Shown here one piece after another: positions 1 to 64,000 of a DNA stretch of 64,000 nt; positions within the stretch are counted from its first letter, which is position 1; the number at the start of each line of letters is the position of its first letter. A model generated the notes under the pieces. It had not been told where the DNA came from. It did not search any database and saw nothing but the letters and a program-made list of their open reading frames with translations. A program made the translations under genes and the position numbers. The stretch comes from Myxococcota bacterium. Its GTDB lineage: Bacteria > Myxococcota_A > SURF-8. The stretch covers positions 1,664,001-1,728,000 of the forward strand of contig OZ223209.1 in NCBI GenBank assembly GCA_965140415.1. Direction: 5' to 3'.

Positions 1-1
1 T

Positions 2-1627
2 AATCCCGGTCAGGTGATCTGCTCGTCCAGCTATGGAGGCAGCGCTTATCAAGGGTCGGAGGAACTGTGCAACAATTTAGATGACGATTGCGATGGCTCC
101 ACCGATGAGGATTTTGGTATCAACCAGCCTTGTGATGGAGAAGGAGCTTGTGGCGCCGGTGTGCGCGAATGTCGCAACTACCTGGCTTGGCGTTGCTCTA
201 CCGACATTGGAGGCACCGATTATCCCGCCGTGCCACCCACCGAGTTGTGCAACGGCATCGACGATGATTGCGACGGCCAGACCGATGAAGGATTCGGTGT
301 TGGTGATTTTTGTGCCGGAGTCGGCATGTGTGACAACGGGGTAATTGAATGCGCCACAACGAACAGCGTGGTTTGTTCCACATTGCCGGGCGGTTCGGAG
401 TACCCGAATCAGGATGAGGTTTGTGACGGGGTCGATAATGACTGTGACGGCCAGACCGATGAACTCTGGCAGATTGGTCAGTTCTGTGAAGGGGCTGGTG
501 AATGCGGTTTGGGTGTGTGGGAGTGTGAAACCGGTTCTACGCGCGTCTGCTCCACCGATATCGGTGGTAGTCTGTATCCAAATCCTGCTCCCATCGAGTT
601 GTGCGATGAGCGCGATAACGATTGCGATGGAGAAACAGACGAAGATTACCTGATTGGAGAAGTTTGTCAGGGTTACGGAGTTTGCGATGATGGTATCTGG
701 GAATGTGATAGCTTGGTAAGCGCGCGCTGTTCCACCAATCAAGGAGGCAGCCAGTATCCGATACCATGGCCGCAGGAATTGTGTAATGGCATGGACGATG
801 ATTGCGACGGAGAAACTGACGAAGCATTTAATCTGCATCAAATGTGCGTTGGAGTTGGAGCCTGTGGTGAATATGAAGGTGAGATTGAATGTGCTGGTCT
901 TTACACAATTGTCTGTTCTACTGATATCGGCGGTAGCGACTATCCCGATCCGCCTCCGGTGGAATCCTGTAACAGCATCGACGACGATTGTGATGGTCAG
1001 ACCGATGAGGGATTTCTAGTTGGGCAAACCTGTGATGGCATCGGAGAATGTGGCCTGGGCGAGATTGAATGTGACGAACAGGGCGACGTGCGTTGCTCTT
1101 CTGATATCGGCGGCAGCGATTACAGTGCAGCAGAAGAAGTTTGCAACGGTGTGGATGATGATTGCGACGGCATAACCGATGAGAGCTGCAAGGCGTTGAT
1201 TTATCGTTTCGAGCGTGTGATCTCCGGTTCCGACCACGATCATCGTCTGGGTATCGGTACCGTACCTCCCGATGGCTTTACGCTGAATCCAAGTACACCG
1301 GTGTTCTCCTTATATCAGCAGGTGCGACCAAATACCGCCGAATTGGTGGAACTGATTAATTCTGCAACGAATGATAGCATTTACACCAGCAACTCGGCTG
1401 AGATTCTAAGCCTGACTTCCTCCGGTTGGAGTCAGAGCGGTAGCCTGGGGTATATTGGGACTGATCAGCAAATGCAAGGTGTTTTACCTTTGTACCGCTT
1501 ACAGAATAGTGCGCTAAGTGATCATGTTTACACGGCAAGCAGTGATGAATTAGCCCTATTCATGAATGAGGAAGGCTACGATCTTGAAGATGTAGCTGGC
1601 TATGTATGGGAAAGTTTTATTCCCTGA
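2..1627 (+). CDS. 5'-truncated Cys/Asp-rich repeat surface protein (MopE-related putative metal-binding repeats) with a C-terminal DUF5648-like domain
   Basis: The frame is open from the window edge (N-P-G-Q-V-I-C...). It has seven copies of E-x-C-[ND]-x-x-D-[DN]-D-C-D-G-x-T-D-E at ~57-62 aa spacing. The C-terminus has 'PLYRLQN...DHVYT...GYVW', resembling DUF5648-type repeats. Confidence 0.8.
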   Translation, partial: NPGQVICSSSYGGSAYQGSEELCNNLDDDCDGSTDEDFGINQPCDGEGACGAGVRECRNYLAWRCSTDIGGTDYPAVPPTELCNGIDDDCDGQTDEGFGVGDFCAGVGMCDNGVIECATTNSVVCSTLPGGSEYPNQDEVCDGVDNDCDGQTDELWQIGQFCEGAGECGLGVWECETGSTRVCSTDIGGSLYPNPAPIELCDERDNDCDGETDEDYLIGEVCQGYGVCDDGIWECDSLVSARCSTNQGGSQYPIPWPQELCNGMDDDCDGETDEAFNLHQMCVGVGACGEYEGEIECAGLYTIVCSTDIGGSDYPDPPPVESCNSIDDDCDGQTDEGFLVGQTCDGIGECGLGEIECDEQGDVRCSSDIGGSDYSAAEEVCNGVDDDCDGITDESCKALIYRFERVISGSDHDHRLGIGTVPPDGFTLNPSTPVFSLYQQVRPNTAELVELINSATNDSIYTSNSAEILSLTSSGWSQSGSLGYIGTDQQMQGVLPLYRLQNSALSDHVYTASSDELALFMNEEGYDLEDVAGYVWESFIP

Positions 1628-1649
1628 GCCATATCCTGTACCTGTCAGT

Positions 1650-1704
1650 AACCGGCACGAGAGATTGAGGAGTAGGTGACTCCTTTTTCGTGCCGGTTTT
1701 CCTT
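1650..1704 (+). terminator. Probable intrinsic terminator (nested hairpin)
   Basis: AACCGGCACGA (1650-1660) pairs with TCGTGCCGGTT (1688-1698); inner AGGAGT/ACTCCT stem; followed by TTCCTTT; lies just after the stop codon at 1627. Confidence 0.7.
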
Positions 1705-1847
1705 TGAAAATCTGTAGGTTGTGCAGGGGTAAGATACTTCTTGAGTTTTCAGGTGATTTTAGGTATAATACTTTTCAATTGATTCAGGAAAACTTTTTTA
1801 GTTGCCACTAATTTATATATAATTATAAGTCAAATAGAAAAAACTTC

Positions 1848-1877
1848 TTGACAGAGAGACCTTATTTAAAATAAAAT
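1848..1877 (+). promoter_or_regulatory. sigma70-like promoter for the HTH-pilM operon
   Basis: TTGACA (1848-1853), 18-nt spacer, TAAAAT (1872-1877), in an AT-rich intergenic region. Confidence 0.55.
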
Positions 1878-1924
1878 TCGAATTAACGGTGCATAGTTTC
1901 GTGGGTATTACGGAGACATTTCAT

Positions 1925-2191
1925 ATGAATAATGTCAAAAAGATTCGGAATCGAAAGCTTATGAGCAAAGCAGAGCTGGCTCGACGTTCCGGACTTTCTG
2001 TTTTAACGATCGATCGCGTGGAGAGTGGCAAGCAGTGTCGCCTGGATACCATGCGAAAAATCCTTTTAGGGCTCGGATTAGCGCTGGAAGACAAGGATCT
2101 TGTTTTCGGACCGGATGAACCCCTGCGAACGTCCTCTCGTGGAAAACGGGATTTCGGGATGAGCGAAGCGGAATCCCGGGACGGAATATAA
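1925..2191 (+). CDS. Small XRE-family helix-turn-helix protein upstream of pilM
   Basis: MNNVKKIRNRKLMSKAELARRSGLSVLTIDRVESG is an XRE HTH pattern. ATG 1925 follows GGAGA. This position before pilM is typical of deltaproteobacterial pil operons. Confidence 0.85.
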   Translation: MNNVKKIRNRKLMSKAELARRSGLSVLTIDRVESGKQCRLDTMRKILLGLGLALEDKDLVFGPDEPLRTSSRGKRDFGMSEAESRDGI

Positions 2192-2206
2192 GAGGAAGGA
2201 CCGGCA

Positions 2207-3262
2207 ATGGCCAAGGGACTTATCGGATTGGATATCGGCTCCAGCTCGATCAAGGTGATCAGTCTTCGAAAGAGCAAGAAAGGCTACGAGTTAACCAACT
2301 TCGGCATTGCGCCGCTGCCCCCGCAGACGATCGTAGATCGATCTCTGATGAATTCGGGTGCAGTGGTGGACGCCATCAGGCGGTTGATTCAATCTCAGAT
2401 GATCAAAACCAAAGACTGCGCTTTGTCGATCTCGGGACATTCCGTTATCATTAAAAAGATTTCGTTGCCGCAGATGACCAAATCTGAGCTGGACAATTCG
2501 CTGCAATGGGAAGCCGAGCAGTACATTCCCTTTGATATCAATGATGTGAATGTCGATGTGCAGATTCTGAACCCGACCGGTTCGGAGCCGGGGCAGATGG
2601 ATGTGCTGCTGGTAGCGGGCAAAAAGGATATGATTTACGACTACGCTGCGGTCGTCAGCGAAGCCGGGCTGAATCCGGTTGTCGTCGATGTTGACGCGTT
2701 TGCCGTTGAAAATGCTTTCGAGGCGAACTATACGGTTCCCCCCGATGAAACGATTGCCCTCATTAATATCGGAGCATCGGTCACGAACATCGTGGTGCTG
2801 GCCAATCGGCTTAACACCTTCACTCGTGATATTACAATCGGTGGTTTGCAGTTTACCGAAGAAATCCAAAAACAACTGAATTTGAGCTTCGAGGAAGCCG
2901 AAGACCTCAAACTGGGCGGCGAGCCTGGCGTGGATGCCGACTCTGTCATTCCCCAGGAGGTTGAACGGGTTATTCAGGAAGTGTCGGAAAATCTGGCTTC
3001 CGAAATCCGTCGGTCCCTGGAGTTTTTCTCTGCAACGAATCAGGACAGCGACATTTCCAAGATTTACCTTTGCGGAGGAACCTCGAAGATCTCCACCCTT
3101 CACAAAATTCTGGAAAGCCGAACCGGTATCGAGGTGGAAACGTTCGATCCCTTCCGAAATATTCGTATTAACGAAAAGATTTTCGATATCGGGTTTATCC
3201 GGAACGTCGCCCCAATGGCCGCTGTGGCTGTTGGACTAGGGTTGCGGAGGTTTGACACCTAA
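2207..3262 (+). CDS. pilM: Type IV pilus assembly protein PilM
   Basis: Actin-like GLDIGSSSIK motif, 'WEAEQYIPFDINDV', 'AVAVGLGLR'; first gene of pilMNOPQ. Confidence 0.97.
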   Translation: MAKGLIGLDIGSSSIKVISLRKSKKGYELTNFGIAPLPPQTIVDRSLMNSGAVVDAIRRLIQSQMIKTKDCALSISGHSVIIKKISLPQMTKSELDNSLQWEAEQYIPFDINDVNVDVQILNPTGSEPGQMDVLLVAGKKDMIYDYAAVVSEAGLNPVVVDVDAFAVENAFEANYTVPPDETIALINIGASVTNIVVLANRLNTFTRDITIGGLQFTEEIQKQLNLSFEEAEDLKLGGEPGVDADSVIPQEVERVIQEVSENLASEIRRSLEFFSATNQDSDISKIYLCGGTSKISTLHKILESRTGIEVETFDPFRNIRINEKIFDIGFIRNVAPMAAVAVGLGLRRFDT

Positions 3263-3816
3263 TGATTCGGATTAACTTACTACCAGTCAAACAGGCGAAG
3301 AAGCGTGGCGTTGGTCAGCAGCAATTGATTCTGTTCGCCATCATTCTGATCGGCATCGGGTTGCTGCTCTATTCCGTCAACCAGTCGGAAGAAGCGACCG
3401 TTACGCAACTTCAGGATCGACAAAAAGACATCAAAGCCGAGATGGATCGCCTTGAAGAATTGATTGGCGACATCAACGTCATTCAGAAAAAGAAAGAAGA
3501 CCTGCGCAAGAAACTGTCGGTCATCGACTTGTTGCGTAAGGGAAAAACCGGTCCTGTGCGCATCCTGGATGAACTAAGCACCATCATTCCCAAAAAGGTG
3601 TGGCTGGTCTCTTTGGCGGAAGGAACCAATCGCCTGATGATGAAGGGATTTGCGACGGACAACAAGGAAATCGCGGTTTTCATGAAAAACCTTGAAGCTT
3701 CGCCGTTCTTTTCCGATGTTACATTGCAGACGATTATACAGGCGCCAGATAGGGAGTACGCTATTCCGGTGATGAGTTTTTCCTTAAATTGTGTCTACCA
3801 TTTACCGAAATCCTAA
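3262..3816 (+). CDS. pilN: Type IV pilus assembly protein PilN
   Basis: Diagnostic N-terminal MIRINLLP, one TM segment, coiled coil, 'P-x-x-VWL'. Confidence 0.96.
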   Translation: MIRINLLPVKQAKKRGVGQQQLILFAIILIGIGLLLYSVNQSEEATVTQLQDRQKDIKAEMDRLEELIGDINVIQKKKEDLRKKLSVIDLLRKGKTGPVRILDELSTIIPKKVWLVSLAEGTNRLMMKGFATDNKEIAVFMKNLEASPFFSDVTLQTIIQAPDREYAIPVMSFSLNCVYHLPKS

Positions 3817-3829
3817 GTAGGACAGAACA

Positions 3830-4456
3830 ATGGATGCCTTTTTCGATAAATTCGCAAAGATACCCATCTTCCAGAAAGTGCTGGGTTTCGTCCTCGTCTG
3901 TCTGTTGGTCATCGGACTATATTACTTCTTCGTCCACAGTGCGCAGAAGCAACAGCAAGAGGAAATCCGAAATAGCATCATTTCGCTGGAAGCGAGCCTT
4001 GAAGAGAAGAAGAAGATGGTTGGCGATCTTTCCCAATATAAGCGGGAAGTGGAAAAGCTGAACCAGGATCTTCAGAAAGCCTTGAAATTACTGCCTAATA
4101 GCAGTGAAATTCCCTCCTTGCTGCAAAAGGTTTCTTCGTTGGCCAAAAAAGCTGGGTTGGACATTTTGAGCTTCCAGCCAAAACCCGAAATTCCGCAGGA
4201 CTTCTATGCGCGAGTTCCGGTATCGCTGAAATTGAGCGGCAGTTACAACGAACTGACGAACTTCTTCGATGCTGTTGGCAAACTGTCACGTATCGTGAAT
4301 ATCAGCAATTTCTCTTTTGGGTCGGAAGAAGGCGGAAGGAACGCAAACAAGCAGGCGAAGAAGGTGCTTTCCGCCGAGTGCATCGCCACGACCTATCGTT
4401 TCATCCCCCCCTCTAAACCGGCGGGAACCGATGCACAAACGAAGGGGAAAAAATGA
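3830..4456 (+). CDS. pilO: Type IV pilus assembly protein PilO
   Basis: N-terminal TM, coiled coil, 'LLPNSSEIPSLL', 'G-S-Y-N-E-L-x-x-FF...KLSRIVNI'. Confidence 0.96.
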   Translation: MDAFFDKFAKIPIFQKVLGFVLVCLLVIGLYYFFVHSAQKQQQEEIRNSIISLEASLEEKKKMVGDLSQYKREVEKLNQDLQKALKLLPNSSEIPSLLQKVSSLAKKAGLDILSFQPKPEIPQDFYARVPVSLKLSGSYNELTNFFDAVGKLSRIVNISNFSFGSEEGGRNANKQAKKVLSAECIATTYRFIPPSKPAGTDAQTKGKK

Positions 4457-5115
4457 TGGCTGGGCGCTGGATTAAAAGAAAAATTCGCATTGGTAAAGCG
4501 CTGCCACTTGCCGCTGTGGTCCTGATTGTGCTTGCCATGCTGGCCGCTTGCGGCAGCGACATTACAGTTAGTAAGAGTACGAAGAAAAAAGCTCCGGAAG
4601 CGCGTAGTGCACAAGAAACTGTAGCCGCAGTTGCTCCGGCAGCGAAAGTTGAGAAGGATTACGTTTACACCAGTATCGGTAAGCGTGATCCGTTCCGATC
4701 CATCTTCGACGAAACCGGTGGTGAGGCGACGATGGATGCAGTCGAGACGATTTTGAGTCCGCTGCAGAACTACGACATCACTTCCTTTACGGTAACCGCT
4801 ATCCTTTGGGGAATTCCATCGCCTTCGGCAATGGTGGTTGCTCCGGATAGTAAGACCTATACCGTCAAACAGGGAACGCTGATTGGACGTAATTGGGGAC
4901 GAGTAGTCAAGATCAAGCGTGATGGCATCGTGGTGTTGGAACAGACGCGGATGCCGAACGGACAGAAGATCACCAACACGATCACATTGAAACTGCCGGT
5001 TAAAACCATCTCTGCAAAAGGGGTGGAATTCGGTGGGGGTTTGAATTTGGACGAAGCCCTGGAAGAAACTCAGGATAGTATTATCGAAGACCTGAGTGGC
5101 TCGAGGGGTCGATAA
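4453..5115 (+). CDS. pilP: Type IV pilus lipoprotein PilP
   Basis: Lipobox LAAC, 'KRDPFRS', 'SPLQNYDI', 'G-T-L-I-G-R-N-W-G-R-V'; ATGA overlap with pilO. Confidence 0.95.
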   Translation: MMAGRWIKRKIRIGKALPLAAVVLIVLAMLAACGSDITVSKSTKKKAPEARSAQETVAAVAPAAKVEKDYVYTSIGKRDPFRSIFDETGGEATMDAVETILSPLQNYDITSFTVTAILWGIPSPSAMVVAPDSKTYTVKQGTLIGRNWGRVVKIKRDGIVVLEQTRMPNGQKITNTITLKLPVKTISAKGVEFGGGLNLDEALEETQDSIIEDLSGSRGR

Positions 5116-5188
5116 GGTGGATGGAAAACAAACGCCAATGAAACGATTTGACATTGCCATGCAGATCCTGCCCTTTAAGGAGAGACAG

Positions 5189-7990
5189 ATGATGTCACTC
5201 ACCAGAATTGCACTGCTGTTCGTGCTGGCCATTTGGCTAACAGCATGCGCGAGCCAGTCCGAGGGATTGTCTCCCGATGAACAGGCCGCTCTTCAACCCT
5301 CAGTCAACGAGTTGACCGCCTTGAATGTTTCCGTTCAGGACGGCAGGACCGACCTGATGATTGAGAGTGTCGACAAACCGATCTATAGCGTGTTCCGGAT
5401 GAGCGATCCGCAACGATTGGTCGTCGATTTCGACAATGCCGTAGTGAAGGAAATTCCTTCGATCACGGAAGTCAACGATGGTCTCCTGACGCTGATCAGT
5501 ACAAATCAGTTCAAAGAGGGAGACAAATCAGTCACGCGCGTGATGATCGGGTTCGCACAGGATGCTGAATTCTCCGTGAGCGAGCAGCTCAATGGTGTGA
5601 CCTTACATCTGGTTCATCCGGAAGGATATGCTGCTGAGGCGGTGACAGAAGAGCCTGTCATTGCGGAAGCGGCTCCGGTCGTTGAGCAAAGCGTTATTGA
5701 AGAAGCTCCTGTTGTAGAGCCGGCTGTTCAGCCTGTAGTACCGGTTGCATGCAATCCGGATCAACCGGTCATTGAAATGGCTTATGATGGTGTCATCTCT
5801 AAGGGCAAGCTTACTTCGGTTACGTTGACGACCAAAGAGAATGGCGTTCAATTGAAGGCAAATGTCCGGGGTTCGGTAAAAGATGGTAGCATTGAGGTGA
5901 TGAGACTCTGTGAGCCAGACCGAATCGTCGTCGATTTGTATGGAATTAAAAATGGCATTAAATCCCGTAAGGTGGCCGGTGACGGCGAATACATCAGTGG
6001 GGTTCGCGTAGGCAGTCATCGCGACAAGCTACGTTTGGTTCTTGATTTGAAACGTGATTTACAGGAACTCAATATCGATACCGGTAAGGCTGGTCTGATC
6101 CTGGCGCTGGACGAGGTCGTACCGCAGGCCGTCACGGTTGCCAAGGTTGAGCAGACCGAACCTGCCGCTATCGAGGAAAAATTAGAGGTCCAGACTGCTA
6201 AAGAAGAACAAGCAGCAACAGTTTCCGAAGAAGGAACGAAAGTCGTTGCGCTGGACTTCAAACATCGTACAACCGGTTCTACAATTGAGATTCGTACAAC
6301 CGGCAACACGGATTATCGCTTGGTTGAAACAGCGGATGATCAGGTCGTACTGGAACTTCCCGGTGCGCTTTTGCCGGAACAGTTGGAGCAGAGCCTGGAT
6401 ACCAGCGAATTCAACGGACCGGTTTCCCTGGTTAGCTCTTATGTGGCGGACCCCGAAAGTAAGCTGGTCAAAATCGTGGCTCAGACTCGGTATGCCTCTC
6501 CGAATTCGGTAACGGTGAAAGATAACGTAATTCGCTGGAACTTCGAAGCTTCTCAGAGCATGGCTGCAAGCGAAGGCGAAGGTCGTATCCGCTTGGCGGA
6601 AAACGGAGAGACGGTAATCGAATACGAACCGGCTGAAAGCGCCGGTATGCAGCAGACTCTGGCGCCTGTGGCGGGTGCCGCCACTGCGGCTCAACCTGCG
6701 GGTCAACGGATATCACTGGAATTGAAGAACACCGATATTCTGGATGTGTTACGTCTGATCGCAGACGTCAGCAAACTGAACATCATCACTTCGGATAACG
6801 TGAGTGGTGCCGTGACCGTTCGACTGCTCAATGTTCCATGGCAGCAGGCTCTGGATATTATTCTGCGCTCGAAAGGATTGGGCAAGGAACGGCAGGGTAA
6901 CATTATCCGCGTGGCTCCGCTGGATGTCTTGCAGCGCGAACGCGAAATGCGCATCAATCAGATGAAGGCGCAACGCGAGTTGGAACCGCTGTCGGTTCGT
7001 TTGATCCCGATCAGCTATGCAGAAGCAGGAAGCCTGATTCCGCAAATCAAGGATCTGCTTTCCAATCGCGGTACTGTTAACTTCGATCAGCGCACGAACG
7101 TTATCATCGTGAAAGACATCGACGAAGTGTTGAGCAAGGCCGAGTCGATGGTTTCCAAGTTGGATTTACAGACTCCTCAGGTCATGATTGAAGCCAAGAT
7201 TGTGGAAGCTGATATCACCAACGAAGACGCATTCGGTATTCAGTGGGGTGGTTTTTACCAGGCTAGTGAAGCCACGGGTAATCCTACAGGATTGGCTTTC
7301 CCTTACAACCTGGGTGTGACCGGTTCGCAGAATCCATCGTTGTTGTCCACTCCGGGTGTGGCAAGCACCACATCGCCGCCTGATTGGGTTGTCAATACGC
7401 CGACTACCACAGCCCCGGCTGCTGGTCTTGGATTTACGTTCGGTAGCGTTCGCAATGCCGCCAATCTGACTCTTCGTCTGACGGCTGCTGCCAGTGCTGG
7501 TAAGATTCGCATCATCTCTTCGCCGCGTATTTCGACCTTGGACAATACAGAGGCGACCATCGAACAGGGTTTGCGAATTCCAATTCTGTCCATCAGCATC
7601 TCTGGTGTGCCGGTCTCAAAGATGATCCTAGCCAAGTTGCAGTTAACTGTAACACCGCATATCACAGCGGATGGCAGCATCATCATGAAACTCAACATTC
7701 TGAAAGAAGAGCCGGATTTCTCGCGTACAAACTCGTTGGGCGATCCTGCGATCATTACCAAAAAAGCTAAGACCGAAGTGTTGGTTCGTACAGGTGAAAC
7801 TACGGTTATCGGTGGTATCTACACTAAGAAGACGACCGAAAAAGACATCGGTGTGCCGTTGCTTTACAAGATCCCGATTCTTGGATGGCTTTTCAAGAGT
7901 CACACCGAAACGGAACAGAAGACGGAATTGTTGATTTTCGTGACACCACGTATTATCAATCGAAGCCAGTCCTCTCTTGTCGCGGACTAG
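5189..7990 (+). CDS. pilQ: Type IV pilus secretin PilQ with several N-terminal AMIN domains and a lipoprotein-type signal
   Basis: Start after AAGGAG RBS (MMSLTRI...LTAC). AMIN-like 'P-x-R-[LI]VVD' repeats; N0 domain 'ISLELKNTDILDVLRLIA'; secretin motifs 'QVMIEAKIVE', 'GVPLLYKIPILGWLFK', 'ELLIFVTPRII'. Confidence 0.97.
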   Translation: MMSLTRIALLFVLAIWLTACASQSEGLSPDEQAALQPSVNELTALNVSVQDGRTDLMIESVDKPIYSVFRMSDPQRLVVDFDNAVVKEIPSITEVNDGLLTLISTNQFKEGDKSVTRVMIGFAQDAEFSVSEQLNGVTLHLVHPEGYAAEAVTEEPVIAEAAPVVEQSVIEEAPVVEPAVQPVVPVACNPDQPVIEMAYDGVISKGKLTSVTLTTKENGVQLKANVRGSVKDGSIEVMRLCEPDRIVVDLYGIKNGIKSRKVAGDGEYISGVRVGSHRDKLRLVLDLKRDLQELNIDTGKAGLILALDEVVPQAVTVAKVEQTEPAAIEEKLEVQTAKEEQAATVSEEGTKVVALDFKHRTTGSTIEIRTTGNTDYRLVETADDQVVLELPGALLPEQLEQSLDTSEFNGPVSLVSSYVADPESKLVKIVAQTRYASPNSVTVKDNVIRWNFEASQSMAASEGEGRIRLAENGETVIEYEPAESAGMQQTLAPVAGAATAAQPAGQRISLELKNTDILDVLRLIADVSKLNIITSDNVSGAVTVRLLNVPWQQALDIILRSKGLGKERQGNIIRVAPLDVLQREREMRINQMKAQRELEPLSVRLIPISYAEAGSLIPQIKDLLSNRGTVNFDQRTNVIIVKDIDEVLSKAESMVSKLDLQTPQVMIEAKIVEADITNEDAFGIQWGGFYQASEATGNPTGLAFPYNLGVTGSQNPSLLSTPGVASTTSPPDWVVNTPTTTAPAAGLGFTFGSVRNAANLTLRLTAAASAGKIRIISSPRISTLDNTEATIEQGLRIPILSISISGVPVSKMILAKLQLTVTPHITADGSIIMKLNILKEEPDFSRTNSLGDPAIITKKAKTEVLVRTGETTVIGGIYTKKTTEKDIGVPLLYKIPILGWLFKSHTETEQKTELLIFVTPRIINRSQSSLVAD

Positions 7991-8035
7991 TTGTCGGTCG
8001 ACGAAAGACAGCCTTTGGCTTGGTTGGAGGAACCC

Positions 8036-9163
8036 ATGAAGAATTGGAAGCTGATCATACTCGTTCTGATTTTCGCAACCAGCGCAGCCTGCACGGTTGA
8101 CGAGAACTCGGGTCTGCTTATCAGGGGATTTCTTGCCTGCGGGGAAGAGGAATACCCTAAAGAAGGCCAGGATGCAAAGTATCAAACCGGTGGTGTTTAC
8201 GACTTGCTCGTAGCGAAATATTACATCCCCTACGATGGATATCTAGCTCGAATCGCCGTCGAGAATACACGCATGGAGAGCCTGAACGAGGATTCTCTTG
8301 CGGGCGAAGGAAACATGATTTACCTGAGCCACTACGAAGTCAAGTTCGAGTTCCCGACTGACTGGGAAGTGGACTTGAATCCGAGTACGCCGGAAATGGA
8401 TGATACCATCCGTATTTCCACCCAGCAAGGTATGGCTCCGGAAGCGCAGTTATTGGACACTGTTTATCTAATCCCGGAAAGCGTACGCCAGGTTCTGGAA
8501 GAATATTACATCAACAATGCGTACAAATCAGTTAAGGAAATCGCGTTGGATAGACCCGATGCAGCCAGAGTGGCTTGCACGGCAGATACTGCTGCGGATA
8601 TCTGCGATGGCTACCCCTGTATCGGTGGATTCTGTTCCAATGCCTGTACGCTGGTTACGGGTTGTGCAGATGGTTTCATGTGCGATTTGGGTGCGGGTGA
8701 TTTCGGCTATTGTAGAAGGGCTTGTGAAGCAGGTGTGAACGATTGTAAGCAAGCTGGTGATCTATTGGATTACGAATGCGTCAAGGGTATGTGTGTGCCG
8801 TCCAATACAACGGTCAACCCGCATCTTCCGGAAGACATTATTTTGAAAATAACGGCTGTTGCCAAAGACGCCGCTGATCTTACGATTCGGTCTAACACTG
8901 TGCAGTATCGGTTGAAGGTTTGTCGCTCCTGTTCATTGGAATTCAACGCCTGCGCTTGTTTCCGTACTCCTATTGGCGACGGAAGCGCTCAGGAAGAATG
9001 GACGACCTACCTTTCCACATTGGAGTATACGGAAGGTGTATGTGGAGATACTATGGTGATGCAAGATCGCGACATCGAATGTGCTTACCTGAGGGATTGT
9101 TATGATTGGTACTGTGCAGACATCATTACGGATGCTGCTGCTCGATTGGCTTGTGGATATTAG
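8036..9163 (+). CDS. Cys-rich lipoprotein of unknown function, last gene of the pil operon
   Basis: GGAGG RBS then ATG 8036; signal MKNWKLIILVLIFATSAA-C; internal Cys-rich segment and Cys-rich C-terminus. Confidence 0.8.
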   Translation: MKNWKLIILVLIFATSAACTVDENSGLLIRGFLACGEEEYPKEGQDAKYQTGGVYDLLVAKYYIPYDGYLARIAVENTRMESLNEDSLAGEGNMIYLSHYEVKFEFPTDWEVDLNPSTPEMDDTIRISTQQGMAPEAQLLDTVYLIPESVRQVLEEYYINNAYKSVKEIALDRPDAARVACTADTAADICDGYPCIGGFCSNACTLVTGCADGFMCDLGAGDFGYCRRACEAGVNDCKQAGDLLDYECVKGMCVPSNTTVNPHLPEDIILKITAVAKDAADLTIRSNTVQYRLKVCRSCSLEFNACACFRTPIGDGSAQEEWTTYLSTLEYTEGVCGDTMVMQDRDIECAYLRDCYDWYCADIITDAAARLACGY

Positions 9164-9182
9164 CCTAACGCGCTTTTGCGAT

Positions 9183-9212
9183 AAAGGCGGGGTTTTTCCC
9201 CGCCTTTTTCTA
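9183..9212 (+). terminator. Intrinsic terminator closing the pil operon
   Basis: AAAGGCGGGG-TTTTT-CCCCGCCTTT followed by TTCT. Confidence 0.85.
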
Positions 9213-9303
9213 TGTTCAGCTAAAATGTTGAATTGCTTGACGTGTTACCTTATGTTGGATACAAATAAGGCTGATTCTTTGCTTGGGGTATAGTGGTCGC
9301 GTA

Positions 9304-9753
9304 ATGAAGGATTCGATTCAGACAATTACTCTCGCGGAGCTATATCTTGCACAAGGACATCCGCGAAGAGCGGATGCAGTTGCACGGAAGTTGCTGGAAA
9401 AACAACCTGGCGATGTACGCGTGTTGGCCTTGATTGAACGTATCGCGAAGTATAGTGAAACAGAGGCAAATTCTGAAGAAAGTCCGGTGCGTCGCGAAGA
9501 AGAACAATCGTTACGATTCGATTGGCAAGCGTTTACTCCTGTTGAGCAGAAGAAAAAGGAAGTTTCAAGACAGGAGAATAATATAGAGGCTCAGGTCGGA
9601 CAAGAGACACGTAAAGTGGTCCAAGAGGAACCAGCCACGCTTCGAGAACGTGCAGTTGATCTAGGGACAGAAGTAGTCGAGCGATTGGCAAGTCATGCCG
9701 GTGACCGGCTAAGCAGGATGCTGGATCGAATTCGCGAGAGGAGACGTCGGTGA
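9304..9753 (+). CDS. Short TPR-like protein
   Basis: 'TITLAELYLAQGHPRRADAVARKLLEKQPGD' is a single TPR-like motif; GTGA overlap with the next gene. Confidence 0.75.
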   Translation: MKDSIQTITLAELYLAQGHPRRADAVARKLLEKQPGDVRVLALIERIAKYSETEANSEESPVRREEEQSLRFDWQAFTPVEQKKKEVSRQENNIEAQVGQETRKVVQEEPATLRERAVDLGTEVVERLASHAGDRLSRMLDRIRERRRR

Positions 9754-10112
9754 TATTTGAAAAGAGTTTCAATGCGTTGATGGAACGATTGGATCAGGGG
9801 CTGGCCTGTTTATTGATGGGTACAGACGGTATTCATGTCGTTTCCGTGATAAAGCCCGGTGTGGAACTGGACTTGGAGTTGATGGGTGCGGAAATTTCCG
9901 TTTTCGTCAATCAGTTGAGAAAAGCCGCCTTTGCATCTCAGTTCGGTCAGAGTCGGGAAGTCGTTATTCGATCAAGCAAAACGAAAGTATTGCTGCGTGT
10001 ACTGACAGACGATTATTTCGTCGCATTGGTTATGAGTGCAGAAGCAACCGTGGGTAAAGGACGATTCCTGTTGGATCTTGTCGTTCCTGAAATATTGGAA
10101 GAATTAGAATAA
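9750..10112 (+). CDS. mglC: Roadblock/LC7 protein, MglC-like
   Basis: 120 aa; 'ACLLMGTDGI', 'DYFVALVM...GKGRFLL' closely follow Myxococcus MglC as I recall it (ACSVMGFDGI...DYFLVLAL...GKGRYVL). Same position between pilQ and efp. Confidence 0.82.
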   Translation: MIFEKSFNALMERLDQGLACLLMGTDGIHVVSVIKPGVELDLELMGAEISVFVNQLRKAAFASQFGQSREVVIRSSKTKVLLRVLTDDYFVALVMSAEATVGKGRFLLDLVVPEILEELE

Positions 10113-10172
10113 TCGAGTCAAATGCAAACTGAATTTTGATTCGCTCAGGAAATAAATAAAAAGGAAATAAGC

Positions 10173-11255
10173 ATGCAAGAAAACAACCCGATTCGTTTCA
10201 CTGTAGAAATGTTGTTTTCGGAATATCGTTTGGATGCACTGTGGGTGAAAAACCTTGTATCGATAAAATATCTAGCTGGATTTACCGGATCCACGGCGAA
10301 TCTGCTGATCGAGGGGAATCAGTCTAAACTGATGATGGTGGATAGCCGCTATACCATTCAGGCTGGACAGGAGTGTGCAGGCAGCCGGGTTATTGAAATA
10401 ACAAAGCCTTTGGAAGATCTTGCAGAACAGGTTGTTGAATCGGGGTATAAACGCCTGGGTTTCGAGGCCAACCAGGCCACGTATGCAGATGTAGAAACGC
10501 TGAAAAAGTTGTTGCCGAACGTTGAACTGGTTGCTGTTGAGAAAAATCTGGCCAATCTGCGCGTTGTGAAAAGCTCTGAGGAAATCGAGAAATTAAAAAC
10601 GGCAAGTAAAATCGCAAATATTGCGTTTTCGGAACTGCTCGAGCAGATTCAGCCTGGCTGGACCGAAAAAGAGGCTGCTTGGTTTTTGGAAAAGCGCTTT
10701 CGTGAGAATGGTGCAACAGGATTATCCTTTGATACGCTGGTTTGTTCCGGTGCAAGGGCTGCAATTGTTCACGGGAAACCAAGCGATAAAAAGATCGAAA
10801 AGGGTGAACTGATTATCGTGGATCGTGGTCTGGTGGCCGATCACTTCTGTTCGGATGAAACAAACACGTTGTTGATGGGGAAAGCCGACGATAAACAGAA
10901 GGAAATCTACCAGATCGTGCTGGATGCCCATGATAAATGCATTGAATCGATCAAACCAGGGCGTAGTTGCATTGACATCGATGCTGTAGCGCGCGATTAT
11001 ATCCGTGAGAAGGGGTATGGGGACTACTTTGGCCATGGCACCGGGCATGGAATCGGTTTGGAAGTCCACGAGCAGCCGATGATTTCCCCGCGTGGCCAGG
11101 GAATTGTGGAAGAAGGTATGGTTTTCTCCGTGGAACCGGGTATTTATATTCCCGAGTGGGGCGGAGTTCGAATAGAAGATCTTGTCGTGGTGACCTCGGA
11201 TGGATGTGAGGTAATCACGCGTGCCGATAAAAAACGGTTCGAATTGGAGCGATAA
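10173..11255 (+). CDS. Xaa-Pro aminopeptidase/dipeptidase (M24B)
   Basis: 'YLAGFTGS', 'DSRYT', 'FGHGTGHGIGLEVHE', 'SVEPGIY', 'GGVRIED'. Confidence 0.95.
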   Translation: MQENNPIRFTVEMLFSEYRLDALWVKNLVSIKYLAGFTGSTANLLIEGNQSKLMMVDSRYTIQAGQECAGSRVIEITKPLEDLAEQVVESGYKRLGFEANQATYADVETLKKLLPNVELVAVEKNLANLRVVKSSEEIEKLKTASKIANIAFSELLEQIQPGWTEKEAAWFLEKRFRENGATGLSFDTLVCSGARAAIVHGKPSDKKIEKGELIIVDRGLVADHFCSDETNTLLMGKADDKQKEIYQIVLDAHDKCIESIKPGRSCIDIDAVARDYIREKGYGDYFGHGTGHGIGLEVHEQPMISPRGQGIVEEGMVFSVEPGIYIPEWGGVRIEDLVVVTSDGCEVITRADKKRFELER

Positions 11256-11279
11256 TATTTCTGGAGTCAGGAGAGTCAG

Positions 11280-11849
11280 ATGGCAGTCATTTACACAAAC
11301 GAATTTCGCAACGGCTTGAAAATTGAATTGGATGGAACACCGTATGAAATCACGTATTTCCAAGCGGTTAATCCAGGTAAAGGTTCCGCTTTTACGCGTA
11401 CGAAGCTTAAAAATATGCTAACGGGAGCCGTGCTTGAGCGCACCTTCAAATCCGGTGAAAAAGTGGACAAACCGGATATGAGTGAAGCGAAAATGCAGTA
11501 TCTCTATCAGGATGACATCGGCTATGTCATGATGGATCTCGAAACCTTCGAGCAGGTGACAATCGAACGCGATGTAATCGGCGATTCAAAGGATTTCCTG
11601 ATTGAAAACGGGGAAGTGGATGTGTTGTTCCATAACAGCACTCCGGTAGGGTTGAGTTTCCCCAACCATCTGGTGTTCCAGATTACGCAGTGCGATCCTG
11701 GCGTGCGCGGCGATACCGCGACTGGCGCGACCAAACCTGCTACCCTTGAGACCGGGATGGTTGTAAATGTTCCTCTGTTTGTCGAAGAAGGCGAGAAGAT
11801 TCGAGTCGATACACGAACTCGCGAATATTTGGAGCGCGTCCGTGATTAA
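11280..11849 (+). CDS. efp: Elongation factor P
   Basis: 'NPGKGSAFTRTKLKN', 'PGVRGDTAT...KPATLETG', 'VPLFV...IRVDTRT'. Confidence 0.98.
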   Translation: MAVIYTNEFRNGLKIELDGTPYEITYFQAVNPGKGSAFTRTKLKNMLTGAVLERTFKSGEKVDKPDMSEAKMQYLYQDDIGYVMMDLETFEQVTIERDVIGDSKDFLIENGEVDVLFHNSTPVGLSFPNHLVFQITQCDPGVRGDTATGATKPATLETGMVVNVPLFVEEGEKIRVDTRTREYLERVRD

Positions 11850-11927
11850 TGTGGTAGAGTAAGCGGATATGGGAAAACGTATGTTGGCAATGCTTACGAT
11901 CGTTTGATAACAGGAGACCCGCTGTCC

Positions 11928-14900
11928 GTGGCATTCAATAAAGAAAAAGTCACAGCCGTTGCGATGAAGCACCTTCAGAAGGGGGCGCTCGAAAAAGCGG
12001 TACGCGAATTCGAGAAGATCCTTGAAATGGAGCCGAGCGACGAGCGCACGTTGCAGAAAGTCGCCGATTTGTATGCTCGTATGAATCGCAAACAGGCGGC
12101 TCTAAATGCGTATCGGCGCGTTTCTGATTTGTACGTCAAGCACGGCTTTTACCTCAAGGCGATTGCGGTTTACAAGCAGATCCTAAAGCTCGATCCGGAG
12201 CAGATGGAACTGTACAAAAAGCTGGCGGAGATGTATCAGCAGCTTGGATTGCTATCTGAAACGATTCAGCAATACAAGATCCTGATCAAGTATTACGAGG
12301 AAAACAACAAAGAAGCCGAGGCGCTGGATGCGCTGAAAAAAATCGTCGAGATCGAGCCGGACGACCTGCCCAATCGTATTCGACTGGCTGAGGGTTTGAT
12401 TCGAAGCGGTAAAGCGGAAGAAGGTCTGGCGGAATACGATCAGGCTGCCAGCGAATTGAAACGACAGAAACGCGAAGATGACTATATTCGCGTTTTGGAT
12501 CGCATTGTGTTTCATGCTCCGGAGCGGATCGAACAGGGGCGTGAACTGTGTCGCCTTCTTATTGAACGTGGCGAGTCTCAAAAAGGACTGGTGCGTTTGC
12601 AGAAAGTGCTTAAGCAGCAGCCGGAAAGTATAGAGACTCTGGAATTATTGGCCTTGTCTTTCCAGAAGATGAGGCAACTGGTCAAAACCATTACCGTTTA
12701 CCGAGAGATGGCCCGGATTCTAAGATCGCGCGGCGATCATGCTCGGTTGGGTGATATTTACGACGCCATTTTAAAGATCGATCCCGAAAATCAGGAGGCG
12801 TTGGAGGGCAAAAAGGCAATTCCTTACTCGTTAGGGCGTCCTGGAGAGGATGCGACGCTTGGCGAGGATGTAGAGGATGACCTGGAGGAACTGGGTACGT
12901 TAAGCGAAGTTCCTGGGGGGAGTAAAACTCCCAAGAAGCCCAAACGACGTACGGCTCCGAAAACGCCCGATAAGCCATCTACCGTAAAACTGATGACCGA
13001 GGCGGAAGTCTTTACAAAATACGGATTGCACGATCAAGCCGAAAGCCGTCTACGCCAGATTCTGGAACTGGAACCTGCGAATCTTGAGGCGTTGCAAAAG
13101 CTTAAAGTCGTTCTGGTTGCACTGGAGGAACTTGAAGATGTCGAGCAGACTCTGGTGGAAATCGCTGCGCTGAATCTGGATGCCGGAAAATTACTGGAAG
13201 CGCGTGAGGCGTTGGACGAAGCGGTAAAGCTGGATATCAACGCACAGAAAATCAGCGGTATTTTAGATGAGATCGATCAGGGCGAGGCTGCTGGGGCGGT
13301 TGCGAAGTTGCGTGAACTGTTCCATTTACAACCAGTAGAAGCTGCGGCGGAACTGACCTTACCCGAGGTCGCGCCCATGGCTCCGATTAGCAACAGCAGT
13401 ACACAACCATTGCAATTGGAGCCGGATGTCGATGAATTCGGCGTGGAAGAAATTGAAGCTGTTGCCGAAGATGAACCACTGGTTGAACTTGATATCGATT
13501 TCGATCAGGAAGTTGAGTTGATCGACGACGATGACCTGCCTGTTGAGGAAATCGAAGCGGAGCCTATGGTCGAGGAAGAAGCCGAGCCGGAAATTATCGA
13601 GGAAGTTGAGCTTCCTCCGCACTTGCGTCCCGAAGCGCAAGCGGAATCCGTTGCGGCTCCTCCCGCTCGAGAAACGCCCAAGCCACCGGCTTTGCCGCAA
13701 CGGGACGGCATTGAGATCTCCGAAGAATTCGATGATGATGTACTCGACGAACTACTGATTTCCGAGGAAATTGAATCGGTCGAACCGCCGCCCATGCCTG
13801 CGGACTTGATCGGACAGACCGAAGATACTACTGGTGTGCCGGAAGCGGAGATCGAGGAATCCTTCGAGGAAGTTCTGGTTTTCGATGATATCGAAAACGA
13901 AGAGACACTTGAGGCGGAGTTGGTGGAAACTGTGGAAGAGGAGACTATCGAGCCGCCACCGCTGGACTTGATGGACGCGGAAGAGATTACTTCTACAGAG
14001 GAAGACTTGGAAGCTGGTGCCGATGACGTCCCGAGTGTGCCACAGGAACCTGTCTCCCAGGAAATCGCCTTCGAGGAAGTCGAGGCGGAAAGTGTTTCCG
14101 AGCCGAATGACGATCAAATCGTAGAAACAGCCGAAGAAGAAGCCGAATTCGCTTTGGAAGAGGATCTACGGGAAGATCGCTTACAAGAAGGTGAAGCTCA
14201 ACCGGAAGATCTCGACACCATCGGTTTGGATGACGTCCTGGAAGAGGTTGAGAGTGAAACCGTTTCGGAAGCTCCACCGCTTCCCGAAGAGGCCGAACTG
14301 GATTTGATGGATCTGGCCGACATTGAAATAGAGGAAGAAACTCTCTCCGTACTTGAAGAAGCGCCGGACCTGGAAAGTGTACCGCTGGAAGAGTTAACGG
14401 AAGACGTGGCTCAAGATTCGGAGGCGGAAGACGTCGGATTCCTATTGGAAGACGATAGCTCGGATACAAGCTTCGAAGTGGCGGAAACGGAAGTGGAACC
14501 GGAGCCCGAAGCACAAGAAGATCGAGAGTTGGAACTGCCTCCGATGGAACTGCCGGATCAGCAGTCGGTTGATCATCTACCGTTGGCGGAGTTGCTGGAT
14601 GAAGATCAGTTGGAGGATTTTGAGGAAGCAGAATTCTTCTTCGAGCAGGCGGTATATGCCGAATGCCTGGCAACTTACGAGGAGCTGCTGGAGCAATATC
14701 CTGCCCATCCGGAACTATTAGAAAAAGTAGAGACCTGCCGTCGAGAGCTGGACGAGGCTCAGCAGCGACGGGAGCACTTGCATCTGGACAAAAAGTGGAG
14801 CGCCGCTGTCGATGAACAGGCCGAGGAGATGGGAGCGGGAGAGACCCAGATGGAAGCCGTTGTCGATTGGTCGACATCCGAAAAGGAAGAGCGGTTGGCC

Positions 14901-15533
14901 GGTGGCGCTCAGGAGAACGGATCGGTGGATCTAGGTGCGGAAATCATGTCCGGTTTGGATTTGGATGATGACGACGATGAAGACGGTGAGCCGTTTGTCG
15001 GAGAAGGCAAACGAGTGCATGTGGCCGATCAGATCGCAGAAGATGAAACGGAAACCCATTTGAATCTTGGAATCGCGTATCGGGAAATGGGTTTGCTGGA
15101 TGAGGCGATTGGAGAGTTTCTCGTTGCCGAGAAGCGGGGGTTGTCCTTGCGTGCAACGATGCTGCTTGCGTTCTGTTATCTGGAAAAAGGTCGTCTGCGT
15201 CGCTCGATGGAATTCTTCCAAAAGGCCACCCAGCATGAAAAACTGACTCGCAGTGCATTTCTTGGAATGCGTTACGATTTGGGAATTCATTTCGAAAAGA
15301 CCGGTCAGGTTGAGCAGGCGCTAAACCAATATAAAGCCATCGAGCAGTTGCAGTCGGATTACCGCAATGTGGCTGAATTGATAGAAAACCTGGAGCAAGC
15401 AGGCGAGACGCCAGCCGAGCCGGGCGACCTTGAAAAGATTCTGGACGAAACCGATGTGGATGCGCTACCGGAGGGCGACCCTGAACCGGGACAGTCTCCG
15501 AGTCGCAACAAAGCCAACATTACCTATGTGTAA
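11928..15533 (+). CDS. sgmX: Large multi-TPR protein with a long acidic linker, SgmX-like pilus activator
   Basis: N-terminal TPR array (MAFNKEKV...LQKGALEKAVREF...GFYLKAIAVYKQILKLDP), middle 'EAEVFTKYGL', Glu/Asp-rich linker, C-terminal TPRs 'ETHLNLGIAYREMGLLDEAI', terminal 'ITYV'. Same position as M. xanthus sgmX, after efp and before an ExeA-like ATPase. GTG start inferred from an AGGAG RBS. Confidence 0.8.
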   Translation: MAFNKEKVTAVAMKHLQKGALEKAVREFEKILEMEPSDERTLQKVADLYARMNRKQAALNAYRRVSDLYVKHGFYLKAIAVYKQILKLDPEQMELYKKLAEMYQQLGLLSETIQQYKILIKYYEENNKEAEALDALKKIVEIEPDDLPNRIRLAEGLIRSGKAEEGLAEYDQAASELKRQKREDDYIRVLDRIVFHAPERIEQGRELCRLLIERGESQKGLVRLQKVLKQQPESIETLELLALSFQKMRQLVKTITVYREMARILRSRGDHARLGDIYDAILKIDPENQEALEGKKAIPYSLGRPGEDATLGEDVEDDLEELGTLSEVPGGSKTPKKPKRRTAPKTPDKPSTVKLMTEAEVFTKYGLHDQAESRLRQILELEPANLEALQKLKVVLVALEELEDVEQTLVEIAALNLDAGKLLEAREALDEAVKLDINAQKISGILDEIDQGEAAGAVAKLRELFHLQPVEAAAELTLPEVAPMAPISNSSTQPLQLEPDVDEFGVEEIEAVAEDEPLVELDIDFDQEVELIDDDDLPVEEIEAEPMVEEEAEPEIIEEVELPPHLRPEAQAESVAAPPARETPKPPALPQRDGIEISEEFDDDVLDELLISEEIESVEPPPMPADLIGQTEDTTGVPEAEIEESFEEVLVFDDIENEETLEAELVETVEEETIEPPPLDLMDAEEITSTEEDLEAGADDVPSVPQEPVSQEIAFEEVEAESVSEPNDDQIVETAEEEAEFALEEDLREDRLQEGEAQPEDLDTIGLDDVLEEVESETVSEAPPLPEEAELDLMDLADIEIEEETLSVLEEAPDLESVPLEELTEDVAQDSEAEDVGFLLEDDSSDTSFEVAETEVEPEPEAQEDRELELPPMELPDQQSVDHLPLAELLDEDQLEDFEEAEFFFEQAVYAECLATYEELLEQYPAHPELLEKVETCRRELDEAQQRREHLHLDKKWSAAVDEQAEEMGAGETQMEAVVDWSTSEKEERLAGGAQENGSVDLGAEIMSGLDLDDDDDEDGEPFVGEGKRVHVADQIAEDETETHLNLGIAYREMGLLDEAIGEFLVAEKRGLSLRATMLLAFCYLEKGRLRRSMEFFQKATQHEKLTRSAFLGMRYDLGIHFEKTGQVEQALNQYKAIEQLQSDYRNVAELIENLEQAGETPAEPGDLEKILDETDVDALPEGDPEPGQSPSRNKANITYV

Positions 15534-15591
15534 TTTCGACGTTTATTTGTTTTAGTCGTTGTAATCGCTTCGAAACAGGCGGTGGAGAGTC

Positions 15592-16557
15592 ATGCCGTAT
15601 AAGGAGTTTTACAACCTCGTAATCGAACCTTTCTCCAACGCCCCCAATGCGCGCTTGTATTTTCCCGGTCCACAACACGAACGCACCCTGGCGAAGTTAC
15701 GTTATGCCGTAGACAACATGAAAGGGTTGGCCGTCTGCACCGGAGATATCGGTGCGGGTAAGACCACGTTGGCGCGGCGTTTATTGGACAGCCTGCCGGA
15801 CAAGGAATTCGAGGCGGCGCTTTTAGTGATCGTTCATTCCGGTATTACGGCGAATTGGCTGTTAAAGCGGATCGCGTTGCAATTGGGTGTAAAGGAACCA
15901 GCCGCCGAGAAACTGGCTCTGCTGTCACAACTGTACCGTCGTTTGGTGCGACTGTATCAGGAGGGCAAAAAGGCGGTGGTGCTCATCGACGAAACGCAGA
16001 TGCTCAAATCGCGTGAGTTGATGGAGGAATTCCGGGGGCTTTTAAACCTGGAAGTTCCGGGGCGCAAGCTGATCACGTTTATCTTTTTCGGCTTGGACGA
16101 TCTGGACGATTCCCTCAAAATCGACGAGCCGCTTCGCCAAAGGGTCGCGGTGCGAACGCGCTTGATGCCGCTCGATCAGGAATCGACCGGCAAATATGTG
16201 CTGCATCGTCTGCAATTGGCCGGGGCGACCCGAACCGTGTTTTCTTCGGGTGCGTTGGTCGAAATCCACACCTGTAGTCGAGGCATTCCGCGTTTAATCA
16301 ATACCTTATGCGATAATGCGCTTTTCGAAGGCGCGTTGATTCGTGAACATGTCATCGGGGCGAATCTGGTGCGTCAGGTGGCCGAAGAGTTAGGTATGCT
16401 GGATGTAACTCCAGCGCAGCCGTCTTCTTCTGTGTCCGTTTCGGAATCGAAGCCGCAGAGCGGGGAGGAGAGCGGTGACGCGCCGGATGGTATGACCGCC
16501 CACAAGCAGGAGTTGGAAACCTTCGACGATCTGCTTCGCCAGATCGATAACGACTGA
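15592..16557 (+). CDS. ExeA/GspA-family AAA ATPase
   Basis: 'EPFSNAP', Walker A GDIGAGKT, Walker B 'VVLIDETQML', 'SRGIPRLINTLCDNAL'. Confidence 0.93.
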   Translation: MPYKEFYNLVIEPFSNAPNARLYFPGPQHERTLAKLRYAVDNMKGLAVCTGDIGAGKTTLARRLLDSLPDKEFEAALLVIVHSGITANWLLKRIALQLGVKEPAAEKLALLSQLYRRLVRLYQEGKKAVVLIDETQMLKSRELMEEFRGLLNLEVPGRKLITFIFFGLDDLDDSLKIDEPLRQRVAVRTRLMPLDQESTGKYVLHRLQLAGATRTVFSSGALVEIHTCSRGIPRLINTLCDNALFEGALIREHVIGANLVRQVAEELGMLDVTPAQPSSSVSVSESKPQSGEESGDAPDGMTAHKQELETFDDLLRQIDND

Positions 16558-16576
16558 TTCTGAATAATATCGAACA

Positions 16577-18757
16577 TCAAGGCAATCGTTTTAAGGTGCC
16601 GCAGTCGGTACAATCAAGCCACATGGTATAGTTGCTGGTGGCGCCCCCAAAGCCGTCTACGACCAGGTACACGCTTTCTCCCTGTGTCACGTTAAAGCTT
16701 ATCGATTCGCTCTCGCCACCTATGTTAGCGGATTTATCCAGACAGGAGTCCGGGGAGCAGTCGGAAAGAAGAAACAGATCCAGATCGCCGGTGAGGTTGG
16801 TTAAGCGGGCGGTTTGTGCGCAGCTTTGCAAGGCGGAATAGCGGTAAATGATCTCCCGACCACTAACTGGTAGGGTGGAACAGGAATACGTATCCCACAC
16901 CGCGCTTCCCTGGGCGTTGTTATAGACGTGCGAGTCGTCGCAGGCCAGACCGTAAGGAGATTCACAACTTCCATTACCCGTGATGTCGCCGTCTGGATCG
17001 ACACAGCCGCAATCCACCTGAAACGTATAGTCAGACACGTTTCCATTGTAGCCTTCTACAACAAAATACATCGTCTCTCCCGCAGCAGCGGTAAGGGATA
17101 TCGTTTCGGCGGAGGTGCCGCTGTGTGTGGCGCGTTGCAGGCAGGTGTTCGGGTCGCAGTCATCCAGCAGGAAAAGATCCAGATTCTCTTGCATGTCGTC
17201 TAATCGCGCGGTGATCAGGCAGTTGCGATCCAACTCCAGATGATAGATCGCCTCGTAGCCGGTAAAGCCTGCTTTACTCGGGCAGGAATAGCTGTCCCAA
17301 ACGGAAATACCGTTTTGCTGGTTGTTGTGGAAAAAGGGTTCTCCACAAATGATCTGATGCGGGTCGCTGCAATTTCCGGTGGCGCTGTCATCGTCGGTGT
17401 CTTGATCGCCGTCGGCGTCGCAGGCACAACTTAGGCGAAATAGGTAGGATGATTGATTCTCGCCGGGAGCGTCGACCACCAGGTAATAACTTTCTCCTGC
17501 TCGTGCATCGAAGTTCAGGCTTTCGGAAGTCAATCCGCTATTGGTCGATTTTTGACGGCAGCTAAGCGGTGACAGTTCATCCAACAAAAAGAGATTGAGA
17601 TCGGCCAGCAGGCCGGTAACGGTAGCGGTGACGCGGCAATTTTGTGAGGGTGTGAAATGATAAATCACTTCTTTTGCACGTTGTCGCTCAGAACTACAGT
17701 TATAGCGCGTAAATACGGACTGACCATAAGTGTCGTTGTGGTGTCGGATTGCCTCGTTGCATGGAGCGGCAAAGATGTTGTTCAATTCGACATCCAATTC
17801 AAACGTGTCGGAATCTAGCTCATCTGAATCGATGGCATCGGTTTCGACTTGATCCAGATCGCCATCGGTGGGTGGTCGATCGGCATCTTCCATTGATTCC
17901 ACCGAATCCCATTCGATCTCCCATTCTTCATCCAACTCTGTATCGCCATCGACGGAAAAGTCGCACTGGCAGAATACCGACCAGTCGAATGGAGTAAGCT
18001 GGGAATCAAGTCCGTCCACGCTTAAATAATGATATCGTCCCTTCTCGCTGTGAAAGGAAAGGCTCTCCTCCTGCCAGCCGAAGTTGCTCGAATCCGCTTC
18101 GCAGAATTCTCCACCGCAGCCAGAAAGCCTGAACAGGTCCAGATCGCTCTGCAAGCCGGAAACACGCACCCGCACGTCGCAGTCGGCGGGAGAATAAAAC
18201 CAGAAGAGTTGTTCGGCTGCGGGATACGCAATCTCCGAGCAGGTATAGTCTGTAATGACGGATTCAAGCTCGGAGCCAGGCTCGATGCGTTCCTGTTGTC
18301 CGCAGAAGGCGCGACGAGCCAGTGGGCAATCTCCCGGTTCAGCGGCGTCGCCATCGACATAACTTTCCGGTTCCTGCTCCGCTTCGAATTCGTATTCAAG
18401 GTCGACATCGCCCGGCCAGAGTTCGTTATCACCTGACTCTACAATGTCGATGTCTTCCGTATCGCCATCGGGTTTTGTCGTCTCATCCAAATCGCCAAAG
18501 GCGTCCGGGTCGGGATCGAGATCCGCCGGGAGTGGGGATTCGTCACGATCTGCGGGTGGTATTTCCTGCTCCGTGTCGCTGTCTGATGGGGTTTCATGCT
18601 GCTCTATATCATCACGATCGGCAGCGGGCACAGGGGAGTCGAGATCAAGATCGGTATCGCCGTTTGGTGTGGAAGAACCGGAAGTACAGCTACAAATCAG
18701 CAATAACAGCAAGATTCCCAGCCCGTATCGTGCAAAACTGTTTTGCAGCATTTTCAT
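16577..18757 (-). CDS. Lipoprotein with Asp-rich linkers and four Cys-containing PPC-like beta-sandwich repeats
   Basis: Signal ...LLLLLICSC. DGD-rich low-complexity linkers. Four repeats of E-x-[IL]-[YF]...C...DL[DN]LF[LR]L...ES[LI]xF...G-E-x-[YV]YLVVD[GA]. Confidence 0.8.
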   Translation of the reverse strand: MKMLQNSFARYGLGILLLLLICSCTSGSSTPNGDTDLDLDSPVPAADRDDIEQHETPSDSDTEQEIPPADRDESPLPADLDPDPDAFGDLDETTKPDGDTEDIDIVESGDNELWPGDVDLEYEFEAEQEPESYVDGDAAEPGDCPLARRAFCGQQERIEPGSELESVITDYTCSEIAYPAAEQLFWFYSPADCDVRVRVSGLQSDLDLFRLSGCGGEFCEADSSNFGWQEESLSFHSEKGRYHYLSVDGLDSQLTPFDWSVFCQCDFSVDGDTELDEEWEIEWDSVESMEDADRPPTDGDLDQVETDAIDSDELDSDTFELDVELNNIFAAPCNEAIRHHNDTYGQSVFTRYNCSSERQRAKEVIYHFTPSQNCRVTATVTGLLADLNLFLLDELSPLSCRQKSTNSGLTSESLNFDARAGESYYLVVDAPGENQSSYLFRLSCACDADGDQDTDDDSATGNCSDPHQIICGEPFFHNNQQNGISVWDSYSCPSKAGFTGYEAIYHLELDRNCLITARLDDMQENLDLFLLDDCDPNTCLQRATHSGTSAETISLTAAAGETMYFVVEGYNGNVSDYTFQVDCGCVDPDGDITGNGSCESPYGLACDDSHVYNNAQGSAVWDTYSCSTLPVSGREIIYRYSALQSCAQTARLTNLTGDLDLFLLSDCSPDSCLDKSANIGGESESISFNVTQGESVYLVVDGFGGATSNYTMWLDCTDCGTLKRLP

Positions 18758-18781
18758 CGCGCACCTAAAAGACCTTTGGCG

Positions 18782-19849
18782 CTATGCCGAACGGATGTCA
18801 TCGGCTTTTTTCAGTGCAAAGCGGTCGGTCATACCCGAAATATAATCACAGACATCCAAGTGCCCTTCGACATCGTCTTTTAAAAGATGGCGTCGCTGGA
18901 CTTCGTAGTGGAACAGATCTTCCAACAGCGCCGCGCCTCTTTGGATGTCGGCTTTGAGATTGGCATCTTGATACATGCGCTTACGCAAAAACGCTCCCAG
19001 TTGCTTGTACGGTAAGCGAACATCGTCGGAGAGTCCCAGTAAAGGAATGATCGACGCAATGTCGGCATCTTGTCCGGCTTGTTCGATGCGACTGCGGCTG
19101 GTAGCGATCAGATCGGAAACCAGTACCGAAACGAGGTTGCGAACGCACATGCTTACCGCGATGCGGGCATCGGGCACATCGGTGGGAAGGCAGCGGCGGA
19201 TCAATTCCAGATCCAGCCCTTTTAGCTCATCCATCGACAAGTTGTGGTAACGGGCGAAGTCGTCGAAGTCGGTGGCGGTATAGGCCAGATCGTCGGCGTA
19301 ATCGGCCACGGCGGCTTCCGCCGTCTCGATTTGGTGCTCGGTGCTCAATCCGTACAGATGCTTTAAAAAGCGCTTGGCCCGCTTGGATTTGGCGATGCCG
19401 GTGATGGTTTCATAGGTCAGGTTCAAGCCTGGATAGAGCGAGGATTTGACCTCGATCAGAGTGACGACGCGCACGTTTTGCAGGTTGTGGTCGAAGCCGC
19501 CGAAAGGTTTCATCAGCCGCTCTAAGACATCCTCTCCCTGGTGGCCGAATGGTGGATGGCCCAGGTCGTGGGCCAGCGCAATCACCTCCGCCAGTTCCGG
19601 GCAGAGTCCGAGCTGTTCGGCTACCACACGTGCAATCTGCGCACATTCCAGGGTGTGCGTCAACCGGTTGCGGTAGTGGTCGCCTTCGGAAGGCGAGAAA
19701 ACTTGGGTCTTGAACGCCAGTCTGCGAAAGGCTTTGCTATACAGTACGCGACCGATATCGCGCCGGAAGTCGGAGCGCGTCGGGTCGGCATCGCTGTTGT
19801 AGCGGCGACCGATGGATTGGAAGGTGGCGTATTTCGCGGAACGGATCAT
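18782..19849 (-). CDS. dgt: dNTP triphosphohydrolase (dGTPase-like, HD domain)
   Basis: 'FRRLAFKTQVF', 'RNRLTHTLE', 'AHDLGHPPFGHQGE', 'DYISGMTDRFA'. Confidence 0.93.
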   Translation of the reverse strand: MIRSAKYATFQSIGRRYNSDADPTRSDFRRDIGRVLYSKAFRRLAFKTQVFSPSEGDHYRNRLTHTLECAQIARVVAEQLGLCPELAEVIALAHDLGHPPFGHQGEDVLERLMKPFGGFDHNLQNVRVVTLIEVKSSLYPGLNLTYETITGIAKSKRAKRFLKHLYGLSTEHQIETAEAAVADYADDLAYTATDFDDFARYHNLSMDELKGLDLELIRRCLPTDVPDARIAVSMCVRNLVSVLVSDLIATSRSRIEQAGQDADIASIIPLLGLSDDVRLPYKQLGAFLRKRMYQDANLKADIQRGAALLEDLFHYEVQRRHLLKDDVEGHLDVCDYISGMTDRFALKKADDIRSA

Positions 19850-19850
19850 A

Positions 19851-21497
19851 TCAGCGCCTCTTTTTACCTCGTAACGTATCGAATACCAGGGCTGCACTCG
19901 AACCTAGAAACAACATGCCCCCCAGCCAGCCGGAAAGCGGTAGCCCTTGTGTAGTGGAAGCCAGCCCGACGGTGATCAGCCCTCCTGCGGCCAGAATTGC
20001 AAGCACCATGCGCCAGTTGTTGCGACGCATATCGGCCAGCAGATCCATATCGGGTACGCGCACATCCACCGCCAGCCCGCCTTGTTCGGCGCGACGCAGA
20101 ATGCTTTGCAGTTGGGAGGGCATGTCGCGGCTTAAATCCGTGATGTCGCGCAGTACCTGAATCAGATCAGCGGCCAGTCGTTCCGGTTTGTAGCGCTCCA
20201 CAACAATCGTGCGGGCGAAATCGGAACTGATATCGATCACGTTGAATTCCGGGTCCAACTCGCGCCCGATGCCTTCCAACGCGGCGATGGCGCGAGCAAG
20301 CAGCAATAAATTCTGTGGAACCTGCAAACGATGCCGCTGGGCCACGGCGGCCAGATCCATCAATAATTCCGCGGAGTTGATATCCTTTAGTGCCAGACCC
20401 ATCAGGGGTTCGAGCAATTGACGCAGGTCGGCGGCCAGCAGATCGGGGGAAACCACATCGCGTGTGCTGGTGGCCAGGCGCAAGTATTGCCGGGACACCG
20501 CACGGAAGTCGCGCATCACCAGCGATAAAAACAACCCGGCGATATCTTCCATCAGGCGTTGATCCAACCGCCCGACCAGACCGAAATCGATCAAGCCGAT
20601 TTTATTGCGGTCAACCACCATGATGTTGCCGCCGTGGATGTCGCCGTGGAAGTAGCCGTCGATAAATACCATTTTCAAGAAGGTTTGTGCGCCCAGATGT
20701 GCAATGGCCTTGATTTCCGTTTCCGTCAGATCCTGTTTGCGGATGGCATTCAAAGGGAAACCGTCTAAAAAGGTCATGGTCAGCACGCGCTGCCCCGTGT
20801 GCTCCCAAATCACCTCCGGGATTACGACCTGTGGATCGTCTGCGAAATTGCGCTGGAACTGCTCGATGTTCTGGGCTTCCTGCGTGAAATTGAGTTCGTC
20901 GCGGATCACGCGCCCGAATTCATTGGCGAGATCCACTGGGTTGATGATCGCCAGTGCGGCCACGTAGCGATCCAGCAGATTGGCAACGGTGTAGAGAATG
21001 GACAGGTCCGTTTCGATCTGTCGTTCGATGCCGGGGCGGCGCACTTTAACAACCACCTCTTTGCCGTCTTTCAATTTGGCGCGATGCACCTGGGCGATGC
21101 TGGCGGCACCGATCGGGGTTGGGTTGATGTCGTCGAAAATCGTTTCTGGGTCGACTTCCAGTTCCTTGATGATCTGAAGGCGCGCCTGCTCGAAGGGAAA
21201 GGCTACCACCTGATCCTGCAACTTGCGGAATTCCTCTATGAATTCGCGTGGAATCAGATCGGGACGGATGGAGAGCATCTGCCCCAGTTTGACGAAGGTG
21301 GTCCCCAGTTCTTCGAAAGCCATGCGCAGTCGAACCGCCGGGGAGTGGGGTTTGGAGTTGTCATCGACTTTTTGGAAGGGAATGATACGATCCAGGCCCA
21401 TCTCCTCGAACACGCTGCGGAAGCCGTGTCGACCGAAGACCAGCCCGATCTGTTGAAGTCGCTTGAGGTTTTTAAACGTCTGATTGATTTTCATCAT
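19851..21497 (-). CDS. ubiB: ABC1/UbiB-family atypical kinase
   Basis: 'LGTTFVKLGQMLSIRPD', 'AASIAQVHRA', 'VVVKVRRP', 'GYFHGDIHGGN', 'IDFGLVG'; C-terminal TM segments. Confidence 0.92.
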   Translation of the reverse strand: MMKINQTFKNLKRLQQIGLVFGRHGFRSVFEEMGLDRIIPFQKVDDNSKPHSPAVRLRMAFEELGTTFVKLGQMLSIRPDLIPREFIEEFRKLQDQVVAFPFEQARLQIIKELEVDPETIFDDINPTPIGAASIAQVHRAKLKDGKEVVVKVRRPGIERQIETDLSILYTVANLLDRYVAALAIINPVDLANEFGRVIRDELNFTQEAQNIEQFQRNFADDPQVVIPEVIWEHTGQRVLTMTFLDGFPLNAIRKQDLTETEIKAIAHLGAQTFLKMVFIDGYFHGDIHGGNIMVVDRNKIGLIDFGLVGRLDQRLMEDIAGLFLSLVMRDFRAVSRQYLRLATSTRDVVSPDLLAADLRQLLEPLMGLALKDINSAELLMDLAAVAQRHRLQVPQNLLLLARAIAALEGIGRELDPEFNVIDISSDFARTIVVERYKPERLAADLIQVLRDITDLSRDMPSQLQSILRRAEQGGLAVDVRVPDMDLLADMRRNNWRMVLAILAAGGLITVGLASTTQGLPLSGWLGGMLFLGSSAALVFDTLRGKKRR

Positions 21498-21785
21498 CCC
21501 CTGCCTTTGGTATTTCACGCGGCGTCATTGTAGCACAGCTTGATAGAGGGCAGAAATGCATTTTGGAAAGGGGCGGAGAAAGGGAATGTTATATAACAAG
21601 ATATTTAAACTGAGCGTAGAAAAAACAAGGTACCACACTGAAAGCGCTACATCAAAAATTCAATTAAAACTGAGAGTGAACACCTAATCCGTGGGCAAAA
21701 TGAGTTGGGCTTCGCTTGACAGTTTCAGCCGCCCGGTTTACCTTACGAAAAGGAAAACCACACGATGTTTTTCAGGGAGGATGGC

Positions 21786-22184
21786 ATGGGCGAAGAAGAG
21801 AAAAAAGACGCAGGTTGCGGTTGTCACCAGCCGACGGCATCGCCGGAACAGGCCGATAGTCGAGATCGGGAATGCGCGAAGGAAAAAGCGGAACAGGCCG
21901 CCGGTGCGTTCGGTACGCCTCCGCCCATCGATTTCTCGACCTTCATCTACTCGATGGCCACTCAGGTGTTCATTCATCTTGGCGAAGCCAAACTCCCCGG
22001 CTTGCCGGAGAGTGAGGTGGATTTACCCGCCGCCAAGCAGACGATCGACATCATCGAACTGCTGGAGAAAAAAACCAGAGGCAACTTGACCGATTCCGAG
22101 TCGAAGTTGATCTCCAACCTGCTTTACGATCTGAGATTGCGTTACGTCAAAGCTGCCAAGGCAAAGAAAGAGACGGCGTCATGA
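21786..22184 (+). CDS. DUF1844-family protein
   Basis: 'FSTFIYSMATQVFIHLGE...DLPAAKQTIDIIELLEKKTRGNLT..ESKLISNLLYDLRLRYV'; GGGAGG RBS. Confidence 0.9.
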   Translation: MGEEEKKDAGCGCHQPTASPEQADSRDRECAKEKAEQAAGAFGTPPPIDFSTFIYSMATQVFIHLGEAKLPGLPESEVDLPAAKQTIDIIELLEKKTRGNLTDSESKLISNLLYDLRLRYVKAAKAKKETAS

Positions 22185-23485
22185 GTCGGCAGCGAAATTG
22201 GGAATGGGAGGGGATTTCTGCCTGGGCAGCGGTTGTCGTTTTAAGCACGACGCTGCTGGTCACGATTTCAAGTTGCAAGCGCCGGGATGATGTAGCCGAA
22301 CCGATTTTCTCTCCCAGTCAGCGGATTCTGGGCCAGATCGACGAGGAAATCGCGGCGGAAAATCCTGTTAAACCGGCAGGGAAAAAACAACAATCCAAAT
22401 CGGTAAATACGAAAAGTAGCGATAAAAAAGTAACAGGTGAACCCAAGTCCATTGTCGCATCAACTACCGTTTCAGAAAAACCGGTAAAATCCAAGCAGAT
22501 ACAATCTCCTAAAACGAAATCGGTGGAACCCCTGTCTGAACAGGCTCTCGATGCAGAGAGAACGATGGCAGTTATCAAGCCTGCTTTGGGCCTTATTGCT
22601 GCGACAGGAAGTCAACCGCGCTATCCGGTAGTATGGTTGGGAAAGGTTGGGCTTTCTTCATTTGATGGTGCAGTACAGGGACCGCTACAGGACATTGTCA
22701 ACTCAAAAAGCGTCAACACTATATTTCCTATAACGGATTCCGGCTTGTGGTTGATAGAACGAAATACAGAAGACAAGTTCGTTGCGAAAATCCGCACAAC
22801 TCCCATGAAGCTTGGGGAATTTGTATGGATTGTTACCTTGCAGTCCGGTCGATCTCTTGCAGTTACCTCCCGAGTATCATCACTGGCCCTGCACAAGAGG
22901 AATTCACGACTCATTCAGGGTACGATGAGGTTTTTGGTTCTTGATCGGGCTTATTCTGAGCTGCTTGTTGGTGCCGCCGTAGTAGATGGAAAAGGGGCGT
23001 TGGTCGGAGTGATCACTTCCTACAACATGCAAGGGATGAGCACGGTTATTGATAGTACGGAATTGCGGGTGTTAGCCGCCAAAGGCAGCGCGGCTCGAAA
23101 TTTGTATTTTCTGCCGGAGAAGAGAGAGACTCTTTCAGAGGATAGCGTCGCTTCTCCTGCCATGCCACGCGCGTCGGAAACGGTTTGGTTGGGCCTGCAT
23201 ACTCAGGCGATCAATGCGGAGTTGGCTGAAAGCTTCGGTCTTGGCGAAAAGATTTCTGGAGCTCTGGTAACGCAAGTGCTGCCCGAATCGCCTGCACAGA
23301 AAGCGGGGTTAGCCGCCGGGGATGTGATTGTCGCCATCAATGAAAGTATGATTCACAAACTTTCGGATCTGCCCGGTGCGATGGCTCAGGCTACAGCGGG
23401 ACAGCCGCTTTCGTTGCGCGTAATACGTGAAAGCAAGGAAACGACGCTTTCCGTTGTTCCCGCCCTGCGAACTTCGGGAAAGTAA
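22181..23485 (+). CDS. Exported PDZ-domain protein with a degenerate HtrA/trypsin-like domain
   Basis: N-terminal hydrophobic segment ending ISSC. C-terminal HtrA-type PDZ 'WLGLHTQAINAELAESFGL...GALVTQVLPESPAQKAGLAAGDVIVAIN'. 'VGAAVVDGKGALVGVI' sits where GNSGGPL..G.VIGI is expected. Confidence 0.75.
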   Translation: MSRQRNWEWEGISAWAAVVVLSTTLLVTISSCKRRDDVAEPIFSPSQRILGQIDEEIAAENPVKPAGKKQQSKSVNTKSSDKKVTGEPKSIVASTTVSEKPVKSKQIQSPKTKSVEPLSEQALDAERTMAVIKPALGLIAATGSQPRYPVVWLGKVGLSSFDGAVQGPLQDIVNSKSVNTIFPITDSGLWLIERNTEDKFVAKIRTTPMKLGEFVWIVTLQSGRSLAVTSRVSSLALHKRNSRLIQGTMRFLVLDRAYSELLVGAAVVDGKGALVGVITSYNMQGMSTVIDSTELRVLAAKGSAARNLYFLPEKRETLSEDSVASPAMPRASETVWLGLHTQAINAELAESFGLGEKISGALVTQVLPESPAQKAGLAAGDVIVAINESMIHKLSDLPGAMAQATAGQPLSLRVIRESKETTLSVVPALRTSGK

Positions 23486-23538
23486 GCGCCGAAGCGAGGA
23501 AATCGAAAATCAACAAAGCCCACCATCAAGGAAGGGGC

Positions 23539-23707
23539 TTTCCCTTCGCCTTCGTTCGCTCGCATTGCGTCACATTCGGCTTGTACCGTGGCGCGGGCGA
23601 CCGTCAAGGCTATATAAACGTCGCTACGCTCCGGCCTTGACCGCCACCCTTCTCCGCCACGCTTTTCAAGCCTCATGACGCGAAGCGGCTCCGTCGGGGA
23701 AGGGAAA
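23539..23707. repeat. Long nested imperfect palindrome (REP/MITE-like element or structured RNA)
   Basis: Nested stems: TTTCCCTTC/GAAGGGAAA, GCGTCA/TGACGC, GGCTTG/CAAGCC, GTGGCG/CGCCAC, GTCAAGGC/GCCTTGAC; the loop contains CGCTACGCT. Confidence 0.7.
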
Positions 23708-23818
23708 ACGAAGATCTCGCCTTTTTCATCACTCGATTCGTGGAAGCGCCAAGCATGCTTGGGTCAGAGAATCCTTGTAAGATTTCGGATGATCGTCTGT
23801 CGTTGCTTTCGTGCAAGG

Positions 23819-23846
23819 CTTGACATTCGGAAAATCGTCCCCATTT
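23819..23846 (+). promoter_or_regulatory. sigma32 (RpoH)-type heat-shock promoter of clpB
   Basis: CTTGAC (23819-23824), 14-nt spacer, CCCCATTT (23839-23846); close match to CTTGAA-N13-15-CCCCAT, about 80 nt before clpB. Confidence 0.75.
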
Positions 23847-23926
23847 TATGAAGGTGGAAGTCCGGAATGAAAAGCTCTCAATCGAGGGACGGATACCCGA
23901 AGCACCGGACGACGGAGGTTTCCAAA

Positions 23927-26527
23927 ATGAGAATGGATCGATTTACAGTGAAAGCTCAGGAAGCGCTGGAACTGGCGCAGCGCACGGCGCGGGAACTCAA
24001 TCACCAGCAGGTGGAACCGATGCATCTATTATCGGCCCTGCTGGATCAGGATGGCGGATCGGTGGAGCGCATTCTGCAACGTGCAGGTATAGAGTGCTCT
24101 ATGCTGTCTCATGAGGTGAAAAGCACCTTGTCGCGCAAGCCCAGCGTGCAAGGCGCGGGGCAGATGTATCTGGCGCGGGAAATGGAAAATCTGCTGGATG
24201 CTTCGTTCAAGGAAGCAGACAAGCTGAAAGATGAGTATGTCTCCACCGAGCATATGCTGCTGGCGATGCTGGAGGCTCGCGACGAAGCCTCCCAGCTTTT
24301 AGCGAAATTCGGTGTAACGCGCGATCGTTTTTTGCGAGTTTTAAAAGAAGTGCGCGGTACGCAGCGTGTGGACGATCCCAACGCGGAGGATAAATACGAA
24401 GCGCTGGAGCGCTATGCGCGTGATCTGACGGCCCTGGCGCGTAGCGGCAAACTCGATCCTGTCATCGGGCGGGATACCGAAATCCGGCGCGCGATTCAGG
24501 TGTTGAGCCGACGGACGAAAAACAACCCGGTGCTTATCGGTGAACCGGGCGTGGGAAAGACGGCCATTGTCGAAGGGCTGGCGCAGCGGATTGTGGCGGG
24601 TGATATTCCTGAAAGCCTGAAGAATCGACGACTGGTGGCCTTGGATCTGGGAGCGCTGGTTGCCGGAGCCAAATATCGGGGCGAGTTCGAAGATCGCTTG
24701 AAAGCACTCTTGAAAGAAGTGGAAGCCGCCGAGGGCGATGTGCTGCTGTTCATCGACGAGTTGCATACGCTGGTTGGCGCGGGTGCAGCGGAAGGTTCGA
24801 TGGATGCCAGCAATATGCTGAAGCCCGCTTTGGCGCGGGGCGAATTACACTGTCTGGGTGCAACGACGCTGAATGAATACCGCAAGCATATCGAAAAAGA
24901 CGCCGCCCTGGAACGGCGTTTCCAGCCGATTCTGGTGCAGGAACCGACGGTGGAGGACACCGTTTCGATTCTTCGCGGTCTCAAAGAGCGCTACGAAGTG
25001 CATCATGGCGTTCGGATCAAGGATGCGGCGCTGGTGGCGGCGGCGACGTTGTCGGATCGCTACATTTCCGACCGTTTCCTGCCTGATAAGGCTGTGGATC
25101 TGGTGGACGAAGCGGCCAGTCGATTGCGTATCGAGATTGATTCGATGCCGGAAGAAATCGACGAGTTGCAGCGGAAAGTCTTGCAGTTGCAGATCGAACG
25201 CGAGGCGCTGAAGAAGGAAAAGGACAAGCTTTCAAAAGAACGATTGGAATTGGTGGAGCGCCAGATCGCGGAACTGACCGAGCAGGCAGACGGCATGAAG
25301 GCGCAGTGGAATCGCGAAAAGGAAGCCATCGCGCGCGTGCAGACGATCAAAGAGGAAATCGAACGGACGCGCTTTCAGGAACAGCAGGCGGTGCGCAGCG
25401 GCGAATTGGAAAAAGCGGCGCAGTTGAAATACGGGACATTGTTGCAGTTGGAAAAAGAACTGGAAGCGCGCAAAGAGGAACTGGCGAATCAGGATGCAAG
25501 CTCTATGCTGCTTAAAGAGGAAGTGGATGCCGAAGACGTCGGTCAGGTCGTGGCCAGTTGGACCGGTATTCCGGTTTCCAAGCTGCTTGAAGGCGATACC
25601 CAGAAATTGCTGGGAATGGAAAGCCGCATACGAGAACGGCTGGTAGGACAGCAGGCGGCGGTGCACGCCGTATCAGACGCCGTGCGACGTTCCCGCGCCG
25701 GGTTGCAGGAGGCGGATCGTCCGGTGGGCGCTTTTATTTTCCTGGGACCGACAGGAGTGGGAAAAACCGAACTGGCTCGGGCGCTGGCGGAGTTTCTGTT
25801 CGACGACGAACGCAACCTGGTGCGCATCGATATGTCGGAATACATGGAGAAGCATTCCGTGGCTCGGCTGATCGGCGCGCCTCCGGGTTACGTCGGTTAT
25901 GATGAAGGTGGCGCATTGACCGAAGCGGTGCGGCGTAAGCCGTATTCGGTGGTGTTGTTTGATGAAATCGAAAAGGCGCACCGTGATGTCTTTAACGTGC
26001 TGTTGCAGATTCTGGACGATGGTCGATTGACCGACGGTCACGGGCGCACCGTCAATTTCACCAATACGATTATCATCATGACCAGCAACCTGGGATCGCA
26101 GCTAATCCAGCAGTATGGTGGTGAGAGCAGCGAAGAAATGGAAAATCAGGTCATGGCGCTATTGCGGCAGGAATTCAGGCCCGAATTCATTAACCGCATC
26201 GACGATATCATCCTGTTCCACTCGCTCACTCGCGAAGATCTGCGGCAGATCGTGGATATTCGCTTGAAGCGCATCAACCGCATGCTGGCCGACCGGCAGC
26301 TATCGCTGGAACTGACCGATGCCGCCAAGGATCGTCTGGCGGAGATGGGCTGGGATCCGGTTTTCGGAGCGCGACCGTTGAAGCGGGTGATTCAGCGCGA
26401 AATCCAGGATGCTCTGGCACGGCAGTTGTTGCAGGGCGAATGTCAGAGCGGCGATTGTATCGAAGTGGATGTGCTGCCCGAGAAGGGCTTCCGCTTCCTT
26501 TCGGTGGCGCGGGAAGAGCATACATGA
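23927..26527 (+). CDS. clpB: ATP-dependent disaggregase ClpB
   Basis: [14 protein letters not shown]; two AAA modules ([16 protein letters not shown]); coiled-coil M domain; '[10 protein letters not shown]'; GGAGG RBS. Confidence 0.98.
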
Positions 26528-26913
26528 TTGAACCGGGCGACATTCCTGCCTCACCGGGCATTTATCTGCTGTTGATCTGGTTGCCTGAAGCGATGGATCT
26601 AAAGGTCGGGGCTTTGGGAATGAAGCCTTTCAAAAGAGGTTTGTATGGTTACGTAGGTAGCGCCTGGGGACCGGGAGGATTACGGGCGAGATTGTCGCGA
26701 CATGCGAAACTTGAAAAACCGCAACGCTGGCACATCGATGCGCTTACGCGGAATGTTTCGCCGCTGGGCGCTCTCTATTGGGAGGGAGCGGAAAAAGAAA
26801 CGGAATGTTTGTTAGCAAGGCTACTGGCTCGGCGTTATGAAGAAGTGAATGAGATGGGAGCAAGCGATTGTGCCTGCCGCTCGCATCTGTTTCATCTATC
26901 GCCGGGTGTTTGA
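26524..26913 (+). CDS. DUF123 / GIY-YIG (Uri superfamily) nuclease-like protein
   Basis: 'GIYLLLI...VGALG...[22 protein letters not shown]...WHIDAL...[11 protein letters not shown]'; ATGA overlap with the clpB stop. Confidence 0.88.
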
Positions 26914-26986
26914 AAAGCTTGGCTATCACCTGCTTTCGTGCTAGGCTGCGCGACGAGATGGTAACTCTTTTTTAGGAGCGAAAACG

Positions 26987-27274
26987 ATGCCTGTATATCC
27001 TGTCAATATCTCGATCGCCAAAGCCTTTTTCGGGCTGGGGTACTGGGAGTTGATTATCATTCTGCTCATTATCCTGGTCGTTTTCGGCGCGGGGAAACTG
27101 CCTGGCGTCGGTTCGGCACTGGGTGAGGGCATCCGCAATTTCCGCACCTCGTTCAAGGGTGAAGACAAGGCCAAAGAGGAGCAAGCGGAGAAATCGGCAA
27201 AAGAGCTGGAAGCACCAAAGACCTCGACCTCCGAAATTACGTCCGAGAAAAAAGACGAAAAAACGAACGCCTGA
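26987..27274 (+). CDS. tatA: Twin-arginine translocase TatA/TatE subunit
   Basis: '[38 protein letters not shown]'; AGGAG RBS. Confidence 0.93.
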
Positions 27275-27420
27275 TCCTCATGCCGTTCTTATCGTAATCG
27301 TTCGATTTACCCCGTTGTTTGGACCGTGGAACCACACGAAACTTCCTGCCGAGCCTGGTTTCAGGCGCGTGATTCTTCTCTGGCGAAACGGAACCGATTG
27401 CTGTTGTGAAGGAGAAAGCG

Positions 27421-29097
27421 ATGAGCGAATTTACGCTGAGTAAACACGAAACCTATCCGGGCGTGCCCGGTTCGTTGCTGCTGATTATCATGGACGGCGT
27501 CGGCCTGTATAAAGGCCAGGCGGAAGGTTACGAGGGCAACGCCTTCGATCAGGCCAAAACCCCCAACCTGGACCGTTTATTCAAAGACGCTTCCGTATTC
27601 CGAAAGTTGCAGGCACACGGCAAGGCGGTCGGTCTGCCTTCCGATGGCGACATGGGAAACTCGGAAGTGGGGCATAACGCCATGGGTGCCGGGCGTGTCT
27701 TCGCCCAGGGAGCCAAACTGGTCAACGAAGCAATTTCCAGCGGACGTTTGTTCGAAGGAACGGCCTGGAAGGAACTGGTGCAGCAGGTAAAAGCGCAGGA
27801 CAGCGCGTTTCATCTGATCGGTCTTCTTTCTGACGGCAACGTGCACAGCCACATCGAGCAGCTTTTCGGTCTGCTGGATCGGCTGAGTCAAGAACAGGTA
27901 AGCCGCATCCGGCTGCACCCGTTGGCGGACGGTCGGGACGTAGATCCGGTGACTTACCACGTTTATTTGAAACAATTACAGGGTAAATTGGACGAATTGA
28001 ACGCAAAGGGCGCAGATGCACGAATCGCCAGTGGCGGCGGGCGCATGTATATCACGATGGACCGTTACAATGCCGACTGGCAGATGGTCAAGCGTGGTTG
28101 GGATTTGCACGTGCTGGGCAAAGGTCGCGGTTTTGCTTCCGCTCAGGAAGCATTGACGGTGTTGAGGCAGGAAAACGAGGGTGTTCTGGATCAGGATCTG
28201 CCCGGTTTTGTCGTTTTGGACGAGCAGGGAGTGCCGGTTGGACCGGTTCTCGATGGGGATAGCGTGGTGTTTTTCAACTTCCGTGGCGACCGCGCCATCG
28301 AGATTTCCCGCGCCTTCACAGAAACCGATTTCGACAAATTCGACCGGGAACGCCTGCCGGATATCTGCTATGCCGGGATGATGGAATATGACGGCGATCT
28401 GCACATTCCGCCGCGTTTTCTGGTTGATCCACCGGCAATTTCCCGAACGGTGTCCGAATATCTTGCCAAAAACGGCATTTCCCAGTATGCGATCAGCGAA
28501 ACACAGAAGTACGGGCACGTCACCTATTTCTGGAACGGCAACAATTCCGAAAAGTTCAGCAAGGAACTGGAAACCTGGGTGGAGATTCCCTCTGACAACA
28601 TCAGTTTCGATAAGAAACCACAGATGAAAGCGCGTGAAATCACGGAAGAAGTCATTAAAGCGCTGGATTCCAAATCCTATAAATTTCTGCGTTTGAATTT
28701 TGCCAACGGTGACATGGTCGGACATACCGGTTCGTTGCCTGCCGCAGTGCAGGCAATGGAGGTCGTTGACGAATGCATTGGCAAACTGGAACAAGCCGCC
28801 AAGCGTGTCGGGGCGACAATCGTGATCACTGCCGATCATGGCAATTCCGATCAGATGATCGAAATCAACAAGAAAACCGGAGAGTTCAAGCTGGACGAAA
28901 ACGGAAAGCCGATCACCAAAACCAGCCACACGCTGTCTCCTGTGCCCTGGTTGCTGTTGGGACAAGATGCTACGCGCTTCACTTCTAACGATGAGGTAGA
29001 TAACCCCGGCCTGGGGAATCTGGCGGCTACCTTGTTGTTATTACTGGGTTATCAAAAACCGGAGGATTATCTCCCGGCGCTGGTCAAAGTGAAATAA
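27421..29097 (+). CDS. gpmI: 2,3-bisphosphoglycerate-independent phosphoglycerate mutase
   Basis: 'IMDGVG', 'DMGNSEVGHNAMGAGR', 'LLSDGNVHSH', 'NFRGDR', 'ETQKYGHVTYF', 'NGDMVGHTG', 'TADHGN'. Confidence 0.97.
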   Translation: MSEFTLSKHETYPGVPGSLLLIIMDGVGLYKGQAEGYEGNAFDQAKTPNLDRLFKDASVFRKLQAHGKAVGLPSDGDMGNSEVGHNAMGAGRVFAQGAKLVNEAISSGRLFEGTAWKELVQQVKAQDSAFHLIGLLSDGNVHSHIEQLFGLLDRLSQEQVSRIRLHPLADGRDVDPVTYHVYLKQLQGKLDELNAKGADARIASGGGRMYITMDRYNADWQMVKRGWDLHVLGKGRGFASAQEALTVLRQENEGVLDQDLPGFVVLDEQGVPVGPVLDGDSVVFFNFRGDRAIEISRAFTETDFDKFDRERLPDICYAGMMEYDGDLHIPPRFLVDPPAISRTVSEYLAKNGISQYAISETQKYGHVTYFWNGNNSEKFSKELETWVEIPSDNISFDKKPQMKAREITEEVIKALDSKSYKFLRLNFANGDMVGHTGSLPAAVQAMEVVDECIGKLEQAAKRVGATIVITADHGNSDQMIEINKKTGEFKLDENGKPITKTSHTLSPVPWLLLGQDATRFTSNDEVDNPGLGNLAATLLLLLGYQKPEDYLPALVKVK

Positions 29098-29100
29098 GCG

Positions 29101-29916
29101 TCAAGTTCCGGTGCTTTCATAGCGCGCCAGACCCAGGTGGAACAGGGATAATCCGACTGTCACACAAATTGAGGCAGCCACGCCCATTGTTAGCCACAGA
29201 CCGGATGTATCTCCTTTATCCAACACCCAGATAGCAGGATAAAACGCACAATAGGCGAAGGGGATGATATAGCTGAAGAAAAGCCGGATGTGCAGCGGGT
29301 AGACCGTTAATGGATAACGGGAAACATCGCTCATTGAAAACAGAGGCATCAGCATACCGCCTCGATCCGGCAGCCAGAAGGAAAGCGACGCGGCGGTTAA
29401 AAACAAACCCAGATAAATGACGGTTCCGATTGCCAGTCCAAGCGCCAGTGAGCCGATTGTATCAAATGCAACTGGAATTCCCAGCTTATACCAGGCCCAG
29501 GCGACCAAAGCGCTTCCTTTGAGCAGAATGGTGATATCGAAAACGTCCAGGTTTTCCATCATCAACTGCATAAAGGGCGAAATCGGACGCACGAGCAGGC
29601 GGTCCAGGTGCCCCTCGACGATGTAGTGCTCGCTCAATCGTACGCAGAATTGGAAAAAGAGGATGGAGAAGAAACCGAAGCAAAGCTCGCCGATGCCGTA
29701 GAGAAACACCAGTTCTTCGAATTTCCAACCGGCGATAGAGGGAACTTTGGAAACCAACACCCAGAGAAAGACAATATTTAAAAAGCCGTAGGTTACGGTT
29801 CCCAAAAAATTGACGAAAAAGTCCCAGGGGTAGCTCATCTTGATCTTCAGATTCTGGGCGGCGTAAGCCAGATAGATCGAAGCATGAAAACGAAAGTTGG
29901 TTCCGGGAAAAGACAT
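29101..29916 (-). CDS. ABC-2 family transporter permease (DUF990-type)
   Basis: About 6 TM segments; 'IAGWKFEELVFLYG', 'EGHLDRLLVRPISP', 'RYPLTVYP', 'YESTG'. Start codon is an estimate. Confidence 0.88.
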   Translation of the reverse strand: MSFPGTNFRFHASIYLAYAAQNLKIKMSYPWDFFVNFLGTVTYGFLNIVFLWVLVSKVPSIAGWKFEELVFLYGIGELCFGFFSILFFQFCVRLSEHYIVEGHLDRLLVRPISPFMQLMMENLDVFDITILLKGSALVAWAWYKLGIPVAFDTIGSLALGLAIGTVIYLGLFLTAASLSFWLPDRGGMLMPLFSMSDVSRYPLTVYPLHIRLFFSYIIPFAYCAFYPAIWVLDKGDTSGLWLTMGVAASICVTVGLSLFHLGLARYESTGT

Positions 29917-30018
29917 ATTTGTTGCCACCTGAATAACGCCGCGTGTGAAAATCGACTCGCGTTGTGAAATACAGGCGAGCGACGAAGCGGTTTTTCTTGC
30001 TCCGTCCGTTCTACTAAA

Positions 30019-30047
30019 TTGACTTCGGAGCCTGCATATGTTAAAGT
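30019..30047 (+). promoter_or_regulatory. sigma70-like promoter of romR
   Basis: TTGACT, 17-nt spacer, TAAAGT with an extended -10 TG. Confidence 0.5.
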
Positions 30048-30129
30048 ATTCGTTGCAGAAATGCAAATCCAGGCAATATTGCCAGCAACGGAGGGAGTGA
30101 AAACCCAACCTGGACTATAGGAGCAAATA

Positions 30130-32754
30130 ATGGCTTGGACCATTTTGGTGGTCGATGACAGCCGCACCATCCAGGAAGCGGTGCGGATGACTTTTATCAA
30201 TACGGAATTCAACGTCATTGCGGCGCTGGATGCGGAAGAAGGATTGAAGCAGGCGAAGGCGTTATCGCCCAACCTGATTCTCGTCGATCTGCGTCTGCCG
30301 TTCATGGGCGGGTTCGAATTCTGTCGCGAGATCAAATCTCAACCTGAAACCAATCGTATTCCGGTCCTGCTGTTTGTGGGCCAGCAAGTGGAAATCGACC
30401 AGGTGCAATCCAAGGCCGTCGGCGCGCAGGGACATTTTTACAAGCCCTTTGCGACCCAGGATCTGATCGATCAAGCCACCATGATCTGCCAGGCTGCACC
30501 GGTTGAGGTGAAAGTCGAGACGAAACCGGAGCCGGAAGCTGCGGTACTTCAAGATGCTGAGCCGATGCTAGAGGCGGAGGCGGTTGAAGAGGAAGAGCTC
30601 GTGATCGAGGCGGAAGAGGTTGTGCCCGAAGCCGAGGTCGAGCTGGAGGAGCTTGTCGAAGCTGATGTTCAAGCTGAGCCGATAGCAGAACTGGAAGGCG
30701 AAGACGTTCTGCTTGAAGTCGATGTGGAACCGGAAGAAGCAGAGCCGATTCTTGAAGCCGAGCTCGAAGAGGAACCGGAGCCGCAGATTGAAGCCGAGCC
30801 ATTGGCAACCGATCAGTTGGGTGGCGGATTGGAAGACTTTGTGGAAGCCGAACCGCTGGACCAGGAAGTTTCAGAGGCTGAAATCGATGCCGACGACATG
30901 TTGGACGACGACTGGTTCGGAGAAGATCAGGGCGTCATTTCCACGGATGCCGTGGTGGCGCAAGCTCAACAGGAACAGGTGGGTTCCCAGCAATCGGAAG
31001 ACGATGCCAGGGCGAGCCAACCCGATCCGGAGATGATGCGAACTTCTTTCGATGGTGGTTTCGGGGCGCAACTGCGCCAGGATGCTCAACAGGCTGCCTC
31101 TATGCCGGAAGAAGAGGAAGCACAAGCTCCGGTGCAGGTTTCCGACGAGATGGCGGCTTCGTTGCTGGTCGAAATCGGAGCGGATGATGACGAGGACATC
31201 GCAGAAGCCGAAGCGGTCGATAATATCGATGAAGCTGTAGCGGTCGCCGACATGGTGGATGCAGATGCCATTATGGATGAGTTCGAGCTGGCAGAAGACG
31301 AAACGACGCAGCCGGCTACCGATGAAAGCGTACAGGAACTGGAACAGGCGGAATTGGATCGTTTGCGGCGTATGCCCTTAAACGAGCCGGAGCCCGTTCA
31401 GCAGCAGCAGGCCGAGCAGAAGGAAATGGATCCCTTCGGCTTGGGATTCGAGATGAGCGAAGATGAGGTCCAGGAAGCGGAAGCGGCGGAAGAACTCGAT
31501 ATGGAAGAGTTGGACTTCGATGTCGAAGCTGAACCGCTGGAGCCACTGGAAGAAGAGGAGCTGGAGCCGGTCGAAGAAGATCTTGAAGAACTGCTGCTGG
31601 AAGAAGAACCTGCCAGCGCGGAAGAAGATCAGTTGTTCGAACTGGAAGATGGCGTTGCCTTGGAAGAAGTTCAGGACGAAGCTGAGGTTGAAGAACCACA
31701 GGTGGAACCTGAACTCGAAGCTGAACCTGAAGCCGAGCTTGAAGCCGAGCCAGAAGTTGAGATCGAGTTGACCGTAGAATCGGAAGAGGGTGTTGTAACG
31801 ACGGAAACCTTTGTTGCCGATGAATCGGAAGAACTTGAAGCGATTGAGCCTGCGGATATCGGCACAGAAGAGGCGGACGTCGTTTCGCTGGCTGCCGTAG
31901 CTGCGGAAGAAGCCGTTTTGGATGAACCGGCGGAAGAGGAAGAGGCTGTCGAACCGGTCAGTGCCCCGGAAGAGGAATTCGTCGTCGAGCACAAAGAGGG
32001 AGTCGAAGCTCCTCTATCTGCGGGAGAGGGCTTGCCTTCACCCGAACAGATCCTGGCGTTGTTCAAAACCGCTGTGAGAGAGGAAATCAGTGTCGGGCTT
32101 GGGGAGTTGAAGGATTCTCTGCGCGAGATGTTGCGAGAAGAAGTAAAGGCGGCGGTGGCGGAGGAAGTACGCCAGATGCAGCCTGCCCAAATAGATGAAG
32201 AGCGGTTGGCGCAATTGGTAAGTCGTAACCAGCCGGAACCGGTCGAGCAAGCCCCGGCGGCTGTCGATACGGAAGCGTTGGCGGCGCTGGTTCGCGAGCA
32301 ACTGGAACAGACCTTACCGGAATTGCTGGAAAGTCAACCTAAACCGGCTGCTGTGCCCAGTAGCGGAGATGTAGCGCTGGCCGTGGCGCAGGTGCTCAAG
32401 CAGCCCTTGGCCGACATTCTCGATCTGCTCAGCACCCCGCCGAGCGAAGAGAAAGAGGATTTGGGCGAAGAGATTCATACCTGGATCAGTTCCGCCATGA
32501 GCGAACTGCCCTCTGCCGAGGAGGTAGGTCAGATCGTCAGCCAGGCTATGCAGGTCGTTTCACCTGCCGCAGGCTCGACGGCTGCCCCGTCCGTACCGGA
32601 CAATGTCGCCGATGCGGTGCGTAATGCGGTGCGTGAAGAAATGGGGCAATTGATCGGTCAGCAGACCGAAGCCATTGCCTGGGAAGTTGTGCCTGAACTG
32701 GCTGAGATCATCATTAAAAAGGAACTTGACCGCTTAACCGCGGACCGCGTATAA
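30130..32754 (+). CDS. romR: RomR-like polarity response regulator (receiver, very long acidic linker, conserved C-terminal helix)
   Basis: N-terminal REC domain ('ILVVDDS', 'LILVDLRLP', 'KPF'). C-terminal 'EAIAWEVVPELAEIIIKKELDRL' is the RomR signature. Directly upstream of valS, as in myxobacteria and Bdellovibrio. Confidence 0.88.
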   Translation: MAWTILVVDDSRTIQEAVRMTFINTEFNVIAALDAEEGLKQAKALSPNLILVDLRLPFMGGFEFCREIKSQPETNRIPVLLFVGQQVEIDQVQSKAVGAQGHFYKPFATQDLIDQATMICQAAPVEVKVETKPEPEAAVLQDAEPMLEAEAVEEEELVIEAEEVVPEAEVELEELVEADVQAEPIAELEGEDVLLEVDVEPEEAEPILEAELEEEPEPQIEAEPLATDQLGGGLEDFVEAEPLDQEVSEAEIDADDMLDDDWFGEDQGVISTDAVVAQAQQEQVGSQQSEDDARASQPDPEMMRTSFDGGFGAQLRQDAQQAASMPEEEEAQAPVQVSDEMAASLLVEIGADDDEDIAEAEAVDNIDEAVAVADMVDADAIMDEFELAEDETTQPATDESVQELEQAELDRLRRMPLNEPEPVQQQQAEQKEMDPFGLGFEMSEDEVQEAEAAEELDMEELDFDVEAEPLEPLEEEELEPVEEDLEELLLEEEPASAEEDQLFELEDGVALEEVQDEAEVEEPQVEPELEAEPEAELEAEPEVEIELTVESEEGVVTTETFVADESEELEAIEPADIGTEEADVVSLAAVAAEEAVLDEPAEEEEAVEPVSAPEEEFVVEHKEGVEAPLSAGEGLPSPEQILALFKTAVREEISVGLGELKDSLREMLREEVKAAVAEEVRQMQPAQIDEERLAQLVSRNQPEPVEQAPAAVDTEALAALVREQLEQTLPELLESQPKPAAVPSSGDVALAVAQVLKQPLADILDLLSTPPSEEKEDLGEEIHTWISSAMSELPSAEEVGQIVSQAMQVVSPAAGSTAAPSVPDNVADAVRNAVREEMGQLIGQQTEAIAWEVVPELAEIIIKKELDRLTADRV

Positions 32755-32875
32755 CCATTCCAGCCAAGGATCGACACTAACCTGTAACGATCCATTCAAC
32801 ACTCACGTTCGCCGAGCAGCCGGGAATGGTCCCTGGTCTGCTCGGTTTGCTATGACTGGCAATCCGGAGGAAACG

Positions 32876-35671
32876 ATGTCCGAACTGATCGACAAGGGCT
32901 ACGACCCGAGCCGTGTGGAAGAAAAATGGTATGAATTCTGGCGGGAAAACGGGTTTTTCCACGCCGATGAGAACGATAAAGACAAGCCGCCGTTTACGAT
33001 CTCGATTCCCCTGCCCAATGTAACGGGAACCCTGCATATCGGGCACGCGCTGATGACTTCCATTCAGGATATGATTATCCGCTGGAAGCGCATGAGTGGC
33101 TATAATACGCTGTGGATGCCGGGAACCGATCACGCTGGAATCGCCACCCAGATGGTGGTGGAAAGAAACCTGATCGCCAATGAAGGCATTACTCGTCACG
33201 ATCTGGGACGCGAAGCGTTTTTAGAGCGCGTTTGGCAGTGGAAGGAAGAGAAGGGCAATCACATCCTGAAGCAGTTGGAAGTGCTGGGCGCCTCGTTGGA
33301 CTGGGACCGTACACGCTTCACCATGGATGAGATCTGCTCGCGCGCGGTGCGTGAGGTGTTCGTCTCGCTGTATGAAGAAGGCTTGATCTATCGCGCCGAT
33401 CGCCTGATCAACTGGTGCCCGCGCTGCCGCACGGCGCTGTCCGATCTGGAAGTCGAGCATGCCGACGTCGCCGGTGAACTCTGGTCATTCGCCTATCCCT
33501 TCTCCGATGGCAGCGGGGAAATCATTGTGGCTACGACCCGCCCGGAAACGATGCTGGGCGACACGGCGGTGGCGGTGCATCCGGAGGACGAGCGCTACAA
33601 AGATCGCATCGGTCAAACGGTGCGGCATCCGTTGTTGGACTACGAATTCCCAATCGTCGGCGATGCCGAACTGGTCGATCCTGAATTCGGTACCGGTGCG
33701 GTGAAAGTCACTCCGGCGCACGATCCCAACGATTTCGAAACCGGTCTGCGTCACAACCTGGAATTCATCAACATTCTGAACGAGGATGGCACACTGAACG
33801 AAAAGGCCGGTCCTTTTGCCGGAATGGAACGTTTCGAAGCACGTAAGGCCGTCAAGGCGGCGATTGAAGAAAAGGGTCTGGCGCGTGGACGCCAGGATTA
33901 CGCCATGAGTATCGGCGGTTGCCAGCGCTGCAACACCGTGGTGGAACCGTTCATTTCCAAGCAGTGGTTCGTCAAGATCGAGCCGTTGGCCAAACCGGCT
34001 ATCGAGGCGGTGGAAAAGGGCGAAACGGTTTTTGTGCCTCAGAACTGGGAAAAGACCTACTACGAGTGGATGCGCAATATCCGGGACTGGTGCATCAGCC
34101 GTCAGCTCTGGTGGGGGCATCGCATTCCTGCCTGGTATTGCGAAGACTGCGGCCACATCACGGTCAGCCGCGAGGATGTTACCACCTGTGAATCCTGTGG
34201 CAGCGCCAAGCTCCATCAGGACGAAGACGTGCTGGATACCTGGTTCAGCAGCGCCCTGTGGCCGTTTAGTACGCTGGGGTGGCCGGAGAAGACACCGCAA
34301 CTGGAGACCTTCTATCCCAACAGCATGATGGAAACCGGCTTCGACATCATCTTTTTCTGGGTCGCACGCATGATCATGATGGGTATCCACTTCATGGGTA
34401 AGGTGCCCTTCGATACGGTGTACCTGCACGCCATGGTGCGCGATCATGAAGGCCGCAAGATGTCCAAATCGCTGGGCAACATCATCGATCCGCTGGATGT
34501 CATTTACGGCATCGGCGCGGAGGATCTGTTGCAGAAACGACAGAAAGATGCCGAGGCACTTGGAATTCTTCCCAAGCAGGTCAAGCAGATCGTCAAGGAC
34601 ACCAAGAAGCTCTTCCCGCAGGGAATACCGGCTTCCGGCGCGGATGCGCTGCGTTTTACTCTGTTGTCGATGGTCGGCGCGGGGCGGGACATCAAGCTGG
34701 ATATCAAGCGCGTGGAAGGCTACCGCTTTTTCGCCAACAAGATCTGGAACGCCAGTCGTTTCGCCATGATGAACCTGGAAGGCTACGACCCGGAGAGTAC
34801 GCCCAGCACCGAGTTTTACTCGCTGGCGGACCGATGGATTCTCTCGCGATTGCGGCGGGCGGTGTTGTCCGTCAACGAAAACCTGGAAAATTACCATTAC
34901 GACCAGGCGGCCATGGCGGTGTATCACTTCTTCTGGGATGAATTCTGCGACTGGTACATCGAACTTGCCAAAACGTCATTGTATAAACCCGAAAAACCTG
35001 AACAGCGCAGCAGCACCCAGCAGGTATTGGCGCGCATATTGGAAACCGCGCTGCGCCTGCTGCATCCTTTCATGCCTTTCGTGACGGAAGAGATCTGGCA
35101 GAAACTACCCAAAAAGGCAGACAGCCCCGCTTCGATCATGATTGCCGCGTTCCCGTCCGGTGAGGAACTGGCCGATGTGGCCGATTTCGAAGCGGATGAG
35201 CAGGCGATGAACGAAATCCAGGAGATCATCGGAGCGGCGCGCAACATTCGCGGCGAATGCGGCATCGAACCTGGAAAACGAATTCCCATGGTGTTGCAGT
35301 CTTCCGATGCCAGACTGCGCGAACTGGTGGATGCGCAACGTGCCTCGATTCTGGAACTGGCACGTATCGAAGAATTGACAATAACCGAACAGTTCGAAAA
35401 AACCGGACCGGCTGCAAAAGGCGTGGTTCCCAAGGCGGATCTGTTTGTGCCGTTGGCAGGCCTGATCGATCTGGAAGAGGAACTCAAGCGTGTTACCGGG
35501 CAACTGACCAAGGCGGAAAAGGAACTGGCTTCCTTGGTGCAGCGGCTTGGGAATCCGCAGTTTGTGGAGAAAGCTCCGGCGGAAGTGGTGCAGAAAGGGC
35601 GCGACCGTGAAGTGGAACTGCGCAACATCTGTGAAAAATTGACTGCGCATATCAAAGAACTGGAGAGCTGA
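32876..35671 (+). CDS. valS: Valine--tRNA ligase
   Basis: 'PNVTGTLHIGHA', 'DWCISRQLWWGHRIP', 'KMSKS', C-terminal coiled coil; GGAGG RBS. Confidence 0.99.
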   Translation: MSELIDKGYDPSRVEEKWYEFWRENGFFHADENDKDKPPFTISIPLPNVTGTLHIGHALMTSIQDMIIRWKRMSGYNTLWMPGTDHAGIATQMVVERNLIANEGITRHDLGREAFLERVWQWKEEKGNHILKQLEVLGASLDWDRTRFTMDEICSRAVREVFVSLYEEGLIYRADRLINWCPRCRTALSDLEVEHADVAGELWSFAYPFSDGSGEIIVATTRPETMLGDTAVAVHPEDERYKDRIGQTVRHPLLDYEFPIVGDAELVDPEFGTGAVKVTPAHDPNDFETGLRHNLEFINILNEDGTLNEKAGPFAGMERFEARKAVKAAIEEKGLARGRQDYAMSIGGCQRCNTVVEPFISKQWFVKIEPLAKPAIEAVEKGETVFVPQNWEKTYYEWMRNIRDWCISRQLWWGHRIPAWYCEDCGHITVSREDVTTCESCGSAKLHQDEDVLDTWFSSALWPFSTLGWPEKTPQLETFYPNSMMETGFDIIFFWVARMIMMGIHFMGKVPFDTVYLHAMVRDHEGRKMSKSLGNIIDPLDVIYGIGAEDLLQKRQKDAEALGILPKQVKQIVKDTKKLFPQGIPASGADALRFTLLSMVGAGRDIKLDIKRVEGYRFFANKIWNASRFAMMNLEGYDPESTPSTEFYSLADRWILSRLRRAVLSVNENLENYHYDQAAMAVYHFFWDEFCDWYIELAKTSLYKPEKPEQRSSTQQVLARILETALRLLHPFMPFVTEEIWQKLPKKADSPASIMIAAFPSGEELADVADFEADEQAMNEIQEIIGAARNIRGECGIEPGKRIPMVLQSSDARLRELVDAQRASILELARIEELTITEQFEKTGPAAKGVVPKADLFVPLAGLIDLEEELKRVTGQLTKAEKELASLVQRLGNPQFVEKAPAEVVQKGRDREVELRNICEKLTAHIKELES

Positions 35672-35672
35672 G

Positions 35673-36521
35673 ATGTCCGGGCGGCAACTGCATCCGCGCG
35701 ATTATCGGCGCATTCTCGATTTGGCGCTGGAAGAGGATTTGGGCGGTGGCGATTTAACCGCTGAAGCCTGTATTCCAGCCGAGCGGTGCATCATGGGGCG
35801 CTTGGTTGCCAAAGAGAGTTTCGTGCTGTGCGGTCTGGATGTCGCCAAGGCGGCATTTCTGGAATTGGACCCGGACTGCGAGTTTCCCTTTTCGGCCAAT
35901 GATGGCGATGCCGTGCAGCCGGGCGATGAATTGTTGCGAGTAAAAGGCCGGGCGCGGGCGCTATTAGGTGCGGAGCGCGTGGCGTTGAATTTTCTTCAGC
36001 GCTTAAGCGGTGTGGCAACCGTGACGAGTCGCTACGTCGATGCGCTGAAAGGAAGTTCGGTCTCGGTGGTGGATACGCGCAAAACCACACCGGGATTGCG
36101 GACTTTGGAAAAATACGCCGTGCACGTGGGTGGCGGGCGCAATCATCGCACCGGGTTGTTTGATGGCGTATTGATCAAGGAAAACCACATTCGTTCCGCA
36201 GGATCGATTGCGTTGGCCGTTTCTGCTGCACGGGAGCACGTGCATCATCTGGCGGCGGTGGAAGTGGAAGTGACGAACCTGGATGAACTGGATCAGGCGT
36301 TGCAGGCGAGAGCGGAAGTCGTAATGCTAGACAACTTCTCGCCGGAGCGCATCGCTGAGGCCGTGCAGCAGGTCAATGGACGCGCCAAGATCGAAGTCAG
36401 CGGCGGCGTGACCTTGGAACGTCTGGCAGATCTGGCGTTAGCCGGTGTGGATTACATTTCTGTCGGCGCTTTGACTCACAGTGCCCCGGCGGTTGATATT
36501 TCGATGTTGTTCGAACAGTAG
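35673..36521 (+). CDS. nadC: Nicotinate-nucleotide pyrophosphorylase (carboxylating)
   Basis: 'ERVALNFLQRLSGVAT', 'DTRKTTPGLR', 'NHRTGL', 'LIKENH', 'MLDNF', 'SVGALTHSAP'. Confidence 0.98.
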   Translation: MSGRQLHPRDYRRILDLALEEDLGGGDLTAEACIPAERCIMGRLVAKESFVLCGLDVAKAAFLELDPDCEFPFSANDGDAVQPGDELLRVKGRARALLGAERVALNFLQRLSGVATVTSRYVDALKGSSVSVVDTRKTTPGLRTLEKYAVHVGGGRNHRTGLFDGVLIKENHIRSAGSIALAVSAAREHVHHLAAVEVEVTNLDELDQALQARAEVVMLDNFSPERIAEAVQQVNGRAKIEVSGGVTLERLADLALAGVDYISVGALTHSAPAVDISMLFEQ

Positions 36522-36748
36522 AGCCGGGATCGTCACGATAACCGAACGATGGAAGGTCGCACGAAACTCTTGTTCATCGCCATGCAGAGCAGCGAGCATT
36601 CCGTTCGGTGAGTGCGTCAAGTCGAGTTCAGCAACTGGGATGTTCATCTGTTTCCATCCGAGGGCGCACTCTCAAAACTTCACCCCGACTGGCAGAATGT
36701 CATCGTTCATCAGCCAGTATTATTTGAACTGCTCCCCCGTTATATCCC

Positions 36749-36815
36749 GCCATTCTGAGGCGTAGCCGAGGAATCTATTGTAATTTCAAACAGATCTTTC
36801 GTCCCTCTCGGAATG
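36749..36815. repeat. Degenerate REP-like palindromic repeat
   Basis: GCCATTCTGAGGCGTAGCCGAGGAATCT...AGATCTTTCG...CTCGGAATG resembles the widespread GTCATTCTGAGC..AGCGAAGAATCT...AGAT.CTTCG..CTCAGAATGAC repeat class; the arms CATTC(T)GAG/CTC(G)GAATG pair. Confidence 0.5.
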
Positions 36816-37155
36816 TTCACACGCTACTCGCAAAAAAAATAACCAAACAATGACAGCCATGAAATCTCCTATAAACCTGCTCTAATGTCGGATTGCTTCT
36901 TTGGAGTTGATCGGTTACACTCATAGTGTTGTATGGAATTCTGGTAGGAATTGTTATTTTTGGTTGTAGGTGTGGACAATCAGGGATGAATTGCCTTTTC
37001 TTGACGGTTGGTCTTTCAGGTCATGAAGGATCGGTATTTGTTGACCGTTTCGTAATTACTCCAGAGAAGTTATGGTTTGTCTCGGTTTAACATTCGTGTT
37101 GTTGAGATGCATATTTTTCGGTTGTTCATGAGACTGCTACCAAGGAAAGTTCTGC

Positions 37156-40100
37156 ATGGTGTTTAAGAAGCCCATAAATAAAAGAGAGTTGATGTTTTGG
37201 GGCATCCTCTTTTTTGTTTCCCTGTTTTTACTGGGAGGATTTGCCTGGGGAGTGCTTGGGTATGCGTACAGCAATGACGTTGAGCAGATAAAAGAGCGGG
37301 GTCGCGATACGTTGGCCCAAATGCAGTACGTCGTTCCCCGCATAGAGGTAGAGCAACTCCAGTCTTATATCAATAATGTGTACCGAAGTTCGAAGCTTTT
37401 CAGCTATCTGTTGATCATGGATACAAAAGGGCTAGCCCTTGCGCATAGCGACCCGAGTCGAAAAGGAATGAGTTTTTACGAGGATGGGTTGCAACGGGCC
37501 GTAGCAACTGAGATGCCGATCGAGCAGGTGTATACCCGCGATGCGGACAAGCCTGATTCGCCACATCATGGGGAGAAAACCATAGATATTATGGCTCCTA
37601 CGTTTAACCAACGTGGCGAAGTGCAGTATGTGGTCAACATTGGAATATCTTTACGAACTTTGGAACAGATTCATGAGCTTTATTTCGGAATTACGATGTT
37701 TGGTGTTTTTATTATTTTACTGCTAATTGGAATCCCCGCGATTTTCCGATTTATTGCCATGCGAAAACACGCGATGCAGATTGAGGGCAATCAGCAAAAC
37801 CAGCGTATTTTGCTGAGTAACATTCAAAATCAAGTCTGGTATCTTACCGATGATCGCAGCTATGGTGATGTCAACAAGGCCCATGCGGATTACCTGGGCT
37901 CGACAATCGAAGCATTGCATGGCGCGGACCTGTACGATCTTTTCCCGAAGGAAATCGCGGACGATTTACGGCAGGGCAATTCAAAGGTTTTTGCAACAGG
38001 TCAAATGACGAAAACGGAAGAATGGGTTGTCAATGTCAAAGGAGAAAGACGACTGTTTTCTCTCATTCGGACACCGAAGCTGGATGAGGTAGGACAAGTT
38101 GAGTATGTGGTTTGTTCGGCGGAAGATATCACCGACCGGAAAAAAGCGGAACGTGAACTGAAGGAAAGCGAAGAGACGTTTCGGGCGCTGACTGAAAACT
38201 CCGGTGACGTGATTATGCGCTTCGACCGACAGTTTCGGCATTTGTATGTCAGTCCAGCTAGTGAAAAGCTGATCGGGATCCCCTCTGATCAATTTATTGG
38301 GAAAACTCATGAAGAGTTGGGGTTCGATTTGGATCTTTGCCACACATGGTGGCAAGCGATGCAACATGTCTTCGAAACCGCCGAGGTTATCCAGATCGAA
38401 TTCAAAATTCCCAATGGAGTGTGGATCGACTGGCTATTGATGCCGGAGTTCGATTCTAAAGGCAAAGTGAAATACGTCATCACATCCGCTCGCGATATTT
38501 CCACGCGGAAGCAATCGGAAGAGATTCTTAGAGAAAGTGAAAACAAGTTTAAAGCCCTGATCGATAACCTCAATGAAGCCGTGGCATTGCATGAAATCGT
38601 TTGGGATGAAGTTGGTAAAGCGTGTGATTTCATTTATCTCGATTGCAACCCGGCATATGAATGCCTTACAAAGCGTGCTAAAAGCGACCTTGTTGGCAAG
38701 CGTGTATCAGAAGTCTTTCCGGACCTTTTACAAGAGTGGACCCCAATATTTAGTGAGGTTGTCTCATCCGGAGAACCGACGACGCTTACCAGCTATTCGG
38801 CCTATCTGAATCTCCATCTGGAGATGCGAGTGTATTCACCCAAGGAAAATCTGGTGGCTGTGGCGCTATCCGACATTACGGCTCGTGTACTTTCCGATCG
38901 GGAAATGCGCCGAAACGAGCAGAGATTGTCGGTCGTGCTAAAAGGTGCCGGGGCGGGATTGTGGGAACTGGACCTGAAGCGAAATGAACTAACGGTAGAC
39001 CCCGCCTATGCTCACATGCTCGGGTACCAAGGCGCCGGATTGACGGTGAATCTGGATGAGCATACTTTTCACCCGGAAGATCAGCCTTCTATACTAAAGC
39101 AACTGTATGACCTGCAATCGGGGAAGGCCAGTTCATTTAAAGATGAATACAGGGTTTTGACTGCGACGGGCGACTATGTGTGGATATACTCCTGGGCTAC
39201 TATTCTTGAACGGGATGAAGCTGGAAAACCTGCAAAATTGGTGGGAGCAGGATTAGATATCAGTGACAGGAAAAAAGAAGAAGAGGAAAGGGATCGACTG
39301 GAAACCCAGCTTCGTCAAGCGCAGAAAATGGAGTCCATTGGGCGTTTGGCAGGTGGTGTGGCACATGATTTTAATAACCTGCTGACTGGCATTTTCGGCA
39401 ATGTTTCGATGGCGCGTATGGATGCCGTGCTTGATGAAGTTGCTGAGCAGGCTTTCGATGAAATTTTCCAGGCTGCGGAAAGCGCAGCCTCGTTGACTCG
39501 CCAATTGCTTGCGTTCTCACGCAAGCAGATGATAGAACCTCGCGTGTTGGATGTGAACGATCTGATTTCCAATCTCTCCAAGATGCTTCGCCGACTTATC
39601 GGGGAAGATATCGAATTGAAATTTACACCCAAGCCGGATACAGGGAATATTCGGATCGATCCCGGTCAGGCGGAACAAATACTCGTCAATCTGGCTGTCA
39701 ACGCCCGAGATGCCATGCCGGATGGTGGAAAACTGACGATGGAAGTTGCCAACGTCGTGCTCGATGAAAGTTACCTGGACGAGCACGCTCATTCCAAACC
39801 GGGCGAGTATGTGATGCTGGCGGTGTCGGACAATGGGATCGGAATGGATGAAGAAGTACGTTCTCAGATTTTCGAACCGTTTTTCACCACAAAAGGAAAA
39901 GGGAAAGGTACTGGGCTGGGATTGGCCACGGTGTTTGGAATTGTAAAGCAGAATAACGGGAACATCGAAGTGTATTCCGAACCTGGTGTGGGAACGACGT
40001 TCAAAGCATATTTTCCTCGAGTTCATGCTGAAGTAGAATCGCTGGTAAAGAAAGTGGAAAAGGAATTGATAACCGGAAATGAAACGCTGGTTTTAGTTGA

Positions 40101-40443
40101 AGATGAACCGATGGTTCGGAAACTTGGCGAGCGTGCATTGGTTCGGCATGGATACAAGGTTTATGCATACCCGGATGGGGATCACGCTCTGGAAGAATTG
40201 AAAGCGCTTGATGCCAAGGTGGATTTGCTGATCACCGATGTCGTTATGCCCGGTGTGAGTGGAAAGGTTCTGGCGGAAAAAGTGCGGGAAATGCGTCCTG
40301 GGACCAAAGTGCTGTTTACCAGTGGCTACACCGAGGATGCCATCGCGCATCACGGTGTTTTGGATGAAGGGATCCAGTTTATCGGAAAGCCTTTCACGCC
40401 GCGAAAGCTGGCTGAAAAGGTTCGAGAAGTTTTAGATGGATAA
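37156..40443 (+). CDS. Membrane-bound hybrid histidine kinase (Cache-like sensor, about 4 PAS domains, HisKA, HATPase, REC)
   Basis: Two TM segments around 'YLLIMDTKGLALAHSD'; PAS ends 'EDITDRK', 'RDISTRK', 'SDITAR', 'LDISDRK'; H-box 'GGVAHDFNNLL'; 'NARDAMP', 'GTGLGLA'; REC 'LLITDVVMP'. Confidence 0.96.
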   Translation: MVFKKPINKRELMFWGILFFVSLFLLGGFAWGVLGYAYSNDVEQIKERGRDTLAQMQYVVPRIEVEQLQSYINNVYRSSKLFSYLLIMDTKGLALAHSDPSRKGMSFYEDGLQRAVATEMPIEQVYTRDADKPDSPHHGEKTIDIMAPTFNQRGEVQYVVNIGISLRTLEQIHELYFGITMFGVFIILLLIGIPAIFRFIAMRKHAMQIEGNQQNQRILLSNIQNQVWYLTDDRSYGDVNKAHADYLGSTIEALHGADLYDLFPKEIADDLRQGNSKVFATGQMTKTEEWVVNVKGERRLFSLIRTPKLDEVGQVEYVVCSAEDITDRKKAERELKESEETFRALTENSGDVIMRFDRQFRHLYVSPASEKLIGIPSDQFIGKTHEELGFDLDLCHTWWQAMQHVFETAEVIQIEFKIPNGVWIDWLLMPEFDSKGKVKYVITSARDISTRKQSEEILRESENKFKALIDNLNEAVALHEIVWDEVGKACDFIYLDCNPAYECLTKRAKSDLVGKRVSEVFPDLLQEWTPIFSEVVSSGEPTTLTSYSAYLNLHLEMRVYSPKENLVAVALSDITARVLSDREMRRNEQRLSVVLKGAGAGLWELDLKRNELTVDPAYAHMLGYQGAGLTVNLDEHTFHPEDQPSILKQLYDLQSGKASSFKDEYRVLTATGDYVWIYSWATILERDEAGKPAKLVGAGLDISDRKKEEEERDRLETQLRQAQKMESIGRLAGGVAHDFNNLLTGIFGNVSMARMDAVLDEVAEQAFDEIFQAAESAASLTRQLLAFSRKQMIEPRVLDVNDLISNLSKMLRRLIGEDIELKFTPKPDTGNIRIDPGQAEQILVNLAVNARDAMPDGGKLTMEVANVVLDESYLDEHAHSKPGEYVMLAVSDNGIGMDEEVRSQIFEPFFTTKGKGKGTGLGLATVFGIVKQNNGNIEVYSEPGVGTTFKAYFPRVHAEVESLVKKVEKELITGNETLVLVEDEPMVRKLGERALVRHGYKVYAYPDGDHALEELKALDAKVDLLITDVVMPGVSGKVLAEKVREMRPGTKVLFTSGYTEDAIAHHGVLDEGIQFIGKPFTPRKLAEKVREVLDG

Positions 40444-40467
40444 AGCCGTTCTTCGTTTTCGTTCTAA

Positions 40468-40483
40468 AAGAAACATGTTTCTT
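40468..40483. promoter_or_regulatory. Perfect 16-bp palindrome, candidate transcription-factor site
   Basis: AAGAAACATGTTTCTT is its own reverse complement; it lies between the kinase and the USP/cytochrome operon. Confidence 0.4.
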
Positions 40484-40650
40484 CGGTTGCAATCGTGTCA
40501 TCATCCTGTACAGGAAAAATGATTGATATACCTTTTGGTTGCAGCAAAAATCACGGGTGTGGTAGACTGAAATCCTAGACGGGAAAGCAGGCGCGAGGCG
40601 GGCGCGTCCCCTTTGCGTTGCGATTCCACCTATGTCGTTCGGAGGATGGT

Positions 40651-41133
40651 TTGATCGAATTAAAACGCATTTTGGTCGGGATCGACTTTTCGGAATACTC
40701 GCGCGAAGCGGCACGCTTTGCGCTGGTATTGGCCAAAAAGTTCGAAGCCGAAGTAGATTTTCTCTATGTGTGCGATCTGCCTACCTATATCGGGTCGGGG
40801 TATGGTCCCTACCAGACCGCTCAGATGCAAAGCTACCTGATCAAGCAGCGCGAGATGGAAGCGCAGAAACGCGAAGAGATGGAGCGTTTTATCAAGGGTA
40901 TTCCGATCCAGGATATTTCGATCAGCTATCTCGTTACCTCCGGCAATCCGCCAATCGAGATTATCCGTACTGCCTCTGAACGCGAGAGCAACATGATTGT
41001 GGTCGGTACACACGGACGCACCGGCATTTCCCAGCTTTTAATCGGTTCGGTGGCGGAAAAAGTCGTGCGGAAATCCCCCTGCCCGGTATTGACGGTGAAG
41101 CTCACGAATCAGAACTTCGTAATGACGAGTTAA
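40651..41133 (+). CDS. Universal stress protein (UspA family)
   Basis: 'KRILVGIDFSEYS', 'MIVVGTHGRTG...IGSVAEKVVRKSPCPVLTV'; TTG start after GGAGG. Confidence 0.95.
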   Translation: MIELKRILVGIDFSEYSREAARFALVLAKKFEAEVDFLYVCDLPTYIGSGYGPYQTAQMQSYLIKQREMEAQKREEMERFIKGIPIQDISISYLVTSGNPPIEIIRTASERESNMIVVGTHGRTGISQLLIGSVAEKVVRKSPCPVLTVKLTNQNFVMTS

Positions 41134-41137
41134 CGGT

Positions 41138-42520
41138 ATGAGGGTGAAGTCGGTTGTAATCCTCTGGTCGCTGGTGGTGCTGCTGTTTTATGTGCAGCCA
41201 GCCCAAGCTGTTGAGGTGGAATTATGGCCGGAAACCTTTTTTCAGGTTCAGCAGTACCGCGATGTGGACCAGCTTAAAATCGACGAAACCCGGTTTACCC
41301 AGTATCTCACCTTAAACCTGTATCAGACGCTAGACCCGCAGGAATTCTACAAGCAGGCGGAGCATGCCTTTTTCTCTTCGATGCGTGTGGATGTCGACTT
41401 GGGGCGCGATCATTCGCCCGATGAGCCGAGCAATGCATTGGAAGGGCAGCGTTTCGCCCTGTTGTATGCGTATTGGGAATGGCGGCGCATCGGCGATGCG
41501 CTCGATCTGGCGCTGGGACGGCAGGTTTTAACCGACGAGTTCGGCATGGCGGCGATGGACGGGCTACGCATGACGATTCGCCGGGATTGGTATGTAGGGC
41601 TGGAACTGTATGTAGGCAGTGAAGTCAAAGGGGAGGTCATTCCCGATGCGGGTGGTTTTTCCCTTCCGAATTCAGATACTTTCGAACCCGATGGACTAAC
41701 CGATGACGACCGCTGGACCGGCTTGTTCGGAGCCGCATTGTTTCTGGATGGCTTAGAAAATACTGTGCTGCGGTTGCACTATCGGCATCGTTATTCCGGA
41801 GAAACGGACAGCATGCAGCTTGGGTTGTCTTTCCGACAGCGTATTCTGGATGTATGGGAACTGTATTCGATGGACAGTTTCGATTTGATTCAGGAACGTT
41901 TCAGCGAACTGCGCTTCGGGACGACGGTCGATTTCGACTGGGTTGGATTTTCGCTGGAACATTGGTCCGGGCGTGCGGAGTTTGATGCCGATTCGATTTT
42001 CAATTTCTTCGACGTCAATTCGGAAAAGGAAATTTCCGCCCGGTTTTACATTCGCCCCGACAGTCGTACGCATATTGGAGCAAGCTATGCACGCCTGTTT
42101 CAGGGCGGAGGCGGTATTCTGTTCGATGATTGGGGGGATGATGGCAACGCTTCGCATATGGGGAGCCTGTACGTGAACCGAATGCTGGGTGATATCGCCG
42201 ACGTGCGAGCCAATTATCGTTTCACGCGGGGATATGGAGGTGACACTCAACGTTTTTCTGTCGGCGGCGGGGTGGACCTATGGCAACGCCGCATTCGGCT
42301 TGATGGTGATTTTATGGGTAGCTTCTACAGCCGCCTGACCTATAATGACATTCTTGTGGAAAACGGGAATTCGGGTTTCAGTTGGGGATTGAGCCTGCGT
42401 TCCGAGTTTCGCATACATCCGGAAGTTACTCTGGCGTTTCGTGGAGATGGTTATTCCAACCCCATTATCGAACGGCAATTCGCCTTTTTCTTTGAACTGG
42501 ACGTGCACACATGGCAATAA
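41138..42520 (+). CDS. Putative outer-membrane beta-barrel protein
   Basis: Sec signal ending PAQA; alternating aromatic/hydrophobic strands; 'LALGRQ...MDGL'; C-terminus FAFFFELDVHTW. Confidence 0.75.
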   Translation: MRVKSVVILWSLVVLLFYVQPAQAVEVELWPETFFQVQQYRDVDQLKIDETRFTQYLTLNLYQTLDPQEFYKQAEHAFFSSMRVDVDLGRDHSPDEPSNALEGQRFALLYAYWEWRRIGDALDLALGRQVLTDEFGMAAMDGLRMTIRRDWYVGLELYVGSEVKGEVIPDAGGFSLPNSDTFEPDGLTDDDRWTGLFGAALFLDGLENTVLRLHYRHRYSGETDSMQLGLSFRQRILDVWELYSMDSFDLIQERFSELRFGTTVDFDWVGFSLEHWSGRAEFDADSIFNFFDVNSEKEISARFYIRPDSRTHIGASYARLFQGGGGILFDDWGDDGNASHMGSLYVNRMLGDIADVRANYRFTRGYGGDTQRFSVGGGVDLWQRRIRLDGDFMGSFYSRLTYNDILVENGNSGFSWGLSLRSEFRIHPEVTLAFRGDGYSNPIIERQFAFFFELDVHTWQ

Positions 42521-43668
42521 GGCAGAAAAAGCAATCCGCAGTTATTCTATGGGGCTCGATCGTTGTTCTCGTTGTTTTGGGAGCAAGTCTGGCCTGGGCG
42601 GTTCCTGAAAATCTGGTTCCCGGTTTTGAAGTCATCTATCCGGCGAATCAAAGCAAAATCAAGTTCAGTCACAAAATTCATGCCAAACACGATTGCCTGA
42701 CCTGCCATGAAAGCGTGGCGACAAGCACAAAAAGCGAGCAGCGCAATCTACCCGCCGAAACGGTGTGTGCCGGTTGCCATGCCGAGCAAACGCGCAAATT
42801 GACCAATGAAGTCGGCGATGTCGCTCGCTGCGAAATGTGTCACCGGGATTACGACCCGGCCAACCGTTCCCGACCAAGCCGCGTGACGGTTACTCCGGCC
42901 AAGTTGATCTTTTCACACCAGGCGCACCAGCAACGGTTGATTAGCTGCAAGCACTGCCATGCCGGAATCGATACGGATGCAGGGCAATCTAAACGACCGA
43001 TGCCTAACGAAGCGATGTGCCTTTCCTGTCATGAGCGAAACAAGAAGGGAAATACCTGCGGTTTTTGTCATCCGAGTCTGCCCTCCGGGCTGATTACGAC
43101 GGATTTCAATGGGTTGAAACTGGTGCCGACCAAAGGCAAACTCAATCATTATCGAAACTGGGAAGCCAATCACGCGATCGAATCGCGTATGCGACCGGAG
43201 TCCTGCCGCAGCTGCCATCAACAGCACGATTGCAATGCCTGTCACGACGGCGTCATGAGACCGATGAAGATCCATCCGGACGATTATGCTACAACCCATG
43301 CGATCGATGCCCGCAACAATCGGAACCGTTGCAACAGCTGTCATCGATATCAGAGTTTCTGTTTAGATTGTCACCAGAAAATGGGTCTGACGACCGGTGC
43401 GGAACGCAAATCGGAAAGAACCCGCATTCATCCGGAAGGCTTCGATGCCTGCATCCGAACTCCCAATCATCATTCATTCCAGGCCAAGCGTTCCTTACTG
43501 AGTTGTGTTTCCTGTCATACGGAGAAAGATTGTCTGAACTGTCATAAGAGCGGATCGGCCTGTGGTGGTGGCGTTCGAATCCACGGACATCTGAGTCCAT
43601 CCCAATTGGACCGGATGAAGGCCAAAAATCCGCGTGCTTGCAAGAAGTGTCATGATGAGTTCAAGTGA
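42511..43668 (+). CDS. Exported multiheme c-type cytochrome (13 CxxCH; c3/c7-like modules)
   Basis: Signal peptide ending LAWA. Motifs CLTCH, CAGCH, CEMCH, CKHCH, CLSCH, CGFCH, CRSCH, CNACH, CNSCH, CLDCH, CVSCH, CLNCH, CKKCH; two 'FSH-x-x-H' c7/c3-type distal ligand motifs. Confidence 0.95.
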   Translation: MAIRQKKQSAVILWGSIVVLVVLGASLAWAVPENLVPGFEVIYPANQSKIKFSHKIHAKHDCLTCHESVATSTKSEQRNLPAETVCAGCHAEQTRKLTNEVGDVARCEMCHRDYDPANRSRPSRVTVTPAKLIFSHQAHQQRLISCKHCHAGIDTDAGQSKRPMPNEAMCLSCHERNKKGNTCGFCHPSLPSGLITTDFNGLKLVPTKGKLNHYRNWEANHAIESRMRPESCRSCHQQHDCNACHDGVMRPMKIHPDDYATTHAIDARNNRNRCNSCHRYQSFCLDCHQKMGLTTGAERKSERTRIHPEGFDACIRTPNHHSFQAKRSLLSCVSCHTEKDCLNCHKSGSACGGGVRIHGHLSPSQLDRMKAKNPRACKKCHDEFK

Positions 43669-44116
43669 CCGAAATCGCCAGGGATTGTTGATACTTGTGT
43701 TGGTTGCGTTGTTTACGGGACTGTATGCGGCGGCTTGCTCGAATATCGGAGATGATCCGCTGTATCCGCAGGATACACGAGGTGGATTGGATGTGTTGGA
43801 TAGTTGTCCCTTACCCGGTGAAAGTAACGTTTCCACCGGTGCGGTGGTCAAGTTGCTGTTCAACAAAGAACTCGATCCGGCGACCGTGACAGACAATGCC
43901 ATTCTGATGGGCAGCGGGCGTTGGCATGTCAAGGGGGATTTGTACTACGATGACCGGACTGTGACGTATGTGCCGACTACGGTTTTGGATGCGAACTCGA
44001 AATACACGATCTACATTACCAGTTCGCTGCGCGATATCGATGGTTTCGCTTATACCAAAGAGCTTTCCGTCATATCCTTTCAAACGGGAAGTGAAACGGG
44101 CGTGACTTGCAGGTGA
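43652..44116 (+). CDS. Lipoprotein with a bacterial Ig-like (Big_5/SbsA-type) domain
   Basis: Lipobox AAAC; 'P..GESNVST...LLFNKELDPATV...YVPTTVLDANSKYTIYI..LRDIDG...SFQTG'. Confidence 0.85.
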   Translation: MMSSSDRNRQGLLILVLVALFTGLYAAACSNIGDDPLYPQDTRGGLDVLDSCPLPGESNVSTGAVVKLLFNKELDPATVTDNAILMGSGRWHVKGDLYYDDRTVTYVPTTVLDANSKYTIYITSSLRDIDGFAYTKELSVISFQTGSETGVTCR

Positions 44117-44261
44117 GAAACTTTGGAGATTATTCAGTTCTGTTTTCATTGGATTTATTCTGCAAGATCAAGTACGATAACACGCAACAAGTGACTTGTA
44201 TGTAAAACATTCCCAACGCCGTAATGACTAAAACCGATGTTTGTTTCATTGAGGGTGAGCC

Positions 44262-44861
44262 GTGCCAGCAAAGAAGACCAGATCGACTCGAACGAACATG
44301 AAGAACGAAGGGGGTGAAACCCCAGCCGGAAACGGAAATATTATCGAATCGGCAGTTGGCAAACAGGATAAAGAAGCCACCGATTCGAAAATTCTGATCC
44401 TCGATCCGAGCACCAATCGGTTGATCAAGCAATCCAATCTGGATGCGGACTGGGTATTGCGTCATGGCTTTTTTCCTTTGGAAATCGCCCGTTTTTTGTC
44501 CATGAACCTTCGCGACAACAATATCCCCTGTGAAATCGGATATGATCTGGAACTGGCCGAAAGCGAAAGCGAAACGGCAATGGCGCTGAGAAACTCATTC
44601 CGAGACAGAAAACCTTTTTATTACGTAGGGTTTCCGGGTGCCTACTATCCGAAGGCAAAAGATATATTGGAGAAGACCAGCTATCCGCTAAAAGATGATG
44701 GTGGGGTAGCCAGGCGTACCTACGAAGCGAAGATGTCGGCGATAAACAAAGCCAACGAGGCTATTCACAAGCGCCAGTTGTTCATATACTTGATGGTGGC
44801 AATGATTGGCATGCTTGGTTTATATGGCTTTTTCATGCTTGCCAAGATTCTTATACCCTAA
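44262..44861 (+). CDS. Hypothetical protein with a C-terminal membrane anchor
   Basis: 199-aa ORF with a GAGGG-like RBS and a hydrophobic C-terminus; no family recognised; start could be ATG 44298. Confidence 0.6.
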   Translation: MPAKKTRSTRTNMKNEGGETPAGNGNIIESAVGKQDKEATDSKILILDPSTNRLIKQSNLDADWVLRHGFFPLEIARFLSMNLRDNNIPCEIGYDLELAESESETAMALRNSFRDRKPFYYVGFPGAYYPKAKDILEKTSYPLKDDGGVARRTYEAKMSAINKANEAIHKRQLFIYLMVAMIGMLGLYGFFMLAKILIP

Positions 44862-44908
44862 GACCGATCGTTTCTTATCACCTTTCCACTTGGGAAATCC
44901 GAAAGCTG

Positions 44909-44938
44909 TTGACATTCAATCCGTACGATTGTTATAAG
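44909..44938 (+). promoter_or_regulatory. sigma70-like promoter upstream of the AMMECR1-pair operon
   Basis: TTGACA (44909-44914), 18-nt spacer, TATAAG (44933-44938). Confidence 0.5.
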
Positions 44939-45133
44939 GTTAACGCTGAGCATAGAAGTCATCTCGTAATTGGGTGACGGTTTCTTGTCATGCCGGATTT
45001 CGTCCGGCATCTCTATTATTTTACACGAGAATCCGTTTCGCATGTGAAATGACATCTTTCTTGATTCCGAACAAAACAGGGTGGCATTGAATAGTTAGAA
45101 GGACACGAAACCAGAGTTTAATAAGGAGGTTCC

Positions 45134-47368
45134 ATGTTCCGAAGGTTAGTACAATTTACAGTTATCGTCGCGTTGATCACGACTTTCATACTAGCTTGCG
45201 AAAAAGCGCAGCAAGCCGGATCGAATTTCGAGACAGAATTAAAAACGCAGTTGGAGCAAGCCGGAGGTGATTTCATCTTAGCACCGGATGCAATCAAAGG
45301 TGACATGAAGGCCATTGCCGCAAGTGTAAAAACACCAATAGAGGCCCAACCGGTTTGGAATGCCTTGAAATCGGATTCGGAAGCGGATCTGGTAAAACAG
45401 ATGCTGGCAGCCAAAATCGGACTGATCGTCTTACCGACGGATGTTGGTGAAGACGTTGATCGCAGCGGAAGCGTAGCAGAAGCGATTTTGCACAGTGGCG
45501 ATTTGCAGAACCTGAGCTATGTCCATGTTGATACAGACAAAATTGCGGTGGCTTTGGCTCCATTGGCGTTAAGAATGAGCGAAGCTCAATATCCGATGGT
45601 TTACAGCTATGTCAGGGCGGCTTTAACCGGGCAGACACTCCCCGCTCTTCCGCCGGGATTCGACCAGAAGCTAAAGAATTCTGCGGTGTTGGATCTTCGT
45701 TTCACGGATTCTGAAGGGTATAACAAAACACTCGGATTGATTCGCGGCGTGGGTGACAGCTACAAGGCGGCATTGGACAAGGCGGTCAAGATGGCGCAAA
45801 CGCGCTACCAGAAGCGTGGTGCGGGAAAGATGAATGCCGAACCGCTGGAAATGTTCGTCAAGGGAGCGATCATCACCCTGAATTTCCATCATGCACCGGC
45901 GACTTTGGCGGTAGATGCCAATCAGTTGTCGCGTTATGTGTCGGTTGGCTTGGATGGTCTGGTGCTGCATCTTCCGGCGGCGAAACCGGGAGAACAGGGA
46001 AAAACGGTTAAAATCTCACCGGACAAATCGAAGATCTGGCGTGAGAGCAATTTGAATAAGCTCATGGAAATCGCTTGTAAAAAGTACAAGTTGGACAAAG
46101 ATGCCTGGAAACAGGATGGCGTTCGTTACGAGAAATTCCGCACACTGGACCTGACCGAACGTACGGCAGGTGGAGAAGTGATTCGTTTGTTCCGAGGATT
46201 TGAATGGGTGAACCCGGCCAAATTGGACAAGAAAGAAATCATGGCGGGGTTCATGGATGGTGCCGAGTGGCTGCTTTCGATCAACATACCGGAATCTGGG
46301 ATGTTCGAATACAGTTACTACGCCACTCGCGATCAATACGCCAAAAATCAATACAACCTGATTCGTCACCATCTGGCTACCTTGACTCTGATTCAAGCCT
46401 ATGAATTAACCAAGGAACGTCGTTTTCTGGATGGTGCCAGGCGGGCAATCGAATGGAACTTGAAACTGGTGGAATGGGAAGGCAAGATTGCAATGTTCCG
46501 TCATCCTCGTTTCGATGGTCGCTACAAACTGGGTGGTGCTGGAACGTTATTGCAGGCCATGTGCGAATATTTCCGGTTCGAGCGCGTACCGGAATGGGAA
46601 AAGACCATGAAAGGTCTGGCCGAATTCATCATGGTGCTACAGGAGGAAAACGGTCATTACAAGAGCTTCTATGTGAAAAAAGGGCAGAAACCCTTTGACC
46701 GCGAAGTGACCATCTATCCCGGTGAAGCTAACCTGGCGTTGGTGCGGCTATACCATATCTTCAAAGATCAACGCTATATCGACACCGTGCAGAAAGCCTT
46801 CGAGTATTACTCGAACTGGTTCAACAAAAAGAAGAGCAACCGCAGTAAGGGCGACTTAGGCCCCTTCGTACCCTGGGATATGTCGGCGATGATGGAATTC
46901 TGGGAAGTTGTAAAGAAAGATGAAGTGGCCGATTATGCCTTTGCCATGGCGGATTGGATCATCGACAACTGGTATGTGTTCGGACACAAGCAGACATACT
47001 GGAAAGATTACGTAGGCGGATTCCATGGTTCCAAACGGAAATGGGATATGCCCATCTGGAACAGCGGCGTTTATGGCGAGGGTGTGGCGTCGGTGTATCA
47101 CCTGGCCAAGATGCGCGGAGATGAAAAGCGTATGGCGAAATATCGCAAAGCGGCATTCTTGACAGTGCGCTTTGTACGCCAGAGTCAATATCGCCAGGGT
47201 TCGGTTTACTATCTGCCGAATCCGAGCAAGGCGGTTGGCTGTATTCCGGACAATTTCCATAAAGACGAGTGCCGTTTGGACTTTGCCTATCACTGCCTGA
47301 CGGTGAATTATCGTTTATTGAGATTCTTCCAGCCGGATGACTGGGAAGCGGTCAAGAAGATCCGTTAG
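45134..47368 (+). CDS. Lipoprotein: divergent AMMECR1-like domain plus C-terminal alpha/alpha-toroid (six-hairpin-glycosidase-like) domain
   Basis: AAGGAGG RBS; lipobox ILAC; AMMECR1-like 'VGLDGLVL...ACKKYKLDKDAWK' without an RGC motif; toroid motifs 'GMFEYSYY...YNLIRH', 'KLGGAG', 'YPGEANLALVRLY'. Confidence 0.7.
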   Translation: MFRRLVQFTVIVALITTFILACEKAQQAGSNFETELKTQLEQAGGDFILAPDAIKGDMKAIAASVKTPIEAQPVWNALKSDSEADLVKQMLAAKIGLIVLPTDVGEDVDRSGSVAEAILHSGDLQNLSYVHVDTDKIAVALAPLALRMSEAQYPMVYSYVRAALTGQTLPALPPGFDQKLKNSAVLDLRFTDSEGYNKTLGLIRGVGDSYKAALDKAVKMAQTRYQKRGAGKMNAEPLEMFVKGAIITLNFHHAPATLAVDANQLSRYVSVGLDGLVLHLPAAKPGEQGKTVKISPDKSKIWRESNLNKLMEIACKKYKLDKDAWKQDGVRYEKFRTLDLTERTAGGEVIRLFRGFEWVNPAKLDKKEIMAGFMDGAEWLLSINIPESGMFEYSYYATRDQYAKNQYNLIRHHLATLTLIQAYELTKERRFLDGARRAIEWNLKLVEWEGKIAMFRHPRFDGRYKLGGAGTLLQAMCEYFRFERVPEWEKTMKGLAEFIMVLQEENGHYKSFYVKKGQKPFDREVTIYPGEANLALVRLYHIFKDQRYIDTVQKAFEYYSNWFNKKKSNRSKGDLGPFVPWDMSAMMEFWEVVKKDEVADYAFAMADWIIDNWYVFGHKQTYWKDYVGGFHGSKRKWDMPIWNSGVYGEGVASVYHLAKMRGDEKRMAKYRKAAFLTVRFVRQSQYRQGSVYYLPNPSKAVGCIPDNFHKDECRLDFAYHCLTVNYRLLRFFQPDDWEAVKKIR

Positions 47369-47417
47369 AAGAGTTTCTTGCAAACGTAAACGTTAGAACA
47401 TCAAAGGGAGTCTATCC

Positions 47418-49244
47418 ATGAAAATATCCAAGGGAATGCTCGTGGTTGCCTTGTTCGCTCTGTTGTCGCTGCTAATGTTGTGGAGTTGCGATAAACAGTC
47501 GGAACCCGCACAAAAGCAGGTGAAGGCCGAGAAAGCGGATAAAAAGTCGGCGAAACGACCTGCAAAGAAATCCAATGAAGTGCAGATCACGCTTACCGAG
47601 GCGGAAAAGAACGAACTGATTCTGTTCGCCCGCAAGGCGTTTGATACTTATGTCAAAGACCAGGAGCGTCTGGATGCCGATGAGCTACCGGAAGGATTGA
47701 GAGACCGCAAAGTCAATCGTGTATTCGCTACGATTTACAAAGAGGGCGAATGGCGGGGATGTGTCAGCTCGATGGGGAAAAATATCGGGACGGCAGTTGT
47801 GGGTGCGATCATCAACACGGTGCGCGATCGACGTTTCAAGAATCCGTTGCCGGAAGAACTGGATAAATTCCGGGTGGAATTGTCGTTCTTGCAGCCGACC
47901 GAGCGCATCGATACCAAAGATCCGGTCGAGATTGAAAAAGTACTGGAACCGGGCGTGGATGGCATCATCGTAACTGGTGCATCGGGAAAACGTGCCTTCT
48001 TCTTGCCTTATGTGTTTGTCAAGAAGCAGCGCACCACTGTTACCTGGCTGGAACGCTTGAGCCGCAAGGCCGGTATGGATAAAGATGCCTGGAAGCTGCC
48101 CGATACCGTGATCGAGCGCTATGGGACCATCAATTTTATCGAAGAGAAGCCATACGGAAAATCGGTGGATCTCTACCGCTACAAGGTCGAGCTGGACGAA
48201 TTGCCTGAGCAGGTGTTGTCGAAGTCGATCGATTCGGCGTTGAAATGGTTTGAAGCGCACAAGGTCGTACATGCCAAACGTTTTGCGCCAGGATATGACA
48301 ACAACCATCATCCGTTGAAGAAGTCCAATGATGGGCACCAATTGTTTGCGCTTTCCGCGTTGAATCGGGCTGCGGAGTTGGACAAGAATGTCGAACTGGG
48401 CAAGCTGGTTCGTTGGGGATACCAGGGAATCAAAGATCTCGTGGTGGATGATCCGGAAAAAGGCTTGCTGTTCAAAACCGAGGGCGTCTCCGATCTGGAA
48501 GGTCGGTTGTTGCTTGGCGATTTACTTATTTCCGGTGGTGCGGTGAAGGGGCGCAAGGAACTCGTTAACAAGTTGGCGGCGAAGTTGCGCACCTTGAAGG
48601 CCGCGGATATTCCAGAACAGGGACGATTCGTTCAGGATTTACGCAATTTCACCGTGTATGTGGTTGCCGGACTGGCACAACTGACCAAGGATGCCCAGGA
48701 TCGCAAGCAGGTTCTGGCTCTGGTTGATTCATGCTGGAATGCGGATGGTCCCTGGGCTTTGACGGCACTGGCAAAGGCGGCGGCGGTACTAAGCGATCCG
48801 GCCATGTTGGTGCAGCTTGGCGAATCCGTGCAGAAGACGATGGGGCATCAGTACCGCAACCAAACCGCTCCCTATGCCGACTTTGTGGGTGCGTTCGACG
48901 ATCAGAAAGTGCCGACAACCGTATTTGTGGCGGCGCGTTTGCGCAGTCTGGCAGAGGCTTACGGTGCGTTGAAGGATCTCAAACCGGAATTGGCGAAACA
49001 GATCGCCGAGGCCATCATGCTCTCCTCCCGGTGGTTGTTCGAACAGCAGTTTACCAAGGTCAGCGCTTTCTACTTCGAGAACTGGGCGCAGTTACAGGGT
49101 GCGTTTAAGCGCGATATTTTGCTGAATCAATCAACTCTGATCGACACCGCTTCGGCGTTATTGGCGCTACTGGAAGTACGTCGCCAGATGGGCGATGAGT
49201 TTGAAACCTTGCGGGCAGCGATGCAGGATCAGCTCAGGAAGTAA
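47418..49244 (+). CDS. Lipoprotein: canonical AMMECR1 domain plus degenerate helical C-terminal domain
   Basis: Lipobox LWSC; 'LILFARKAF', 'VFATIYKEGEWRGCV', 'DRRF', 'ELSFL', 'PGVDGII', 'AFFLPYV', 'LSRKAGMDKDAW' follow the AMMECR1 pattern. Confidence 0.8.
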   Translation: MKISKGMLVVALFALLSLLMLWSCDKQSEPAQKQVKAEKADKKSAKRPAKKSNEVQITLTEAEKNELILFARKAFDTYVKDQERLDADELPEGLRDRKVNRVFATIYKEGEWRGCVSSMGKNIGTAVVGAIINTVRDRRFKNPLPEELDKFRVELSFLQPTERIDTKDPVEIEKVLEPGVDGIIVTGASGKRAFFLPYVFVKKQRTTVTWLERLSRKAGMDKDAWKLPDTVIERYGTINFIEEKPYGKSVDLYRYKVELDELPEQVLSKSIDSALKWFEAHKVVHAKRFAPGYDNNHHPLKKSNDGHQLFALSALNRAAELDKNVELGKLVRWGYQGIKDLVVDDPEKGLLFKTEGVSDLEGRLLLGDLLISGGAVKGRKELVNKLAAKLRTLKAADIPEQGRFVQDLRNFTVYVVAGLAQLTKDAQDRKQVLALVDSCWNADGPWALTALAKAAAVLSDPAMLVQLGESVQKTMGHQYRNQTAPYADFVGAFDDQKVPTTVFVAARLRSLAEAYGALKDLKPELAKQIAEAIMLSSRWLFEQQFTKVSAFYFENWAQLQGAFKRDILLNQSTLIDTASALLALLEVRRQMGDEFETLRAAMQDQLRK

Positions 49245-50587
49245 TGATGGATACACAAGCTGAACGCATTCCGATTGCCAGTATCCGGGATTTGGAGGAG
49301 GAAGGTGCGACTTGTGTAGTTGCCGGTCGTCTGGTGCAGTTGTCCCCGGCGACATTGACCCTGGAAGACCAGACCGACCGCCGTACCTTTGGGTTTCCAA
49401 ATAACAATCCGGATCTGACGCGGGTGCGACTGGGAGACATTCTGGAAGTAACGCTGATGCTGCGGCAGAAAGCCTGGCGCGTCATGAGTCACCGGGTGTT
49501 GACTCCTTGTATGCTTGATCAGGAAAAGATGCGCCAGTGGATGGCGCGTTGGATGGAAACCGGCAATCGCAAGCGGCGCAACTTGGTGTTGCGTGATGCC
49601 GTAATGCGCTCCATGAGAGACTATTTTCTAAGCGACAACTTTTTGGAAGTGGCGACGCCAACCTTGGTAGCCTGCCCAGGCATGGAGCCGAATCTTACCG
49701 GTTTTTCCTCACAGTGGGTTGGGCCGTTCGGCGGTTGGGAACAGAATTACTACCTGCCTACCTCGCCGGAGTTCCACATGAAAAAGTTGCTAGTACTCGG
49801 TTACGAGCGGATCTTCGAATTCGCACGCTGTTTCCGCAATCGTGAGTTTTCTGCGCATCACCAACCCGAATTCACCATGTTGGAGTGGTACCGGGCATAT
49901 TCCGATTATGAAACGATCATGACCGATACCGAGCAGTTGGTCAGCAAAGCGGCCCAGGATGCGTTGGGTACCATGACCATACAGTATCAGGGGCGCACGA
50001 TCGATTTGACGCCACCCTGGCCGCGTGTGTCGGTGCGAGACCTGTTTTTGCAGCGTTTGAAAATCGATTTGTCCGAAACGAGAAATGCGCCGGCACTGGC
50101 GCGAGCCGCCATCGAGCGTGGATTCTCCTATGTCAGCCCCAACGAAACCTTCGAGGTGGTGTTTTTCAAGCTGTTCCTAACGGAAATCGAGGAACGCCTG
50201 GGCTGGGATCGTCCGGTGATTTTGCGGGATTATCCCATGGAAATGAGTGCCTTGGCGCGACGTAAACCCAAAGATCAGCGCTACTGTGAGCGATTCGAAG
50301 TGTATATAGCCGGAATCGAACTGGCCAATGCCTTTGGTGAGTTGACCAATGCTCCCGAGCAGAAGCGTCGCTTTATGGATGACATGGCCGAGAGCGACAA
50401 GGAGCGAGGCTTCCACTACGAACCGGACGAGGAATTTCTCGAAGCACTGAGCTTTGGTATGCCTCCTTCGGCGGGAATCGCGCTGGGTGTGGATCGTGTT
50501 GCCATGCTGCTTGCCAATGAAACCTCTCTCTTCCCGGTAACGGCATTCCCTCATCGTTCGCCGGTGGGACAGAAAGAAGAGAACTGA
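49244..50587 (+). CDS. epmA: EF-P lysine aminoacylase EpmA (GenX/PoxA) with an N-terminal extension
   Basis: 'YLPTSPEFHMKKLL', 'CFRNRE...HQPEFTMLEWYR', 'ERFEVYIAGIELANAFGELT', 'MPPSAGIALGVDR'. Confidence 0.93.
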   Translation: MMDTQAERIPIASIRDLEEEGATCVVAGRLVQLSPATLTLEDQTDRRTFGFPNNNPDLTRVRLGDILEVTLMLRQKAWRVMSHRVLTPCMLDQEKMRQWMARWMETGNRKRRNLVLRDAVMRSMRDYFLSDNFLEVATPTLVACPGMEPNLTGFSSQWVGPFGGWEQNYYLPTSPEFHMKKLLVLGYERIFEFARCFRNREFSAHHQPEFTMLEWYRAYSDYETIMTDTEQLVSKAAQDALGTMTIQYQGRTIDLTPPWPRVSVRDLFLQRLKIDLSETRNAPALARAAIERGFSYVSPNETFEVVFFKLFLTEIEERLGWDRPVILRDYPMEMSALARRKPKDQRYCERFEVYIAGIELANAFGELTNAPEQKRRFMDDMAESDKERGFHYEPDEEFLEALSFGMPPSAGIALGVDRVAMLLANETSLFPVTAFPHRSPVGQKEEN

Positions 50588-51651
50588 TGCCCTGGTCGCA
50601 ATTCGGCAGTCAACCGCGAGTGGTTTCCATCTTGCGTCGGATCGTCGAATCCGGAAGGATTGCGCATGCTTTCCTGTTCTGCGGTCCTGATGGCGTTGGT
50701 AAACGTGAGGCGGCGATTCTTTTCGCCCAGGCGTTGAATTGTGACCGCTCCGATAGCGATCCCTGCGGTATTTGTTCGAACTGTGATCTGTTGGATCGCA
50801 GCCGAGATCCCAAGGAGCAGGTGCACCCCGACCTGATGCACCTCGTACCCGGCGGTTGGATCGGCAAGGATGGTCGCAAGCAGAGCAGCCATACCATTTT
50901 GGTCGATGCGATCCGCGATTTGAGATCGAGTTTGTACGCCGCACCACTAAAGGCAAATTACCGCCTGGTATTGATTCACGAAGCGGACACCATGCAAATT
51001 GCGGCGCAGAACGCATTTCTGAAAACACTGGAAGAGCCGGTCGATCGGATTCGGACGATCTTCCTTCTGCTCAGTTCGCGTCCCAATGCCTTATTGCCGA
51101 CCATTCGTTCCCGCTGCCAGATCGTTCGTTTCGGTGCGGTGAGCGCCGGGAATATTCGTCGTCGCCTGGAGATCCACCATCAGTTGGACGAGGAGCAGGC
51201 GGAGTTATTGGCTTCGCTGTCGGATGGAAATTTGCAGGTCGCCGAGCAGATGGCGGAAGCTGGTGAGGATGGGAGCTGGAATACGAACCGCTTGCAGTGG
51301 TTGGATTTCTGGCATGAGATCGCCATAGGAAAGTCCGGTGAAACCGGTGAGTTCGTAGACCAATCCGCACGAACGAGAGATCGATTGTCTGAATTGCTGG
51401 CTTTATTGATCACCTGGCACCGGGATCTGCTGATTATTGCGTCCGATGCGTCGGAAGAGCGGGTTGTGAATCGCGATCGCTTACAGCAGTTGCAGCAGGA
51501 AGCCCGACTCGTTCCTGCCGGTCGAATCGCCTACCGCATGGAACGATTGATCGATATCCGACGGGATCTGGAATCCATATATATCCGAGGGGATGTGGCA
51601 ATGAGTAGCGTATTGATGGAGGTTGCGAGTTCCCGCGCGTATTCGGCATAA
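50587..51651 (+). CDS. holB: DNA polymerase III subunit delta-prime
   Basis: 'AHAFLFCGPDGVGK', Zn cluster 'LNC...PCGICSNC', 'HPDL', 'AQNAFLKTLEEP', 'LLPTIRSRCQ'. Confidence 0.96.
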   Translation: MPWSQFGSQPRVVSILRRIVESGRIAHAFLFCGPDGVGKREAAILFAQALNCDRSDSDPCGICSNCDLLDRSRDPKEQVHPDLMHLVPGGWIGKDGRKQSSHTILVDAIRDLRSSLYAAPLKANYRLVLIHEADTMQIAAQNAFLKTLEEPVDRIRTIFLLLSSRPNALLPTIRSRCQIVRFGAVSAGNIRRRLEIHHQLDEEQAELLASLSDGNLQVAEQMAEAGEDGSWNTNRLQWLDFWHEIAIGKSGETGEFVDQSARTRDRLSELLALLITWHRDLLIIASDASEERVVNRDRLQQLQQEARLVPAGRIAYRMERLIDIRRDLESIYIRGDVAMSSVLMEVASSRAYSA

Positions 51652-51759
51652 CTTAAAATCCGGTATACGTGGAAAATCATTGGGATTATTACAAAAGATT
51701 GTCTATAATACTCCCCCTTATTCATCACCGTGGCATGCCACGACTGGAGAACGATCACT

Positions 51760-53463
51760 GTGCAAACAGATGAAAACGATAAAAGCGTTGAAACAACGGA
51801 AGAGGCTTCCGAATTGCAATCCGCTAATGAGGAATCAAAGCCGGAGCCGGTAGAGCCTGCGAGCGAGAGCGAATCGGATTCCAAGCCGGTTGAAAACGTT
51901 TCGGATGCTTCGTCCACCGAAAAAGCGGATGATACCGTACCCGAACGGAACAACGAGGATTTGAAATCGGAGCAGGTGGAGGGCGAGGCGGAATCCTCCG
52001 AACCGCCTAAAAAAGTTGAGACCGTTCGAATCGCCGGTGTGCGTTTTCGCAGTGCTGGAAAGATGGAGATGTTCCAGTGTCAGAACCTGGAAGTTCACGT
52101 TGGTGACCGGGTGGTTGTTGAAGTGGAACGGGGCTTGGAAATCGGTAAGGTCGTGTTGGTTGATGAAAATGCGAAGCCCGGTAAGCAAAAGCTGCATCGG
52201 GTTGTTCGCTTGATGGATGAACGCGACAAGATGATCCTGAAAGAGAACGAAGAACGCAATCGCCAAGCTTATCATAGCTGTCTCAATAGCATCGCGAAGT
52301 TGAATTTGCCAATGAAGCTGATCGAGGTCAGCTACCAACATTCAGCCAATAAAGCGGTTTTCTATTTTTCTTCGGAAGGTCGGGTTGATTTCCGCGAATT
52401 GGTCCGATTGCTGGCGCAGGAGCTACGCATCCGTGTTGAAATGCGTCAGGTCGGCATTCGGGATGAGGCTAAACTGGTCGGCGGTATGGGCCCATGCGGG
52501 CAGCCTGTTTGTTGCGCGACCCATCTAAGTGATTTCACTCCTGTTTCGATTCGCATGGCCAAGGAACAGAATCTGACCTTGAATCCGGAAAAGGTTTCCG
52601 GTTTGTGCGGCAGGTTGATGTGTTGTTTGGGATATGAATCCGCAACCTATAAAGATCTTCAAAAAGGTCTGCCAAAAATCGGCAAAAAAGCGGACACCTG
52701 GAAAGGTCGTGGGCGCGTACTGGAAATCAACATTTTCAGCCGCCAGATGCGATTGGAATTGCCGGGCCGTGAATACATCTCGATCGATCTGGACGACTAT
52801 AAGTCTTACAAGCAAGACCCCGAAGGCTTCGGTGCGCTTATGATGAAGAAGGAAGAGGAAGAGCGCACCAAAGCGTTGCGGCGTGATGTGGAAAAGGTTA
52901 CTTCCGTGATGGAAGGCAGCCGGGAAACGGAGTCTCGCAAGGCCAGACGCCAATCCAACTCGGAATCCAATGGAAAGAGACCGGATAAACCTGCCGAAAA
53001 GCCGGATCGACGACCGACAAATCCTAAGCAGGGGGGCGCTCAGGGAAATCAATCCCAAGCGAACAAGGATGGTGGTGATCCCAATAAGCCGCGACCTTCA
53101 CGTCGTCGGCGAGGTCGAGGCGGTAGAGGCCGAGGAGGACAGGGTGGCCAGGGTGGCCAGGGTGGCCAGGGAGGACCGCAAGGAGAGCCTCGCCGAGAAG
53201 GAAAGCCTTCTCCCGATGGAAAACCGAAGGCTCCGCAAGGTGGCGGTAGAAGCTCTGGACCCAAAGGTGGTGGGGCTGAAGGTGGTAAGCCCGGTCAAGA
53301 AGGCGCTCCCAAACGCAAATCTCGTTCTCGGCGCAGGCGCAGACCATCCGGTCCGCGTGGCGGCGGTTCCGGCAATCCGAATTCCGGAAATTCTTCACCG
53401 CGTTCCGGGGGACCGAAGCCGGGTGGAGGCAAAGGGTCTGGTAGTGGTAGCGGTAATAGCTAG
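51760..53463 (+). CDS. PSP1-domain protein (YaaT/RicT family) with an acidic N-terminal and a Gly/Arg-rich C-terminal disordered extension
   Basis: 'GVRFRSAGK', 'RVDFRELVR', 'RVEMRQVGIRDEAK..GG.GPCGQPVCC', 'MAKEQNL...SGLCGRLMCCL.YE'; standard holB-PSP1-metG-tatD order. Confidence 0.93.
   Translation: MQTDENDKSVETTEEASELQSANEESKPEPVEPASESESDSKPVENVSDASSTEKADDTVPERNNEDLKSEQVEGEAESSEPPKKVETVRIAGVRFRSAGKMEMFQCQNLEVHVGDRVVVEVERGLEIGKVVLVDENAKPGKQKLHRVVRLMDERDKMILKENEERNRQAYHSCLNSIAKLNLPMKLIEVSYQHSANKAVFYFSSEGRVDFRELVRLLAQELRIRVEMRQVGIRDEAKLVGGMGPCGQPVCCATHLSDFTPVSIRMAKEQNLTLNPEKVSGLCGRLMCCLGYESATYKDLQKGLPKIGKKADTWKGRGRVLEINIFSRQMRLELPGREYISIDLDDYKSYKQDPEGFGALMMKKEEEERTKALRRDVEKVTSVMEGSRETESRKARRQSNSESNGKRPDKPAEKPDRRPTNPKQGGAQGNQSQANKDGGDPNKPRPSRRRRGRGGRGRGGQGGQGGQGGQGGPQGEPRREGKPSPDGKPKAPQGGGRSSGPKGGGAEGGKPGQEGAPKRKSRSRRRRRPSGPRGGGSGNPNSGNSSPRSGGPKPGGGKGSGSGSGNS
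53140..53171 (+). repeat. In-frame 9-nt tandem repeat (CAGGGTGGC x3 plus partial) encoding QGG units
   Basis: Directly visible in the 3' part of the PSP1 gene. Confidence 0.85.
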
Positions 53464-53599
53464 ATTGATCGGTACTTCGCGTTCGGTTCACAGATGTTTC
53501 CCGATCAAAATACAAATAACAAGTGTAGTGAAAATCCATAGCTGATCAAACGAAGACGGCATGGATGGTGCATAGCAGCAGGATGAAAAAGGCAGAGTC

Positions 53600-55552
53600 A
53601 TGACGAAAAAGACTTTTTATGTGTCTACCCCGATATATTACTGCAACGACGTGCCTCACATCGGGCATGCCTATACGACGATCAATGCGGACGTGCTGGC
53701 CCGTTATCATCGCTTGATGGGAGAGAAAACCTTCTTTCTCACCGGCACCGACGAGCATGGGCAGAAAGTGGAAACCGCCGCGCAGAAGCTCGGAAAGTCG
53801 CCCAAAGCCTTTGCCGATGATGTCGTGCAGCATTTCCGGGATTTATGGAAAACGCTGAATATCAGTAACGACCGCTTCATTCGCACTACCGACGACGATC
53901 ATGCCGCACTGGTCAGTGACTTGTGGAAAGTAATGGTTGATAAAGGCGATATCTATCTGGGTGAATATGAAGACTGGTACTGTGTGCACGATGAGACCTT
54001 CTGGACGGAAAGTCAGTTGCTGGAAGGCAATCTCTGCCCCAATCCCTGGTGCAAGCGCCCGGTTCAGAAGAACAAGGAAAAGAGCTATTTCTTCAAACTG
54101 TCCAAATACACCCAGCCTCTACTCGATTACTACGAAGCGCACCCGGATTTCGTGTTGCCCGGCTACCGTATGAACGAAGTGAAAAGCTTTGTTTCTCAAG
54201 GGTTAAACGATCTGTCCATCAGTCGCACCTCGTTTAGTTGGGGCATTCCCGTTCCGGGCGACCCGGCGCACGTCATGTACGTCTGGCTGGATGCTCTAGC
54301 CAACTATCTTACCGGTTGTGGTTACAAGCTGGACGATCCGGATTCGAACGAATTCTGGCCTGCGACGATCCACCTGATCGGCAAAGACATTCTTCGCTTC
54401 CATGCTATATTCTGGCCGGCCTTCCTGATGTCGGCGGGTATTCCGTTGCCCGAGCACGTTCTCGCGCACGGCTTCTGGACCATCGACGGTCAGAAGATGA
54501 GCAAGAGCCTGGGGAACTTTATCCGTCCGACCGATATGGTCGATGCCTATGGTCTGGACCCGGTACGCTATTTCCTGTTGCGTGAAATCTCGTTGGGACC
54601 GGATGGCGATTTCTCCGAGACGGCGCTGGTTGGGCGTTTGAATTCCGATCTGGCCAACGATCTGGGGAACTTACTGAGCCGCTCGCTGGCGATGACCAAG
54701 AAATACCTGGGTGGAGTGGTGCCGGAACCGACCTCGGCGGATTCTCCGATGGCGCAGAGCGTGAAACAGGCCGAAGAGCACTATCATGCGGCGTTTAAGG
54801 AATTTCAACCCAATAAGGCCTTGTTGGCGCTGTGGGAAATCATTGCTGCCGGGAACAAATATGTAGACGAGCGCGCCCCCTGGGTGCTGGCCAAGGACGA
54901 AAGCAAGAAAGAGGAATTGGCCGGTGTCATGTATGACCTGCTCGAAGCATTGCGACACGTTGCCATTCTGGTTTCGCCGATTATGCCTACCAGTGCTGAG
55001 AAGATGCTGGAGCAACTTGGAATGCCAGGCGAAGTTCCGACCGGCAGCGAAGCGTTGCAGTGGGGCGGATTGTCGAAGGGTTTGCAGACGCAACGCGGAA
55101 AATCCCTGTTCCCGCGTGTGGAACTGGCCGAAAAGAAAGAGGAAGCACCTGCCTCCAAAAAGGAAAAAGCGTCTAAGAAAGCCGATCCGAAGCCCAAGGC
55201 GGAATCTACACCGGAAGGGGTGGCGCTGATCGAATTCGAGGACTTCAGCAAGTTGCAGATGAAGGTTGGAAAGATTCTAAGCGCCGAACCGGTGCCGAAA
55301 ACGGACAAGCTCATGTTGCTGTCCGTAGATATCGGCGAGGATTCGCCTCGCACCATCGTTGCCGGAATTGCCGCGCATTATACGGCGGAGCAACTGGTTG
55401 AAAAGTGTGTCATTGTGTTGGCCAACCTGAAGCCGCGCAAGCTACGCGGGATTTTCTCGGAAGGCATGTTGCTGGCAGCAACCGCTCCGGATGGAACCCT
55501 GCGGTTATTGACTACCGATGGCGTTCAGCCCGCCGGTTCTCGAGTTGGGTAA
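53600..55552 (+). CDS. metG: Methionine--tRNA ligase with a C-terminal tRNA-binding domain
   Basis: 'STPIYYCNDVPHIGHAY', 'YVWLDAL', 'GKDILRFH', 'KMSKSLGN', C-terminal 'ANLKPRKLRGIFSEGM'. Confidence 0.99.
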   Translation: MTKKTFYVSTPIYYCNDVPHIGHAYTTINADVLARYHRLMGEKTFFLTGTDEHGQKVETAAQKLGKSPKAFADDVVQHFRDLWKTLNISNDRFIRTTDDDHAALVSDLWKVMVDKGDIYLGEYEDWYCVHDETFWTESQLLEGNLCPNPWCKRPVQKNKEKSYFFKLSKYTQPLLDYYEAHPDFVLPGYRMNEVKSFVSQGLNDLSISRTSFSWGIPVPGDPAHVMYVWLDALANYLTGCGYKLDDPDSNEFWPATIHLIGKDILRFHAIFWPAFLMSAGIPLPEHVLAHGFWTIDGQKMSKSLGNFIRPTDMVDAYGLDPVRYFLLREISLGPDGDFSETALVGRLNSDLANDLGNLLSRSLAMTKKYLGGVVPEPTSADSPMAQSVKQAEEHYHAAFKEFQPNKALLALWEIIAAGNKYVDERAPWVLAKDESKKEELAGVMYDLLEALRHVAILVSPIMPTSAEKMLEQLGMPGEVPTGSEALQWGGLSKGLQTQRGKSLFPRVELAEKKEEAPASKKEKASKKADPKPKAESTPEGVALIEFEDFSKLQMKVGKILSAEPVPKTDKLMLLSVDIGEDSPRTIVAGIAAHYTAEQLVEKCVIVLANLKPRKLRGIFSEGMLLAATAPDGTLRLLTTDGVQPAGSRVG

Positions 55553-55564
55553 GGGAGAGCGGTT

Positions 55565-56356
55565 GTGTTGATCGATTCGCACGCGCATCTATGTACGCGC
55601 AACTATGATAAAGATCGTGATGAAGTGCTGAGTCGCTGCCGTGAAAACGGCCTGTTGCGTTATGTGGAAATCGGGGCCGTCTCCGGCTTCGAAGGCAACG
55701 AGCAGGCGCGGCAACTGGCCGAAGCGCAGGAAATGATTTACTTCACGGTCGGGCTGCATCCACACGATGCCAAATTACTGAATCCGACCGACTGGAGCGC
55801 CCTGGAAACGCTGGCTACGCATCCCAAAGCGGTGGGTATCGGCGAAACCGGACTGGACTATTTTTACGATCACAGCACTCCCGAACAGCAACGCAAGGCC
55901 TTTGTGCAGTCGATTGGGCTGGCGCGCGAGTTGAACAAGCCGATCGTCATTCACGACCGTGAGGCGCATGACGAGGTGATGGAGATTCTCAAAGCGGAAC
56001 GCGCCTTTGAAATTCCCGGTGAATTTCACTGTTTTTCCGGTGATTGGAATCTGGCCGAGCGGGTCATCGATATGGGCTGGATGGTGGCATTGGGAGGTGT
56101 GGTCACTTTTCGAAACGCCACGGAGTTGCATGAAGTAGCACGTCGCATCCCCTTGGATTCACTGCTGCTCGAAACGGACAGCCCTTTTCTGACCCCAGTT
56201 CCTTATCGCGGTAAACGAAACGAGCCTTGGATGGTGAAGCTGGTAGCGGAACGTATTGCGGAATTGAAAGAAATTTCTGCCAATGACGTGATCGAGGCTA
56301 CTGGGCGAAATGCCGTTACTCTGTTCGGGCTGGGATTGTCTGATTCCATTGACTGA
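55565..56356 (+). CDS. tatD: TatD-family DNase
   Basis: 'IDSHAH', 'GLHPHDA', 'IGETGLDY', 'IHDREAH', 'FHCFSG', 'ETDSPFL.P.P.RGKRNEP'. Confidence 0.96.
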   Translation: MLIDSHAHLCTRNYDKDRDEVLSRCRENGLLRYVEIGAVSGFEGNEQARQLAEAQEMIYFTVGLHPHDAKLLNPTDWSALETLATHPKAVGIGETGLDYFYDHSTPEQQRKAFVQSIGLARELNKPIVIHDREAHDEVMEILKAERAFEIPGEFHCFSGDWNLAERVIDMGWMVALGGVVTFRNATELHEVARRIPLDSLLLETDSPFLTPVPYRGKRNEPWMVKLVAERIAELKEISANDVIEATGRNAVTLFGLGLSDSID

Positions 56357-56478
56357 TTTCGTTCTCGGATTTGTTCTCTTCAACTCTGCTAATCCTGCAA
56401 CTGGCGTCGCAACCTTACAGGCAAGGTGGACGCTTCTGGATCCTTTTCATTCGCGTAGTACTTTCACGAGGTGTACCC

Positions 56479-58911
56479 ATGATGTTTCAACTGCGATTTA
56501 GCCTGCTCATGATCTTACTTAGCTGTGTTCTGCTCGTATCTTCCTGCGGTGGTTCCGATGAAGACGGTTGCAGCAACGGGGAAACTCGTTGCGCCGGATA
56601 CAACCTGATTCAACTTTGCAATCCTGATGGTAGCTGGGGAGAAAAGATCCTTTGTCCCGGTACACAAACCTGCCAGGATGGCGCCTGTGTCGGTGCTTCC
56701 TCTCCCGATGGCGACAATACCAGCGAATGTGCACCCGATGAAACCGAATGTGTCGGTGAGCAACTTAGGCGTTGCGATACGGATGGCAACTGGGGCGAGC
56801 TGGAAAATTGCCCCACGGGTACAACGTGTAACGTAGACCAATGTACTTCTAATGAAGAACCGCTCTGTCAGGCGGCTGTTGAGACGCGCTGCACCGATGA
56901 CAGCCACATGGAAACCTGTGACGACACCGGGTTGTCCTGGTCCGATCCGGTTGCCTGCGACGACGGACAGTTCTGCATCGACGGGAGTTGCCAGTTGATC
57001 GACTGTCAACCCGGTATGGACACGGCCTGCAATGCCGAGGGCGATGTTGTGACCTGCAACGCCCAGGGAAACGGCTACGGCGCTCCCGTGGCCTGTCCTG
57101 CCAATACTCGTTGCGAAGAAGGAATCTGTGTGGAAATTCCCTGTACTGCCGGGGACTTTCGCTGTGTAAGCCAAACGGAGATTCAGTATTGCGTTCAGGA
57201 TGGCGGTAGTTGGGATACTGCTCAAAGCTGCGCCAGCGGCGAAATTTGCGAGAGCGGCACGGGCTGCGTTCCATCCGGCAATCAGGTTTGTGAGCCGGGT
57301 AGCACGGTTTGCCTGGACGAGCGCACCATCGCAACCTGTAATAGTGAAGGCAGCGGCTATATGGACGAAACCGACGCCTGCGAGGCGGGAGATGTCGGTT
57401 ACAGTTGCATCAACGGTCAATGCCTGGATCTGTGCGACAAGGCGGAACTGACGCAAAGCTACATGGGTTGCGATTACTGGCCGGTGGTTACTCCCAATCC
57501 TGCTCTGGATCGCGCCTTTAAAAGCGGAACGGAATCGGAATACGCGGTAGTGATCTCCAATACGAACGATACGTACACGGCGCAGGTAACGATCAGCCTG
57601 CCAGGCCGGGAAGACATCGTGACATCGGTGGCTCCCATGGACGATAAAACCGTGCGCCTGCAATATCTGGAGTTGCAGGGCTCGGCGAAGATGAATTTCG
57701 CCTACCATCTGCATGCCAGCATTCCGGTTACGGTGGCGCAATTCAACCCACTTAGCGAATATCACGATGGCGAACACAGCTACACCAACGACGCATCACT
57801 ATTGTTGCCGACCAGTGTGTTGGGCAAAAGCTATATGGCCATGAGCGCCACGCCGGTAACCGTCAAGGAATGCGACAACTTCTGGTGCGATGAGTATCAT
57901 TTCGAAACCCAGGGCTACCGGGCGTTCGTGTCGATTGTCGGTACTTACGAAGGAACCACTACCATCCAGGTCACTGCCAGTGCGGCGATCAAAGCCGGTG
58001 CCGGGGTGGAGGGAATTTCCGCCGGTGAAACACGAGAATACACCTTGCAGCAGCATGAGGTTTTACAGCTTGTCGGCGACGATGCCTTTGCCAACGAAGA
58101 ACATTGCTGGCGCGACGAGCAGGAGAACAACACGATCTGCATGGGAGCCGATTTATCCGGCACCCGGATACAGTCCGATCAGCCCATTGCGGTGTTCTCC
58201 GGTAACGAGTGCGCCTACGTGCCGTATACGCAGTATGCCTGCGATCATCTCGAACAGCAGATGTTCCCCACCGACATCTGGGGACAGTCCTATCTTATGG
58301 GAGAATACAGCCAGTACGAATGGGACTATCCGACTTATTACAAAATCATGGCATACGAAGACAACACCCAGTTGCAGGTAACGCCGGACTACATTCTGGA
58401 CGAAGTGCCCTACGGTTTCGGCGGCGAGCAGATCGTTGGTTGCCAGCGCACTTTGCAGGCCGGAGACTATTGCATGATCGAGAGCGACAGTAACCTGATG
58501 GTAACGGCTTTGGACGGCAAGAAGATTGCGGTGGGGCAGTTCATGGTCGGTGGTTCCTACGACGATTCCGACCCGGCGGAATACGGCGATCCGGCATTTT
58601 CTCTGGTGCCGCCGATCCAGCAATACCGGAAAAACTATATTTTCCTGGCTCCGGACACCTATGCCTACGACTACATCAACATCATGTCGATGTCGAACAC
58701 GGCGACCATCCTGCTGGATGGCGATCCGTTACGGGCGCGCGATTTCGAGCAGATCGATGGTGCCAACGCCTGGGTCATGCAGAAGAAGATCAATGATGGC
58801 ACCCACCTGCTGACTTCCGATGTGCCGATCGGCTTGATCGTTTATGGCTATGACCGCTACGTTTCTTATGCCTACCCGGCGGGCTTGGATCTGGTTTTCG
58901 TGCCGTATTGA
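56479..58911 (+). CDS. Lipoprotein with Cys-rich repeats and a C-terminal IgGFc-binding-protein-like domain
   Basis: Lipobox VSSC; about six 'C...[TF]RC...C...G.W...C..G..C..G.C' repeats; 'SYMGCDYW', 'YTNDASLLLP', 'CDHLEQQMFP...WG', 'GDPAFSLVPP..QYR..Y.F', 'YVSYAYPAG'. Confidence 0.85.
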   Translation: MMFQLRFSLLMILLSCVLLVSSCGGSDEDGCSNGETRCAGYNLIQLCNPDGSWGEKILCPGTQTCQDGACVGASSPDGDNTSECAPDETECVGEQLRRCDTDGNWGELENCPTGTTCNVDQCTSNEEPLCQAAVETRCTDDSHMETCDDTGLSWSDPVACDDGQFCIDGSCQLIDCQPGMDTACNAEGDVVTCNAQGNGYGAPVACPANTRCEEGICVEIPCTAGDFRCVSQTEIQYCVQDGGSWDTAQSCASGEICESGTGCVPSGNQVCEPGSTVCLDERTIATCNSEGSGYMDETDACEAGDVGYSCINGQCLDLCDKAELTQSYMGCDYWPVVTPNPALDRAFKSGTESEYAVVISNTNDTYTAQVTISLPGREDIVTSVAPMDDKTVRLQYLELQGSAKMNFAYHLHASIPVTVAQFNPLSEYHDGEHSYTNDASLLLPTSVLGKSYMAMSATPVTVKECDNFWCDEYHFETQGYRAFVSIVGTYEGTTTIQVTASAAIKAGAGVEGISAGETREYTLQQHEVLQLVGDDAFANEEHCWRDEQENNTICMGADLSGTRIQSDQPIAVFSGNECAYVPYTQYACDHLEQQMFPTDIWGQSYLMGEYSQYEWDYPTYYKIMAYEDNTQLQVTPDYILDEVPYGFGGEQIVGCQRTLQAGDYCMIESDSNLMVTALDGKKIAVGQFMVGGSYDDSDPAEYGDPAFSLVPPIQQYRKNYIFLAPDTYAYDYINIMSMSNTATILLDGDPLRARDFEQIDGANAWVMQKKINDGTHLLTSDVPIGLIVYGYDRYVSYAYPAGLDLVFVPY

Positions 58912-59017
58912 GACGATAGGGGGCAGTGAGGAACGTCTTGCTCCGGCTGGTAGCGGTTCTATACCGCAGGAATGTCTTGTCAGGCTCCAAAGGGTTCGCC
59001 CAAGCTGGGGAAAGAGC

Positions 59018-59045
59018 TTGACAAATCGCGTAATTCCAAGATAAT
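59018..59045 (+). promoter_or_regulatory. sigma70-like promoter of infA
   Basis: TTGACA (59018-59023), 16-nt spacer, GATAAT (59040-59045). Confidence 0.6.
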
Positions 59046-59133
59046 GCATACCAACGCTAGGCCGATAGTGGTCTCGCGTGGTGTGCATTTTAGTTGCCCG
59101 TTATAAAAATTCGAGAGATTAGGAACACAGTCT

Positions 59134-59403
59134 ATGGCTCGTGACGACTTGATTCAATTGGAAGGATCCGTAGTAGAAGTGCTGACGGATGGAAATTTCC
59201 GCATCGAAACGGAAACCGGACAGTCTTTGCTGGCGCGGTTGGCCGGGAAGTTGCGTAAATTCCGCATCCGCGTGATTCTGGGTGACAAGGTCACCGTAGG
59301 TGTTTCTCCCTACGATCCCACCCACGGCTTGATTCTGCATCGCCATCGCGATGACTCCCGCGGCGGTTTTCGTCCGCCGACCCGCAAGAATCGTCGCAAC
59401 TAG
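59134..59403 (+). CDS. infA: Translation initiation factor IF-1
   Basis: 'MARDDLIQLEGSVVEVL...FRI...AGKLRKFRIRVILGDKVTVGVSPYD..GLI.HR'. Confidence 0.96.
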   Translation: MARDDLIQLEGSVVEVLTDGNFRIETETGQSLLARLAGKLRKFRIRVILGDKVTVGVSPYDPTHGLILHRHRDDSRGGFRPPTRKNRRN

Positions 59404-59472
59404 CGGCGCTCTTTTTCTCGCTGGCCTCATTTTACGAGTGGAATCATAAACAAGAAAGCAGGTATCGGTGCC

Positions 59473-61761
59473 TCAATGGGATGATTTCCCATTGGCCACA
59501 GCCATGCGGTACCAGTTGCTGTCCCGCGTCAGGTTCTGTTGTCTGAATTCGCCGATAAGCATCTGCATTTGTGCGGCTTTTTCCGGTAGCAAATCGAAGA
59601 GATTCTGCTTTTCCTTCGGATCGTTTTGCAAATCGTACAATTCGAAGAGTTGTTCGTCGGCGCGGTGAATGAGCTTCCAGTGTCCCTGGCGAATTCCCTG
59701 CATCGACCATGGAAAGGTCGGGGCGCGCAGTTTTTCGAAATACACCGGCGGATGAGAAATTTCGTTCGGATGTTCGGCCAGTGCCAGCGCCATCAGAGAG
59801 GTTCCCTGTACCGCATGCTTTTTGGGATTGACACCGATCAGGTCGTACATCGTGGGAACCAGATCCACCAGGGAAACGGGCGTATCCACCCGATGAGCCG
59901 ATAGGCGTGGACTGTGGATGATCAAGGGAACGTGAACGCTTTCTTGATAGAGCTGGCTTCCATGATAACGGCGTCCATGGTCCAGGAATTCCTCGCCGTG
60001 ATCGGCGGTGAGGATAATCACGCTGTTTTCGTACCATTCGGTCGTTTTGAAGTAGGTCAACAGGCGGTTCACTTCACGACTGGTGAAGCGCAGTTCCGCG
60101 TCATACAGATCCATCTGTTTCTGCCCGAATGGATTGTCTGGGTCGGAAACATAGAGGAAATGCGGGTCGAAGTAGTGCACCCACATAAATAGCGGTTGGC
60201 GGCTACCGCGTAGGCTGTCCAGATGTTCGATGGCGTAATCCGTCAACAGATCGGAGGTGCGGACATTTTCCGCGTGACCGCGTTCTCTGAAAGCCCGCGT
60301 ATCCCACCAGTCGGCTCCACGTTGCAGATTGCGGTTTTTAAAGTACCAGTATGGAAAAATCCCGGCAACATGATAGCCCTTCTGCTTGAACACGTCGATT
60401 GCGGTTTCGGTCTGGTTCTGCACTTTCGGGAAGTTGTGATAGTGGCTCCAATGGATTTGAGAAGGATAGGTTCCCGAAATGAAGGACGGAATCGACTGTG
60501 GCGTGTTGGGTGCCTGTGCATGGGCCTGCGTAAACACCAGGCTTTGTTTGGCCCACTCTTCGATTTCAGGCATGGTGTCACGGGTGTAGCCCATCGATTT
60601 CAAATGATCGGCGCGCACCGCGTCGATGGAAATGAGCACGATGTTGTAGTCGCTCTTGATGCTGTCGATCCGTTGCGCCAGCAGTTGGTCCTGGATCTCG
60701 CTAATCAAGGGGGGCCGCTGCGAGGCATCACCACCCATGCAGTCGTCATCGATGCCGTTACGGGGAATTTCCGTTGCCATGGGATGAACGAGGGGGTTAT
60801 GATCGTCGCAATCTCCGCCGCGAAGCAAGGCCGAAAAGCCGTCGCCATCGCGGTCGCTGATGCGCTGCACCGCCAGAATCACGGGGCGCGTCAGAGGCGC
60901 TTGATTCCGTAGGATGCCAGCCACGCGAGGTTGCGAAGGATAGGCTAAGAATGTGATTGCCAGCATCAGTCCGACGAGCAGCAGCCACATTCCAGTAGAG
61001 ACGGCGTGTGTGCTGCTATCCAGCAATTCTCTGCCCATCGGATGGCTGAACAGACGATAAAGCACAACTTGGGTCAACAGAAACACACCCAGCAGCAACA
61101 ACGGAGTGACATCCAGCATGAGCCAAAGCGTCTGGTTGCTTGCGATCCAGGCGATCAGTCCGATAATGGCTGCCAGATTGAGCAGCAGCAGCTCAATGGC
61201 CACTACCCTGCGGGGAAACCAGCGTTCGAGCGGCGCGGAAGCGAGAAAGGTAAGCCGGCGCAGAGCGGCGTATACGACGATGGCGAAGGGCAACAGAAGC
61301 ACCATGACGAGCAGGTACAGAAGCGCTGCCAGGGTTTTGTTGTTGTAGGCGCTGCTGAAATGTAGCAGTATGACGAAGGCCGCGCCGAAGTAGCACAGGG
61401 CGGAGACGACCAGGCCGAGCAACTCGGCTGCGAATTGCCGATCCAGCTTCGGATCGTGTAGACTTCGTTTTCGTGCGCGCCGAAAATGTCCGAACGGATC
61501 CACGTGGGCGACCATCGTCTGCCAGCATACACCACCTACGAAGCCGTACAGGGTTACGAAACTCCATAGGAATGACATGGACACAAACAAATTCCATATC
61601 CACTCTCCAATGCTTCCAAAATAAGTGGGGGAGCGCAAAACAATCACGAGTTGTTCGCCCAGAATCAACAGCAGACTGGCCCAGATAGCCGAAACGGCAA
61701 AGCGTCGACCCGAACCGTTTGTGTCGTTAAGTTGATCCTGTTTATCTGTTTTACGCACCAT
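59473..61761 (-). CDS. Polytopic membrane protein with a MopE-like motif and a sulfatase/LTA-synthase-superfamily domain
   Basis: Multiple N-terminal TM segments; 'DRDGDGFS...DCDD....HP.A.EIP.NGIDDDC'; 'NIVLISIDAVRADH', 'WVHYFDPH', 'TADHGEEF..HG..YHG'; nucleophile position reads PNTPQS (Thr). Confidence 0.9.
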   Translation of the reverse strand: MVRKTDKQDQLNDTNGSGRRFAVSAIWASLLLILGEQLVIVLRSPTYFGSIGEWIWNLFVSMSFLWSFVTLYGFVGGVCWQTMVAHVDPFGHFRRARKRSLHDPKLDRQFAAELLGLVVSALCYFGAAFVILLHFSSAYNNKTLAALLYLLVMVLLLPFAIVVYAALRRLTFLASAPLERWFPRRVVAIELLLLNLAAIIGLIAWIASNQTLWLMLDVTPLLLLGVFLLTQVVLYRLFSHPMGRELLDSSTHAVSTGMWLLLVGLMLAITFLAYPSQPRVAGILRNQAPLTRPVILAVQRISDRDGDGFSALLRGGDCDDHNPLVHPMATEIPRNGIDDDCMGGDASQRPPLISEIQDQLLAQRIDSIKSDYNIVLISIDAVRADHLKSMGYTRDTMPEIEEWAKQSLVFTQAHAQAPNTPQSIPSFISGTYPSQIHWSHYHNFPKVQNQTETAIDVFKQKGYHVAGIFPYWYFKNRNLQRGADWWDTRAFRERGHAENVRTSDLLTDYAIEHLDSLRGSRQPLFMWVHYFDPHFLYVSDPDNPFGQKQMDLYDAELRFTSREVNRLLTYFKTTEWYENSVIILTADHGEEFLDHGRRYHGSQLYQESVHVPLIIHSPRLSAHRVDTPVSLVDLVPTMYDLIGVNPKKHAVQGTSLMALALAEHPNEISHPPVYFEKLRAPTFPWSMQGIRQGHWKLIHRADEQLFELYDLQNDPKEKQNLFDLLPEKAAQMQMLIGEFRQQNLTRDSNWYRMAVANGKSSH

Positions 61762-62115
61762 TAAACTCCCTAAAATTAGATTTAAATTATATTAAATTAA
61801 GCATAATTAATCAAACTTAAATTTCAAAAAAATGAGCGAATTCCAGCCGATCGCCTCAAGGACGCTTTTCTGCGGTTTGCCAAGCCTCTACCTGTCCTAT
61901 CTTGAATAATTTCAACAGTTTTCCGATTTTACCTTTCTATTGTCCGGTCTTCTCGACTGTTGTCAAGGGGTTAAGGTGGATGCGAGAGAACTTGGCTGCA
62001 TCAGCAAAGCGGAATACGAATCGCTCGTTCGCTCCCTATCTACAAAGTCAAGTGAAGAACATTGCCTTTGCTTACATGCTTTTGGTAGAGTGCCCTCTGT
62101 TTCAATGGATGAGCA

Positions 62116-62350
62116 CCCCTTGCCGCCCGCCGCCCGTTATACTGGCGAGCGACAACAGAAACTATGCCCGCCTCCCGCCCGGCTGGCACGATTTTTGACT
62201 TTCTGGCGCCGCATTTGCGATCCGAAACTGGAATGGACGAAGGCAAATGCTGTGCCAGCTGCAAAAATGCGTGCCAGCCGGGCGGGAGGCTCCGGTGCGG
62301 GATCGGGAGATGGCGTTGCCGGGTGGGGGAGGCGGCGGAGCGGCAAGGGG
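62116..62350. repeat. Nested inverted repeat containing sigma54-like boxes
   Basis: Outer arms 62116-62134 / 62331-62350; inner arms 62170-62218 / 62243-62290, including a perfect 21-bp pair GCCTCCCGCCCGGCTGGCACG / CGTGCCAGCCGGGCGGGAGGC. Confidence 0.85.
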
Positions 62351-62431
62351 AACACGTATATGTGTGCTTGTTGTGTGAATGTTCTATCCTTTTCGGGCAG
62401 GTGACGAGGTTGTCATGAAATATGAGGTGCG

Positions 62432-63778
62432 ATGGTGCTGTGGAATTTAGGTTTGCTATTACTGCTGGCAATGCTGATCGTCCATATGCTGGTAGGATGG
62501 AAGTTGGGGCGTGCAACGCATGATCTGCCGCGCTATGTCTTGACGGACGGCAAGGTGTCGGCTTTTGGCGTGGCGTCGTCGTTATTGGCGACGATATTGG
62601 GGGCCAGCGCCGTGATCGGCGTCTGTGGACTGGCCATGACGCATGGCTGGACGGCGCTCATCTGGCTAGGCGCCGGAGTGTTCGGATTACTGGCCTTGTC
62701 TTTTCTGATCGACAGAGTCGATTTGAAGTCCGCTTTGTCGCTTCCACAGGTATTGGACAAGCAGGGAGGGCGCAGTATGCGCCTCATCAGCGCCTGGGTG
62801 ATCCTTCCTGCCTGGATCGGGATCATTGCCGCGCAGTTTGCCGCTTTTGGCCGCTTGACGGAGGCATTGCAGCCGGGATCGTTTTACATCATGACGGCGG
62901 TGATGGCGTTGGCTGTGATCGGCTATGTGGGATTTGCCGGGCAGCAGGGGGTGATTCGCACCGATCGCGTGCAGATCGGCATGATTCTACTACTGCTGCT
63001 TGCATTGGCTTTTACGTTGTTATGGTCGCCGCCTCAACCGTTGTTTCAACCCTCATTACAAAAACCGCTTCAACCGCTAAGTCCCGTGCGCTTGCTTGAT
63101 ATCGGTTTGGCAGTCGCCTTTCCCTTTCTGATAGGACCGGACATCTTTTCGAGAATGCTGACCCTGCGCTCGGCAAGGCAACGCGGACAGAGCCTGCGTT
63201 ATACCGCCTTGGGACTGGCAATATCGGCCTGTCTGATTGTCGGAATAGGTGTGGCTGCCAGAGAGTGGATCTCAGCAGAAGAGGCGGAACAGGTGTTGAT
63301 TCACTTGCCGGAGTTGTTGTGGGGATCATGGGGCGGCATTGTGGCGGCTTTGGCTTTGGCGGCGGTGATTCTCAGCTCGGCGGATACCTGCCTGCTCAGT
63401 GCGGCAACGATCTTGACGGTGGATGTTTTTGGTAAGGAGTCGCTGCGGACAACACGCATCGGTGTCGTGTCGCTTGGAATCGCTTCCCTGTTTATTGCCT
63501 GGTGGCTGGGAGGCGTGATTAAAACGCTGTTACTGGCCTATACGATTTATACGTCCGGACTGGCTGTTCCGGCCATTGCTGCCTTGTTCCTGCATCGTCC
63601 CTTGCCGAAATACACGTTGATGCTGACGATTTCTGCCGGTGCGGCGACCGGGATTTACTTGCGGTTAACAGAGCAGCCTTTCGGTCTGCCACTGGCGCTT
63701 GGGGTGTCTACCCTTATTGCCGTGTTTGGAAGTTACCTGGAAAAGAAAAACGCCCCGGCCAGCGGCGCGGGGCGTTAG
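62432..63778 (+). CDS. Sodium:solute symporter (SSS) family transporter
   Basis: About 13 TM segments; 'SLLATILGASAVIG', 'GYVGFAGQQGVIRTDRVQ', 'AVILSSADTCLLSAATIL..D'; GAGGTG RBS. Confidence 0.9.
   Translation: MVLWNLGLLLLLAMLIVHMLVGWKLGRATHDLPRYVLTDGKVSAFGVASSLLATILGASAVIGVCGLAMTHGWTALIWLGAGVFGLLALSFLIDRVDLKSALSLPQVLDKQGGRSMRLISAWVILPAWIGIIAAQFAAFGRLTEALQPGSFYIMTAVMALAVIGYVGFAGQQGVIRTDRVQIGMILLLLLALAFTLLWSPPQPLFQPSLQKPLQPLSPVRLLDIGLAVAFPFLIGPDIFSRMLTLRSARQRGQSLRYTALGLAISACLIVGIGVAAREWISAEEAEQVLIHLPELLWGSWGGIVAALALAAVILSSADTCLLSAATILTVDVFGKESLRTTRIGVVSLGIASLFIAWWLGGVIKTLLLAYTIYTSGLAVPAIAALFLHRPLPKYTLMLTISAGAATGIYLRLTEQPFGLPLALGVSTLIAVFGSYLEKKNAPASGAGR
63741..63776 (-). terminator. Probable terminator for the convergent minus-strand gene
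   Basis: AACGCCCCG / CGGGGCGTT stem; AAAAGAAAAA on the + strand gives a U-tract after the hairpin on the - strand. Confidence 0.55.
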
Positions 63779-63803
63779 ATAGAGACTGTATGGGGGTAGG
63801 GCG

Positions 63804-63998
63804 TCAGGGTTGACAGGTATACATGTCGCCGGCTCCGATTTTACAGGTTGTTCCCGCACAGCAGAACATGTCTCCATAACTGGCCGCGCAACTGACTCCT
63901 TCGGGAATGCACTGAATCGGGCAGGTGGCGGTGGGAACGCATTGTGCTTGCAGCATATGGCAGATCATACAGGGATCGGCACAGGCGGTCAGCGGATC
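63804..63998 (-). CDS. 3' end of a Cys-rich protein entering from the window edge, ending in a knottin-like module
   Basis: My translation (absent from the ORF track): DPLTACADPCMICHMLQAQCVPTATCPIQCIPEGVSCAASYGDMFCCAGTTCKIGAGDMYTCQP-stop; 11 Cys in 64 aa; followed by a terminator-like hairpin. Confidence 0.7.
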   Translation of the reverse strand, partial: DPLTACADPCMICHMLQAQCVPTATCPIQCIPEGVSCAASYGDMFCCAGTTCKIGAGDMYTCQP

Positions 63999-64000
63999 GC

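Follow-up and report, generated by a model that had tools for sequence, protein, structure and literature searches.

Two conserved residue sets are divided between adjacent genes in one bacterial class, as judged from their sequences. The genes, here called gene 1 and gene 2, are those of an uncultured, myxobacterium-like bacterium and lie in the window, by which we mean the whole 64,000-nt stretch analysed (positions 1,664,001 to 1,728,000 of contig OZ223209.1, assembly GCA_965140415.1; GTDB lineage Bacteria; Myxococcota_A; SURF-8). The complementary degeneration claimed in the original prediction was real and class-wide: the AMMECR1 cysteine is found only in gene 2, and the toroid residue set only in gene 1. 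Each gene keeps the site residues of a different domain, so the two together may accomplish what most other microbes achieve with one protein. We consider the chances evenly balanced that the pair forms one functional envelope module on a common substrate, in which gene 2 would depend on gene 1 and not the reverse.

Locus and gene neighbourhood

The locus contains the following features.

44990..45010, + strand: terminator-like hairpin with a T-rich tail, which would end the upstream unit (9 pairs, 5 of them G-C; a consensus match only)
45123..45129, + strand: ribosome-binding site AAGGAGG, 4 nt 5' of the gene 1 ATG, as read from the sequence
45134..47368, + strand: gene 1, a predicted lipoprotein of 744 aa whose AMMECR1-like domain is dead and whose toroid is intact
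47369..47417, + strand: spacer of 49 nt, with the purine-rich stretch AAAGGGAG ahead of the gene 2 ATG
47418..49244, + strand: gene 2, a predicted lipoprotein of 608 aa whose AMMECR1 domain is intact and whose toroid is degenerate
49244..50587, + strand: epmA, EF-P lysine aminoacylase (NCBIfam TIGR00462, 325.8 bits against a cut-off of 286.9)
50587..51651, + strand: holB, DNA polymerase III delta'

The reading frames of both genes matched the predicted positions exactly. The hairpin lies in the 272-nt gap between an ORF end at 44861 and gene 1. In the spacer between the two genes no strong terminator was predicted, and the one site listed, a weak 6-pair one at 47290-47306, falls within gene 1. 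The predicted overlap of the gene 2 stop with the epmA start amounts to one shared base: the last A of the TAA stop is the first base of the epmA ATG. The epmA stop and the holB start overlap likewise. The pair stands in a tight block with epmA-holB. As the prediction also had it, neither Memo nor radical-SAM genes were present among the eight ORFs scanned (41138-51651). The host genome has its own Memo-AMMECR1 fusion, about 1.1 Mb from the gene pair.

Export signals and domain composition

The following features were assigned within gene 1.

45134..45199, + strand: signal peptide and lipobox FILAC with Cys22, invariant in 12/12
45200..45565, + strand: N-terminal extension, aa 23-144, without a counterpart in gene 2 or the single-chain family
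45566..46198, + strand: degenerate AMMECR1-like domain, aa 145-355, which aligns with the AMMECR1 half of the single-chain family
45743..45751, + strand: R204-G205-V206 in place of the AMMECR1 RGC, with loss of the cysteine (hhalign pairs 'IRGVG' with 'lRgCq')
46199..47365, + strand: (alpha/alpha)6-toroid domain, aa 356-744, in which the conserved polar set is complete

Those of gene 2 were as follows.

47418..47489, + strand: signal peptide and lipobox MLWSC with Cys24, invariant in 18/18
47580..48182, + strand: AMMECR1 domain, aa 55-255 (PF01871, 85.8 bits; PDB 1zq7, E 7.8e-10)
47754..47762, + strand: R113-G114-C115, signature motif of AMMECR1 that includes the predicted catalytic cysteine, reading WRGCVS and invariant in 18/18
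47826..47837, + strand: D137-R138-R139-F140, the AMMECR1 DxR-aromatic motif, with D137, R139 and F140 invariant
48183..49241, + strand: toroid-like domain, aa 256-608, which has lost most of the family-wide polar residues

Lipoproteins were recognised by a positively charged n-region, a hydrophobic stretch and a lipobox ending in Cys. The lipoboxes ILAC of gene 1 and LWSC of gene 2 were present as predicted, and a PROSITE-like lipobox pattern was conserved in 13/13 proteins of the gene-1 family and 19/20 of the gene-2 family, the single miss reading LMPAC. Both proteins, which carry this pattern, are predicted signal peptidase II substrates. The statement that AMMECR1 domains are typically cytoplasmic was not supported in that form. 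A hydrophobic N-terminus was found in 68 of 91 single-chain relatives, and the Memo-AMMECR1 fusion of the same genome has a lipobox-like leader; exported AMMECR1 forms are common.

In gene 1, the hhalign match to the single-chain family begins only at aa 140. Pfam gave no match for the N-terminal extension. Gene-1-like proteins of other Myxococcota share it, their matches starting at HMM position ~62-78, and its mean identity across nine matched genomes is 29%. The AMMECR1-like domain had no PF01871 match at E 0.01, and the gene 1 family profile matched PDB 1wsc at no better than E 5e-4, in the latter half of the AMMECR1 domain (positions 244-349). The predicted loss of RGC was borne out: the motif reads RGV206, the column held Cys in 0/7 scored orthologues, and neither Cys nor Ser occurred in 12 aligned rows. 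R204 is invariant. Of the DxR-aromatic motif R224-Y225 is kept, with a gap at the Asp position. The toroid polar set comprises Y393, Y395, R411, Q503, E531, W581, D625, E649, Q685, R714, D716 and H720. The motifs YNLIRH (407-412), KLGG (465-468) and YPGEA (528-532) occur in gene 1 and are missing from gene 2, as claimed.

The AMMECR1 domain of gene 2 is a clear one. PF01871 covers aa 70-237 at 85.8 bits against a gathering cut-off of 25 (E 3.2e-24), and the PDB matches were 1zq7, 1vaj and 1wsc. Passages of PMC2034487 describe RGChG, with its conserved cysteine, and the DxR-aromatic motif as predicted AMMECR1 active-site motifs. Gene 2 has indeed retained RGC at 113-115, and also DRRF at 137-140. 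Its toroid-like domain could be aligned along the full length of the single-chain toroid and retains D488, R538 and Q544 of the family-wide residues.

Homology to the single-chain family

The single-chain family consists of exported proteins of about 600 aa, each with an AMMECR1 domain and an (alpha/alpha)6 toroid. It is widespread and unnamed, and its database label is 'AMMECR1 domain-containing protein'. Two-domain paralogy had been claimed, and the alignment of both genes with 25 single-chain relatives ran from end to end: over aa 140-738 in gene 1 (hhalign E 3.9e-74, 554 columns) and over aa 56-591 in gene 2 (E 6.2e-73, 530 columns). The two family profiles also matched each other over 424 columns (243-722 with 149-581) at an hhalign probability of 99.2 and E 1e-19. 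The shared local motifs noticed earlier are real, with DKDAWK at 321-326 of gene 1 and 221-226 of gene 2, within a BLASTP match of E 2e-4. By these alignments, the two genes are paralogues over both domains, far beyond chance.

Sixty-four full-length family members were drawn from 77 loci across phyla. At least five of the six toroid residues (R, E, E, R, D, H) were present in 63/64 full-length members and in 40/48 representatives, and 32/48 single-chain relatives had both the Cys and at least five of the six. Cys loss is common across the family: the RGC-column Cys was absent in 43/64 full-length members, although 10 read RCC and 4 read RCS. AMMECR1 and a carbohydrate-enzyme-like toroid are joined in this large family, most of whose members are exported; the toroid set is near-universal in it, and the cysteine is often lost.

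Complementary loss of the two residue sets

The six key toroid residues (R411, E531, E649, R714, D716 and H720) were all kept in 7/7 gene 1 orthologues, none of which had the cysteine. Gene 2 orthologues showed the reverse: Cys was present in 10/10, and at least five of the six toroid residues in 0/10. The protein in the window has 0/6, and 10/10 orthologues have 0-2 of 6. The same division was seen in mean identities over nine matched genomes, which were 42% for the AMMECR1-like domain vs 63% for the toroid in gene 1, and 61% for the AMMECR1 domain vs 35% for the toroid in gene 2. A dead toroid was found in 0/64 full-length members (77 loci) and in 4/48 representatives, all four of which are sisters of gene 2. 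Because a dead toroid is so rare, gene 2 is the odd member of the family. Within the class, its dead toroid always adjoins a live one. In five other tandem pairs from other phyla, reciprocal loss occurred in 0/5.

Distribution and phylogeny

The pair recurred, with both genes in 10/10 genomes of the class and the complementary loss kept in the orthologues. These 10 genomes belong to four families and are related to one another, so the co-occurrence represents few independent events. The order of gene 1 and gene 2 was kept in 6/6 related loci, with epmA next in the five whose contig was long enough. The spacers between the two genes were short in all six, as inferred from match coordinates, and the genes upstream of the pair were not conserved. 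Full-length gene 2 was found only in the class, and in 0/291 other Myxococcota genomes. Outside the class, gene-1-like Cys-less proteins had no adjacent gene 2 in 12/12 loci examined, and 34 of 66 genomes with such proteins had no AMMECR1 domain at all (E 1e-5, tallied by hand). Therefore, the toroid works elsewhere without an AMMECR1 thiol. In one metagenomic protein, P0028, gene 1 and gene 2 are fused by a Pro-rich linker; the protein lacks a second signal peptide and has retained RGC as well as the toroid motifs. It is the sole fusion and comes from a single 4188-nt contig, whose end shortens the protein. No longer gene 1-gene 2 fusions were found, which is weak evidence.

In the maximum-likelihood tree, gene 1 grouped with Myxococcota-wide Cys-less gene-1-like proteins (SH-aLRT 94), and gene 2 grouped with four other Cys-only proteins, P0037 and P0045-P0047 (SH-aLRT 99). 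A sister placement of gene 1 and gene 2 of the class was not rejected by the AU test (p 0.147). The extension and the Cys loss are shared with wider Myxococcota relatives, so the gene 1 state predates the class. Together with the tree groupings, this makes the split between gene 1 and gene 2 look older than the class. Of the predicted duplication followed by subfunctionalisation, the paralogy and the complementary loss stood; a split at the level of this lineage was not favoured by the tree, in which the two are non-sisters, and the AU test leaves sisters unrejected.

Proposed module and alternative explanations

We propose that both proteins are lipid-anchored, extracytoplasmic members of one old family of AMMECR1 plus six-hairpin toroid proteins, in which a single chain bears both residue sets in many other lineages. 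Gene 1 would supply the toroid site (the six key residues and others), and gene 2 the AMMECR1 thiol site (C115 with D137 and R139). The folded but degenerate domain of each is probably a scaffold or helps to bind substrate. Most likely the two share one envelope substrate, with gene 2 depending on gene 1. The solitary gene-1-like proteins, the common Cys loss, the five tandem pairs that lack reciprocal loss, the kinship of the 10 genomes and the occurrence of just one, truncated fusion weigh against this reading. The conservation of the residues in both sites suggests that they are catalytic, and the two proteins may bind each other, the fusion P0028 being the one indirect sign of it. The putative substrate is an envelope glycan or wall polymer, as suggested by weak similarities and by gene neighbours in other phyla. 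A stricter form, which we consider unlikely, is an obligate heteromer in which the gene 2 thiol and the gene 1 toroid pocket, joined by the dead domains, act on such a glycan or polymer. If it were true, it would give AMMECR1 its first substrate class and first partner domain, and at least the exported AMMECR1 proteins would not be RNA-modifying enzymes. The obligate heterodimer as originally stated was not supported, since gene-1-like proteins stand without an adjacent gene 2 in 12/12 loci and occur in AMMECR1-free genomes; therefore, dependence is at most one-way.

The same solitary proteins (12/12 outside loci; 34/66 genomes) agree with the possibility that the two are independent enzymes on a common substrate that form no complex, gene 1 being self-sufficient and gene 2 an accessory with a polymer-binding toroid, and that adjacency means co-regulation only. 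The D488, R538 and Q544 retained in gene 2 fit kept ligand binding, and each protein has its own predicted lipid anchor. This explanation is possible but somewhat doubtful, given the natural fusion P0028 and the strict adjacency although upstream synteny is lost. P0028 also argues against simple inheritance of synteny, in which proteins with diverged roles and no functional link would merely share a conserved block that also includes epmA and holB. That block does hold housekeeping genes without an evident envelope link, and the class is small and its genomes related, but the residue loss is complementary rather than random and the spacers are short in all six loci. We regard mere inheritance as very improbable.

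Tandem duplication within the lineage, followed by reciprocal loss into an obligate heterodimer of which neither subunit works alone, would account for the tandem arrangement and the complementary residues. The AU test allows it (p 0.147), tandem duplicates arise repeatedly elsewhere in the family (5/77 loci), and at L029 a fully degenerate copy stands beside an intact one. The tree places each gene with other relatives (SH-aLRT 99 and 94), the extension and Cys loss of gene 1 predate the class, and full-length gene 2 is found in none of the 291 other Myxococcota genomes; all three speak against this explanation, which we consider quite improbable. The natural split is a clean genetic handle, since either site can be removed or expressed alone to learn its role and whether the two have to act jointly.

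Comparison with known systems

AMMECR1 is conserved from archaea to humans and, to our knowledge, is a family without a known reaction. Passages of PMC2034487 and PMC4075521 describe it as uncharacterised, with RNA modification as its predicted role. Like the members of known structure (PF01871; PH0010, 1vaj; MM0484, 1zq7; ST0229, 1wsc), gene 2 has RGC and the DxR-aromatic motif. Unlike them, it is a predicted exported lipoprotein fused to a toroid, and gene 1 has only a remnant of the fold, with RGV for RGC. Gene 2 also differs from AmmeMemoRadiSam system protein A (TIGR04335) in its lack of Memo and radical-SAM neighbours, and its score of 90.1 bits is below the curated cut-off of 99. The pair resembles the single-chain family in its end-to-end homology, N-terminal export or anchor signals and, in gene 1, the toroid set. 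It differs in carrying the two residue sets on two polypeptides, in the additional 120-aa N-terminal extension of gene 1, and in the gene 2 toroid without the residue set, which is rare in that family (0/64).

Enzyme-pseudoenzyme paralogue pairs exist, for example, trypanosomatid AdoMetDC with its prozyme. There, too, a paralogue without site residues is linked to a live one, whereas here both partners combine a live domain with a dead one, and the dead domain differs between them. The pair makes a neat example of paralogues that are enzyme in one half and pseudoenzyme in the other.

The likeness to six-hairpin (alpha/alpha)6 carbohydrate-active enzymes consists of marginal profile scores. The gene 1 toroid weakly matched profiles of D-glucuronyl C5-epimerase (6hzz, E 0.002) and PL35 (E 0.03), and the single-chain family marginally matched cellobiose 2-epimerase (5zhb, E 1e-4) and GH127 (4qjy, E 0.002). 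We take these matches as a pointer to the type of reaction rather than as a sign of membership. Pfam gave only weak toroid matches on gene 1: C5-epim_C (PF06662) scored 24.1 bits over the whole protein against a cut-off of 23.3, with no single stretch above the cut-off. Precomputed Pfam annotation lists the same domain for 9 of 13 gene 1 relatives.

The gene pair and its flanking genes

Gene 1 of the window encodes a putative lipoprotein with a degenerate AMMECR1-like domain and a conserved (alpha/alpha)6-toroid. Its neighbour, gene 2, is in the converse state. The features of the pair were as follows.

44990-45010: terminator-like hairpin in the 272-nt gap upstream of gene 1
4 nt 5' of the gene 1 ATG: AAGGAGG site
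45134-47368, + strand: gene 1, open reading frame of 744 aa
47418-49244, + strand: gene 2, open reading frame of 608 aa

The two genes were separated by a 49-nt spacer. The overlap of the gene 2 stop with the epmA start, seen in the original prediction, was found again, the TAA and the ATG having one base in common, and the stop of epmA overlapped the start of holB. The epmA product scored 325.8 bits with TIGR00462, above the curated cut-off of 286.9. The holB candidate downstream of it scored 173 bits with TIGR00678, slightly below the cut-off of 180.6, and 150.3 bits with Pfam DNA_pol3_delta2 (cut-off 27). Judged from the sequence, this layout fits a single transcription unit of gene 1, gene 2, epmA and holB. 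A functional tie of the pair to epmA or holB was rejected, because it had no rationale other than operon packing. An association with the multihaem cytochrome encoded upstream was likewise rejected, because the cytochrome was not kept in related loci.

Both N-termini carried a basic n-region and a hydrophobic stretch followed by a lipobox (FILAC in gene 1, MLWSC in gene 2). A PROSITE-like lipobox pattern matched 13/13 proteins of the gene 1 family and 19/20 of the gene 2 family, the sole miss being LMPAC, and the lipobox Cys was invariant in the alignments of both families. The description of the pair as adjacent genes with lipoboxes was confirmed, and both products are predicted lipoproteins.

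Upstream, the region 41138-44116 encodes a 460-aa signal-peptide protein without a Pfam match, an overlapping 385-aa multihaem cytochrome c (Cytochrome_C7 and c3 matches) and a 160-aa Big_5 lipoprotein-like ORF. The EpmA (genX) model covered only aa 116-435 of the window EpmA (49244-50587, 447 aa), leaving roughly 100 aa as an N-terminal extension, and a lysine-tRNA ligase model (PRK12445) extended back to aa 73. After holB, 51730-53463 encodes a 577-aa protein with a PSP1 domain and a long low-complexity tail rich in Gly, Ser, Pro and Arg, and a sigma-70-like promoter match lies ahead of it at 51680-51709.

Homology of the two proteins

Earlier papers describe AMMECR1 as an uncharacterised enzyme with a predicted role in RNA modification and an association with Memo and radical SAM genes (PMC2034487, PMC4075521, PMC7159879). 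For the predicted active site, Balaji and Aravind give the motifs RGChG and DxR-aromatic (PMC2034487). In gene 2, aa 70-237 form an AMMECR1 domain (Pfam E = 3.2e-24), and phmmer matched all three solved archaeal AMMECR1 proteins in the PDB. Its motifs, WRGCVS and DRRF, were both invariant in 18/18 orthologues. Gene 1 had no AMMECR1 match in Pfam and no phmmer match in the PDB, and its Pfam toroid matches were marginal (C5-epim_C at 24.1 bits, GH127 and Pec_lyase).

BLASTP between the two proteins found the DKDAWK region alone (E = 2e-4). When the two family profiles were compared with hhalign, 424 columns were matched, from the second half of AMMECR1 through the end of the toroid (probability 99.2, E = 1e-19). 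The fusion protein P0028 had been removed from the gene 1 profile because it dominated the comparison, leaving 12 of 13 sequences. The homology was bridged by a large family of single-chain proteins of about 600 aa, mostly exported, with AMMECR1 and toroid domains, to which each protein aligned. When the gene 2 alignment was used in an exhaustive profile search, 6079 proteins were returned at E <= 1e-3 and 70 at E <= 1e-30. About two-thirds of the best 150 matches were about 550-700 aa long and covered most of the profile past the leader; PF01871 was found in 19/20 scanned matches, 7/20 additionally having weak six-hairpin toroid matches. In hhalign against an alignment of 25 single-chain members, gene 1 matched over aa 140-738 (E = 3.9e-74) and gene 2 over aa 56-591 (E = 6.2e-73). 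The IRGVG of gene 1 stood opposite lRgCq, with R-G kept and Val206 at the Cys position. Gene 1 aa 23-144 form an additional N-terminal extension with no counterpart in this alignment. These matches indicate that the two proteins are paralogous across both domains, in agreement with the shared architecture that had been read from local motifs.

Complementary loss of conserved residues

The residue alignment comprised 78 sequences: 7 of 11 gene 1 orthologues, 10 of 20 gene 2 orthologues, 13 gene-1-like ORFs from other genomes and 48 single-chain relatives. The latter were the first 48 of 88 relatives, with 540-700 aa; three Memo-AMMECR1 fusions were dropped, and two fragments were outside the length range. 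The columns scored were those conserved within the single-chain group, namely the Cys of the AMMECR1 motif RGC and six polar toroid residues (R411, E531, E649, R714, D716 and H720 in gene 1 numbering).

Table. Conserved residues in the four groups of the alignment
Group; n; Cys at RGC; at least 5/6 toroid residues
Single-chain relatives; 48; 36; 40
Gene 1 orthologues; 7; 0; 7 (all 6/6)
Gene-1-like ORFs, other genomes; 13; 0; 13 (all 6/6)
Gene 2 orthologues; 10; 10; 0 (0-2 of 6)

Both sets were present in 32 of the 48 single-chain relatives, the Cys only in 4, the toroid set only in 8 and neither in 4. The window gene 2 had 0/6 toroid residues and retained the family-wide D488, R538 and Q544. 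Per-domain conservation paralleled the residue loss. In the nine genomes with both orthologues, which were matched by equal length of their contigs, the mean identity of gene 1 to the window protein was 42% in the AMMECR1-like part and 63% in the toroid; for gene 2, it was 61% in AMMECR1 and 35% in the toroid. The reciprocal degeneration proposed from the two window proteins therefore extends to their orthologues. From their conservation, we infer that the AMMECR1 and toroid residues are catalytic.

Distribution and synteny in Myxococcota

Word-indexed searches gave 18 gene 2 clusters and 13 gene 1 clusters, with the window protein counted in each; few matches were named, as Myxococcales or Myxococcota MAG proteins. 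Gene 1 was followed by gene 2 in 6/6 related genome loci, then by epmA in all five loci reaching so far and by holB in all four reaching further. A search of these six loci with four upstream window genes gave one match, to ORF 44262-44861, in one locus only. In the class of the window (10 genomes, 4 families), gene 1 and a full-length gene 2 match were each found in 10/10 genomes, one gene 2 match being interrupted by contig ends; since these genomes are kin, the counts represent few independent events.

Among the 291 genomes of other Myxococcota, 66 had a gene-1-like match and none had a full-length gene 2 match. No gene 2-like ORF occurred within the flanks (about 3-4.5 kb where the contig permits) of 12 gene-1-like loci outside the class, and the neighbour genes of nine gene-1-like loci in other Myxococcota showed no recurrent family. 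The original prediction had called for a survey of whether the pair recurs; it did within the class and did not in the 291 other Myxococcota genomes. PF01871 was present in 149/301 sampled Myxococcota genomes and in 0/14 gene-1-like ORFs scanned. By a hand tally of two result tables, no AMMECR1 domain was present at E 1e-5 in 34 of the 66 genomes that carry a gene-1-like protein. This indicates that the Cys-less gene-1-like proteins work without an AMMECR1 partner.

One class genome carries a third, unlinked family member (L025, G004:C1:5045000-5054500, ORF 3207-5519, + strand), a 771-aa open frame with no Cys and 6/6 toroid residues, placed away from gene 1 in the tree. In a fragmented class MAG (L008 630-2775, also G008:C285), gene 1 lies in two abutting pieces (aa 3-495 and 515-740) as a result of a frameshift or of an assembly error.

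The single-chain family across phyla

With six single-chain members as queries, one genome per species was scanned; 254 relative-encoding stretches were found, and 78 loci were kept. They belonged to Patescibacteria, DPANN and Thermoplasmatota archaea, Planctomycetota, Omnitrophota, Kiritimatiellales, Elusimicrobiales, Desulfobacterota, Alphaproteobacteria and others. The 64 full-length ORFs (77 loci) had at least 5/6 toroid residues in 63 cases and Cys at the RGC column in 21, with RCC in 10 more and RCS in 4; the Cys-only state was found in 0/64. Thus, the toroid set is near-universal, many members do without the thiol, and the gene 2 type of dead toroid is a rare state. Two full-length tandem copies occurred in five loci, three of them in Peribacteria, with reciprocal loss in 0/5. 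In the tandem pair of L029, one copy was degenerate in both domains and the other was intact.

Evolutionary history and functional interpretation

A quick maximum-likelihood tree (IQ-TREE, LG+G4) was computed on 462 alignment columns in the shared region; both the quick procedure and the single-matrix model call for caution. Gene 2 was grouped with four Cys-only single-chain proteins (P0037, P0045-P0047; SH-aLRT 99), for which searches of genomes and metagenome contigs gave no match. Gene 1 fell within a Myxococcota-wide gene-1-like clade (94), across a 99-supported branch from gene 2. Like the members of that clade, it has the N-terminal extension (matched there from HMM positions of about 62-78) and lacks the Cys. 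These results suggest that the gene 1 state predates the class and that the pair did not arise by recent tandem duplication. A tree uniting the class gene 1 and gene 2 was not rejected by an AU test (delta lnL 46, p = 0.147), so the two may still be sisters. The original prediction of a duplication within the lineage, subfunctionalisation and an obligate heterodimer fits the complementary residues and this p value; the separation of the genes in the tree and the apparent age of the gene 1 state speak against it, and we consider it quite unlikely.

Both proteins are most likely lipid-anchored outside the cytoplasmic membrane, as judged from their N-termini. Gene 1 would provide the core toroid site of the family. 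Gene 2 would provide the AMMECR1 thiol site; its toroid would be incapable of the toroid reaction but may still bind substrate. Together they would supply what 32/48 relatives carry in a single chain. We believe that gene 2 is the dependent partner, since hardly any other family member has a dead toroid, in the class that of gene 2 is always beside a live toroid, and P0028 fuses gene 1 to gene 2. In this metagenomic protein, a Pro-rich linker joins the two and a second signal peptide is missing; the fusion was seen on one short contig. Longer fused forms of gene 2 were not found, which is weak evidence. That the pair forms a complementary functional module is about evenly balanced in our judgement. 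The two proteins could also act independently on a shared substrate: gene-1-like proteins appear to work without an AMMECR1 partner, and the fusion and the strict adjacency of the two genes speak against it, and we consider it rather unlikely. Mere synteny would suit the kinship of the class genomes and the operon packing; given the same fusion and the complementary residue losses, we regard it as very unlikely. The complementary module is thus the reading that we prefer.

Resemblances and genomic neighbours

By sequence profile, the nearest solved toroids to gene 1 were D-glucuronyl C5-epimerase (E = 0.002) and PL35 (E = 0.03), and those to the single-chain family were cellobiose 2-epimerase (E = 1e-4) and GH127 (E = 0.002); language-model look-alikes agreed. 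These resemblances are leads towards glycan chemistry, not proof.

The family neighbours are weak hints to function. In Patescibacteria and one Kiritimatiellales genome they included an alpha/beta hydrolase (9 loci), Mur ligase domains (9), a DegT-type aminotransferase (7) and the FemAB family (7). Loci with such neighbours include L036, L038, L046, L052, L053, L062, L065 and others. In 24 Planctomycetota loci (mostly Phycisphaerae; L051-L105), the gene directly 3' of the AMMECR1-toroid gene encodes a conserved protein of about 700 aa that is hydrophobic, for example:

L076 7896-10325, + strand: hydrophobic protein of about 700 aa

All 12 of the 12 scanned matched the LIC_10190 membrane-protein family below the cut-off, and PMT was matched in 1/12. 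It is probably a membrane protein and may be a lineage-specific partner of the AMMECR1-toroid protein.

No paper on exported AMMECR1-toroid proteins or a split pair of this kind turned up in a full-text literature search. Burroughs et al. 2019 (J Biol Chem) reportedly surveyed Memo-AMMECR1 contexts, which may bear on novelty. The window genome itself encodes a 595-aa fusion of Memo (aa 118-388) and AMMECR1 (aa 421-586) at L001 (G000:C1:611939-615436, ORF 1474-3261, - strand), with a hydrophobic leader that ends in a lipobox-like FCFAC. Because of this leader, the canonical AMMECR1 system of this genome also looks exported. A 488-aa hydrophobic protein, probably a membrane protein and without a Pfam match, comes after the fusion.

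At L081 5725-7533 and L095 5860-7686, the family gene lies in three and two consecutive open frames, respectively, with single stops between them; this could reflect a pseudogene, a sequencing error or another genetic code. P0038 (1133 aa) has DUF6895 ahead of AMMECR1 and the toroid, and in P0079 (1414 aa) the AMMECR1-toroid module is N-terminal.
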